From: Azolla caroliniana
Lineage: Eukaryota > Plantae > Polypodiophyta
Length of the DNA: 64,000 nucleotides
Direction: 5' to 3'
Assembly: GCA_043228905.1 (NCBI GenBank)
Contig: JBHGNT010000020.1
Span: 3,844,001-3,908,000 of the forward strand
Shown in pieces: positions 1 to 64,000 of the stretch (position 1 is its first letter; each line of letters begins with the position of its first letter). The position numbers and the translations under genes were made by a program. Below the pieces are notes generated by a model. The model searched no databases, was not told where the DNA came from, and worked only from the letters and a program-made list of their open reading frames with translations.

Positions 1-631
1 ATGGGGCAAATTATCGCTTACAAAGGCTAATGGAAAGATTGAAAGAGGACATAGCCCAATAGTTAAGGCTATCGTGAAAAGTTGTAAAGGTAGAATAAGA
101 GATTGGCCACGCATGCTACCTTATGCACTATGGGCAGATCAGACAACACACAGTTTTGTAACAGGATATATGCTAGCTTAACTGATACTTGGCGAAAAGC
201 CATTCATGCCAATAAAAGAATCAATTATGTCATGGACATCTATTCCATGGAGAGAAGAGCTAAGCAGAGAAGAATTGCTTGCTTTTCGAATTCAACAATT
301 AGCAGCCCAACGATTGAAGGAGGCTCGATTGAAGAATAAAATTTGCTTTGATAAAACTCATAGAATTCGGCCTAAGAAAATAGAAGAGGGGGATTGAGTG
401 CTAGTGTATGATAATAGTTTAGATAATCAACATACCACTATCCGCAAGTTCACTGAAAGATGGTTTGGGCCCTACATAGTAAAGAAAGTATATGATAACT
501 TTACTTATAAGCTTAGCGAATTGGATGGGACACTATTACTAAACGTGGTAGCTAGAAAGAGGATAAAAGTATTTAAGAAAAGGTTTGACCTTGAACCTTC
601 TCCAGTAGATCAACATGAAGATGAAAGATAG
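1..631 (+). pseudogene. Ty3/Gypsy integrase C-terminal part (frameshifted), followed by a polypurine tract at 661-670
   Basis: Translated pieces NGKIERGHSPIVK, LPYALWAD, RKFTERWFGPYIV (GPY/F motif) across several frames; GAGGGGGTGG precedes TGTTGTGAAG. Confidence 0.85.
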
Positions 632-671
632 TGGCACATGCCGGAGGATGTGCAAGTCTAGAGGGGGTGGA

Positions 672-1484
<813 letters not shown>

Positions 1485-1559
1485 TAAAGTATAATGCCTC
1501 TTGGGTAATATGCAAGGCATATTACCCACTTCCCCATTAAATACACTATAATACAACAG

Positions 1560-3660
1560 ACAAAAAGGGTCGGTTCTATGCAAAAGAAGAAGAAGAAGTT
1601 TCGAAGTCCTCACGCACTTCCAACTCCTTTCCTTTCATCATTCTCTTCTCATACTTTGCCTGTTCTAGGTGCGTAATAAATGAGCTAGGTATATCGTTGT
1701 TTGTATCTCCAACTTTTTTGGAGCGAGGTGGTTTCTACAAACACAATGTATATTGGTTAGTGTCCACATTCACAATAAACAATTCAATTAGAAGTTTAAA
1801 GATACCCACCCATTCTCTAAATACAATAAAAAATTCTTCAAGAGCCTTCTATGATGATGTCACAGGGCATGCTTGTTCTACCTCCTCCCATGTAGGCAGT
1901 GATTGTTTCTTCATCATCAATTCTTGAGTCTTCATGTACACTTTATGGCTACAAACCAATAAATCATTAGTTAATCATTAAAACAATCCATGAAACTGAT
2001 TGATTACAATAACCAATATACTTATTACTGAACTTAGTAACCATCTCTTCTAAACTAAATTCCTTGGCAACTACACGTGAAAGTATAGATATCAATAATC
2101 TGTCATCTTTGATTCCTTGTAAAGACCGCCAAGGGAGCAGCTTCATGTCTTCGGGGAGCTCCTCGATTATCAAATCACTTTTACGCGATTTTGATTTAAT
2201 CTCCACTTGTGGATCCACTTTAGCTTTTTTTGATCGTTGACCTTTCACCTCTTTCCGCTCCCACCTACTAAATATCTTGTATTGCAAATCCCACACCTCC
2301 CTTGTTCTAAAAGCTAGTTGAAACCACGAATCATATTTTCTTAATCCTTCTGACTTTGTGCTTTCATCTACTACTATCCCCACCTCCAATAAACATTAGC
2401 GATGAAGTCTAGGATGTAGCTTGGGACCATATCTTTGTAATGCATCAAGATACTCATGGTGAAAGAATCGGATGCATTCTATACAAGACATTTTTTGTCT
2501 GTAGTTGTTGTTGTTATTATGGTCCTCCCAGGCCAATAACTTTGCCTCTTCATGTGTTAGGCCTGCGTACAGCTTGCATTTTTCATACTTCAAAAATGGA
2601 GTTAGAGGATATTCTTTGACGAGTTAACGTCTAGTTTTTGCTAAATGAGATCCACCTATGACATAATATGTATATAATCATGAGCAGAACTGTACTTGAA
2701 ATCTCTAGGCGAGGGACATTGTTCAGGGTCGACCATCATGAAAAATTGTAAGACCGTTGCATGGGGATTGATCTTCATTTTACTTTTTAAGTTTTGGACG
2801 TGCATAGAGTGGGGCTCTCGAATTTCTAGTGGACGTCTTCCGGTCACGGGATCCACGTGAGGTCTTTGAATCGAACAAATTGGCAAGTGAAAAAGTTGCC
2901 CTTTACGTTCAAGCTTTGTCTTGACAATGTTCTACCTTATTTTATTCTGCTCCGACGTGAGTACTCTTGATGACATTTGTACGCTTGGAGGAACCACATT
3001 GAGTTGTTGTTCCTCGTCTTCTTCATCTTGTACGAACTCAACTACATCAAGTTCGTCGTCATCAGGTTTTGCTCTTTTCTTATACTTCTTCTACTCTGGT
3101 TTAGACTTCACTGATTTTTTTGGAGGTGTCTCTGCCTCTGCAACCATTAGCTCCCCTATAATGTATGGACGAAGAGTCACAATAATATTATTTTTTGTCT
3201 TATTATCTTTACGCAATACTTTTAGAGCACAACACGCTGTCACCAGGTTTCCTTCATCCACTAGAACACGTCTAGTACCTCCCGAGCTTTCTACTTCAAG
3301 GATAAGTTTTGGGGAATCCGAATCCTCATATTCAATGTTTCAGAGTTTTCTGTATGTGAACGTTTTTCCCATCTCCAATTTGCTTTTTCCTAGAGATTTA
3401 GCAAACACCAATAAAAGTACTCCATCTTCTTCTACATAAACCAAACTCCATTCAAGGTCTACATAGTTCTTGGTCTTTGGTTCGTGAGGCTTGTCTTGAA
3501 GTAACTTTATTGTATTCCCAATTGAAGACTTTGAGGTGTCGTCACCACCGGACCCGAAGAGTGTTTTTCGGGACTTGTATTGCAAGAAACTATTGGACCC
3601 CCTTTTTATTGGTGATGGTATGTTAAACTTGAAAGATGGGAGTTTTTGTTGTGCCTCACT
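1560..3660 (-). pseudogene. Decayed, probably intron-containing gene with a ParB/Srx-like segment, probably TE-borne
   Basis: Collinear minus-strand ORF pieces 3340-3585, 2656-2886, 2396-2593, 1967-2389; reading across frameshifts gives LEIREPHSMHVQNLKSKMK...YYVIGGSHLAKTRR*LVKEYP...CKLYAGLTHEEAKLLAW. Confidence 0.5.
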
Positions 3661-3804
3661 AAAGCAAACAATAAATTTAAATAACTCACTTAAAATAAAA
3701 GAAAATTGTATTTTTATCTTACAAAAAGTATCAATTTAATGTCAAAAAGGAAAAACATAGACCAATTTTTGTAATGGGCAAACCTTGTCTAAAAACACAA
3801 CCTT

Positions 3805-3972
3805 TCAACAAGAATCCGATGTAGTGCATCGGATTCTCGTTGAATAGTTCCCTCTTCAGCCACAATCCAATGCAATGCATCGAATTGTGGTTGCAGAGTT
3901 ATGCATCATATTCTCGTTGAAGGGCATAACTCTTCAACCACAATCCGATGCACTACATTGGATTGTGGCTGA
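3805..3972. repeat. Three related imperfect palindromes (AATCCGATG-N5-CATCGGATT)
   Basis: aatccgatgtagtgcatcggatt (~3813), cacaatccaatgcaatgcatcgaattgtg (~3861), ccacaatccgatgcactacattggattgtgg (~3938). Confidence 0.75.
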
Positions 3973-4109
3973 AGACAGATGCCTTCATCCACAATTAAAT
4001 CTAGACCAATAGATTTTGTTTGACAATTCCTACCCAAAAAAAAAATCATCTTAAAAGGAATCTTTATGGAATCTTAAGAATGGGTTAAAAAAACTAACGA
4101 TTCGTTTGT

Positions 4110-6742
4110 ATTCCCTACCGAACATCCCTTGATCGGGATGTCGTCCAAGAATGGCATGGTGATGTCTAGGACGCAGTCCCTTAGTACCTTGTTCATCACA
4201 TTCACCATGTGCGCCACCAAGTTGGTCCCTCCCTGCGGCAGGGTACACATCCGCACTAGGCTGAGAGGAGTTCGCATCATTCGGGCACGCACCATGCAGC
4301 TCCTCTGTAGTGCGCGTCGCCACACGTATCTTCCACCCGTGCTTGGTGTTGATCAGCCATTTGCCTTTCTTATAGAAATCCATGGACATCAGGTTGATTT
4401 CGGGACCCTAGTCTATCAATGCCACCACCGGCTCCGGAACGTCCCCGGTCCGAACAGGGGTCTCCGTAGTGGCTCTGGCCCAATGCAACTTCGAATAGTG
4501 GCTGTCCGCCAACTCGTCCTCTAGGGCCGTCTCTTCTAGGCGAGTCGTCCGCACCTCCATAGGCTTCTCCGGCTCTGGCTCCGTCGAGAGCTGCTTACGC
4601 TTTACCAAGTCTACAATGGAGTCCTGGAACTCCTTCTTGGAAATCCCGAGTACCTCCCGTAATGACAGATCCACCTTGCTATCGAGGATCCGTTCCTCAA
4701 GGACCTTTCATAGGTCCATCGTTCGCTCGATTTCGGTGCTCAGTTGGAAGCCGACCTGCTTCTTTCTATCCGGCACGCTAGTGTTGGCGGCATCGTTTGG
4801 CTTCGGTCCGAACAGGGTCTCTTACCGTTGCGAGGGACCGGCCCCTCCAGCCTCTCCCGCGTGCTTGTCTTCTACCAAAACCTCGTAGTTCTGGCAAGCG
4901 GCTTCCACGAAGCTGATCTTCTCTTAAACCGGGTCGTCCCACCCGGAGACCTCCCGAATCCGCTGCTCTGCACAGTCTGCTTCCTCTTTCCTCAACCAAA
5001 CCCCAAACAGGCCTTCTAGCTCTAGTGGCCAGAATCTATATGTGACCCGACCGCGTCACACCACATGCACCGTTGCCCTGCCGACGGCCTCCGGTCACGA
5101 GGCTGTTCACCGCTATCTCTCCAGGCCTGCGCGATCTGGAGATCCCGCACCATTTGTGTCAGCTCTTCTAGAGCTGATGCCCTGGAGAGACCCTTGACTG
5201 CGTCGGAGGGGCCCGCACCCGACTCCAGCCAAGTTCAAGTCTCATCTTTCCTTACCGATGTCGGCCCCTCGATCTCCCTTGTCGGGACCGGCCTTGCTGC
5301 TGGTAATCCCTCGCCGCTCCATTCACGCCGTTTGTCGAAACGACTACAGACTTGTTTCACCACGACCCAGTCTGTCGTGAGCCCTTCGTCCATCTCTAAT
5401 AGGAGACCCACTTTCTCCGGGTCCAACGCGTCCACCGCTTTGACAAACAACAGGACCTGGCTCGTGTCAAGCACAGTCCAGTCCAACGCCGACAACCGAG
5501 CGAACCGTTTTTCAAATTCCTAGAGGAGCATAGACGTGTTCCTCGCCTTTCCGGGGGTCTCCACCCACTCCATGAACTCTCACTTTGATAGACGAAGCGA
5601 GTCATCGAGCCCATATTTCTCGACGATCCGAACTTCAAACTCTCCCTAGGTCCGACATCCAGCTTGTACCTCGGGAACCTCTACGTGAATGTCTGGCGTC
5701 GCCACCTGAGGGAAACCCGCCAACCGCCTATCTTCCGGAATGTCCCTCATCACCATTTCGGCCCAGTAGGCCTCCAAATAACTCGTGGCGTTCCTACCAT
5801 TGACCCAGCCTATCGCGCCAACAATCGCTTCAATGGCCCTGTCGAGGGCGCCTGTGCCCTCGCGAGCGCTTACTATCCAATCAACCCTTGCCGCTATGGC
5901 TTAAGCAAGCTTCGATCCCCTCATCTTCAACCCCTCTACCGCCTTGTTTCACGTCAGGTTCACCAAATTAATGTTGTGTAGGTCCACTCACGCGGGAGAA
6001 ACTAAGGTGGGACTGCGGGGGTCTTGGACCGAGGGGTTTAAGAGATCAAAAGGGAGAGAGAGAGAGAGAGAGATACGCGAGTGTATCTCCGGCTAGGCCT
6101 GCTCGTTGCCGGCAGTGTTACTGGCCGAATAAGACCCGAACGCGTATAGTCTCCGAACCTCATACACGCTCACCAGACAAGGTAGAGGGAACTCATGAGA
6201 ACACAAGAGAGAGAGAGAATAGAAGTTTCAATTCAATAACTAGCAAGGTTACAACCGGCAAGCCGGCAATAGGCCTGACACAGAGAACCCACGCACACAC
6301 ACGTGACACAGAGAACGCACGATGGAGCCTTTGTTGGAAGCACGCGGGCTCACACGCAGCAAAGGCAACCGTCGCAGAAACAGAGAGGCAACCTACCCCG
6401 AAAACATAGTGGAGAGCGACGATAAAGGAGGAGAGAGCTCGATACCCAGTTCGAGAGCACCTCGTCCTCGCCAAAACGCGATCCCTTTCTTCTTCTTCCC
6501 CCCTCCCATTTATAGGTCGCGGAGGAGGCCGTTACATCAAAACATATCAATTTTATTCTCTGTCCCTTCGGATAGAGATACGCGTTGATTTCATAGCTAA
6601 TAAATATGTCATACCTAGTATATTTACATCAGTCATCCTATTCCTAGTTATGTACAATGTATCAATTCGCACACACTCGTGCAAGGGCAGGTTCACGCCT
6701 TTAATTCCTTGATTCCTCTTAGGGCTGGTTTTCTTCACGACA
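4110..6742 (-). mobile_element. Internally deleted tRNA-Trp-primed Gypsy: 5' LTR 5972-6742, PBS 5948-5965, gag, protease and RT remnant
   Basis: LTR ends TGTTGTG...TTCTTCACGACA; PBS ttcacgtcaggttcacca; gag pieces homologous to the 734-aa ORF at 16559-18763; ALID protease motif; RT piece LPQGGTNLVA..FLDDIPIKG. Confidence 0.88.
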
Positions 6743-8921
6743 ACACGCCGACCCACCTCGTCCACCACTACCACGGGGCCGATCCGCCTGCGTGTACATC
6801 ATCTTGTTGTTGGCGTGCGTACTCATCGATGCAACCGAGTGGTTTTCTTCTATGAGCAACATCAATTGTAGCTCGAAAAATGAAGACGTATTCTCCCTCG
6901 TGTAGACCGCCGTTTAGAATGCTCTGAACTTCGACGCCAACCCTCCGAGTGTTACCGATTAGGAACACTGTCTACGCTCAGTCCTTCAAGGTAGACCTCA
7001 AGGTGAGCATGTTACAAGGAATGGAACTGTCTTCGCGTAAAGAGTAATGGGATACCACCTCATATCCTGGTAACGTATAAGGGAGACGGCTACAACCGAA
7101 CTCCTTATGAAGTGCACTAGTATACACACTTACGCTTACACACACTTACAAGTTAAACAGGACGCAACAGAGTAACAATGGACTGTCACGCAGATAGACA
7201 CAGATATGCACAGAGATAAGAGAATATAGGATTCTATTAGAAAAACGTCCTGCACTCAAAATTACACGGTACCTCTTACAGAGGATTTCTACCCTTTATA
7301 TACACAGGACTTTTAGCCATTCATGTTTCCCACGTGCACCGTTACATTCGTTTCTTAACGCTTTACTATATTATAATATTTCTGTGCTTCTATCTGTCTG
7401 TTACGATTCTGATGAACAACACCTGGCACGCCTGTGGGACAGTGCCATGGCACGTCGGACCCATCCCTTTATTCTTCCTCCAAAATATCCCGGATGTTTG
7501 GTTCCGCTCCTACAAACTGGTCTAGGGACGACGTAGTGCCCGTAGGCGCGTCGTTGCTCAGTTGCATGTATTGTACTTGCTCGGTCGTCATGGGGGTTTC
7601 CATGGCGTCAACTTCTCCCTGCGTGGGCGGACCTGGCTCTGCTGGCTCATTCCGTTCTACTATGGCTGGCTCTTCCGTCTGCGGGCTCTCCGTAGGCTGA
7701 GGCATTGTCCTGTCCGTAACTTCCTCAGTGTTTCCGAACGTAGTTGTCATCTCCGGTGAATTGGGCTGAGGTTCCTCCTGTTTGGTGGTATCGCTATCTA
7801 GTATCGCGATGGGCTCCGCTCTTTACCGCGTGCTGCCTGCTTCCATGATTTGGTGAAACATATCCTCTTGACTTTCGCCGAAATCTTCCAGTAGCTACAC
7901 GAGTTCCTTGGAGTATTGGTCCACTAGCGTGCGATAATCTTGTCCTAGGTCCTCGCGTACTGCCGCAATGACTTCCTCATTGAGTTTGTAGAAACCTCAA
8001 CCTTCTTTCCTACGGTTCTCCCAGTCCGCACGGTAGGTATGCAACTCCGCCGCTTGTGTTGCCCACGCCATCCAGCCTTTGTCTAGCGCCGCTTGTAATT
8101 GCGTCGTAAACCTCTCCCGATTTGTTTGATGAAGTATGTGTACGTTATCGGTTATCACTTGGCAGCGGTTTTGTGCTTCTTCTAGGGTTTTTTTGAGGTT
8201 TTCGATTTCTCGCGTGATACCTTAATTTGCTGCGTTGCCAAAAATTCCATGAGTTTGTAAGTTGTTCCGAATTGTAGTAGCGCACTGAGCTCATGGGTTG
8301 TATTCGGGATGTCTGGGTACTTTAGGACTTCGCTTTCTGCCGTGAGTATGCCTTTCCCACGCTGCGACTGGGCCGTAATGATCGGCCGTGGTTCTCAGAT
8401 TATTTCTAAAGTGGTGTTGGGCTCCATAGCTGCGGAACTGTCGACCAAGGCGGTGGTGTCTGTGTCCGCAGTTGTGTCTTTGACCAGTCCGCGCCCATCT
8501 TTCCTGTCCAGCCTACGCCGTTTCGGCCTCAGGCTTTCCTGGTGTTGCTCGGCTTCCTGCTCCTGTGGGGCTTCATCCCTGCTTGCCGGTTGTTCTTCCT
8601 GTGTTGTTCACGTGCTGGGTTTGGAAGATTGTGGTTCATCTTCCCATTCTGTGGTAGCCAACTCGTCTAACCGCTGTTTCGCGGAACGTGGCGGCGGCGT
8701 GGGTTTACTGGGCTGTGGTGCGGGCTGACCTCGGGGTGGGAATAGTATCGTCAGATATTGTTGTATGATTGGCCTTAGTTTTTTGCTGCCCTGATACGCA
8801 TGCAGGACTTCCTATAAAGCTGGTCTCGTAATTATCCCCCAATCGACTGCGCGCCCTTCAAAGGTATCAATGATGATGCCTACTTTTTGCTTTGGCATCC
8901 CATAGGCATTTACGTGCACAT

Positions 8922-10275
8922 TGTCGCGAAAATACGACGAGGATACGTGAACGTTGAGGCAAGACCCCGGGGCCTTTGACTAGAGGATATCAAATTCGTG
9001 TATCTATGTACTAAGAATTAACCAAAATGAGAAAGATTAACAAATTTCATTAACAAGTAGAAAGAAAGATTACAATTAATCCCAAGATTGGGATTACAAA
9101 AAGTGTGCTAATGGAGATGGCTAGAGTAATAGATTAGAGGAAATTAAGATATGAATTCTATAGAAAATTAGGGTTTTTAGCTTTGATAAGAGATTATGGT
9201 TTTATGAATTGAATAGCTTATGTATGGAAATTTAGGGTTATGAGTAAGATATGGTTTCCGTAAGGAAATTAGGGTTTTACTTGAGAGATATGGCTTCGAT
9301 AAGATAGGGGAGCTCCAAGAAAAGAAAAAAAATTAAGATAATATGGAGAGTGAGTCCCAGTGTAGGAAAAAAATGGAATATATATGGAGTTCTCCCTTGA
9401 TCATAGCCTTTCTACTTTTTGTTCCATGGCCTCTACTTTTAGTTGCATCTATTTTTAGTTGCATGGCTTTTTTGTTTAGTTGCATGTGACCGTCCACATG
9501 ACCTTTACTTTTTGCATGCACTCCAACTTTAGTTGCTTGCGTTTACATGGCCTTTACTTTAGTTCTCTTCACTTTACTTTAGTTTGTTGCATGATCCAAT
9601 CTTCCGTCCGTCCGTGTCCAACCTCGTCCGGTAGCCGGTTCCTGTTTTGCTTACCGGCCGGTTTCCGGTTTTGCTTGCCGGCTGATTCCGGTCCCAGTTT
9701 GCTTGCCGGTTCCGGTTTTGCTCGCCAACCGATTCCGGTTTTGCTTGCCGATTCCGATTACGGTTTGCTTGCCACTTCTGGTTCCAATTCCGGTTTTGCT
9801 TGCCGGCTGGTTCCAGTACCGATTTGCTTGCCGGTTCCGGTTTTGCTTACCGGCCGGTTTCTAGTTTGCATACCGGCCGGTTTCCGGATTTGCTTACCAG
9901 ACCGGTTTCCGGATTTGCTTACCAGCCGGTTTCCGAATTTGTTTACCGGTCGGTTTCCAGTTTTAGGGAATCTGGCCACCATCATCCATTAAGACAAAGT
10001 GGCCAAAGTGCTCTTAACACAAATGAAAAATGAGGGAGCTCAAGGTGCTTATATAGCCAGGGCCTTAACTTTCCTATCTATGTGGGATAGTTCTAATTTC
10101 CCTATCTTCTCAAACTTTATTTTCACATAACTTGATATGTATTTCTCCATTTTGTATATAGTAAAAACATTTTGAAGCTCTTGAGTATATCCATCTTTCT
10201 ATAATAAGCTACTAATCTAATCTATAATAATTATTTCATTATTTTTTTACATAGTGTGTGAAGATTTACACGACA
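8922..10275 (-). mobile_element. Solo LTR of the Trp-primed Gypsy family inserted in the extra ORF
   Basis: TGTCGCGAAA...TTTACACGACA; host frame EVGC|VHVNAYG is restored on removal; flanks ACAT/ACGC fit a decayed 4-bp TSD. Confidence 0.8.
9625..9965. repeat. Degenerate ~20-bp CCGG-rich tandem repeat inside the LTR
   Basis: Repeated ccggtttccggatttgctta / ccggttccggttttgcttg units. Confidence 0.85.
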
Positions 10276-13113
10276 ACGCATCCTACTTCCAACAAGAACT
10301 TGGCTATTTCTAGAAAGAAGGGCTCGGGGATTTCCTTCATCCTGTATGCTTTGGCAGACACCGAATATGCCCCGAAATATGTATGCAGGGTTTCCGTAGG
10401 AGGGATGTCAAAATGTTTCTGCCCAATCGATGATAAGTCAAGCTTCTTCCGGATGGTAGCGTTGGTGACCGTGCCTATGTTGAGCTTCCTGGCAATTTGC
10501 AAGGCTTCAGGGCGAGCAGGTGCCTCGACGACTTTGATGTATACATCCAGTCTCTTTTCAAGGAGCCATCTGCGCGGCGAAAATAGTGATCGGCATCGTA
10601 GGTGGATGGGATTCGTAGTTAGTGGGTGATGTTTGTTGGCTATGGCGGGCGTGGGCTCTATGGTATGATGGGGAGTAGGGTGAGTGAGGAGAGCGACGAA
10701 AGAGAGGAGGGTTAAGGGTTGAAGATTGTTTTCTGCACTGTGCAGAAAACCTTCCGCTTTCCTCTTTTTGTGGCCTAGGGTTCATTGGCATGTGTGCCAT
10801 CGTGGTGCCGTGTGTTCTTGCTCTAGAAGTTTGTGCATGCATCAAATCCTTTTAATAGCGTCACTCTCTTCTTCTTCTTCTTCTTCTTCTTCTTCTTCTA
10901 ACGATTAAATACATATTGTTGTTACACTATAATACAGGTTTGTCCCTTTAATTAATCTGCGGGTTCTTCGACCGTGTCGTTTACGGCGTGGAATAGGTTT
11001 GGTGTCACCGGTCCTAGGTAGGGTTTTAGTCAAAACCCATTCACCTTTTGTCGTAACACTTCTCCGGCCAGGGTGCCTAGTTGAAACGTGTTGTTTTCCG
11101 TGCCAACTATCCAATACGGCCCCGTCCATCAGAATCTTAATTTACCTAGCATTTGTGCCATTAGTGTTTGAAAGACTAAGACCGCTTTGCCGACCGCAAA
11201 ATCTTTTTCACACGCCTTTCGATGTCGGTCCACGAATGCTTTACACCGACGTTGCTCTTGTTCCAATATGGCCATGCTTTGTAATCGTGTCTCGCATGTT
11301 CGAGCAGCTGTTGTAGCCGTATTTGTTCGGATTTGTCTTCTAATAGCCGGTCTCGTACCTGAATCCGCAGACTGGGTACCTGAAATTCGACTGGCATTAC
11401 GGCCTCCAGCCTAAATGCTAGCCGGGAAGGCGTGGATTGTATGCTAGTCTTATAGCTAGTTCGGTACACCCATAATGCGTTGTGTAATTTGGTATCCCAG
11501 TCTGTTTTGTTCTCATTAACGATCTTTTGTTCGTGGACTCCGCTAAACCATTCGCTTGTGGATAATATGGCGTGCTCTTCTTGTGGACAACGGCATAGTG
11601 TTGTGTCAGCTCTCGGATGACCAAATTTAGAAAGTGGCTTGCTTGGTCGCTAATGAGCTTGATAGTGTAGCCAAAACGACACCAGATGTGTTCGTAAAGA
11701 AATTTCGCTGTCACTGCCGCGGTATTTTCTCGTAGTGCTTTCGCTTCCACCCACTTGGTGCAATAATCAGTAGCCACGAGTATATCTTTATTGCTAGTCC
11801 GAGCTGCCGCCGGTGTAAACGACCCCACGAAATCAAGTCCCCATTTTTGGAATGGATCCAACGGCAACACTGGTTGATGTGGCATCCTTGCGACCTCCAT
11901 GGGCTGGTCAATCCGTTGACACAGATCACATTGTTTGCAATATTCATACGCATCCTTTTGCATAGTCGGCCACCATAGGCCGTCTTGCTAGACTTTACGA
12001 GCCGTAACATCACCTGTGTAGTGTCCTCTTGTCGTACCATAGTGAGCTTCGCATAAAATCGCTTCCTTCTCATCATGGCGTATTCCGCGTCGCTAGATTA
12101 CGTCGTTGCCTTTGTGATACAAGACACCTTCGACCAAACAGAAGTTACGACTTCGGACGGCCAATTGTTTCTTTTCGTCAGTCCTTAATTGCAGCGGTGG
12201 TAATCCTGTGATCCAAAAAAATGTCATCTCCATCAACCAACGATCGGGAAAAGTTTTTTCCGTACGTGTCACTATAGTTGCAATCCATAGGATGTTTGCA
12301 TTAGGAAAGTCGTCATCATCCTTTCGCACCATTTCTCCATTATCAAGCCTGCTTAAGAAATCCGCTACAGCGTGTTGCGTACTAGGTCGATGTTGTATAA
12401 CAAAGTCGAACTCCTAGAGCAACAACATCCATCTAGCCCATTTTCTTGTTAGCATCTGCTTCCCCCCCAGGTATACCAACGTCGTATGGTCCACGTGAAA
12501 CGTAAATTTCCACCCCAATAGATAATGTCGGAATTTATTGATGTTTTATATCATCCCCAACACTTCTCGTTCTGTTGTGGAGTAGTTACGCTCCACCTTT
12601 GATAGCTTCCTATTGGCGTAATACATTGGCCTGTACCAATTCGGCTCCGTGAGTTGCATCAACGCACTACCTATTGCTATGTCTGAGGCATCTACAAAAA
12701 TGTGAAATGGTTTCCCCCAATCTGGTGGTTGTATGACTGGTTCTTGAGTCGACATTATTTTAAGCACATCGTATGCTTTTTCTTCAGTTGCCGTCCAGTT
12801 GAAAGGTGTACGATGGACGACGGCATGTAACGGCGTGGCGAAATCCGCCAAATATCGTAACATACGACTATGCCAACGTATTTGTCCTAGAAAACGACTG
12901 AGTGCTTTGGCCGTTGTCGGCATTTTTGCTTGAATGATCGCTGAAATTTTATTAGGATCCACCGTTATCCCCTCCTTGTTGACAATGTGGCCGAGGAGGG
13001 CTCCGCTTGTGACGCTGAACGCGCATTTGGCTGGATTTAGGCTTAAGCGTGCAACTTGGCAGCACTCCAAACACAGTCGTAAATGACTCAGATGGTCGGA
13101 TGTTGTCCCATAC

Positions 13114-13569
13114 TGTTACGGGCATGACCATTTAATATCCCGAGGTGAGAATTTACCGTAGTATTCTATACACGTGGATAAGTGTGAGGGTTAAACGAGA
13201 GTGTAAAGAAGGGGAGGATTACTTTTAATCCTCGGGATTGAGACAACCCATTAGGTCAAGTGTGAACTTGCCTGGGGGCCTTGGGTATCGCTATAAATAA
13301 GAGGCCTAGCTACCCTCACTTGATCATCTTTTTGACTACATCGAGACTCTGCTCTTGTGGTGGGTCAACTCTGGTAGCGAGCGCGCCAGCACCAGGTACG
13401 ACTCGACGCCACGGCGGTGGTATGGGATGCCGATCGAGGCTCGAGTCCTTCTCGATCCCTTCGCTCGGGGGTGGTCGGGTGGATCGGCACCCTTCTTTCT
13501 CTTTCTCCTTTCTATCTATCATTACTTTATCCTTATCTTAAGCTTACTTTAGTACCTAGATCTCTAATA
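13114..13569. mobile_element. Solo LTR with 5-bp TSD CATAC, inserted in Gypsy RT
   Basis: catac|TGTTACGG...CTCTAATA|catac; splits RT just after FLDDF. Confidence 0.88.
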
Positions 13570-14625
13570 CATACACTGTGAAATCATCCAGAAAGACTTG
13601 CATGAAGGAGGGTATGTAATCCCCAAAAATTTCCGTAATTGTCCATTGGAATGTAGCATGCGTCGTCTTTACCCCGAACATCATGACTACCGCAACATAA
13701 ACTCCCCAGTCGGTGACAAACACCGTCTTCTCTTGGTCGTCAGGATGCATGCGTACTTGATTGTATCCACTAAAGCCATCTAGAAAACTATGTATGTCAT
13801 GCCCTGTGACTGCGTCCAGTACGTTGTCAGTGAAAGGTAAGGGAAACGTGTCTATAATAGTTACGGCGTTCAATTTCCGATAGTCTACGCAGACGCGGAT
13901 TTTTCCATTTTTCTTCGGGGCTATGACTATTGGGCTCAGCCACGTAGCTTGCTTGACTGGTCGAATGAATCTAGCCTTGAGAAGTTTGTCAATTTCTTCT
14001 TTTACGCAAGCCGCGTAATTCGGATTCATTCGATATCGACGTTGCTGAACAGGTTTCGCGTCGGTAGCTAAATTGATCTTATGCTGGTAGAATTTTGGAT
14101 CTAATCCCTTCATGTCTTCGTGAAACCACGCGAACACATCTTTATATTCCTTGAGGAGACCTAACATCGCCTCTTTCTGATCCGGTAGTAAGTCTTTTGC
14201 GATGGAGAGTAATCGAGAATCTGTTGTCGTTCCTACGTTAACTTCTTCCAACGTTGGGGCAGTGACTCGTCGTGAAATTTCCATTTCTTTCTCGAATGCG
14301 GCCCATGCTCGATTTAATTCCATTATCGACTCTGGGTCCGGTTCATAAGCCTCTTCATGAAGTGTAGTGGGAGTAGCGTACTGCGCCGCGGTTTCTATTA
14401 CGTCAATTTCGAATAGCGGGATGATTCGCGGGTGCTCATCCAGGTATGCTATCAGCTCTGTATCATCCACTCCTTCCAGCATATTTATGTCTTCCGCGTA
14501 CAATGGTGTCATTCCTTTTGGTTGCGCCGTTATTTCTTCATTACTTTGTGGCGTCCTCGTCGGAAACTGATACAATTATGTTGCCAACTCTGTTTGATGT
14601 TAGCCGAATGAAGCCAAGGTCTGCC

Positions 14626-16568
14626 AGGGTTTAAAGACTTGATGTAGGCGATCCACCTTAGCATAGCAAGATCTGGGGTCGCACATCCCGAGACCATTCC
14701 GAGAATTGGGAGACAATCTGTCTCTATTATCACTTCTGACCCGATCAGGTAATCTTTGTCCGTCTTCACTGCCGACACAATACCCCAAAGTTCCCGCTTG
14801 ACTTGGGCATATCTTTGTTGCCGTTCGCTGAGAACCTTTGCTCCGAACCGGACGGCATATCGCGCATTATCTTCACCTTCTTGATTGATGACCCACCCGA
14901 TTCCGATTGGGCTCGTATCTACGGTCACGTAAATTGGTTTCCCTTCGGCATAGTCGGCCTTCCTTAGTGCCGGAGCTTCAAGAAGCAGTTTCTTTAATCT
15001 TCGCATCGCCTTTGTGTGCTCGTCTCGCCATTCGAACTTTATTCTTTTTTTTAGTAGTCCATATAACGGTTCGGCGACATGAGCGTAGTGAGGAATCCAT
15101 ATATGATAAAACGCGCACGCTCCAAGGAACCTTCGAACCTCCGTTTGGTTTTCGCATTCTTCTTTCATGTCTTGGATTGCGTTCACTTTGGATGGCGAGG
15201 GCTTCCGGCCGTATGCTCCACACAAGTGACCTACCACCAAGATCTCCGGTTGCCCGAAAATGTCAAATTCGCATCTTCGAGCCTTTGAAGCACCTTCTCG
15301 CAATCTTTCATATGATCCACAACGAACTTTCTACAACCTTCCTTATCTTTCAATTCATCTGTCTCCTCATCCGAACATCCTTTTATCGGAATATCATCCA
15401 AGAATGGCATCGTGATGTCCGAAATGCAATCCTTCAAGACTTTATTCATGGCATTCACCATATGAGCCACCGAGTTCGTTGCGCCTTGGGGTAAGGTACA
15501 CATCCGCACAAGCCCGATCGGAGTCCTCATGGTTGTAATGTCCCGACTGTCGATCGCCAATTGGAATTGGTCATATCCGGAGTAGAGATCGCCAATGGAG
15601 TAGATGGACCGGCCCGCAAACGCTTCGGCAAATTCGTCCACGCTCGGACCGATTCCGGCATTTCGAATTGTCACCTTGTTGACGGGTTGAAGATCTTGGA
15701 TGAATCGCAATAATCCATTCTTCTTCGGCACCGTGAACCACCTATTGGAATAAGGAGCATTCGACGGTTCTAGAATTCCCATACTCACCTTCTCCTTTAA
15801 GAGCTCGATCAGCTTCGGAAGGTGTGCTCTCGGAACCGGTTTCGGTTTCAAATTCCAAGGCACATGAGGCACTGTGAAGATCACCATTGGCTCTATAACC
15901 TTTGGGTCGGCGCATCCGATTTCTCATGGGAAGAATGCGAAAGCCTTCCCATGTCTCTCAAGCATATCGCGAAACATTCGCTCCTCTTCAGGGAGAAGGA
16001 AATCCTCCTTTCCAACTCGTAGCTTCCCCTTCGTCTCTTTGGTGAAGACATGACCTATCTTCTTTAGATCTCTTAAGTTTGGATCGTTAGCGACTTCCTT
16101 CATCTTTTGCCAGCTATCTTCCAGTAGCGGAACCGCAACTGGCTTGATCTTCTTATCCACCGTTTTATATTTTGTGTTGATGTCAGCTTCCTTCATCGAG
16201 ATGCCACGACGGTATTCATCGATGATAGCGTACATGTTGATGGAGTTAACCGAAATGACGCGTTGGTTGTGAAGATAGCTCAAGTCCACAACGTCCTCGA
16301 TTTCGCCGATGGTGTCGTTAAATGAGGCTTCTTCCATAATATGAGTCACGAACTCTCCTTCTTCTATTATGTTCTCTTCTTTCAGCATCTTCTCGAATTC
16401 TTGTATCCGGCGCTTGTGCTTCTTGTCGGGTAGTACTAGTTTACATGCGCCACTAGGTGGGACACATGTTGCTTCTCCTTGCAATCCACGCACTCTTCTT
16501 TCTTGTGGGGTCTTGTGATTGCTCGGACTATTTGTGCCCCATGCTTCAATAGTCCGCTCTAAAAATCC
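14626..16568 (-). pseudogene. Pol (RT-RNaseH) beginning in the -1 frame to gag, broken by two further frameshifts
   Basis: ORFs 15924-16493, 15231-15887 and 14530-15303 are consecutive pieces of one RT/RH. Confidence 0.88.
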
Positions 16569-18757
16569 GAGGATTCGCCTCCGAGACTATCTCGATTCCT
16601 TTCATGATTGGCTCGCACTGTTAGGAATTGGACTGATCTTTGGTTGTCAAGACTCTTTATTCGTGCGAAGGCTGCTCCATTATCGAACACTTTGGTCTCC
16701 ATCCGAGATGATGTGATATAAGGTTGCCCTAGGATGACAGGATGCGACGCCGATTCTTGTACGAAGAAGTGTTGATCCATCTCCACATCCCCGATCGTGA
16801 CTTTGACATTGGGACAAGCTCCGTACAAATCCTCCGTAGACTTTGTTGCCGCGCGAATCTTCCATCCATGGTTTGTATTGATTGGCCATCTTCCTTTTTT
16901 GTAGAAGTCGGTTGACATGAGGTTAATCTCCGAGCCGTGGTCGATCAAGGCTACCACGGTCTCTTTCTTCTCCCCGATCTTCACCGGCGTCTCCGTTGTC
17001 GCTCGTGCCCAGTGAGGTCGAGTGTAGTGGCTGTCCACCATATCTTCATCGATTTCGTCTCTTGCCATCGTTATGGCATTCGTTTTTGCTTTTTGCGGCT
17101 TCTCTTCTTCCTTGTCCGATTGTTGTCTCTTTCTCTTTACAAGGTCCACGATCGTGTCATGGAACTCCTTCTTCGTAATGCCAAGCAATTCCCTCAAGGA
17201 CAAAGTTACGTGGCTATCAAGAACTCGTTCTTCGAGAATCTTCTTTAGGTCCGTCGTCTGCTCTATATCCGACCTTAGCTTATAGGTAGGTATAGTCCTT
17301 GTCCTCCGAGCGGGGTCTTCGACACCAACCTTCACGGGCCAAACCGTTTCTTCAACTCGTATGCCCGGCTCCCCTTTTCGGCTTGATTCTCGTTCCTCCG
17401 TTTGTAAAGGTCGACTCGTCTCCGCATCGTCCTTCTTTTTCACGTTCCTTGTTTCATGTCTTTTCGATGGGCCTTGATCTTCTATTCTCTTTCTCTTTTC
17501 TTCGACGAACACCTCGTGGTTGTCGCACATCACCTCTGCGAGTATGGTGTTGTCGTCCACCGGATCCGACCACCCGGTTATACTTTGCACGCTTCGGTCC
17601 GCAAGCTCTACCTCGTTCGATGTGACTTTTCCCTTCTTCTCATATTCGAGAACGGAAGTCCAAAACTTTGCTCCCACTCTAGCAGCTTCAGTCTTGTCTT
17701 TCCCGACTCTTATTCCGGCCGACGCAGCATAGTGCATCGCATCCACATGAGTCGCATCGGCATCCTCCATAGATTTCTTCATTCCTCCTCTTCCGAAATT
17801 CACCCGTAGGGGTCTTCTAGTCTCGCTTGAGCAGATCATGTTGTCCTCTATGTATACGATATTTTGTCGAATCGCCTCTCGAAGGCTCGCACAATCCCTT
17901 CTCATGTGGTCCATGCTATCACACCACACGCATCTAAAGGGTTCTTTTCCTTTAGGGCCCCGACAATTCATGTTGGCTAGCGTGACCTTCTCTAACTTCT
18001 TTGCTAGCTCTTCAATGATGTCGTCATCAATCTTCTTTTCTTCCACGTTACTTTGTTTTGGCGGCTTAGCTACTTTCGGCGGTCTTGCTTTCTCCGTAGT
18101 AGTCGGTCCCGTCAAGTCGGTGTCATCAACCCATTGGCGACACTTGTCGAGCCTATTGCATGCCCGCTTCACCGCGATCCAGTCCGCTACGAGCCCATTT
18201 GCTTGGGTATCATCCTCGAGAAGAGTCCCCAACTCCCGTCTATCCTTTATGTCCACGGCCTTCAAAAAGTACAAAGTCTTGTCTTCTTCAAGCAACACTT
18301 GGTCCGTATTGGGGAGACGACTAAACATCTGGTCGAATTCGTCGTACACCCTCGAGACGCTGATCTTCTTATTCTTCTTCTCTATCCACTTCATCAGGGC
18401 ATGTCGAGTCATCCTCGTTGAGTCTTCAGTCACGAACTCCGCTAGTATCATTTTCTCGAACTCGGACCATGTTGTCTTACCTTCTTGAAGCTCGATGACG
18501 CGTCTTTGGATGTTGTTGGCGACAACTCTCTTGAAGCTTGCGATTTGACGTGTCTCGGACACATCCCTCTGATTCATCTCCCTTCTATATGCATCAAGGA
18601 ACTTCGTAACGTTCTTTCCATCGAATTGGCCCTCGAGCTCTACGACACGATCGACAGCCTTCTCCACGCTCGCATCGTTGTCCCGAGATCTCATCATTTG
18701 CTCGACGATTAGCATTATCCTTTCGAGCTCTCCTGCTTGGTTGCTTGAGGATGCCAT
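16559..18757 (-). CDS. Gag-protease polyprotein (open ORF, ~732 aa)
   Basis: Zinc knuckle CVWCDSMDHMRRDC, a YKLRSDIE..VTLSLRELLGI block recalling DUF4100, aspartic protease ALIDHGSEINLM and ILGQPY. Confidence 0.9.
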   Translation of the reverse strand: MASSSNQAGELERIMLIVEQMMRSRDNDASVEKAVDRVVELEGQFDGKNVTKFLDAYRREMNQRDVSETRQIASFKRVVANNIQRRVIELQEGKTTWSEFEKMILAEFVTEDSTRMTRHALMKWIEKKNKKISVSRVYDEFDQMFSRLPNTDQVLLEEDKTLYFLKAVDIKDRRELGTLLEDDTQANGLVADWIAVKRACNRLDKCRQWVDDTDLTGPTTTEKARPPKVAKPPKQSNVEEKKIDDDIIEELAKKLEKVTLANMNCRGPKGKEPFRCVWCDSMDHMRRDCASLREAIRQNIVYIEDNMICSSETRRPLRVNFGRGGMKKSMEDADATHVDAMHYAASAGIRVGKDKTEAARVGAKFWTSVLEYEKKGKVTSNEVELADRSVQSITGWSDPVDDNTILAEVMCDNHEVFVEEKRKRIEDQGPSKRHETRNVKKKDDAETSRPLQTEERESSRKGEPGIRVEETVWPVKVGVEDPARRTRTIPTYKLRSDIEQTTDLKKILEERVLDSHVTLSLRELLGITKKEFHDTIVDLVKRKRQQSDKEEEKPQKAKTNAITMARDEIDEDMVDSHYTRPHWARATTETPVKIGEKKETVVALIDHGSEINLMSTDFYKKGRWPINTNHGWKIRAATKSTEDLYGACPNVKVTIGDVEMDQHFFVQESASHPVILGQPYITSSRMETKVFDNGAAFARIKSLDNQRSVQFLTVRANHERNRDSLGGESSDF

Positions 18758-18798
18758 CTCCAAGTATTAATCTTGACTTGATCCTTCCTACCGCCTCT

Positions 18799-18816
18799 TT
18801 CACGTCGGGTTCACCA
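18799..18816 (-). promoter_or_regulatory. Primer-binding site complementary to the tRNA-Trp 3' end
   Basis: Plus strand TTCACGTCGGGTTCACCA matches the 3' end of plant cytosolic tRNA-Trp as recalled; same site at 5948-5965 and 40857-40874. Confidence 0.85.
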
Positions 18817-19284
18817 CTTAATTATGTCGTGAAGATCCGTCACTACGCGCGGATCGTGAGGCGGAACCACCGGGGTTCTGGACCGGAAGGATTCAAAGTC
18901 GGTACAAGCTTTGGCGCAAGCTTTAGCGAGAAAGTACTTAAGATAGATGGGGAAAGAGAGAAGTTGAGATTACACGATTGAGAGAGATTGATTGAACTTT
19001 TAACTTTAGATTTAAGAAATAAGTTACACGATCAATTTGATAACGAATTTCTTCCTCTTAATTTTCATAAAAAAAACTATGTTTTTTCTCCTCCCCCTTC
19101 CTTCTTTTATAGATGCTCTCATGCATATGATGCATGTGAGGGTACAAGACATGCATAAATTGCATGTTTGCCATTTGGCGCTTACGTATTACATGTGGTG
19201 CATGATAACCATGTCACTCATTTTAGCTCTCATGTATGAGAATTTACATGTAAAAGTACAATGATAGAAATATAATTTTAACTA

Positions 19285-19355
19285 AATAGCATGGCTTAAT
19301 GGTAAGCCAATTGATTCTTAACTTGGAGGTGCAAGGTTCGAATCCTTCCTTGCCC
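19285..19355 (+). promoter_or_regulatory. tRNA-like Pol III internal promoter (A and B boxes) inside an LTR, antisense to the element
   Basis: A box TGGCTTAATGG 19292-19302 and B box GGTTCGAATCC 19335-19345 at tRNA-like spacing; cloverleaf stems poor. Confidence 0.7.
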
Positions 19356-19934
19356 TCCTTGTATATGTATATATGTATATATATTTATATATTTATTTAT
19401 GTAGTCGTCGGACGCCGGTTCGTCGGATGTCGTCGGTTACCGGTGCCTCGCCGGATGTTGGTGCCGTCACTCGATGCCGTCGCCTGTCCGGTTTTGGTTG
19501 CCCAAAACCCTTTATGAGTAGCTAGCCCACCTCCACTCTTAGTTCAAGTTACCTTGAACTCTCTATGCTCCACACATAGACACAAAGATAATATCTTTTG
19601 CTCCACCTTATATATGATGAGAGCCGTATTTGTCGTGCCTATGTGGGATATCTCACAATTTTCTCTTTTCCTTTCACAGACTTTATATCCTCATATCTTG
19701 ATATTTAGTTGTCCGTTTCTCGTGTAATAAAGTGCATTTGAAACCTCCATCATTTTGTACTTAGATATTAAATTTATTTAAAATGTTATCTTCACAATTA
19801 TTGTACTATGTGATTCATACTCGATTTCGTACGTTTTATGGGATTTTCACACTATTGCCGAAAACCTTCACGACAGCGCCTTTTACCGAGATGGATGAGC
19901 GATAATAAATGATCATGCCGCCAATTGACGGCAT

Positions 19935-22900
19935 GTGGCCCATGTGACAGACAATAAGATTAGGATGACTTTATGGAATTGTAATGGTGCACTTTGGACA
20001 CACCCTAACCATCTAGAGGAGATTTTGAAGGTATCTGATATACTTTTCTTAGTAGAAACACATCAAAGTCCAAATAGAGGACTTCCACGAGTTGGCGGTT
20101 TCCGTTGGGAATCTATCTATAGACAAACCTCACATCAACACACTACTAGAGGGTCTGGTGGGGTTGCAATACTATTTCGGAGAGAGATACATAATAGGAT
20201 AGAAATACTAAAGACATACCTCGAAGCCCATTTTAGGTGGGTGAAAGTCCTCACATGCAAAGGTCAAGCAATATTTATCGCCATTTGTTACTTTCTCCCA
20301 AAAGGATCCTGGTATAATATGGTTGGAGAGGCGAGTATAGTTGATGAGGGAGTGCCACATGGGCATTCTCCTTACGAAACTTTATCGAATGACATAATCC
20401 AATATTCCTCTCAAGAGGAAGTCTTCCTCGTAGGAGACTTCAATGCAAGAACCCAATCCTGACAATGCACACTATTTCAGATGGATAAAAACCTAGAAAT
20501 GGTGAATGTCGACCCTTTAGCCATAAGCATCACACGTAGGTCAAAAGATCAAGGTGCAAACACCACAAGCTTTGGCCATCATTTGCTTGAATTTGGAAGT
20601 CAACACCAGATGATAATATATAATGATTTAGCCAAGTGGCTGGGCTCGGAAGAGCTCACATGTTTCCCACATGGAGGAGGGGAAAGTGCAATTGATTACC
20701 TCATAGGACGCCCTGAACCTACCCACATTATTAACTCCTTCTGGGTGGCCCCATGCCCTATTGGTGTAGACCATAGCTTCCTATACTTTTAGCTAAAGTG
20801 TGATACCTCCAATGCCACCAACTCTAGTCAACCAAACCATCACACCACCATACATTTCACACATGAGTTCTCTGACATCTACTCCCTACATGTTCAAGCC
20901 TAGCTCTCCTCTATTGATTCTTCCCTGCATTTAGAGAACCTAACTACAGAACTCACGCACATCCTTCACTCAATAGTGATTAGTAGCTTCCCATACATGA
21001 AACACTCCAATCAAAATAGAATAGGGTCTATGCCACATAATAGGTGATATGATGAAGATGTAGAGCTTTGTATAGACAACTTAAAGTTCGCGATTAGAGG
21101 TACTATCTCCCTAGTACAGGCTCGCAAAGAGATGCGCAAGATAGTACATGCTCATGAGTAGGGACTGTGCCCTTGCATGGAAGAGACTACGAGAACTGAG
21201 GCCTCAAACACCCATCGAGGATCCCCACACTTGGCACACATATCCAAAGAGACTCTACCACGTCCCAAACCAACCACCCATTCCAATGCCTTCCACTCCT
21301 CGACCTACCATGGGGACACTTTTCACGACCTCTACAACATAAAAAAATTACAACATAGGAAGTCCATGGACCACATAGGATTGCAAGCCGAGCACATCAT
21401 ATATGCTCGAAAGTGCCTAGCTCCTTTTCTCACTCTAATATTCAACCGCGCCCTTGCCGAGTGTTTTCCACCACAATGGACCATGAACACAGTGGCCCCT
21501 ATACATAAAGGAGGGAACCCAATGGACCCAAATACACATAGGACCATGTTGAGAATCCAGCTCAACCTAATGGAACGTGTGAACACACCCTTTGAGAATC
21601 TATGAACTCAAAGGTCAAGAGTCACACTACTACTCTCTACACATTAACTATGTGTCATAGAATCATATTCTATGACACATAATTAATGAGTTCCATATTC
21701 CCCATGACTATGAATCTTCACATTACCCAAGAGAGAGTGGTTGTTGTAGTGAGTTAATGAAGAGAGATGGTGACCTTATATAAAGCACCCTTCTCCTAGT
21801 TCATACTAAGTCGGTTGTGACTCCTTGTAATGCTACATTTTGTATCTCATATTCTCCTTGTGAATATACACTTTCTTCTTGAGTATTCTATTTTACATTC
21901 TATCTATCTATCTTGTGTTTTCTCTTCTCTCATTTCTTTCCTCTCACACATACACATAACACACATCTCTTCAGCTGCATAAGAATCATACCCGATTCTT
22001 TACAGACCATTATGATAGGTCATACGCTCGCTAAACTATATGGTGCAGTAATGGAAGCAAAGCTCATCAATTATATGGAGACCTTAAGCCTTCGAGCACT
22101 TGAGCAAGCTGGCTTTAGACGAGCCTTCTCCACTATCGACCATATCTTCACACTTAGATGCTTAATTGACCGAACAAAGGCTCGCAAGAAGACACTATAT
22201 TGTTGCTTTGTGGACTTCCGCAAAGCCTTTGACACAGTTCCTAGCGAGCGGTTGTTTGATAGGCTTGGAAGCTTGGAGATACCAAATGACATGATTTGGG
22301 CCATCTATGCTCTATATGAGCAAGTCTCTAGGTGCGTCAGATGCCCAGGTGGCCTCTCTGATTGCTTCATTTGCACCATTGGCGTAAAATAGGTTTGCCC
22401 CCTATCACCAACTCTTTTTGGGATCTACATTGATGAGATCATTGATTTTATTGCTCATAAGGTAGGCAACAGAGTAGCCATTGGGGGCACACAAGTTAGT
22501 CTCTTACTCTATGTTGACGACATAGTTTTGCTCTCGTAGTCTGAACATGACCTACAAAAGCACCTTAATTCCCTAGATGACTTTTGCACACAACGAGGAT
22601 TGGTAGTGAATCTAACAAAAACTAAAGCCCTTATCTTTCACACATTGTCTCGAGTTAGGAGTAAATGTCACCTACTCCTCTCTCATAAACCAGTTGAGGT
22701 AGTTGGATCATATGTATATCTGGGAGTCACTTTTAGTGCTCGTTAGGTAAATTCTGGATGACCCAGGCAACCAAAGATAGGCTAACAAGAGGGTATGCAT
22801 CCCACTCACTCTTAGAGAGACAATGCCACTAGGCATAGTTTCAAGGGCCACAAACAAAGGGATGGCTCTTCGACTCATTAGTGACCCCTTCACTCATGTA

Positions 22901-23222
22901 TGCATCAGTAGTATGGGCTCGAGGTCTACCGTCCTTCATGTGGACGCAAGTAGAGAGACCTTCGGTGATGATGTTATCACGTCAACTCCGAAGCAAATTG
23001 ACAGTACCACATGACATTATTAGAGCAGAGTTCAGTCTGCCCCCAATGTTAGTAGAAGCACTCTTTCAATTGGTGGTTTTTATCCGTAGGATACATAGCC
23101 AAGCACAAGATAGGATATCCCATCAAGCTTTAGAGGCATCATGATCCCTATATGAGTCTGGAGATAGTAACTCTTGGTATAACATTGTAGTGCGTTGGTT
23201 ACTTGCAAATGGCATAGACATT
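19935..23222 (+). mobile_element. Decayed LINE ORF2 (APE endonuclease + RT; RTE-like)
   Basis: TLWNCNG, LVETH, GGVAIL, GDFNAR, IDY, DH (APE); QAGFRR, FVDFRKAFDTV, CPLSPTLF, LLYVDD, YLGV (RT); many stops; interrupted by a solo LTR and a Copia. Confidence 0.9.
21547..22004. mobile_element. Solo LTR with 5-bp TSD GACCA
   Basis: gacca|TGTTGAG...CTTTACA|gacca; LINE frame RT|IMIG rejoins on removal. Confidence 0.9.
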
Positions 23223-26200
23223 TGTAGAAAGTAGCATGCGGAAGCAGGTATGAAGACTGAACAGAAGGGAGGAAACTCAGGTTCAATGGAGGGCTTGAGC
23301 TTACACGGTATACGCAGGAGAGACAGAGAGAGTGAGAGAAGACACAAAAAATATATTCAATAATAATACTCAGTCTGTACATAAGACATGCTCAGTGAAC
23401 ACTTTTATACAAGTCCTAGAAGGACTGACCGAAGTACTGACAATACTTCAATCCTCATCAAGAGCTCCTACACTAACTCCCAAATATATTCCTCACGGAA
23501 TATCTTTCCTAACGACCTCCCGGTTTACGCACTCGGCCTAACCGATCGGTCCCAACCGATCCGGTCCTCGGCTTTTTCAGCCGATCCGGCCGATGTTGAG
23601 CTTGTCTCTCAACACTCCCCCTCAGGCTCAACTCGAGGCTCTTCGGGATCCTCGGGCTCACAGCTACGGTTCCTCCTGGCTTCACGCCTTGCTCGCGCTC
23701 CTCGACCTGTTCGACTCTGCGCACCTCGACCCTTACGGTCGGCTTGTCTGCTCATGTGACCCTTATCAGCTCTTCTGCTAATGCGGTGTCGACACTTCTT
23801 CTGCTGCCTTTTCTTCCACTTGGGCCTCGGTTGATTCAACGTGTCTGAATCAAACATCCAAACCGACTCGGCTACTTCCGATCGGTTTTCGCTCTCGTCC
23901 GAGTTGGCTGTCTCCAACTTGTCTTCGGTCTTCTCGTCCTTGATTGCGTCATCTCCCCCATGCGTGGTTGGCATCGGCTCTCTCCTTCGGCTGCTCCCCT
24001 TCTGTTCGCTTTCGGACTTTTCCGTGGGTCCGCCCTCGGCTTCTTCAGCCGATCCGAACTTGAACTCGACAACCGAGTCAACCGACTCAGACTCGGTGTC
24101 GCGGTCTCCGCTCCTTTCCTGCTGCCTTGCTTGGTCGTTCGGGACTGTTCTCCCCCTCAAGTTTGGCACGTCGAGGTGACGCAATCCGAGCGCACCGGAG
24201 AATTGCCGCAACTTGTCCAGACCAAGAGGCTTGGTGAAGATGTTGGCAATCTGCTGATCTGTCGGCACGTACTGAAGTTCGACTTCACCGGAAAGGACAC
24301 ACTCACGGACGAAATGGTAGTGCACCTCAATGTGCTTGGTCCGTGCGTGGAAAACGGGGTTCTTCGCGAGCTGGATGCTGCTGAGGTTGTCGCAGTAGAT
24401 CGTCGTCGGATCTGACACCTCCACGTGCAGGTCCTTAAGTAGTCGCTTCAACCATATGGCTTCGCATGTCGCGACAGCCGCTCCTCGGTACTCAACTTCG
24501 GTGCTCGACAGTGCAATTGTCGGCTGCTTCTTACTGCTCCACGTGATCGCGGCACTCCCAAGGGAGAATGCGTATCCAGACGTGGATCGGCGATCGGCGG
24601 CGTTGCCAGCCCAATCAGCATCGGTGTAGCCAACTAACTGCGCGGCTGCACCGGTCCGATATAGCAGTCCTCGGTCCTTAGTGCCACTTACGTATCGCAG
24701 TACGCGTTGCGCACACTGGAGGTGCTCCTCAGTATGTCGCGCCATGAATTGACTGATCACCCCGACCGGATAACTGAGGTCGGGTCGGGTGATGGTCAAG
24801 TATATGAGGCTTCCGACAATTTTCCGGAACCTCGTTGGGTCGCATACCTTTCCCGTGTCGAGACGAAGCTTGATGGTTCTGTCCAGAGGAGTGAAGACGG
24901 ACTTATAGTCGGCCATCCCGAGTTTGAAGAGCATACCCAGCACGTAATGACGTTGGCTGATCAATATGCCTTCGAGGGTACGGATCACTTCGATCTCGAG
25001 GAAGTAATGAAGGTCCCCAGATCCTTCATGTCAAACGATGCCGCAAGCTGGAGGTTCACGCGGTTGATTTCACCTAGGTCGGCGCCGGTGATGACCAAGT
25101 CATCAACATATAGTAAAATACTAACTGGTCCAAGTCGACCTTTCCGGATGAACAGAGAAGAGTCCGATTTTCGTGACGAACAGGGAAGAGTCTGATCTTT
25201 GCGTTCCAGGCACGCGGGGCTTGCTTTAGTTCGTAAAGGGACTTCTTCAGTCGGCATACTGCCGAGTTCGTTCCGGAGTGAAATCCGGGGGACTGTACCA
25301 TGTACACCTATTCCTCAAGGTCACCTCGCAGGAACGCATTCTTTACATCCATCTGATGTAAGTGCCACCCCTTCGCCGCAGCTACTGCGAGCAAAACACG
25401 GACGGTCGTCATTTTCGCGACCGGCGCAAACATCTCATCGTAGTCGATGCCATGTTTCTGCACGTAGCCCTTTGCCACTAGCCGAGCCTTGTACCGGTTG
25501 ACCGAGCCATCGGTGTTGTACTTGACCTTGTACACCCACCTACACCCGATCGGTTTTACCCCTATTGGTGCGTCAACTAGGTCCCAAATCTTGTTCTCCG
25601 CCAATGCGTGCATCTCTTCCTCCATCGCGGCACATAATTCACGTCTTTAACCGCTTCTGCGTAGCTCTCCGGCTCACGCACTTCCGCTACACGGGTCATG
25701 TACGCATAATGATGCGCCATGTACTCATTGTATCCGAACCGCAAAACAGGATTCTTCTGGCGGGTAGATCGGTGTAATCTCTCATTAGCCGATGTCGAGG
25801 CCTTCTCGGTCGACGCGGTCTTCACCTTTAAAGACCCGTCACCAGTTTCCTCGGAGTCGGACTCGCGTCGGTCTGACTTGTTCTTATCCGTGCCGGAATC
25901 CGACACCTTCTTCTTCCCTTTCTCTTTGCGCGTAAGCCGTCTCCTCGGCTTCCTACACGGGGAATGCACGGTCGAGTCTCCACTACTCGCCGGCTCTTCA
26001 TCGGACTGATCGTACCGACTCAGTTGTCCAATCGGTCCACTTAAGCAGAGTGAAATCGGACTCTCTTCGCGGGTCTCGATTTAGGGCTCATCCAGAGGCA
26101 TATCGGCCTCGCTGACCTCATCGTCAGAACACGGATTGGACTCGGGGCTCGGAGTCGGGGGCTGGTACCAGGACGCGGACTCGTCAAACACAACGTCACG

Positions 26201-28894
26201 ACTAACACGCGCTTGTTTGGTGCGAGGGTTATAGCACTTATAACCCTTCTGCTCATCCGAGTAACCGACCAAGATGCACTTCTCGGCCTTTGCGTCCAGC
26301 TTCCTCCTTTTCTCCTTCGGTATATGCATATACGCAATGCTACCGAACACCCTCACGTGTCGTAAGTTCGGCTTCGTTCTGAAGTATAGCTGGTGTGCTG
26401 ACACCTTGTCTCCGATCCGGTTCTAGATGTATACCGCGGTCCTTACCGCCTCGGCCTAGTAGAACTTGGGCAAGCTCTTCTCCTCCAGCATTGCCCGTGC
26501 TGCTTCCACAACTGACCGATTCTTCCTCTCGGCCACGCCGTTCTGCTCTGGCGTGTATCTACAACTGAATTCGCGGCGAATTCCCATTTGTTGTAGATAA
26601 CCGTTGAATTGACCGGAAAAGTACTCTTTTCCGCCATCCGACCGCAGGCACTTGATCTTCCGTCCTGTTTCCATTTCCACGAACCCTTTGAGGTCATGGA
26701 AACAGTCAAAGACTTCGCTCTTCCTCTCAATGAGGTAGATCCACGTGTGCCGCGTGTGGTCGTCGATGAAGGAGACGAAATATCGGCTCCCGCCAAGACT
26801 AACGTTTTGTGGTGGCCCCCACACATCGGAGTGTATAAGGTCGAGCTTGTTCCGGCTCCGGTTCCGCTCGTTGGGGAAAGGAAGTCGGTGTTGCTTCCCG
26901 AGTTGGCAGGCTTCACAAATTTGTACCTTTCGGCCACTAAATTTGGGCAATCCGAACACTACCTGTTTCGATTGCATATCTTGAAGCCACTAGTAGTTGA
27001 TGTGGCCTATCCTCTTGTGCCACAAGTCGATGTCCGACTCAGTCTTTTGTCCCTTCGCGAACATTGCGGTGCCGCCGTCAGTGGAGTCGAGGATGAACAT
27101 CCTCCCATCTCTGCGCCCTTGCGCAATCACACGGCCTTCTTCCTCAATGAAGCACCCGAGGTGTGTAAACCGAACCTCCATCCCTTGGTCAACGATCTGT
27201 CCGACCGAAACCAGGTTTTTCGTGATTGTCGGAACGTGCAGCACGTTCATGAGTTTCCCTTTCTGCCCGACATGGCTAAGGGGAACTTCTCCAACATTCG
27301 CGATCGGATGCGGAGTGTCGTCTCCTGTTGCGACTACTCCAGGTTGTATCGGTTTTTCAAGGTACGAGAACCACTCCTTATGGCTCGTCATGTGGTTTGA
27401 CGCGCCGGAGTCTACGTACCACACCTCTTCCGATCTCGGGGTGGTCTGTTTCATTGAGTTTGCTTCGTGTCTCGTCACGAAGGCAGTCCCTTCTCCGACT
27501 CTTCCAGAGTCTTCGGCGTAGTGCGATCGCTGCCGATTTCCCTTGTCTGTATGTCTGGAGCCGCTCCCGGAACCAGTTCTCTCCGAATCGGCGCGCTTCT
27601 TCCAGCACTCACTTTCCCTATGGCCTTTCTTGCCACAGTGCCAGCACTCCGCGATGGACTTCCCTTGCCGGTTCTCATCGCTTTGACTCCCCCTATTTCC
27701 GAAGGGTCCGGAGTTGCTGTCGACATCACTTCGGTGCCTTCTTCCCTGATCTCGTCGGCCGCCTCCATTGCGCGCCGACTCGCCTCATCCTCCACGTCCA
27801 CGGGGCCTATCTCCCTCCGTGTACAGCATTCTACTGTCGGTGTGCGTTCTTGTAGACGCACCCGCGTGGTTCTCCTCTACCAGGAGCATTGACTGTAAGT
27901 CGAAAAAGGACGGCGTATTCTCCCGGGTACACACAGCCGTTCGGAACGCTCCGAACTTCGACGCCAAACCTCTGAGACAGATCTGGACCATCTCACTCTC
28001 CTCAATGTTCACCTCTATGGAGGCGAGGGAGTCGCAGATATCCTTGATCTTTGAGTTATAGTCCGCCACCGACAAGTCGCGTTGTTGTAGGTTGCTCAAC
28101 TCCTGTCGGAGCTGAAGCTTCCTGGCTGTGGTGCTCGCGGCGAAAATCTTCTTCAGATTTTCCCACGCACCCTTCGGCGTCTTTGCATCCCTAACATAGC
28201 TCAATAGCTGTTCACCCACACACGACGCAAAGCAGTATAATACCCTGCTCGCCGATTGCTCCCACGACGGGAAGTCTCTGTGTGTCGATTCGGGTGCCGC
28301 GTCATTAGCTCCTTCGACATAACTCCAGTAGTCGTGCCCGAGCAGGTACTGGTGCATCTTGTAGGACCAAGACGCATAGTTGGTTCTGTCGAGCTTCTCT
28401 GTTGGAAGCGAACTCGCCATGCCTCTATCCATCGTTCTTCTCGTTCTTCTTCGTCAAGCTGTGTCGGCTGCAGAGAGGTTCTCAACCCTCGCGCTCTGAT
28501 ACCATGTAGAAAGTAGCGTGCGGAAGCAGGTATGAAGACCGAACAGAAGGAAGGAAACTCAGGTTCAATGGAGGGCTTGAGCTTACACGGTATACGCAGG
28601 AGAGACAGAGAGAGTGAGAGAAGACAAAAAATAGATTCAATAATAATACTCAGTCTGTACATAAGACGTGCTCAATGAACACTTTTATACAAGTCCTAGA
28701 AGGACTGACTGAAGTACTGACAGTACTTCAATGCTCATCAAGAGCTCCTACACAAACTCCCAAATATATTCCTCACGGAATATCTTTCCTAACGACCTCC
28801 CGGTTTACGCACTCGGCCTAACCGATCGGTCCCAACCGATCTGGTCCTCGACTTCTTCAGCCGATCCGGCCGATGTTGAGCTTGTCTCTCAACA
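23223..28894 (-). mobile_element. Full-length decayed Ty1/Copia: LTRs 23223-23614 and 28505-28894, TSD ACATT, tRNA-iMet PBS
   Basis: TG...CA LTRs differing by ~13 substitutions and one 2-bp indel; PBS TGGTATCAGAGC (28493-28504); PPT next to the 3' LTR; gag, CCHC, DSGAS protease, integrase, RT (LLYVDD) and RNase H with stops and frameshifts. Confidence 0.97.
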
Positions 28895-29719
28895 ACATTA
28901 ATAACCTACCTGTTGGCATAAAAGGCCGACTCCTTCCAAGTTGTATCCGTTCGAGTGTGAACTCATCAATAAGTTAGGGCTTAGTATATAAGCGAATACC
29001 TAACATTGTATAGAGTGACGAGTGACAAAGCGACGAAGCGACGAAGCGTCTCTCTATGTGACATAACCTACATAGCCTTTCCTCTCTAGGGACTCTATTA
29101 GTATGAGCATTCTCAGAGTATCACTTTACATGCAAGTGTCCAACTTATGCCGAGATAAGGACGAAATACCAAGACATACTAGGACCCTCTCCAAACTATT
29201 AGATATCGCGGATATAAAGAGACTAGGTAGGTATATCTTAGAGTTAAAACAACATAGGGAGGAAAAACTACATAATGTTAACCATAATCATTTTAATATT
29301 CACCAACATGTAGCTAATACAAATTTTTAGGAACAAGGGGAGACGATGAATGTGGACACACCTACACCGCTCACTCTCTCTTGAGGAAGCAAAGATGCAA
29401 AGAATAACCAAACGCCCTCAGATGTCGGGCTTCAAAGCAACTCGACTTGGAGTAGAAACAATTAAGAAGATAAGGGAACATGAGATATGCCACCTAACAA
29501 CTATGGATGCGGTATCTTTTACATTGGGACCATGGACCACCTTCACATCGAAACCCTTTGACCTTTCGCTTCTTTTCGAGAGACTTGGATGAAAATGAAA
29601 ATATGCCTAGTATAAAGTCATTTCCTTATAGAACATGTTTTTTTTGCTAGAACTCTTTAGCTTAAGTTCAATTCTATACTTCTTTTTTTACTTTCGATGA
29701 ATGGGTAAATAACCCCTCC

Positions 29720-32700
29720 TTTTTTTTCCAAAACAAACTCCTTCCATTAGTTATAAAATTTTACAAATGAGACGATTATGTACAAATCCCTGTAGGGATG
29801 CAATAGTTCCATCTTATGTGGATGCCCACTGGCTCAAGAAAGGGAGAGGACAACCATTGTTGGATGAAGGCTATTCGTTGTCTTTCAACTCCATCAGAGC
29901 CGCCCTTGAGGCCATCATATTGGCTCTTTAGAGTGGCTACAATTTCACTCCATATCTCTTCCAATAACCTTGTTGGATGCGCGGTTTGGTTGGAGAAGAC
30001 CCGTCTACACCGTTGTTTCCATAGAATCCAAAGAGTTATTGGGCTGACCAATTCCAACACAACTTGAGATTTGTCATTAAGAGGACTTGAGTGGACATTG
30101 CCGCTAGTGGAGAATAAAACCTCTTGTGCTTTTATCACCAAAGTCATCCCCTCCTAATGCTCGTATCTGCCAACTGGGGTCTACCATGATAGCCAACATA
30201 TATTTCCCCACTTGATTGAGCCTTGCACATGGCATAATTGCAACAAGCGGCCAACCCTTCGCCATATTTGATGGAACGTTGGGTCGTCCCACAGAGCGTG
30301 TCGTATTGATTCTACTGCATTTGGACACTCTACACAATTAGGAGAGCTAAGGTTCCCACGTTGCCATGCTCCCACCGGTAGGGACTTCTGTATTAATAGC
30401 CATTAGAACGTGGTAATTCGCCTCGCGTGTTGTTGTTTCCAGATTTTCTACCAAAACTTCATGATAATTGTGGGAGAACTTGAAATGTGTGCCAAACCTT
30501 CGTAGTAGTCGGCTCTCTGGTAGTTTGAGCAACTAGAATGTGGCGACCCAATCTAGTTTTGAATTGGAAGAAAGGGATGGGTTTGCTTCCTTGCCTCGTG
30601 TAAGGATCACGCTATCGTGAAAAATCTGTCACTACGTGCGAATCATGAGGCGGAACCGCCGGGGTCTTGAACCGGAAGGATTCGATGTTTTTAGCAGCGT
30701 AAATGAGAAAGTATTGAAGATAGATATATGGATGAAGAGAGAGAGAGAGAGAAAGAGATTGAAATAGAGATTGAACCCTTGACTTTAGTTTTACGAGACA
30801 AGATACATCACCATTAGGATAACTCAGATATTTGATTAAAAAATTCTTTTTTTACTTACCTCCTCTTTTTCTTTTTTACACAAACCCAACTATAGGCTTT
30901 TATAGGTCTCTCCATGCAAAAACCATGGGCTAAAACCATATGGATGAAGAGAGAGAGAGAGAGAGATTAAAATAGAGATTGAACCCTTGACTTTAGTTTT
31001 ACGAGACAAGATACATCACCATTAGGATAACTCAGATATTTGATTAAAAAATTCTTTTTTTACTTACCTCCTCTTTTTCTTTTTTACACAAGCCCAACTA
31101 TAGGCTTTTATAGGTCTCTCCATGCAAAAACCATGGGCTAAACCCACGGGCTAAAACCATGATTTGAAACCATGGGCTAAAACCTCGAGCTAAAACCATG
31201 GTTTTGTTCCCACGGTTTCTATATGTTTGCTTCCTACAAAATAATGAATATGAAAAGAAAATATACAAATTTTACAGCACTCAGTAGTGGCTTTAATGGT
31301 AAGTAATTTGTCTCCTATCGTGGAGGTGCAAGGTTCAAGTTTTACTTGCACCCTGTAAACACAAAAAAAAAATACAAGGCTTTAGTCTTGTATTTACAAA
31401 TGTTTTACTGCATATTACACCTTTAGTCGACCTCCAATGAACCGATGGAACCTATAGACAATTTTGTTCGTTTCACACCGAGAATCTTCAAGACACCGTG
31501 CATCGTGATCCACCGATCCGGTCAGCATTCGATCCGGTCCCGTCCCGACCGGTCCGCATCCGATCCGGTCCGGTGCCGTCCGGATCCGTCCAAAACCCTA
31601 TTTAAATAACTTGGCCGCATCCATTCATCTAAGTTATAAAACCCTTAACCTTTATGTGCTCTAAACACATAGATATAATATAAAGAGTTATGGCTCTACT
31701 TATATACTTTGTGTTAAGAATTCGGTAAGTAATTAAGAGTTAATTAGTACCTAATTATGTGATTAAGTTAAGTGCGGAAGATTATGTGATATGTGTGTGT
31801 ATGTGTGAGAGAGGAAGAGAGAGAGAGATATACAACACAAGATGAGGGATGAGTAAGTATATTAAATTAGCATTATCATCATCAAATACAAAAATACCCA
31901 CAATGAGGTATATATACATCTCATGTGCAAAGGTGCACATGTGTGAGTAGAATATAGGTACTAATGTGTAAGTCCTATATTAAATGTACTTAGGAGTGGA
32001 GGATCTAGAATATCTCACTTAAGTACAAGGTCCTATTTAAGGTGTTATAGTCAACACTTCTAACTAGATTCTGACTAGATTCTATCTAGGTAATTACAAA
32101 GTTACATGGTTGACTAACGAACTAAACTAAATTGAGCTTGATCTCTCAACACTTTGGAATCCTGATGTTGTCTTATCTATGTGGGATATCTCACAGTTTT
32201 GTTTTCCTCTTCTTCTTCTCAAACTTCACACTCATATAACTTAACACTTAGTTGTCTGTTTCACATGTAGTAAAATACATTTAGAAGCTCTTGATGACAT
32301 CCATCTTTTCATACCAAGATATTAAACTAATCTAAAATAGTATCTTTACTATTATTGTTTCATATCGTGTGTAAAGAACCACACTCGATTTTGTATGTTC
32401 CTCCCAATTTTCACACCATTGCGGAAAATCTTCACGACAACGCCATCTACATTGCAAAGGGTCCCAACTGATCTTATGTAGCCATCTGTTTTCATGAGTA
32501 TATATGTGCCAATCAGGTTGTACTTTGATCGGCTCAGGATCTACAATCCATTTATGACCAGTATACGCGAGTACTCAAATTCTGTTATTCTGTGTTGGTG
32601 TCTTAGTGTCTCGCAATTCAGAGCCTTCGATCTTGTCTAGTGTTCCCCTACCTCTCAGGATCAGAGATCCCTCCTCCTCGTAGCCAATCCATTTCTCCAT

Positions 32701-33200
32701 TGTCGTTCTTTGAGTAGCAGTTTCCCTAATCAGTAGAGCGTTAATGATTTCCGATCTCATAGTCCATCCGCCCCTGATTCCATGGAGTATGTTGGCTTGA
32801 TCTTGTAGTGGCAGTGACATAAACCGTTGCCAACATTCTATACTTTTTCCTGAACCTTCTAGAATGTATCCCCATGAAAACTCCTTACGTGATCCCAGTA
32901 GTTGATTAGATTCATCCTTGATACATGGGTTCCATAGGATACGTTGACTGAGCCAGGTAGGTTCGGAACACGGTTGATCGCACTTGAGCCCTCGTCTAAT
33001 GTCACACCATGCCTTCCACATGGATGCACTGAATCTATTCTCCAATTGGCGGGAGAGTCTAGGTTGGAGATCCATGTTTAGAATCCATCCCGTTTGGGGG
33101 GCCCAATTGAACCCTTTTCGTGGTCTAAAGTAAGCGAAACGCAACCGCAGTAGTATTTTCCAAGAGTCATTTCCTGGTTGGAGTCCTCGCACGACAAATT
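29720..33200 (-). mobile_element. 5'-truncated L1-type LINE ORF2 C-terminal region (zf-RVT-like), split by a solo LTR
   Basis: CVECPNAVESIRHALW, LWILWKQRCRRVF, SWKILLR..MWKAW..ILWNP motifs; T-run near 29720. Confidence 0.75.
30613..32439 (-). mobile_element. Long solo LTR (1.83 kb) of the Trp-primed Gypsy family with exact 4-bp TSD ACGC
   Basis: acgc|TATCGTGAAAAATCTGTCACTACG...TCTTCACGACA|acgc; start homologous to the LTR at 18825; ~210-bp internal tandem duplication (~30726-31145); A/B-box module 31285-31352. Confidence 0.9.
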
Positions 33201-33456
33201 TGACAAGTAAGGCTTTTGATTCTGAAAGGGGATGAATTGGGCCAATTTTGATTTTGATTGTAAACCAATTGTCTCATATAGGCCAATTTTAGTCCTAGAA
33301 GAAGTTAATATATCTTTCTTTCTTTCTCTCTCCATCATCACTTCCATAGTTAGCACTGACAGACAGACAGAGCCAATCGGTTTCATCATCATCATCATCA
33401 TCAGTAGCTCCAGCTGCCAGCAAACTCCTGCTTCAACAAATCACCATCTCTTTCCC

Positions 33457-33672
33457 ATGGCTTCTTCTTCCTGCTGCTCTTTCATTTCGGTACCTTCTCT
33501 TCCCTCCTCCCTCCACTTCTCTTTGTTCTGCTACAATCTGTAGAGTTTCCGCATTTTCATCTTTCTCTCTCTCTCATGGTTCATCTCTCAATTATTTCGT
33601 CTGTTTCCTAGCTACGTTCACGGAGAATTATTCGGGTCCCTTTTCTCTTCTGATTATATGAATATAATTTCT

Positions 33673-33715
<43 letters not shown>

Positions 33716-36700
33716 TATATATATATATATTATCTATATGATGCTGTTTTTCTTTTCGTTTCTCTAACTGTACATTTGTGATACTCGTAAAACTTTCTCT
33801 TTCTTCTTTGCTCTTTGCAAAATTATCGTCTTCTTAATTGTTTTTCTGTATTTAGTTCTGCTCACACATTCTCATTGTCTACTTTTCTAGCCATATATTT
33901 ATTTATTGTAAACCTTTATCTTTCATTCTGTTGATTTTACTTTCCCCGTGCATTTCTTCTCGTGGTTGCGTCCTCATTTTCTATCTATGCTAGGATGAAT
34001 ATACTGCTTTCTGCTCAAAAGTACATTGACCTGTAATTCTGTTGGAATTGTTTCTATTATTATGATTTATCGGTGGAATCGTTTCTTGGAATTGTGGCAA
34101 TATTTGTGCTGATTGATTTTACAAATCTTTTCCATTTTTGAAGGTTATTTGGAGCCAGTTTTTCGAATTGTTTCTGTTTTGATAGCTATTCTGGTGGATT
34201 TGTTTGAAATTGTTTCTAACGTTATGAGTGCTTTTATTTTCTTTATTTGGCTTCATATTTTCCTTATCTAACAAGATGACAGGAAAATGCTGCATCAAAG
34301 GCGTCTGTGTCCCCATGGATCTCTCGTTCTTCTTCTATATTAAATTCAATGTCTGTAAGATCACCTTCAATCTGCATGAAGAACAAATCAGATAAATCTA
34401 TGGCACTTCGTTCTACCTCATGTTCCTTTACGACAGGCCTATATCACATCAGAATTCCTTGTGCTACCCTCTCTTCAACGAGAACACAAAGGATTCCAGT
34501 AAAATCTATTTCTCAGGTAAGTTTATCAGTTAGTCTCATGTGCGCTTAAGAGCTATTTCTCAAGTAAGTTATCATAATCCATGTTCCCTGGGAAAAAAAA
34601 GTTCACTTTGTTGCTAGATTCTGGAACTTTTCAGTTGGGAGACAGGGAACAGAATCTCTCTACTAAACTCCAATAAGTTTTTGTTCCCCTCCACATGATT
34701 TCTTATATCGGTTTTTTTCTGAGCAGTAATAATAAACCGTTGTTGTCAGTAGCTGGTTATAATATCTTTTGTAATTGGCATCCTGTGCATGATTAAATGT
34801 TTTCCTGTTGTCATTTTGACAAATGGCATAGGAACTAAACATCAGCGATACGAATGAACAGAACATTTCTATAAAATTGTGCTTTTTTATGATTTCTTAT
34901 CATTTCATGCATATGAAAGAAACTCAGGTCGATTAGGTAAAGAAATTCTACCCAAATTCTACTCACAAATCTTTTCAGTGAATAGTTGGTCTAGCATTTG
35001 TTTGTAATTGTCCTCATGAGCATGGAGTGGTTTTTCCTTATTCCATTTTGTGAAGTGACGTAGGAACTCAATAGAACCACTCACCACGAAATTCTTTAAC
35101 AGGATATTAATCATAAGTTGTCTGATCATATCAAACTTACACTGATTTGGAAGCTTTTTTAGGAAGTGAAACCTCAAGCAAAGGTCACAAAAAAATGCTA
35201 CTTTGATATTGAGATTGGGGGAGTGCCAGCTGGAAGGATTGTTATTGGTCTCTTTGGGGATGATGTTCCCAAAACTACAGAGAATTTCCGTGCACTTTGT
35301 ACAGGTGATGCTGATCTTTTAAATTTTGAGATGATAAAGAGTTCAGATATGTAACATTATCATCTATTTGGCTAAGCAGTTGATTATTGACCTATGTTCT
35401 TAACAAGTAAATAGTAATCGATTGTAGTGAGCAATAAATGGTAACTAAGTTCTATATATCCTGTAGAAACAAGATGCTTGTTTCAAAGTTTGATCATAGA
35501 TTTGGTGAATATATGTACCATGTAAATATGTATTTCCTTGTTCGAATTAATGCATGTTGATATGTTGACATGTTAGACAACACAACACAAGTTAGAACTT
35601 ACTAACGTGATAACAATATGGATTTCTATAAATTGAAAATAAATAGTTGAGGTAATGCCGTTAAACATATTGGCAATGCTTTATTCTCTTTTCCCTCTCT
35701 AAACAGGAGCAGTCAGAGTGTCACTTTGTCATGTAATTGCTATTTCTAGCAAAATTCTAATCATAATATTACTGTAGTTGGATGTGTTTAGGGTTTTATT
35801 GTGAAATTTCTGCACTAGTGTAGGAATGGGGCTCATTCACCCTAGCATTTTATTGTTATCTAACTATAAAATAGGGTTTCTAATTTGCTGTTTTCTGATC
35901 AGAAAATATGAGTTTTTATCACTACTACATATCACAAATAAGGATTTCCTGATCTGTCCTTTACCAACATAGTATTATACATTCCAAAATATGTATAACT
36001 GTGAAAGCTAATGTGTAGAATGTCATTTATAAATCATAAATAACTTGAGAACAGGTGAGAAAGGATTTGGTTACAAAGGATCAGTTTTCCATCGTGTGAT
36101 TCAAGATTTCATGATCCAAGGGGGAGACTTTGAGAATGGTGATGTACGTATATGTGATTTCAGATTTTGCAGGATATTATAAATGCATGTTACAACTTCT
36201 GTTGAATTCCATTTCAAGAATGTCATAAATATATGAATTCACTACAGGGAACAGGCGGATACAGTGTCTATGGCTCCAAGTTTAAAGATGAAAACTTCAA
36301 ACGTGAGTGCCAAATTGCAAAATTTTAGCTGGATGTTTAAGCATTCAGATGGAGAAGTTTCATGGGTCTTAAATTTAAACCTATTTGGTCTATTTCGGCA
36401 GTGGTTCACACTGGACCTGGAGTATTGAGTATGGCAAATGCTGGTCCAAACACCAATGGAAGCCAGTTTTTCATTTGTACTATCAAGGTGCATTTTCTGA
36501 GCACTTTCTATTATTATGTTTGTTTGTGGTGATTTTGAGCAAAATTTAAACACAAATTATTGCTTTCTTGATGCATTATTGCTTGTTATGTTTGTGAGCG
36601 TGCATGTACGAGGGTATCGGTGCCATAGTGATAATTTTACAGTTAGTTTGAACTGCTTGTGTCTGTATTGTGAAGAATGAACTACGTATCTTCGGCCATT

Positions 36701-37824
36701 GAGAATTCACTAACTGTAATTTCAGCAAATCACTCCTGAGTTTGCTTTAGGTTCTGTGATTTATAGGAGAGGGTGCCCCGGAGTGGCCTTGGGGGTAGTA
36801 CAATACCAAGGGGATGCAGATGGTGCTTTCTCCGTGAAAGATATTAGGTCAAAATCAGGTTGCCTGATCAGATACAGCAGTCGACCTTAGCCAAAAGCCC
36901 TCAAGGAATGAGCTTTCAGAGTTTGTGGGTCCTTTGTTAGGCCATGCCCAAAGCCTTGGCATGTGAGATATATATCCTGATCAGACAGCATCATGCAATA
37001 TCTTCTGTAAGAGAAAAAGAACGCATAACAAAAGATTAAGTAACTGAATTGTTTTGTGAGAAGCCTTGCAATTCAAATGTCCTGTGACCCTCTTTTTGTT
37101 TGAGGTTTCTAGTTCATAGGGACTAAACATTATGGTCACCAAGACTGTTCACTGTCTTTCACTTGCTCTTGCCCTACAAGAACCTCTTTTGAGTTGTCTT
37201 TTTAAGAAGGCTGAAGCTAAGGCTAGATGGTTTTTCACAGCCCGAAATATTGAATCATCCTTCTTTAATACGACATTGACAACGTGTGACCAATTTAGCC
37301 GTTTCTCTAGTGTTGGAACTAATACCATGGCTGGGTGGTTTTTGAATTATTGATATCTTGTTATGTTCATAAATCCCTGTGTGATTTCTAAATAAGGGCA
37401 ATGATATCAATACGAGTATATCAAATATAGTTTCTAACACATGCACCATTCCCAAGAATTTTATTTTTTGGCCCGCAGTCTTCCAAACTGTCTAATAGAC
37501 ATTTTAGTCTAATGGCTTTATATTTGATGAGTTCTTGTGCTCTTTTGGGTCATCGGATATTATATAGCTAATGTTGTCATAAATGCAGCATCCGTTCTTT
37601 GCTTTTAGTCTTCACAGTTTTAGCTTTTTGGTTGATGATTCCTTCACAGCTTTAGCATTTTGATTGATGATTCCTTGCAGACGGCTTGGCTGGACAATCG
37701 GCATGTGGTCTTTGGACAGGTGTTAGAAGGCATGGATATTGTAAAGATAATTGAATCACAAAGTACTGATAGGATGGATAGGCCCAAGAAGAAGGTAGTT
37801 ATTGCTGATTCTGGTGTCTTGTAA
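33457..37824 (+). CDS. Plastid-targeted cyclophilin-type peptidyl-prolyl isomerase (CYP20-3/CYP20-2-like), 7 exons: 33457-33489, 34283-34516, 35163-35304, 36055-36143, 36248-36302, 36402-36487, 37681-37824 (260 aa)
   Basis: All introns GT-AG with matching phases, 783 nt total; Ser-rich transit-peptide-like N-terminus; [69 protein letters not shown]. Exons 1-2 are less certain than exons 3-7. Confidence 0.95.
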
Positions 37825-39439
37825 TATAAAGGCTTGCTCCTTACATATTAGGATGCATATGCTCACTGAATCAGGTACATTGATCCAGTAGTGTTGAAAT
37901 TTTACCGTGCCATAGTCATGGAAATAATGACTATATTAGTACTGAAGTGATGGTGTCGCAATTGGTTTAGGAGCAATTTTCTTTTATGCCATGTATGCTT
38001 CTGATTCATGGAAAGGCAAAAGCTACTGCTCAGATGGTCAGTAAATGAAAAAATTTCAACTTATTTTACAGTTTACATGTATATGATTGTGAAGGTTATT
38101 TTCAAAGATCATAAAGTCTCACATGTAAGGACCTTTGATTGATTGTCATGTCACAACCTTGGGTTAACATTCTTACATATAACAATTTCTGGTTTGAAGG
38201 TATTGACATCATTTGTGCAAAAGGATCCTTACACACGCTACTTTTGGCTGTGGCCTTTAGCTAGATTGGGCAGTGAATGATGGGTCGTTGCCCAGGTTTC
38301 GAATTGATATAGGGGTGAATGAGGCCAAGGCATGATCCTTCATAACATCAAGTTTCAGTGCACTCAACGGAAAATTGGAAAAGTTTACACACTAAATTGA
38401 GAGCAATATTTTAGAGAAGGGAAATGCCAAGAACCTTAAAATTGTTTCAGTTTGGGTCTTGATGATGATTTGCTAACATCCATGGAGGGGTAACATGGGG
38501 CGGTCTCATGGGACAAACAATAATTACAATACACTTACAAAGAACGCTCACTAGTTGCAAAACAAGTTTCAAAACAAAAAGAAACAAAAACAAAACAAAA
38601 AGAAACCTATAACCTAAATGTTGTACCGGCAAACTATCTGTAGCTTAATTTTATCTGTTGGGGTTTTCCATCACTTCAATTTGCGTTTGATTGAGTAGAT
38701 GAGAAGTAACCTTGAAGTTGTTGGCAATAGTTTCACCTTGGTGGAAGTTATTATGTTCAATGCTTCAATTACCTTTGTTTGCCTAGATTTTTCTATAGTT
38801 TCGCATTTATTTATGAACAATAAGATCAATAATATGCATAAAGCATCAGGTGATTTGGTGACTTACTAATGCTTCTCTTTGTGTTAGATCGTTGTTGGGT
38901 CCGATAGATAGCTTTTATAAGCTAGGTGGGTGAGAGTGCGTGTCAAGCAACCTTGCGTACTAATGAATCACCTAGTTGTCGGGATTGAATAGATAGCTTT
39001 TGTGAGCTAGGTGGGTGAAGAATGGGTGTCAATAAACATTTGAGCATATAAATGAATCACTTGGTTTCCATTAGTGAACTCTTAACGCTTCCATGGGCTT
39101 TTGCTCGACATCTAAGCTTTCACACTTCTCAAGCTTCGTGAATTTGAGCTACAGATTCTTCATTCTTTTTATGAGCTCATCAATTGCTCACTTTGACACT
39201 TTTTCTTTGCCAACCTTTGCGTGGATTTCTATTTCTTGCTTTGGATGTTCTTTGGCAGACACTTTTATTCGGATGTCATATCCATCCTGCATTCTCAATC
39301 TGCCCCTTTTGAGTACTTGACAAACCTTCAGTACCTCCGCCTAGTTAGACACCAAATTGGTTGTGCTCTTCGGACCTTGAAAGGAATGGTGAGATCTTTC
39401 TTGAAAGATTTCTTTGTTGTGCGGACAATGCCCAACCGG

Positions 39440-41537
39440 TATCCGCCCTTCTTGTGGTTATCCCGGGCACTAGTCTCACCGGCCTCGTTCTGTTTTGGCC
39501 CGAACCGGGTTTCGTATCTCTGTGAGGGTCCGGCCCCTCCGGTTTTACCTACACGTTTGTCTTCAACCAGAGCCTCGTAGTTCTGGCAAGCTGCTTCGAC
39601 GAAACCCGTCTTTTCTTCGATCGGGTCAGTCCACCTGGTTACCTCCTGGACCCGCTTCTCCGCACGGTCCGCCTCGTCTTTCCTTAGTCGGGCACCGGCG
39701 AGGCCTTCCAGCATTGTCGGAAAAAACCTGACTTTGCTCTCCTTCCGGGCCTCGCTGCCTCCGACCCGAATACCGGCTGATGCCGAGTAGTGGACAGTCT
39801 CCGCGTGCCAGGCCGCCGCCTCTTCCATCAGCCTTTTCATTCCTCCTCGCCCGTCGTTTCGGTTCAGGGCCCTCCGGGTATCGCTGGCGTGCACCTGACC
39901 TTCCCACAGGTACACTACCCGGCTTCTCAAGGCCTCCGCAAAGTCCCTGCAGTCTTTCCGGATGTGGCCGACCTCGTCGCACCACATGCACCTATTTCCT
40001 GCCGGAGGCCGTCGGTCACGAGCCTGTTCGCCGCCTTCCCTCCGAGCCTGGGCGATCTGGAGATCCTTTACCGCCCGTGTCAACTCCTCCAAAGTTGTTC
40101 CCCCGGACGAGCCTCTGACCACGCTGATCGAAGCCGAACCGGTTTCGAGCCACTCCCGGGTCTCTTCCCTTTGCGCATGTGGTATCGGTTCGAGCTTCCT
40201 TGCTGCGACCGGTCGCCCCTATATCAGCCCACTCCCACCGTTTGTCAAAACGGCCGCAGACTCTTTTTACCGCGGCCCAGTCGGCCGTCAACCCGTCTTC
40301 GGTTTCCAGTAAGGAGCCCACTTGCTCCCGATCCCGTGCGTCAACCTATTTGACAAACAGTAGGACACGACTTGTGTCCAGAACGGTCTGATCGAGCGCC
40401 GAAAGGCGTGCAAAACATTCCTCAAACTCCCGGAGGAGTATCGACGCATTTCTTCCTTTGTTGGGGGACTCCACCCACTCCATGAAACCCCGCTTCGAAA
40501 GCCGAAGCGCGTCATCCAGTTCGTATTTCTCCAGGAGCCGTACTTCGAACTCCTCCCAGGTCCGGCTCTCCGCCCAGACCTCGAGCACCTCCGCATGGAT
40601 GCCCGGCATCGCCACTTGAGGGAATCCGGCAAGACGCCTCTCTTCCGGAATATCCCTCATCAACATCTCCGCCCGGTAGGACGCCAAATAACTCGTGGCA
40701 TCCTTTCCACTGAACCGGCCGATCGTACCGACGATCGCCTCAATAGCCCTGTCAAGGGTGCCGGCACCCTCGCACGCGCTCACTATCTGGTCCACGGCCG
40801 AAGCCATGGCCTCTACAAGATCCGACCCCCTCATCTTCTGCTCCTCTGCCGCCTTGTTCACGTCGGGTTCACCAAAGATGTCGCGTTACTACGCGCGTGC
40901 ATGGAGAACGAGGCGGGACCACCGGGGTCTTGAACCAAAGAGCAGGTGATAGAAGGGGAAAGAGAAAGAGAGAGACGCTCGGTTACATATGAGCAAAGAA
41001 ACTCAGGGACACGGCCCTGTCAACGCAGAAGACACGAATGGACACAGAGACAGAGAGACACGAATGTTTGTATATTAATGAATGACAAATAAACAACAGA
41101 GCACGCAAGCGGTTACAACCGGATAGGCCGGCGAACAGATGTCGATGCCTGGTCGTCTGCGCACGAAAGGGGATAGGATGGAGGTGTTGCCGGAAGCACA
41201 CGGGCGTTCCTCGAAGCAACGTGAGCCTCCCGAAAACCTGCAAAGAAGAGCGATGGAGAACGAACAGAGGAGAAGAGTTCGGGTTCGGTCCGACAACACT
41301 TCATCCTCCTCAATAAAATAAAAAAATTTCCTTATTCTCCCCGCTTCTCCCTCTCTTTTATAGCTTCAAGAAGGGAGCCGTTTCCTTCATTAACTTCCTA
41401 CCTACCGAATCTAACTACCTAGGATATACCTTTGTACCTAATTCTCTATTATATACATTAAAGGGCGCGCACGTGTGAAGAGCCGGTTCACGCGCGCTAT
41501 GCACCGATTACGCTAAGGGACGGTTTTCTTCACGACA
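39440..41537 (-). mobile_element. Truncated Trp-primed Gypsy: 5' LTR 40879-41537, PBS 40857-40874, gag
   Basis: TGTCGCG...TTCTTCACGACA; gag with CMWCDEVGHIRKDC, closely related to the copy at 4110-6742. Confidence 0.88.
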
Positions 41538-42780
41538 ACGTGGTTAAATGGATACTCCGGTATTTGAAGGGCACTTCAAATATGTCTCTCCGATTCGGCT
41601 CCGGAAAACCTCAAGTGGACGGTTTCACCGATTCGGACATGTCAGCTGATGTGGATACCAGCCGGTCTACATCCGGGTATGTAATGACATATGCAGGGGG
41701 AGCTGTTTCGTGGCAGTCGAGGCTGCAGAAGACGGTTGCGTTGTCAACCACAGAGGCGGAGTACATGGCAGTTGTGGAAGCTGGCAAGGAAATCTTATGG
41801 ATGAAGGACTTCATCGGAGAGCTCGGTATTCGGCAAGATGAATACCGGCTCTATTGCGACAGTCAAAGTGTCATCCATCTTGCTAAGAATGCGGCCTACC
41901 ATTCCCGGACGAAGCATATCCAGCGAAGGTATCACTGGATCCGGGAAAGAGTAGATGACCAGGAGTTCGTACTGTCGAAGATCCACACGGCCGAGAACGG
42001 GTCAGATATGCTGACCAAAGTTCTGATACCGGACAAGCTGGATGCATGCCGGAAGCGGATCAGACTGGTAAGACACCCCATGCCGGAGTGAAGGGGTAGT
42101 TTGTTGGGAGAAAGGTCCCTCCGGATGGGAAGATGGAAGAACAGTGCCGGATGAGGAGTACCCGGCTACGGAGAGCCGGATGATACAGACCCAGTGAAGA
42201 CCGGATGAGGAGTACCCGGCTACGGAGAACCGGATGGTGCAGACCCGGTATGAACCGGATGAGGAGTACCCGGCTTCGGAGAGCCGGATGACGCAGACCC
42301 GGTGAGATCCGGATGAAGAGACATATTCGTAAATATGTTTCTGAGAGTCCATCGAGGCTATATTTGTAAATAGCCGTAAAGTCATATTAGTATAAATATG
42401 ACTTAGGGCAAACTTTTAGTTGTGGTTATTATTTTCTTGTCTGCGTGAGATCAGAGTGTGTAACAATGTACAGAAAGAGAGAGAGAGAGAGAAAGAGGTC
42501 GTTGCCTCTGTTGTAACCGCCGCCTGTGGCGAAGATCGTGAGCACGAGGTCGTTGCCTCCATGAACTCACTGTTGTACATACTAACCTAGTGATAGTTTG
42601 CAGCTTGTGGGCTGCCGTGGTTTTTCCCTAGTTTGGGGTTTTCCACGTTAAACATCCTGCATACTTTTCTCCCCTTTTGTATCACGTGTTTTCCGTTTTC
42701 TGTTTTCTGTGTATGATTCTAAGCTCGGTTGTGGCCGAGCGTTGTGCATAAGGAGCGTTGAGTTCCCGACACTCTGCACG
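41538..42780 (+). mobile_element. Copia 3' end (RNase H 41540-42091, PPT, LTR from 42102), relative of the intact element at 58313
   Basis: VKWILRYLKG..DSDMSAD..TTEAEY..RTKHIQRRYH; AGGGGTAGTT|TGTTGGG; LTR with ~50-bp CCGG-rich repeats; right LTR end uncertain. Confidence 0.85.
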
Positions 42781-42881
42781 CGCATACAAAAGTGTGTAAA
42801 CCGGTTGTGGCCGTCTTTGATCCTATAAAAGATGACCACCCTTTGGCTCCTTCTCGAGGTCATGGTGACAGAAGTCGTAGA

Positions 42882-43140
42882 TGTTACCAGACGAAATGTA
42901 CGGGATATTTATAAGTGTGATGAGTGAGGGTGAAAGGCTTAATGTTGTTGTTGTGTAAGTGTAATTATGAGTGTGAGTAGTTGCATATGTGAACACATGC
43001 ACACGTGTGTGCATGTGGACAGATAAGAAGAGGTGTGAGTGAGTGATTAGTGTGAAAGGTCAAGGAGGCTTGCAGCCCTATGTATCTACCCCCTCTTGTA
43101 ACTATTTAACCCCCTTATGGGGAATGAATGAAACAATGAA

Positions 43141-43190
<50 letters not shown>

Positions 43191-43422
43191 CACCTCTCTT
43201 TCTCTTTCTCTTCCCTTACTTTGAACCCACTTGGGAGGGGGTGGAGCCATTCTAGGCACCCCCCCCACCCCACAATGATTCGAAAGGCCATCGTCATCGC
43301 CATCGCCATCAATCCCACAAATTATGCTTATTATATCTCTATCATAACCCTCTTCTACCATTGTCGTTCATCCTTAATCATCAACGTCAATATCATTAAC
43401 CCTAACCCTAAAACCTACAACA
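42882..43422. mobile_element. Solo LTR, near-perfect TSD GTAGA/CTAGA
   Basis: TGTTACC...CTACAACA; the uninterrupted paralogue near 44140-44200 reads ..aatcctagagcttgaac... Confidence 0.8.
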
Positions 43423-44413
43423 CTAGAGCTTGAACAACTTGACATCAAGATGACCTTCCCACACGTAGGTCTGAACAAAGACATTTATATGTCTCAACCG
43501 GTAGGCTTCATGGCAACGGGGGAGCAAGGTCACCTCATCTGCAAGTTGAAGAAGAGCCTATATGGCATCAAGCAACCGCCAAGAATGTGGTATCAGAAGT
43601 TTGATACCCACATACAACAACTCAGCTACAACTGGTCGGACCCCGACCCCATGTTTGTACACCCAACAATTAGTTGACGAGTCTCGAATCTACCTAATTG
43701 TATACGTCGATGATATGCTTATCATTGGTACCGATAAAGTAGAAATCAGAAACCTAAAGTGGAGTCATTAATGAAAGAACTCGAAGAAGGCCGACACATT
43801 CTAGGCATGTGGATAGAACGAAATTGGACAAAGAAGATCCTCCAACTCTCCCAATCCAATTACATCCGAAAGGTGGTGAGGCGCTTCAATATGGATGACG
43901 TGAAACGAACACCAACACCGCTTATGACGTCATATCGACTATCGGATAGAGACTCTCCATCCACAAAAGAGGATAGAAAGCTCATGATCGGAAGCCGCTA
44001 CCGTGCAAATAGGTCTACCGATACAAGTATTTATCTGGTTTGGAATGACCCAAGTACAAAGCTCGGCTCGTCGCCAAAGGTTTCAAATAGGAAAATGGGG
44101 TCGACTACGACGAGATCTTCTCGCCAGTAGTCAAGTCGACCACCCTTTGGCTCCTTCTTGAGGTCATGGTGACGGAAATCCTAGAGCTTGAACAACTTCA
44201 CGTCAAGATGACCTTCTTACATAAAGATCTGGATGAAGACATTAATATGTCTCAAACGGCAAGCTTCACAACAACGGGGAGCAAGGTCACCTCATCTGCA
44301 AGCTGAAGAAGAGCCTATACGGCCTCGAGAAAGCGTCGTGAATGTGGTATCAAATGTTCGACACCTACATCCGGTAGCTTGGCAACAGCCGGTCGGACTT
44401 GAACCCATGTATG

Positions 44414-44743
44414 TGTTGTTGGGGAGGGGGGTGAAGCCATTCTTCCAAGGGGGTTACGATAGTGAGAGAGCTAGAGAGAAAGAAAAATTGAAAGTGACAC
44501 AAAATGAGAGGGGGAAAATGTATATTCCATTACATGCCCCATTAGGGGTTTATATAGTATATAGTGTAACGGTTAATAATATGACCGTTACAAAAAGAAG
44601 ACCGTTACATTCTTGTCACATGCACATAATTGTGCATGTGCTCACACATACTCAACCTCACATACTCATTTACTTTACACATACACATCAACCATATCAT
44701 TACACATACCCTTATGCCTCCCCGTATATACTTACGGGTAACA
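44414..44743. mobile_element. Solo LTR with TSD GTATG
   Basis: gtatg|TGTTG...GGGTAACA|gtatg. Confidence 0.88.
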
Positions 44744-45134
44744 GTATGTACACCCCATAATTAGCTGACAAGTCTCGAATATGCTTGATCCTATATGTCG
44801 ATGATATGCTTATCGCCGACAACGATAAAGCAGAAATCAAAAAGCTAAATCAGACACTTCATGAGAAATTCTCAATGAAATAACTCGGAGAAGCCCCACA
44901 CATTCTAGGCATGGGGATAGAGTGAAATCGAACAAAGAAGATCCTCTAGCTCTCCGAATCTAATTACATCCAAAAGGTGGTGAGGCGCTTCAATATGGAG
45001 GACGAGAAGCTAGCACCGACATTGCTTCCGACGTCCCATCGACTATCGGACAAAGACTTTGCATCCACAGAAGAGGAGATTAAGCTCATGAGCCGAATAC
45101 CCTACGCATCGGTCGTAGGTAGTCTCATACCCTA

Positions 45135-45917
45135 GGCCAAGAGGCCAAAAGTAGGATGCCCAAGTCATTAACATAAAGTAGGAATCTGCTTACCGGTCAG
45201 ATATATCGAGCATGTTGAGGTGTTGGATATCAAGCATACTTGAAAAATGTCACAACTTGTCTAGGCCTAGAGGTTTGGTGAAGATGTCGGCAACCTACTG
45301 ATCCATCAGAATATACACAAGTTCAACTTCATTGGAGAGAACTGGCTCGCAGACAAAGTGATAGTGCACCTCAATGTGCTTCGTGCGAGTGTGGAAGGGG
45401 TTCTTCGTTAGTTAGATGTTGCTGAGCTTGTCACAGTATATGATTGTTGGCTCGGACACATCTACCTATAGATCCCTTAGTAGCCTCTTGAGCCATATGG
45501 CTTCGCAAGTCATGACAACTGTTACCCGTAGGAGTGTGAAGGGCGGTATAAGGTAGAACACGATAAAGTAGTTGTTGTGTATGTGTTATGTATATGAGTG
45601 TGAGTGAGGATGAGTATGTGAATGAGCCATTGCTACGATCAATGAAGAACTCCTGCTCATTTGTGAATAGACGAGTGCAAATCTTGCAAGTGAAGATTGC
45701 ACGTGGGTGATCGACTCTGGCGCATCCTTCCATATTACTTCGTCGAGAGAGTATTTCTCGACTTACATAGTCGGGGATCATGGCTATGTAAAGATGGGTG
45801 ATAGTGGAGAGTGCAAGATAACCAGAGTCGGAAGTGTATGCTTAACAACGTCCACAGGGTGTCGACTGACGTTGAAGGATGTTCGACGCGTCCCTGATAT
45901 CAGATTGAATCTGATAT
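45135..45917. pseudogene. Mosaic of fragments: minus-strand Copia RNase H (~45200-45519), LTR start (45520-~45630), plus-strand Copia protease region (~45635-45917)
   Basis: RTKHIEVHY on minus; TGTTACCCGTA resembles the LTR end at 44743; WVIDSGASFH..VPDIRLNLI on plus. Confidence 0.75.
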
Positions 45918-48182
45918 TGTTGAGCGGCAAGCTCAACCGGAGCCGGATCGGCTGAATAAGCCGGAGCCGGTAAGCGAGATGGATCGGGCGAAACGGATCG
46001 GTATGACGGTGAGCAACCAAACCGGCAGGTAGTGGAGGCCGGCTGCAATCCGTAACCGGCAGTCCAATCAGAAGCCTAGTATAGGATAGACTACTAGGTA
46101 GCTATAGTCTCGTAGTAAGTGTCAGATGCTCGTGTGAGCATTGGAGTACATGGTACTTCTGTCAGTCCCAAGAGGACTTGTATAAATAGTGCTACTTAGC
46201 ACAGTGTGTATACAGACAGAGTCTTGATATAATTTTGAAATTACGTTCTGCTCTCTCTCTCTCTGTTGTTCTCTATTTTACGCTTCCGCAAACACTCACC
46301 TTGACATGGTATCAGAGCGCGAGGGTTGAGAATCTCTGCTGCAGACATTTACTCTTGAGAAGAAAACCCTAACAGGTCGAAAACAGACACAGTATAAGAC
46401 ATGGATAGAGGCATGGCTACGTCGCTCCCGGTGGAGAAGCTCGACAGGAGCAACTACGCATCCTGGTCTTACAACATGCACCAGTACCTGCTTGGACACG
46501 GGTACTGGAGTTATGTCAAAGGAGCGAATGATGCGGCGCTAGACTCGGCACACAAGGACTTCCCGGTATGGGAACAGGCGGCAAGGAGGGTGATGTACTG
46601 CTTCGCGTCCAGTGTCGGCGATCACCTGCTCAGCCACATCCGTGATGCCAAGACACCGAAGGATGCTTGGGGGAACCTGAAAAAGGTTTTCGCTGCAAGC
46701 ACCACTGCCCGGAAGCTGCAACTCAGACAGGAGTTGAGCAATGTTCGACAGAAGAACATGTCCGTGGCAGACTACACGGGCCGGATAAAGGAGATCTGCG
46801 ACTCGTTCGCCTCTATCAATGTTACCGTAGAGGAAGACGAGATGGTGCAGGTATGTCTCGGAGGCCTGGCGTCCAAGTTCGGAGCGTTCCGGACTGCGGT
46901 GTGTACAAGGGAGAATACCCCCTCATTCTTCGACTTACAGTCGATGCTCCTTGTAGAGGAGAACCACGCCGGTGCATCTACCACTGCATCCCCGGACAGC
47001 CGAATGTTGTACACGGGAACGGATCGGTTCCGTGGGTGTGGTGGAAGAGGTGGGTCGGCACACAATGGAGGTGGCCAGCAAGAGCAGGAACGGAGGCACT
47101 ATGAGCATGCCGACAGCAGTTCCGGGACTTCCACAAGCAGGGGGAGTCAAGGCGGTGTCAGAGGCCGGCAAGACAAATCCGCTACGGAATGCTGGTACTG
47201 TGGCAAAAAAGGCCACAGGGAAAGTGAGTGCTAGAGAAAGCGTGCCGATTCGGACAAATCCGGATCCGGCAAGACCGGTAAGGATGGCCGGCAAAACTCG
47301 CACTACGCAAACGGATCAGGAGGATCCGGAACCGGAAAGGCCGGTAAGGGGCCAACCTTGGTGATGAATCACAAGGCAAACTCAATGAAGAAGACCACTT
47401 CCAAAACGGAGGAAGTGTGGTATGTTGATTCCGGCGCGTCGAACCACATGAAGAGCCACAAAGAGTGGTTCTCCTTTCTGGAGAAACCGGATCAACCAGG
47501 AGTAGTCGAAACCAGAGACGACACTCCTCACCCAATCGTGCACGTCGGAGAAGTCCCTCTAAGCCACGTCAGACAGAAAGGGAAGCTAATGAACGTATTA
47601 CACGTTCCGACAATCACGAAGAACCTGGTGTCCGTCGGTCAGATTGTCGACCAGGGGATGCAGGTGCGGTTTACGCACCTCGGGTGCTTCATTGAGGATG
47701 AGGGCGAAGTCATTGCGCAAGGGCGCAGAGACGAGAGGATGTTTATCCTTGACACCAATGACTTTGGCACCGCTCTGTTCGCGAAACGACAGAAGGTCGA
47801 GTCCGACATCGACCTGTGGCACAAGCGGATAGGCCACGTCAACTACCGGAGGCTTCAAGACCTGCAAACGAAACAAGTCGTTTTCGGTTTGCCGAAGTTC
47901 AGCGGCCGGAGAGCCGAAATCTGTGAAGCCTGTCAACTTGGGAAGCAACACCGGCTTCCATTCCCCACCGAAAGGAACCGGAGCCATAACAAGATCGATC
48001 TCATCCGTTCGGATGTGTGGGGACCGGCACAAAGTATAAGTCTTGGCGGGAGCCGATACCTCGTCTCCTTCATCGACGACTGTACTCGACATACTTGGAT
48101 CTACCTCATTGAGCGGAAGAGCGAAGTCTTCGACTGTTTCCGAAGCCTCCAGAAAATGGTGGAACGGGAATCGGAGAGGAAG
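45918..48182 (+). mobile_element. 5' half of a Copia related to 23223-28894: LTR 45918-46306, iMet PBS 46307-46318, gag-protease-integrase start; interrupted in integrase
   Basis: MDRGMATSLP gag, CWYCGKKGHRESEC then premature TAG, VDSGASNH; homology to VEMETGRK|IKCLR stops at VERESERK (48182). Confidence 0.93.
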
Positions 48183-48433
48183 GGGTAAAAGCATGCGAGT
48201 GGAAACACTATTATAGCTAATTAGCTACTAAAATGGCCATAGCTAATTAGCTATTTGTTTAGCTAGTCTTTTTTGTGGGAAAATCAAATATTTGAAAAAC
48301 TAATTTATGAAAAAACTCAAATATTTGAACTTCTGTTTCAGACGTAGTGGAACTTGGGGAATATCACCATCATCTAAGGTCGACTTCAATGTCATCAATT
48401 TCCTGTTTAGCCTAAGTCTGATTTTGAACGCAG

Positions 48434-51400
48434 ATGGAGTACTCAGAGCACGAACGCAGACGTAGCTCCCGCAACAGCAAAAAATCGACATTGCAGATTG
48501 AGAGCTACAACACAGAACCCGCTCGATCATCGTCCAGGTATGTTTCAGTTACAGAAACCCCAAACATTTGTTTTTTCTTTTTGACTACTGTCTGAACTTT
48601 GGTGCCGATTCATATTTCCCCAAAATCGAATAGGGCGAAGTCCTTGGAGTCCCATACAAGGATGTCTCGCAAATCAGGGAGTAGCAATAGGTGTGTTTAT
48701 ATTACTTTTTTTGTGTTTAATCCTGTCTTTAGTGATGATTGGGGTTTCTGATTGAAATTTCTGATTAGGGTTTTTGTTTATAAATTTCTTATTAGAATTT
48801 CTGATTAGGGTTTGTGATTGAAATTTCTGATTAGGGTTTGTGATTGAAATTTCTGATTAGGGTTTTTGATTATAAATTTCTGATTAGAATTTCTGAATAG
48901 GGTTTCTGGTTACAAATTTTGATTACAAATTAGAATTTCTGATTAGGGTTTTTGTTTATAAATTTCTGCTTAGGATTTCTGATTAGGGTTTGTGATTGAA
49001 ATTTTTTATTAGGGTTTCTGATTGAAATTTCTGATTAGGGTTTTTGATTATAAATTTCTGATTAGAATTTCTGAATAAGGTTTCTGGTTACAAACTTCTG
49101 ATTACAGATTTTGATTAGGGTTTCTGATTTCAAACTTCTGATTACAGATTTTGATTAGGGTTTCTGATTTCAAATTTCTGAATACAAATTATGATTAGGG
49201 TTTCTGATTTGCTAAGTTAAAGATTTTGCACCATTTTTGTTGTTGTTGATTGGGGTTTTTGATTCTCACATATTCTGATTTTGCACTATTTCTGATTTCT
49301 GAAATGATATTTCAGATGGCTCGTTCCTCCGTATACGAGAGTGCTAAACTTCGCAAAATTTTGCGAGACAATGGAGGACTTCCACAACACCTATGGTCTG
49401 TCACTCGAGGGTGTTGACCCTGCTGTCCTAAGTGATAAATTGATCAATGATATAGACTGGATGACAGTATATACAGTGCCTAGAGTCAAAGGCAAGGTCA
49501 AGCTGAAGCATGTACGAGCCGACTTGTACGATGACTGCATGAGACTGCACCAGAAAGTTCATCAGGAGATCCCAGTCAACAATGAGTTGTCAGTTTCATT
49601 TGCTAGAGCATTTGCATATGAGTACTGCAAAACAGCGAAGGAATCGAGAGACCCCGAAATGTATAGGGTAGCTTGGGCAGTCTATGGTGAGGCATCGGTA
49701 AAAAGATGCCGAAAGATGGGGACCTTGGCACAAAAAATAGACAGATTTTGGAGCATGGCAGCTGTTGATGCAACTGCCGACTCCCAGCAAGACCGGGGGC
49801 ATACACCACACCGACACCCAAGGAAAGCCAATGTCAATGATACAGGTGAGACATTGGTTAGCTATATGCTAAAAAATGTCCATGAAGCCTGTGAGACATT
49901 GGCATTTTTTAAGACTGATTTAGAGAAAGCCACAATGGCTTCTGCAATGGAGAGCAAAGTTACTTCTGCTGTTACAACAATTAGAAATAAGATTCAGGTA
50001 ACTATTGTTTTGCTGGTATGTGATTGTGTTATAAATAACGGGTAAAATGTGCTAATCAAGCATTATCTGGAATAGGTTGCGCAACAGGAGCTTGAATTAG
50101 AGGGGCCACTGGATCCCCAACGTAAAATAGAACTGCAAATAGAGATCCAGGTTCTTTCAATGAACCTGGACCTTCTAGGTGTAAATACTGTTGCAGATTA
50201 CAATTTGGATAAGCTTCAAGTAAGTTAACGATTCCTGAGCAAAGTTGGTGTATCTTTCAACAACAAGAATAATTAATCGGTAAATTTCTCTGTTGCGTTG
50301 AAGGAACAATACATTCATCAAGAACAGGTAGTTAGCTGCCTTAAGAAGAAGCTACATTTTGTGGAGGGAATGGTAAGGACCAGACAGGATTTGGACCTGA
50401 ACATTCTTGCTCCCTTACCAAATGAAGTAGAACCAGAAAATGATTTATTGACAGTTCAAGCACGTTGCATCGCTTGCGGGTTAGGTGTGGAGGACAAAAT
50501 TGCGTCTTTGTTGGTTCACCTACAACCATGCAACCACACATACCATCTGCTTTGTTTTCAACATGCCTGTCGAATTGCTGCATTCTATTTGGGAGATTGC
50601 AGTACAACTCTACCAAATGAGTGGAGAAAACTAACAGGTATACCATACTGTAGCTAATAAGCTTAGTCTTTTCTAATTAGCTATCCTACTAGCTAATTAG
50701 CTACTGGCAGCTAATGAGCTACTAGCTAATTAGCTATCCTAGTAGCTAATTAGCTATGGTACTAGCTAATTAGCTAGTACCATAGTTGTGTAAAAAAGCT
50801 AAATAGCTATCCTACTAGCTAATTAGCCACTGGCAACTAATTAGCTATCCTAGTAACTAATTAGCTACTGCCATAGTTGTGTAAAGTAGCTAATAAGCTA
50901 TCCTAGTAGCTAATTAGCTATGGTACTAGCTAATTAGCTAGTACCATAGTTGTGTAAAAAAGCTAATTAGCTATCCTACTAGCTAATTAGCTACTGGCAA
51001 CTAATTAGCTACTATGATAGCTAATTAGCTATCCTAGTAGCTAATTAGCTACTAGCAACTAATTAGCTATCCTACTAGCTAATTAGCTATCATAGTAGCT
51101 AATTAGCTACTGACATAGTTGTGTAAAGTAGCTAATAAGCTATCCTAGTAGCTAATTAGCTACTGGCAGCTAATTAGCTATCCTAGTAGCTAATTAGCTA
51201 CTGGCAGCTAATTAGTTGTCCTAGTAGCTAATAAGCTATCCTAGCTACTACATAGTTGAGAAAGTAGCTAATTAGCTATCCTAGCTAGCACCATAGTTAG
51301 TAAAGTAGCTAATTAGCTATCCTAGCTACTACCATAGTTAGTAAAGTAGCTAATTAGCTATCCTAGCTACTACCATAGTTGAGTAAAGTAGCTAATTAGC

Positions 51401-52089
51401 TATCCTAGCTACTACCATAGTTGAGTAAAGTAGCTAATTAGCTACCATAGTAGCTAATTAGCTATCGTACTAGCTAATTAGCTATCCTAGCTTCTACCAT
51501 AGTTTAGTAAAGTAGCTAATTAGCTATCCTAAATAACTGTCATGTTATTGTAGAATCTTGTGGATTAAGGACGGCACATGATGTGTCTGGTGCTGATGAT
51601 GCTGCAACAGATGAGGATACTACTGCCAATGTGGCTGAAAGTAAGAGTCCTGCTATCACATCTCCTTCAGATCAGCTGCACCCTATTCTTTTGGAACAGT
51701 GTACTGAATTAGGCAACGATGTGAAATGCCATGAAATAGTGGAAACAACATGTAAAACTGAGGTTCACAACAACAGTGTTTATGAACACTTGATGCAACA
51801 TTTCTTCGAGTCTCAAGACCTTGATTCCACCCCACCGAGCCCAACTACTGAAAATGTCCAAACAGATCCCTTTGTACTTGAAAAGCTAGTTCAAGAAACG
51901 GCTGATGTGCAATTAGCTGTTGAGGCGATGGGAAGGTTGTCGGAGGAGGACACACTTGCGCATTGGGTCCTAGAAGCAAGGCTAAATGGGGAACCAACCA
52001 GAAAAAGGCTGAAGAAGGGGCCACGATCGGGAACAAGACCAGTTACTCGGTCAAGGGGCCCAGACGTAGTGGAGCGAAATACTGTTTAG
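48434..52089 (+). CDS. Accessory gene isoform A (599 aa): exons 48434-48537, 49316-49997, 50076-50219, 50304-50637, 51554-52089; coiled-coil + RING-H2-like + acidic tail with basic NLS-like patch
   Basis: Four GT-AG introns with matching phases, 1800 nt, no internal stop; CIAC-x15-CNHTYHLLC...YLGDC; RKRLKK near the end. Confidence 0.72.
48740..49260. repeat. Intronic degenerate tandem repeat (~26-40 bp units) with about 11 telo-boxes
   Basis: Units such as tttctgattagggtttctgattgaaa; TTAGGGTTT is the reverse complement of AAACCCTAA. Confidence 0.85.
50650..51530. repeat. Intronic array of the palindrome TAGCTAATTAGCTA
   Basis: Roughly 35 copies by eye inside intron 50638-51553. Confidence 0.95.
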
Positions 52090-52338
52090 TTGGATATGAT
52101 TGTTAGCTTAGGGATTTTGCTAGGGTTTTATGAAGTTTTACTATCCTGTTGGACAAGTAAAACCTCAGATTGGTTGTTGCTTGATCCACATTATGTAATG
52201 GAACTCTATGATGTTTTTCCAAGATAATTTGAAGAGTGTTGTTCTATGACTGAAACTCTTTGATGTTCAGGATATTGTTTTGTGAGACTATTAGTTACTT
52301 TGTGAGTGTGAATATGTTGGTGTTTTCTGATGTTGCAG

Positions 52339-53393
52339 AGTCTAAAGGGTTTGATTCTATTGCTCGTAAGGCCAATGGCAGTGTGGATACTGTTGATGTT
52401 GCGGCATGTTTAAAGGGCCCCATCTTGAAAGTAGATGTAGCAACTGACACAAGTGATCTGGTCACACAAGTTGATCAAGCATGTAGCACGGATGACTTGG
52501 TGTTGCAGGTAGATGCAGCATGTAGCACGGATGACTTGGTGTTGCAGGTAGATGCAGCATGTAGCACGGATGACTTGGTGTTGCAGGTAGATGCAGCATG
52601 TGATACCAGTGGACTGATATCGAGCAGATCAGTAGCTACATGCACTGAGGTAATCCAAGGATTGATAACTAAGTCGACAAAACAAGAGCACCAGAATGTG
52701 AAGCTAGGCCCAACACAGTCGACTAGGGGTTTAAAGAGGAAAAGGACACCAGTTGTGTCAGCCGAACCTGAGCTGATTGAGATTGATCATATCCTACCAG
52801 AAAATGGTGTAACAGCGGCTCAGTTTCAGGAATGGAAACCTAAACCACTAGAAGTCGAAAGAAGAGCCTTGATCTTGGAGCTTGATAAAGTCTTGATGAG
52901 TGTGAGATATATGCAGCCAAGGAGGGACGCAAATCAGTTTCTAGAGTGGGTTGTGGAATACTTTGATTTGTTTATTTGGAGTGAAAAACCAAAATCAGAT
53001 GTGTGGAAGTGTTTGGAAAGATTCTTCCCAAAATGGCGAAGTCGTTTTAAAGGTCAATGGGCACGAGAAAATTGTGAGCAAATGGAAGCTGCAAGATTCA
53101 AGAGACTTTCTGATTTTTGGGCTACTTGGCCTGAATATAATGCCGACAATACATTGATTTTGGATACAGAACATTTCCGACACTACTTCAATATTCGGAG
53201 ATGCTGTCTCATTCTACCCGAGGAAATGCCTGAACAGTACCTGGTGCAAATAGTGAGCTGCCAACTAGGTGCATGGTTGTGGACTCCATACCGAGCTCAA
53301 TATGCGGATAATATATGTAGACTCGTTCCACTGACTAGCAAGAGCTTAGCTGTTTATAGGAGATTTGTAGACATTTCCAATGGTAATTTATAA
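52339..53393 (+). CDS. Terminal exon encoding an FCP1/NIF-like HAD-fold domain, probably spliced to the RING gene (isoform B, 801 aa)
   Basis: ALILELDKVL..RRDANQFLEWV.EYFDLFIWS..WARENC..FKRLSDFW..NTLILDT follows the NIF motif order; acceptor ttctgatgttgcag is phase 1, matching donor AA|GTAAGA at 51640/51641. Confidence 0.65.
52479..52600 (+). repeat. Coding 39-bp tandem repeat (CSTDDLVLQVDAA x3)
   Basis: gcatgtagcacggatgacttggtgttgcaggtagatgca repeated three times identically. Confidence 0.95.
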
Positions 53394-53740
53394 ATATGTA
53401 AAGAGATGACATTATTCAATGAAGAATTTAATTACTTGTTCCCACTGTACTTATCTACTGTGTAATTTGAGGAATATGTTGCAGATTGTTGATTTCATTC
53501 TATTGATGACTATTTAGCTATTGACAGCTAATTAGCTGCATTTGTACAGCTAATTAGCTACTGATGACTATTTCGCTATAACTTATAACTTAAAACTTAA
53601 CAAAAAAGACATGATTTTATTGAGAAAGAAGCACAGAAAGCAGACTGTATACAAGAAATTGATTCCAAACGAATTTATTTAACTGTTTTCGCGAAATACA
53701 TGTTTGTTTTACAAGAGAACATGGTAAGTGCTACTTGTAG

Positions 53741-56700
53741 CTACAAATTCCATGGCATACTATTGTAAATACATTCATACACATTAGCACCAACAGTGTA
53801 TAAACCGGAGCAGCTATTGTATTCTGACATTGGGACGTTGATGCATCTGACCAAATGAGAGTACATATACGCCGTTGGTTTGTCTTCTAACAGCCTGTAC
53901 ACATATTCGTAGTCATCTAGTTTTGCATAAAAAATGCCTTCGATGTAGAATGTCCCGGCAGATACAAAATTTCCCCATGCATCTACAATATTCTGCCTTG
54001 CACACTGTTTACTAACCGTGCACTTTAATATATAGAAATCAGCACCCTCTGAATTGCCTTCTTCAGCATTTACAGCGAAGTTATCCCCAACGTTCAGGAC
54101 ATCACTCAAAGTATCTCCAAGTCCCTCATATGTGAAGTCAGCATTCTGCCATGTTTCTCCATCAACTGCTTCCTTATCATTCAGAGTGTGATACTCCCAA
54201 TTCTGAATGTATGCTTTGTTTAGACAATATCTCCAATTTCCCTGCACACAATGGAAGCAAAAACAAGTCAATTCTCTAACCGCAATACAATGACCATCCA
54301 ACCTGGAATAACTGCGAACAGCATGCAGAGATCGCAATTCGGGAATTCCTTGGCACTCCCAGGTCTTCTCCCTATTTACTTCATCTATCTTCACTTCCCA
54401 AAATTCACGTTTGATATCTCGGACTTGCGAGGAATAAACACCTGTGGCACTCGTTGACATATTTGTTCTTAAAAATTCAACTACATGTGATGCACAATTC
54501 ATGTGCACACCATCTGTCTTTAGTTGTTCATGGGTAAGTGCCCGCTTTATAACAGCCCCTGCACCATCATGTTCACCTTTACCATGGCCAGACCCAAAAA
54601 AATTCCATCTCATCTCCAAACCTGTTATAGCAGGATACCTCCCCACAAAATAAAATGGACGTCGAGCCTTGAATTGTGGCGCAGCTCCGTCAGACCAGAC
54701 CCAATGTTGAGTAAGCTCCAAACGTTGAGCTAATAACCACTGCCAATGTAACTTAAAACAGTGTTGGACGAACAAGGTATCATGCTTCTTATCATCGGAA
54801 ATAAAGAAATGAATTACTTTTTTAACATCACCTGAAACTCGAAAATATGTTATGTGCACAAAAATGGTTACCTGAACTGAACACCAATGCATAGATTGAA
54901 TTTCATTCTGCTGCTTGAAAGTATAATTCTCTGCGAAATCTACTACTGAGACTACTACATCATTTGGGAAATCAGATATGCAAGTCTTAAACTGATGGGC
55001 CTGCCATGAATAAATGAAGTTGTGTTTAATGAACTTTCCTAGAGATACTACAAACAGAGACACCAAATCCCTTGGTTTAAGCATCTTCCGAACTAGATCC
55101 TTTCTTTTACACACCTTTCCTTCGAAATTGGTGTTCACTGACTCAAATAACTTCACAGAGATCAATATTTCACTACTCAATTCATTTGGACACCACCTAA
55201 ATCTAGTAGGGCCACAATCTTGACATAAACCCATGACACATTTATGAATATGGAAGATAGCGTCAGTTTCTCTCGGACACAATATTGAATCTAATAAATA
55301 ACTCATGGAAGAGATAACGTGCTCAGATGATTTACACTCCTCTTGGGGGCTTGATCGACAGATTGGGCACCCACATGTGCAAACTGTATTAGTTAGGGAT
55401 GCGCTATGGTGACGTAGTAGATTAACAGAGTCCTTCAGAAAACCCATCTGTACATGGTAAATGCAACAACATGTGTATCGATCCTTTAAGCGTCTCACAA
55501 AGTGTGGCTTAAGAGACTCGAATGTTCGTAGTTGAACTTTGATAGTTGGATGCATTCGTTTGAACCTAATAAATAAATCGACCTGCGTAATAAAGGGGAA
55601 TTAGTTATTCTCGTAACTAGCTAACTATCCTAGTAGCTAATTAGCTATTCTAGTAGCTAGTTAGCTATTCTAGTAGCTAATTAGCTATCATGGTAGCTAA
55701 TTAGCTGTCCTAGTAGCTAATTAGTTGTCCTAGTAGCTAATTAGCTATCATGGTAGTTAATTAGCTGTCGTAGTAGCTAATTAGCTATCATGGTAGCTAA
55801 TTAGCTATTCTAGTAGCTAATTAGCTATTCTAGTAGCTAATTAGCTATCATGGTAGCTAATTAGCTGTCGTAGTAGCTAATTAGCTATCATGGTAGCTAA
55901 TTAGCTGTCCTAGTAGCTAATTAGTTGTCCTAGTAGCTAATTAGCTATCATGGTAGCTAATTAGCTGCTCTAGTAGCTAATTAGCTATCATGGTGGCTAA
56001 TTAGCTTTCCTAGTAACTAATTAGCTATCATGGTAGCTAATTAGCTTGTCTAGTAGCTAATTAGCTATCATGGTGGCTAATTAGCTTTCCTAGTAACTAA
56101 TTAGCTATCATGGTAGCTAATTAGCTGGTCTAGTAGCTAATTAGCTGGTCTAGTAGCTAATTAGCTGGTCTAGTAGCTAATTAGCTATCATGGTAGCTAA
56201 TTAGCTGGTCTAATAGCTAATTAGCTTTCCTAGTAACTAATTAGCTATCATGGTAGCTAATTAGCTGGTCTAGTAGCTAATTAGCTATCATGGTGGCTAA
56301 TTAGCTGTCCTAGTAACTAATTAGCTATCATGGTAGCTAATTAGCTGGTCTAGTAGCTAATTAGCTATAATGGTGGCTAATTAGCTATCCTAACTAATTA
56401 GCTATCATGGTGGCTAATTAGCTGTCCTAGTAACTAATTAGCTATCATGGTAGCTAATTAGCTGGTCTAGTAGCTAATTAGCTATAATGGTGGCTAATTA
56501 GCTACCCTAACTAATTAGCTATCATGGTAGCAAATTAGCTGGTCTAGTAGCTAATTAGCTATCACGGTGGCTAATTAGCTATCCTAGTAAGCTAATTAGC
56601 TATCATGGTAGCTAATTAGCTTTCCTAGTAGCTAATTAGCTGGTAATAACGAAATAACAAACTAGCTACCATGATAGCTAACTAGCTTCCAGTACAACTA

Positions 56701-57859
56701 ATTATCTGGTAGTACCTAAATTAGCTATTGAGAATAGCTAATTAGCTATCATGGTAGTAGTTATTGAGAGTAGCCAGTTACCTATGTAGTAGCTATCATA
56801 GTAGCTAATTAGCTATCATGGTAGCTAATTAGCTTTCCTAGTAGCTAATTAGCTGGTAATAACGAAATAGCTAACTAGCTACCATGATAGCTAACTAGCT
56901 AGCAGTACAGCTAATTATCTAGTAGTACCTAAATTAGCTATTGAGAATAGCTAATTAGCTATCATGGTAGTAACTATTGAGAGTAGCTAGTTACCTATGT
57001 AGTAGCGATCCTAGTAGCTAACTGAGGTAAATGTAACTGATAAGCTAATTAGCTTTTCTGCTAACTGAGCTAATTAACTTTCCGAGTAGAGTCAAAACAA
57101 ATGTTGAGATAAATGTAAATACCTGAGGTACATCAAGAAGATGAATGGGATGCTCCTCGTATTGATTTCTTCCAACACGTTTCCTGCATAAATCCTTTTT
57201 ATTGGGTGAAACCCTACTCTCATTAGTCCAAAACATTGTGATTACATCCTTGATTTCAAATGTTATGGGTGTCATTGGCTTACATCTTGTAGTTAGCTTT
57301 AGTAGACTAGTTCCTTCACCCGAGGAAATTATACGGTTCATTGTATTGTACACTGTTTTTCTACTAACACCAATTACCTTAGATAGCTCACTGATGTTTA
57401 TATCGTCAACATCACTATTAAGTAACATCATTAGACTAGACCTTTTTAAGACAAGATCATCTTCTGACCTGCTCATGGATACGAAACTATTACGAAGATT
57501 ATTTACTAAAATAGATGATATGTTTGCATTAAGACCATCACAATCAACTAAGTCCTTTATCGATGGATCATTACATATTCCATAAAGTACTACCTTCTTT
57601 TCTTCATTGCTGATGTGCTTGGTTTGAACATTGAAATAGTCTACAACCTTTCTCTCTATGATGGTAGTCGCATTACTTACATTCTCAGCTAAACTATCCT
57701 TACCTTTACTGAGTGTGGCTTTCGTATCCTTCAACAATTGACGATGTTTCTTTTTTTTTCTGCCCAATAGTTTCGTATGGCTTGTTGTGTCCTGATAACA
57801 TCATACCTATCCTTATGATCATTGAGGGGTAATTCTAAACACCCTTCTTCCCCTTCCAT
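53741..57859 (-). CDS. Sola2-like DDD transposase, 2 exons (57859-57123, 55582-53741), ~859 aa once a 1-base slip at 57751-57759 is corrected
   Basis: VVDFAENY..QNEIQSMHW, ISDDKKHD, WSDGAAPQFK, FFGSGHGKGEHDGAGAVIKR; Cys-rich blocks CCCIYH and CFCFHC; intron CAG|GT(57122)...CAG(55583)|GTC joins DVPQ-VDLFIRFKRMHP in frame. Confidence 0.85.
55615..57075. repeat. 20-bp-period array of the palindrome TAGCTAATTAGCTA filling the transposase intron, ending in a ~213-bp higher-order duplication
   Basis: About 50 phased units t(a/g)gtagctaattagctNNNN between 55615 and 56640; tggtaataacgaaata at 56641 and 56854. Confidence 0.97.
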
Positions 57860-57989
57860 TTGGCTAGAGATGTTAAAACCCTAAATTTCCAGAAAAAAAA
57901 ACAAGTATTAAAGATGGCTATGGGCAACAACAATACACAAAAATATTCCACACAATACACAAGATTAGACACAACAATACACAAGATAA

Positions 57990-58312
57990 TCAATAGACAG
58001 AAAAGTTATTGCAATCCAAGACCGAACAGTAGAGGATTTCACTCCGTTGGATCCAACAGTTGAGGAGGCGATCCAAGACCGACCAATGGCAACAACTGAG
58101 TGTAGAATGTTGCCGTTGGATGAGTGAACTCCGTCAAATCGAAATGTGGAAGCAATCCGGGACTGGACAGTAGTGGCAACTGAGTATAGAATGATGGCAA
58201 TGGAGGAGAGAACCCCGTCAGATTGAACAGTTACCGATGATGCTTGAAACGCACATAGAAGGCACTTGAGAATAGAGTGGCATAGAGAAGAGAACCCCGT
58301 CAGATTGAACAG
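57990..58312. repeat. ~82-83-bp tandem repeat, left part (continues after the Copia)
   Basis: gagaaccccgtcagattgaacag at 58208 and 58290, more degenerate units to the left. Confidence 0.8.
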
Positions 58313-61300
58313 TGTTGCACACAGTGCTCGGTCACAACCGAGGAATAGGATCAACTCACAGAAAACGGGAAATACAAAGTGCACGAGGACAATAGAGAGA
58401 AGAGTACACAGGTTGTTTTACGTGGAAAACCCTAAATGGGAAAAAACCACGGGAGTCCTCAAACTCCAACTATCACTATAAACAGAGATGTACAATGGTG
58501 AAGCTACAAGGCAACAACCTTGAGCTCACTGTCTTCGCCACAGGCGGCGGTAATACACAGAGGCAACGACCTCTTCGTCTCTCTCTCTCTCTCACTCTCT
58601 CTCTCGGCTGCTCTCACTTCGCTCCCTCTAAGTGAGCACAGAAAAATGAGCAACAACTACTAAACTGTTTGCCCTAAGTCATATTTATACACATATGACT
58701 TTCGGGCTATTTACAAATATAGCCTCAAGGGCTCTTGGCAAACATATTCACAAATATGTCCCCGCATCCGGATCTCTCTCCGGGTACATTCGTCATCCGG
58801 CTCCGTAGCCGGGGTCTTCATCATCCGGCTCCGTAGCCGGGGTCTTCATTCCCGATTCCCGGACATCCGACCATCCCATCCGGAGGGACCGTAATCCCAA
58901 CAAACTCCCCCTTCACTTCGGCATGGGATATCTCTCCAATCCGACCCTCTTCCGGCATGCTTCCAGCTTGTCGGGTGTGAGCACCTTGGTCAGCATATCC
59001 GACCCGTTCTCGTCCGTGTGGATCTTCGTCAGCACGAACTCCTTGTCTTCTATCCTTTCCCGGATCCAGTGATATCTTCGCTGGATGTGCTTCGTCCGGG
59101 AGTGATAGGCCGCGTTCTTTGCAAGGTGGATGGCACTCTGACTGTCGCAGTAGAGTCGGTACTCCTCCTGCCGGATACCGAGCTCTCTAATGAAGTCCTT
59201 CATCCATGTTATTTCCTTGCCGGCTTCAACAGCCGCCATGTACTCCGCCTCCGTGGTTGACAACGCAACCGTCTTCTGCAGCCTCGACTGCCACGACACC
59301 GCTCCCCCTGCATACGTCATCACATACCCTGATGTGGACCGGCTGGTATCTGCATCAGCCGACATATCCGAATCGGTAAAGCCGTCGAGTTCGGGCTTAC
59401 CGGAGCCGAATCGGAGGCACACGTTTGCCGTGCCCTTCAGGTATCGGAGTATCCACTTGACCGCGTTCCAGTGCTCTTTGCCGGGATTGCTCATGTACCG
59501 GCTCACCACTCCGACTGCATATCCTATGTCCGGTCTTGTACACACCATTGCGTACATCAAGCTTCCGACGGCAGAGGCATATGGTACTTTCATCATGTCC
59601 TCCTTCTCAGCCTTTGTCTTGGGGCTTTGCTTGCTGGACAATTTGCAGTTTGTCGGGAGGGTTGACCCGACCGGTCTTGCTTCCGACATGTTGAACCGGT
59701 GAAGCACCTTTGTCACGTACTTCTCCTGTGACAGCCACAACTGCTTCTTCTTCCGGTCCCGGATGATGTGCATCCCTAGTATTTGCCTCGCCGGACCCAG
59801 GTCCTTCATTGAGAAAGTTCGGTGAAGCGCTTTCTTTAGCATCCGTATCTTGGCCTGGTCCCGTCCGACGATCAACATGTCGTCCACGTACAGGAGGAGT
59901 ATTAGAAAGTCTCCTCCTTCGAACTTCTTCACAAACACGCAGTGATCGGACTGCGTTTTGTGGTACCCTTCGTCGGTCATGAAAGAGTCGAACTTCCGGT
60001 ACCATTGCCGGGGAGCCTGCTTCAGTCCGTAAAGGCTCTTCTTCAACCGCCACACCAGGTGCTCCTTCCCTTTCTTCTCGAATCCTTCTGGTTGCTGCAT
60101 GTAGATCTCTTCTTCGAGGTCACCGTGAAGGAATGCCGTCTTCACGTCCATCTGTTCTACCTCGAGGTCCATGCTTGCCGCTATGCTCAACACCGTCCGG
60201 ATGGAGGTCATCTTCACTACCGGGGCAAATATCTCGTCGAAGTCGACACCCTTCTTCTGCTGGAACCCCTTCACCACGATCCTGGCTTTGTATCTCGGGG
60301 GGTTTCCGGCATCTCCCGGTTTCAGCTTGAACACCCACTTGTTTCGAAGTGCCCGCTTTCCTTTCGGCAACTCCACAAGTTCATATGTGTGGTTCTCATG
60401 CAGGGAATCCATCTCCTCCTGCATGGCACTTAACCACCTGCGGCTATGTGTGTCAAGCTTTGCTTCTTCAAAACTCTCCAGCTCCCCCTCGTCGGTTAGC
60501 AGCACGTGCTCTGGTTCCGGAAATCTCCGGGGGGCCCTTCTCTCTCTTAGAGGATATCTCCGTTCCGGAGCTTCGGTAACCGGCTCCTCCGTTTCCTCTT
60601 CATCCGAATCCATTTCGGGATCGGGGCCGGTTCCGGTATCAGTTTCATCTTCCTCGGCCGGTTCTGTTTCTTCACCGTCTTCGGCCGGATCCTCGAGTGC
60701 TAACCGGTCCCTTGCCGGTCGGGACTGCTCCTCGTAGAGTTGATCCTCACCGGTCGACTTGGAGCTCTTCATCTTCTTCTCCAACTCCCAGTCGGCGAGT
60801 GTCTTGTCCTCCATGAAGACGATATCTCGACTCCTGAATATCTTCTTGTCGACCGGGTCCCATACTCGGTAGCCGAACTCGTCGTCGCCGTAACCGAGGA
60901 ATATGCATGGTCGGGTCTTTGGATCTAACTTTCCTCTCCGGTCCTTTGCCACATGCACGTATGCGAGACACCCGAACACCTTCAGATGCCGGTAGGACAC
61001 TTCCTTACCAGTCCACACTTTCTGCGGCGTGTCTCCGTCCAAAGGTACTGAGGGTGATCTATTTATCACATACGTCGCCGTCGACATTGCCTCAGCCCAA
61101 AATCCCTTGGGTAATTTTGCATGTGCTAGCATACTCCGGACCCTCTCCATTATGGTCCGGTTCATCCTCTCGGCCAGCCCGTTCAGTTCCGGCGTCTTCG
61201 GCACAGTAAACTCGAGCCGGATTCCCTTCGAGCGACAGTACTCTGCGAACTGCCCCCGGTATTCCCCTCCGTTATCCGCTCGTATCGCTTTCAGCTTCTT

Positions 61301-63747
61301 GCCGGATTCTCTTTCCACTCTCGCGTGGAGTTCTTTGAAGACGGACAATACTTGGTCCTTTGTCTTCAACGGTGCCGTCCACAGCTTCCGGCTATGGTCA
61401 TCTATGAATGTTACGAAGTACTGAGCTCCGCCATGTGACTTCGCTTCTACCTGACACACATCAGTGTGTACCAACTCCAATGGTGCGCTACGTCTCGTCG
61501 GCGGCCTTGAGTGGAAGGAGGTCCGGTTTTGCTTACCGGCCAGACAGTCGGTACACTTCCCCAGGTGTACGTGCTTTACCGGTATCAGGTTGTCTTCGGC
61601 AAGCCTCTTCATCCCCTTCTCGCTCATGTGGCACAGTCTCTTGTGCCACAACTCACCGGTAGTGTCAGCTGCCACGTTCAGCTCCTCCGGACATAGCCGG
61701 GAATTCATCAGGTACAATGTGTTGACCTTCCGGGCCCGAGCCACTATCAGGCTCCCTTTGCTGAACTTCATGACGCCGTTCCGGATGCTACCCGTGTAGC
61801 CTTCATCGTCTAGCCTCCCGGCCGAAATCAGGTTCAATCGAACCTCCGGAACGTGTCGAACATCCTTCAGCAGCATCTTGCATCCGGTTGATGTCATCAG
61901 CCACACGTCTCCTATGCTGGCAATCCGGCATGTACCTTCATTTCCCATCCGGACACAGCCGTGCTCACCGGCTGTGTAGGATGAGAAGTATTTCTTCTCC
62001 GGGGTCAGGTGGAACGACGCTCCGGAATCGACCACCCAGGTCATCTCTTCACCGGCAAGGTTCAGCTCCCTCTCTTCGGTAATGAGCATTATCTCTTCTT
62101 CACTTGCCGCGAGTGCCGTCGTTCCTTTCCGGTCCTGCCCTCGCCGATCCGGACCTCTCTGGTCCGCGGCTCCCCGGTATGCACCGTTTCGCTCCGGTGA
62201 CTTCTTCGAATCGGTACCGTCGGTTCCGTTGTCTTTCCGGAAATGCCGACAGTTCTTCTGGAAGTGCCCCGGCTTCCCACAGTAGAAGCATGTAGGTCTT
62301 CCCCTCGACTGCGACCGTGTCCCCGACTTCTCCCGTCTTTGCGGACTTCGGTTCCGTTGTCTTCCCCGTTCCGATTCGGTAAGCAGCGCCTTTGAGTCAG
62401 AGGCCGGTTCTTTATCTCTCCGACGCGCTTCTTCATTTAGAATACTTGTCTTTACCGTTAGTAAAGACAAGTTCTCTTCCTTACAGGAGGTGCTGAGTGT
62501 AACTACCAAGTTCTCCCAGCTCTCCGGAAGGGTACACATCAGCATGATGGCTTGCATTGCGTCATCCAACGGGAACTTGATCGCCGCAAGCTGGTTCACG
62601 AATCCCATGAACGTGCTGACGTGTTCGACCATGCTCTCGCCGTCCCGGTACTTAAGATTCACTATCTTCCTCATCAGGGAGGTCCGGGTCAGAGCATTCT
62701 TCCTCTCATACAGTCCGGACAGCTTCTGCCACATCTCATAGGCGTTCGTATCGTTCGCCACATGTTGCAGGACACTTACATCGACATATTGCCGGATCGT
62801 TGCTACGGCTTTCCGGTTCAGGAGCTTCCACTCCGACTCTATTACTCCCTTGGGTATCTCGGCATTGTCGATCGGTTCGTACAGGTCTCGGACGATGAGA
62901 AGGTCTTCCATCTTTATCTTCCAGTCGGCGTAGTTCTGTGAGTTCAACACCATCATGCCCGGAGGCCCACTACCGCCGCCTTCCATTTTCTGTGTTACCA
63001 TCGCTCTGATACCACTTTGTTGCACACAGTGCTCGGTCACAACCGAGGAATAGGATCAACTCACAGAAAACGGGAAATACAAAGTGCACGAGGACAATAG
63101 AGAGAAGAGTACACAGGTTGTTTTACGTGGAAAACCCTAAATGGGAAAAAACCACGGGAGTCCTCAAACTCCAACTATCACTATAAACAGAGATGTACAA
63201 TGGTGAAGCTACAAGGCAACAACCTTGAGCTCACTGTCTTCGCCACAGGCGGCGGTAATACACAGAGGCAATGACCTCTTCGTCTCTCTCTCTCTCTCAC
63301 TCTCTCTCTCGGCTGCTCTCACTTCGCTCCCTCTAAGTGAGCACAGAAAAATGAGCAACAACTACTAAACTGTTTGCCCTAAGTCATATTTATACACATA
63401 TGACTTTCGGGCTATTTACAAATATAGCCTCAAGGGCTCTTGGCAAACATATTCACAAATATGTCCCCGCATCCGGATCTCTCTCCGGGTACATTCGTCA
63501 TCCGGCTCCGTAGCCGGGGTCTTCATCATCCGGCTCCGTAGCCGGGGTCTTCAGCATCCGGCTCCGTAGCCGGGGTCTTCAGCATCCGGCTCCATAGCCG
63601 GGGTCTTCATCATCCGGCTCCGTAGCCGGGGTCTTCAGCATCCGGCTCCGTAGCCGGGGTCTTCATCATCCGGCTCCGTAGCCGGGGTCTTCATTCCCGA
63701 TTCCCGGACATCCGACCATCCCATCCGGAGGGACCGTAATCCCAACA
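58313..63747 (-). mobile_element. Intact, very young Ty1/Copia (Tnt1/Tork-like): 3' LTR 58313-58902, 5' LTR 63018-63747, TSD AACAG
   Basis: aacag|TGTTG...CAACA|aacag; PBS TGGTATCAGAGC 63003-63014; PPT 58903-58912; LTRs differ by one substitution seen plus repeat copy number. Confidence 0.99.
58913..63001 (-). CDS. Copia Gag-Pol polyprotein, uninterrupted (~1362 aa)
   Basis: CFYCGKPGHFQKNC, VDSGASFH, integrase zinc finger and core (HTDVC, ADNGGEY, LAERMN), LLLYVDDMLI, RNase H. Confidence 0.98.
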   Translation of the reverse strand: MVTQKMEGGGSGPPGMMVLNSQNYADWKIKMEDLLIVRDLYEPIDNAEIPKGVIESEWKLLNRKAVATIRQYVDVSVLQHVANDTNAYEMWQKLSGLYERKNALTRTSLMRKIVNLKYRDGESMVEHVSTFMGFVNQLAAIKFPLDDAMQAIMLMCTLPESWENLVVTLSTSCKEENLSLLTVKTSILNEEARRRDKEPASDSKALLTESERGRQRNRSPQRREKSGTRSQSRGRPTCFYCGKPGHFQKNCRHFRKDNGTDGTDSKKSPERNGAYRGAADQRGPDRRGQDRKGTTALAASEEEIMLITEERELNLAGEEMTWVVDSGASFHLTPEKKYFSSYTAGEHGCVRMGNEGTCRIASIGDVWLMTSTGCKMLLKDVRHVPEVRLNLISAGRLDDEGYTGSIRNGVMKFSKGSLIVARARKVNTLYLMNSRLCPEELNVAADTTGELWHKRLCHMSEKGMKRLAEDNLIPVKHVHLGKCTDCLAGKQNRTSFHSRPPTRRSAPLELVHTDVCQVEAKSHGGAQYFVTFIDDHSRKLWTAPLKTKDQVLSVFKELHARVERESGKKLKAIRADNGGEYRGQFAEYCRSKGIRLEFTVPKTPELNGLAERMNRTIMERVRSMLAHAKLPKGFWAEAMSTATYVINRSPSVPLDGDTPQKVWTGKEVSYRHLKVFGCLAYVHVAKDRRGKLDPKTRPCIFLGYGDDEFGYRVWDPVDKKIFRSRDIVFMEDKTLADWELEKKMKSSKSTGEDQLYEEQSRPARDRLALEDPAEDGEETEPAEEDETDTGTGPDPEMDSDEEETEEPVTEAPERRYPLRERRAPRRFPEPEHVLLTDEGELESFEEAKLDTHSRRWLSAMQEEMDSLHENHTYELVELPKGKRALRNKWVFKLKPGDAGNPPRYKARIVVKGFQQKKGVDFDEIFAPVVKMTSIRTVLSIAASMDLEVEQMDVKTAFLHGDLEEEIYMQQPEGFEKKGKEHLVWRLKKSLYGLKQAPRQWYRKFDSFMTDEGYHKTQSDHCVFVKKFEGGDFLILLLYVDDMLIVGRDQAKIRMLKKALHRTFSMKDLGPARQILGMHIIRDRKKKQLWLSQEKYVTKVLHRFNMSEARPVGSTLPTNCKLSSKQSPKTKAEKEDMMKVPYASAVGSLMYAMVCTRPDIGYAVGVVSRYMSNPGKEHWNAVKWILRYLKGTANVCLRFGSGKPELDGFTDSDMSADADTSRSTSGYVMTYAGGAVSWQSRLQKTVALSTTEAEYMAAVEAGKEITWMKDFIRELGIRQEEYRLYCDSQSAIHLAKNAAYHSRTKHIQRRYHWIRERIEDKEFVLTKIHTDENGSDMLTKVLTPDKLEACRKRVGLERYPMPK

Positions 63748-63752
63748 AACAG

Positions 63753-64000
63753 TTACCAATGATGCTTGAAACGCACAGTAGCGGCCCCTGAGTGAGAGTG
63801 GAAAAGAGAAGAGAACCCCGTCAGATTGAATAGCTCTTTGATTATGCTTGGAACGCACAGTAGCAACCCCTGAGTGTAGAGTGGCAAAGAGAAGAGAACC
63901 CCGTCAGATTGAACAGCTCTTTGATGATGCTTGGAACGCACAGCAGCGGCCCCTGAGTGTAGAGTGGCACAGAGAAGAGAACCCCCTCAGATTGAACAGC
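63753..64000. repeat. 83-bp tandem repeat, right part
   Basis: gagaacccc at 63811, 63894 and 63977 (period 83). Confidence 0.9.

What the first reader, a model, noticed from the sequence alone, without database searches (positions are those of the whole stretch)
48434..53393. Transposon accessory gene: RING-H2-like domain alternatively spliced to an FCP1/NIF-like pseudo-phosphatase
Seen: five exons splice in frame to 599 aa. A strong phase-1 donor (GAAA|GTAAGA, 51640) and a phase-1 acceptor (52338/52339) give a second open product of 801 aa ending in a NIF-like domain whose DxDxT motif reads ELDKV. The seventh RING ligand reads Tyr (TAT, one transition from TGT). Established: FCP1/SCP domains act on phosphorylated Pol II CTD and RING-H2 domains are E3 ligases. 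Inference: a catalytically dead phospho-substrate adaptor fused to an E3 ligase, possibly a TE-encoded transcription or anti-silencing factor, analogous in role (not sequence) to VANC or Harbinger accessory proteins.
Basis: partly seen in the sequence, partly recalled or inferred. Interest (0 to 1): 0.8.

Follow-up and report, generated by a model that had tools for sequence, protein, structure and literature searches.

The report
Sola2 transposon RING-pseudophosphatase accessory gene
A multi-copy cut-and-paste transposon, probably from a fern, carries a second spliced gene for a RING zinc-finger protein that is predicted to be joined, by alternative splicing, to a likely dead phosphatase domain, and it would most plausibly act as a ubiquitin-ligase helper of the transposon.

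Summary
The gene is real and transposon-borne. It faces a Sola2-type transposase inside a multi-copy element inserted into a Copia integrase.

One intron is shown spliced out. The key 51640^52339 junction had no RNA cover and remains a prediction.

The RING Tyr is this copy's rare variant: Cys holds 98-99% of depth in two DNA runs. The NIF/HAD domain passes Pfam and fold tests, but reads ELDKV and DTEH and is about 20 residues short behind motif I, where SCP1's CTD pocket begins. It is likely dead, and nothing here supports Pol II CTD binding.

Six Adiantum gene models (about 26% identity) pair the same N-terminal domain with NIF, four of them also with the RING, so the architecture is old. 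The N-terminal domain folds confidently (pLDDT 94) with no solved relative found. E3 activity and anti-silencing are untested. My paper searches found no description of this accessory gene.

The parts
48183..48230 (+). Left end of the element (GGGTAAAAGC...), followed by the GCTAATTAGC palindrome
   Evidence: Match to a second copy of the same Copia family ends at 48182 (junction uncertain by 1 nt). No inverted partner in the window.
48434..48537 (+). Accessory gene exon 1 (predicted ATG; Ser/Arg-rich)
   Evidence: Open frame and GT donor; this exon's own junction was not seen in RNA
48634..48690 (+).
   Evidence: Loose ends of RNA-type contigs X19 and X20 at the 49316 acceptor match it; in frame; GC 0.51 against 0.35 and 0.28 in the flanking introns
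48736..49209 (+). Intronic tandem array (about 92-nt unit, TGATTAGGGTTT-rich)
49316..49997 (+). Exon 3: family-specific N-terminal domain (about 49350-49760) and start of a predicted coiled coil
   Evidence: 135 representatives; AF2 pLDDT 94; covered by RNA-type contigs
50076..50219 (+). Exon 4 (predicted coiled coil)
   Evidence: Intron 49998-50075 skipped in X19 and X20, not in X15 or X11
50304..50637 (+). Exon 5: RING-H2-type finger C-C-C-H-H-C-(Y)-C at 50466-50600
   Evidence: 50587 A>G (Cys) in 99% (X15) and 98% (X11) of summed depth
50673..51531 (.). Intronic array of the GCTAATTAGC palindrome
51554..52089 (+). Exon 6: acidic tail ending in a basic NLS-like motif (RKRLKKG at 52000); candidate internal donor at 51641
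   Evidence: Open and conserved in L001 and L002; dN/dS 0.52, p 0.011 for the part after the donor
52295..52338 (+). Conserved 44-nt block ending in the AG acceptor; contains the in-frame ATG at 52314
   Evidence: 42/44 and 43/44 identical in L001 and L002, against 77-78% of aligned columns in the rest of the gap (block chosen after viewing the alignment)
52339..53393 (+). Exon 7: 13-aa repeats, basic motif LKRKR (52731), NIF/HAD domain with ELDKV (52878) and DTEH (53163)
   Evidence: dN/dS 0.37, p 5e-7 for the core
53741..55582 (-). Sola2-type transposase, catalytic exon (DFAENY 54940, SDGAA 54694, HDGAGA 54571)
   Evidence: Atlas neighbours 0.94-0.95
55599..57021 (.). Transposase intron array of the same palindrome
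57123..57859 (-). Transposase first exon with HTH; frame broken in this copy within a T9 run (57751-57759)
58313..63747 (-). Young Copia inserted upstream of the transposase (AACAG on both sides)
   Evidence: LTRs 99.8% identical over 536 nt

Best explanation
A multi-copy Sola2-type DNA transposon, probably of a fern, carries a second spliced gene facing its transposase, which encodes a family-specific domain and a RING-H2-type finger and is predicted to end either in an acidic tail or, by alternative splicing, in a likely dead NIF/HAD phosphatase domain, and which would most plausibly act as a nuclear ubiquitin-ligase helper of the element. Shown: position in the element, high copy number, splicing of one intron in a relative, purifying selection on both last exons, HAD fold, loss of catalytic motifs. 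Inferred: a coiled coil links the N-domain to the RING. Early polyadenylation after 52089 gives the short form, and splicing to 52339 gives the long form (from donor 51640, or straight from 50637). The dead HAD domain or the N-domain picks a substrate that the RING ubiquitinates, and the target is a host protein that restrains the element. My odds: accessory gene 0.95, fused RING-NIF protein made in this family 0.65, RING works as an E3 in intact copies 0.6, role in countering silencing 0.3. This copy is decaying (RING Tyr, transposase frameshift, Copia insertion).
For: Lies between the element's left end and a transposase with Sola2 motifs. 598 and 1837 contigs lay on exons 3-5 in two DNA runs. 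One X19 contig joins the NIF region (53039) to the transposase (54257) in a deleted copy of another organism. Intron 49998-50075 is skipped in 2 of 2 RNA-type and 0 of 2 DNA runs. dN/dS is 0.52 (exon 6 tail) and 0.37 (NIF core) against the 76%-identical copy L001, which keeps both acceptors and the GTAAGA donor. Of 135 N-domain representatives (49 of 250 aa or more), 12 match a RING profile and 6 carry NIF sequence, 4 carrying both (7 of the 12 and 4 of the 6 helped build the profiles). P0113 and P0163 pass the Pfam NIF cut-off on their own. The NIF-bearing rows fall in four separate well-supported groups of a quick tree. The 52090-52338 gap is intron/UTR-like (GC 0.34, T 0.42) with no TATA match.
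Against: No RNA contig crossed 51640^52339, 50637^51554 or 50219^50304 (no cover). The Adiantum proteins are hypothetical gene models and may fuse neighbouring frames; P0113 and P0143 enter NIF through a stretch that reads like translated intron. The NIF frame has its own conserved ATG. The donor's conservation is confounded because it is also coding in the short form, and only two near-identical diverged copies were compared. The RING is under Pfam cut-offs and its last ligand pair is spaced x3. Linkage of the Adiantum homologues to a transposase could not be checked. L001 has unrelated DNA upstream of its repeat intron and no transposase match in the roughly 160 nt left downstream. No functional data.
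Confidence: 0.5

Rival explanations
1. Two separate accessory genes in tandem: an N-domain/RING gene ending at 52089 and a stand-alone 359-aa NIF gene starting at ATG 52314, with no fused protein.
For: The ATG and MLVFS-x-VAES are kept in all 24 of 41 stored NIF proteins that reach that far. The conserved 44-nt block fits a coding start as well as an acceptor. No RNA junction was seen (no cover). Each last exon has its own basic NLS-like motif.
Against: Only 224 nt between stop and ATG must hold a 3' UTR, promoter and leader, with no TATA match. The block ends exactly at a T-rich TGCAG acceptor in the phase of both upstream donors. P0163 and P0171 run RING to acidic linker to basic motif to NIF without a suspect stretch.
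Confidence: 0.25
2. The protein is a transposition cofactor, not an anti-silencing factor. The N-domain and coiled coil would scaffold the transposase on the palindrome arrays, or the RING would control transposase turnover.
For: Facing-gene layout. All 73 GCTAATTAGC motifs of the window lie inside the element, in bins matching the terminus, introns and intergenic gap. Self-limiting or helper second proteins are common in DNA transposons (established knowledge).
Against: Sola2 elements are described with the transposase alone or with unrelated passengers such as Fanzor1 (PMC3627910), so the cofactor is not generally required.
Confidence: 0.2
3. Passenger DNA: captured host RING and NIF fragments carried without benefit to the element.
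For: dN/dS values are only moderately below 1 (0.37-0.64; two of four segments not significant). Catalytic residues are lost. Of 39 listed variants in exons 3-5, 25 are non-synonymous (a best-supported subset, 89 rows not shown).
Against: The same order of domains is kept at about 26% identity in several lineages. Frames are kept despite indels in L001. The N-domain is found with no Pfam family, and all 14 named relatives among 20 looked up are hypothetical Adiantum proteins.
Confidence: 0.08
4. One reading: the dead NIF domain binds phosphorylated Pol II CTD and delivers the RING to the polymerase.
For: SCP2, SCP1 and Fcp1 are the top structural neighbours (Z 11.2-11.9, rmsd about 3, 135-137 aligned). 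Basic NLS-like motif before the domain.
Against: UBLCP1 ties within 1 Z and generic HAD enzymes follow closely; TIM50 tops Foldseek. The model spans 152 residues against 172 of SCP1, with the gap after motif I, where SCP1's pocket residues Phe106 and Val118 lie (PMC7281111).
Confidence: 0.1

Closest known systems
Sola2 DNA transposons (Repbase Sola2 families; DFa and PPa elements carrying Fanzor1)
   Same: Transposase motifs match the published Sola2 alignment (PMC3627910 supplement S10, part 1 of 2). Sola2 elements with a second captured gene are known. Sola repeats are listed for Ceratopteris (PMC6890710).
   Different: The passenger here is a multi-exon N-domain/RING/NIF gene, not Fanzor. 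TIR and TSD could not be checked, and the four bases before the end (GAAG or GGAA) are not the AT-rich type reported for DFa and PPa.
VANC anti-silencing proteins of VANDAL (MULE) elements
   Same: TE-encoded accessory gene; a short motif amassed as tandem arrays in introns, intergenic and terminal DNA; tandem peptide repeats in the protein (PMC5735166 passages).
   Different: No sequence or Pfam similarity seen, a different superfamily, and RING and HAD domains. DNA binding and demethylation are untested, and the arrays may simply be transposase sites.
FCP/SCP (NIF) phosphatases: SCP1/2, Fcp1, UBLCP1, CTDNEP1; catalytically dead yeast Tim50
   Same: Pfam PF03031 above cut-off and HAD fold. 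Yeast Tim50 is a precedent for a dead NIF domain used as a binding module (PMC8346121).
   Different: Motif I is ELDKV (nucleophile Asp to Glu), motif IV is DTEH, and the insertion after motif I is short. Adiantum relatives read DLNG or DLNN and DDS instead, so different catalytic positions are lost in different lineages.
RING-H2 (C3H2C3) E3 ligases
   Same: Ligand order C-C-C-H-H-C-C-C in the family's majority form.
   Different: Last pair spaced x3 here and x4 in relatives; sub-threshold Pfam scores; activity untested; this copy has Tyr at ligand 7.

Membership tests
Sola2 DNA transposon | DDD transposase with Sola2 motifs (C/H cluster, DFAENY, SDG, WNFF..HGKG..DG) | tested here: met
   By-eye match with the published alignment; positions. 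No Pfam hit; Atlas neighbours are unnamed or DUF7869 clusters.
Sola2 DNA transposon | Terminal inverted repeats | tested here: inconclusive
   Left end found; no partner in the window, other end likely beyond 64000; no match in viral or genome collections.
Sola2 DNA transposon | 4-bp target site duplication | not testable with these tools
   Right end not held; no genome available.
Sola2 DNA transposon | Interspersed multi-copy family | tested here: met
   598 and 1837 contigs laid in two DNA runs; 20 of 24 listed runs hold the stretch or part of it; insertion splits a Copia integrase.
RING-H2 E3 ligase | Eight ligands C3H2C3 | tested here: met
   Met by the family's majority form (Cys in 98-99% of depth; Cys in 4 of 8 protein hits, Phe 1, Tyr 1, 2 out of frame there); not met by this copy.
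RING-H2 E3 ligase | Pfam RING model above curated cut-off | tested here: not met
   Best 15.1 bits against 27; best relative 20 bits against 27.3.
RING-H2 E3 ligase | E2-dependent ubiquitin transfer | not testable with these tools
   Needs a bench assay.
FCP/SCP (NIF) phosphatase | NIF profile and HAD fold | tested here: met
   PF03031 32.1 bits against 21.8; Foldseek E 9e-5 to 1e-3 and Z up to 11.9 on a model of mean pLDDT 55.
FCP/SCP (NIF) phosphatase | DxDx(T/V) nucleophile motif | tested here: not met
   First position is Glu in all 31 of 41 stored copies that cover it: ELDKV 29, EVDKV 1, ELDKI 1.
FCP/SCP (NIF) phosphatase | Motif IV acidic pair (DD) | tested here: not met
   DTEH in 31 of 41 stored copies, 10 do not cover it; DD in the Adiantum relatives and UBLCP1.
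FCP/SCP (NIF) phosphatase | SCP1-type CTD-binding pocket (Phe106, Val118, Leu155, Tyr158, Arg178) | tested here: inconclusive
   Segment after motif I about 20 residues shorter; residues not mapped one by one; pocket list from PMC7281111.
VANC anti-silencing protein | Homology to VANC (DUF1985 domain, recalled) | tested here: not met
   No such Pfam hit for the window's exons or among the 25 families listed for 57 N-domain sequences.
VANC anti-silencing protein | Short motif in tandem arrays in the element's non-coding DNA | tested here: met
   73 of 73 GCTAATTAGC lie inside the element.
VANC anti-silencing protein | Binds the motif and removes DNA methylation in trans | not testable with these tools
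   Needs transgene, ChIP and methylome data.

The most novel reading that the evidence does not exclude
Fern Sola2 elements encode their own anti-silencing E3 ligase. A domain with no solved structural relative reads the element's GCTAATTAGC arrays, the RING ubiquitinates local silencing or chromatin proteins, and a choice of last exon adds or removes a dead-phosphatase reader module. This would be an anti-silencing system built from ubiquitin and phospho-signalling parts, evolved independently of VANC.
Probability: 0.15. Interest if true: 0.85.

Novelty: new variant of a known kind. Interest (0 to 1): 0.58.

Why it matters
Plant Sola elements are barely described, and my ten paper searches returned no report of a RING plus NIF accessory gene in them; the library lacks most subscription papers and Repbase entries. 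The gene gives a function lead for many 'hypothetical' fern proteins, defines an unannotated, confidently folding domain, and offers a direct test of whether transposons outside VANDAL carry counter-silencing tools. That matters for explaining large, TE-rich fern genomes.

Tried and rejected
No genome is held for the window. The run search listed no RNA holder on record; this blank is no evidence on expression. X14 kept intron sequence, so it behaves as DNA. X19, X20 and X23 had no depth over 51535-51806 or 52215-52486. The spliced X19 and X20 contigs leave the window sequence at 50121, so the downstream joints stay open. My first splice script used 50305 by mistake and gave stops (corrected), and the new exon was first placed one base off (corrected).

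The word-indexed search for longer N-domain proteins found none, but the HMMER search did. The Atlas gave only hits of 0.80 or less for the N-domain. Fold searches of the N-domain found nothing: best Z 2.6, Foldseek E of 3 or more in PDB and 0.8 or more in viral models; this does not prove a new fold. The idea that the N-domain is a plant mobile domain or Transposase_32 relative (recalled) got no Pfam support. phmmer of the NIF core against PDB found nothing, and the profile gave only UBLCP1 at E 0.57.

The left-end pattern was absent from viral and bacterial collections. The original Sola paper is not held. One supplement opened was the wrong file. The tree is the quick version, as the careful search did not finish; P0171 and other short matches were left out, leaving 92 rows. 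No complex was predicted. Earlier-findings searches returned nothing.
Full report
Setting. The window is a nest of plant retroelements. At 48182/48183 a Copia integrase is cut: identity to a second copy of the same Copia family ends there and GGGTAAAAGC begins. From there the inserted element holds a plus-strand spliced gene (48434-53393) and, facing it, a minus-strand transposase (57859-57123 and 55582-53741). The transposase has no Pfam hit. Its motifs match, by eye, the Sola2 alignment in supplement S10 of PMC3627910 (part 1 of 2 read), and its Atlas neighbours at 0.94-0.95 are unnamed eukaryotic clusters and a DUF7869 cluster. A young Copia sits upstream of it, and the far end is probably outside the window, so TIR and TSD are untested. 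All 73 GCTAATTAGC palindromes of the window lie within the element. Two DNA runs lay 598 and 1837 contigs on exons 3-5, so this is a repeat family, not a single-copy host gene. The host is probably a fern: all 14 named relatives among 20 looked up are Adiantum proteins.

Gene model. Contigs of two RNA-type runs from a related organism skip intron 49998-50075, which two DNA runs do not. The same contigs join the 49316 acceptor to sequence matching 48658-48687, which reveals a missed in-frame exon at 48634-48690 and gives 618 and 820 aa. They leave the window sequence at 50121, and no RNA-type contig covered the 51640 or 52339 sites, so the alternative splice is a prediction. A 791-aa form that skips exon 6 is also open, and the NIF frame has an in-frame ATG at 52314. 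In L001 and L002 (about 76% identical) both acceptors and the GTAAGA donor are kept, and the 44 nt before the NIF acceptor are 42/44 and 43/44 identical against 77-78% in the rest of the gap. That block fits either an acceptor or a separate start. Against L001, dN/dS is 0.52 (p 0.011) for the tail after the donor and 0.37 (p 5e-7) for the NIF core, but 0.54 and 0.64 and not significant for the two linker parts. Both last exons are therefore under selection as protein.

RING. The ligands run C-x2-C-x17-C-x-H-x2-H-x2-C-x10-Y-x3-C. Position 50587 reads G, giving Cys, in 99% and 98% of summed depth in the two DNA runs. Among 8 protein hits, 4 have Cys, 1 Phe, 1 Tyr and 2 are out of frame there. 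Pfam scores are under cut-off, but distant relatives keep the same pattern with a C-x4-C last pair.

NIF domain. It passes Pfam. A low-confidence model (pLDDT 55) matches TIM50, Fcp1, CTDNEP1, SCP2, SCP1 and UBLCP1. All 31 stored copies that cover motif I have Glu for the nucleophile Asp, and all 31 that cover motif IV read DTEH (41 examined), so catalytic death is likely, though untested. The stretch after motif I is about 20 residues shorter than in SCP1 or the Adiantum relative. SCP1's CTD pocket includes Phe106 and Val118, 10 and 22 residues after Asp96 (PMC7281111 passages). This weakens the phospho-CTD idea. Yeast Tim50 shows that a dead NIF domain can serve as a general binding module (PMC8346121 passages).

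Is the fusion old? A HMMER search with exon 3 found 135 representatives. Six carry NIF sequence in the same protein and four of these also the RING; P0113 (MCO5553172.1) and P0163 (MCO5555562.1) pass the NIF cut-off. P0113 aligns to the long form at 26% in the N-terminal half and 29% in NIF. With the window these fall in four separate well-supported groups of a quick tree. They are automatic gene models: their joints may be wrong, but the order N-domain, RING, acidic linker, basic motif, NIF is conserved. Their NIF motifs read DLNG or DLNN and DDS. Most other representatives are single exons or partial models, so their lack of NIF says little.

N-terminal domain. It folds at pLDDT 94 with no match in PDB or viral models and no Pfam family. 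Its function is open; DNA binding to the arrays is a guess made by analogy.

Mechanism and comparison. I favour a nuclear E3-type helper with two last exons, the long one adding a dead HAD module as a substrate or partner reader. The layout resembles VANDAL/VANC, where a short motif builds tandem arrays in introns, intergenic and terminal DNA (PMC5735166 passages), but there is no homology and the arrays may be transposase sites. Sola2 elements with passengers are known (Fanzor1; PMC3627910 passages). Sola is noted in moss (PMC10741241 passages) and listed in Ceratopteris (PMC6890710 passage). PMC9587614 was seen in outline only and not used. The original Sola paper was not available. Ten searches (listings only, except the papers named) showed no report of this gene; Repbase entries and subscription papers may describe it.

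Verdict. A real, conserved accessory gene of a Sola2-type element: a new variant of a known kind, interest 0.58. This copy is decaying, the alternative junction awaits RNA, and the function awaits assays.

Noticed in passing
window 57751-57759: The transposase's first exon changes frame within a run of nine T; a real lesion or a homopolymer error of the assembly.
   Followed up: partly
window 58313-63747: Apparently intact young Copia (1380-aa ORF, LTRs 99.8% identical, AACAG duplication) inserted in the 83-nt repeat region upstream of the transposase; its two LTRs differ in the number of 28-nt repeats.
   Followed up: partly
window 46398-48182 and about 26600-28453: Two copies of one Copia family (82% identical over 433 nt); the first has a stop at 47232-47234 and is cut by the Sola2 element.
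   Followed up: partly
window 11421-18766 and 19929-22389: Broken Ty3-type RT, RNase H and integrase frames with two RT-RNase H blocks (possibly nested), and a LINE-like endonuclease and RT.
   Followed up: no
window 49316-49417: A second frame at the start of exon 3 opens with ATG and runs 33 codons (MARSSVYES...); two of three listed variants there fall on its third codon positions. Possibly an overlapping upstream ORF.
   Followed up: no
runs X19 and X20, at window 50121: Spliced contigs in both runs continue into the same unrelated sequence, suggesting an expressed rearranged or interrupted copy in that organism.
   Followed up: no
run X19, joint 53039 to 54257: Deleted copy joining a frameshifted NIF region to the transposase 3' part, with 59 other letters between.
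   Followed up: no
L001:1-778 and 2950-3109: AT-rich DNA unrelated to the window flanks the conserved part, with short TTGTTTTGAGTA repeats downstream; a nested insertion or a different element backbone.
   Followed up: no
P0159, P0162: N-domain plus RING found as single long frames on short contigs, suggesting intronless or transcript-derived versions in other plants.
   Followed up: no
window 52478-52601: The 39-nt (13-aa) repeat in exon 7 varies in copy number between copies while keeping frame.
   Followed up: partly
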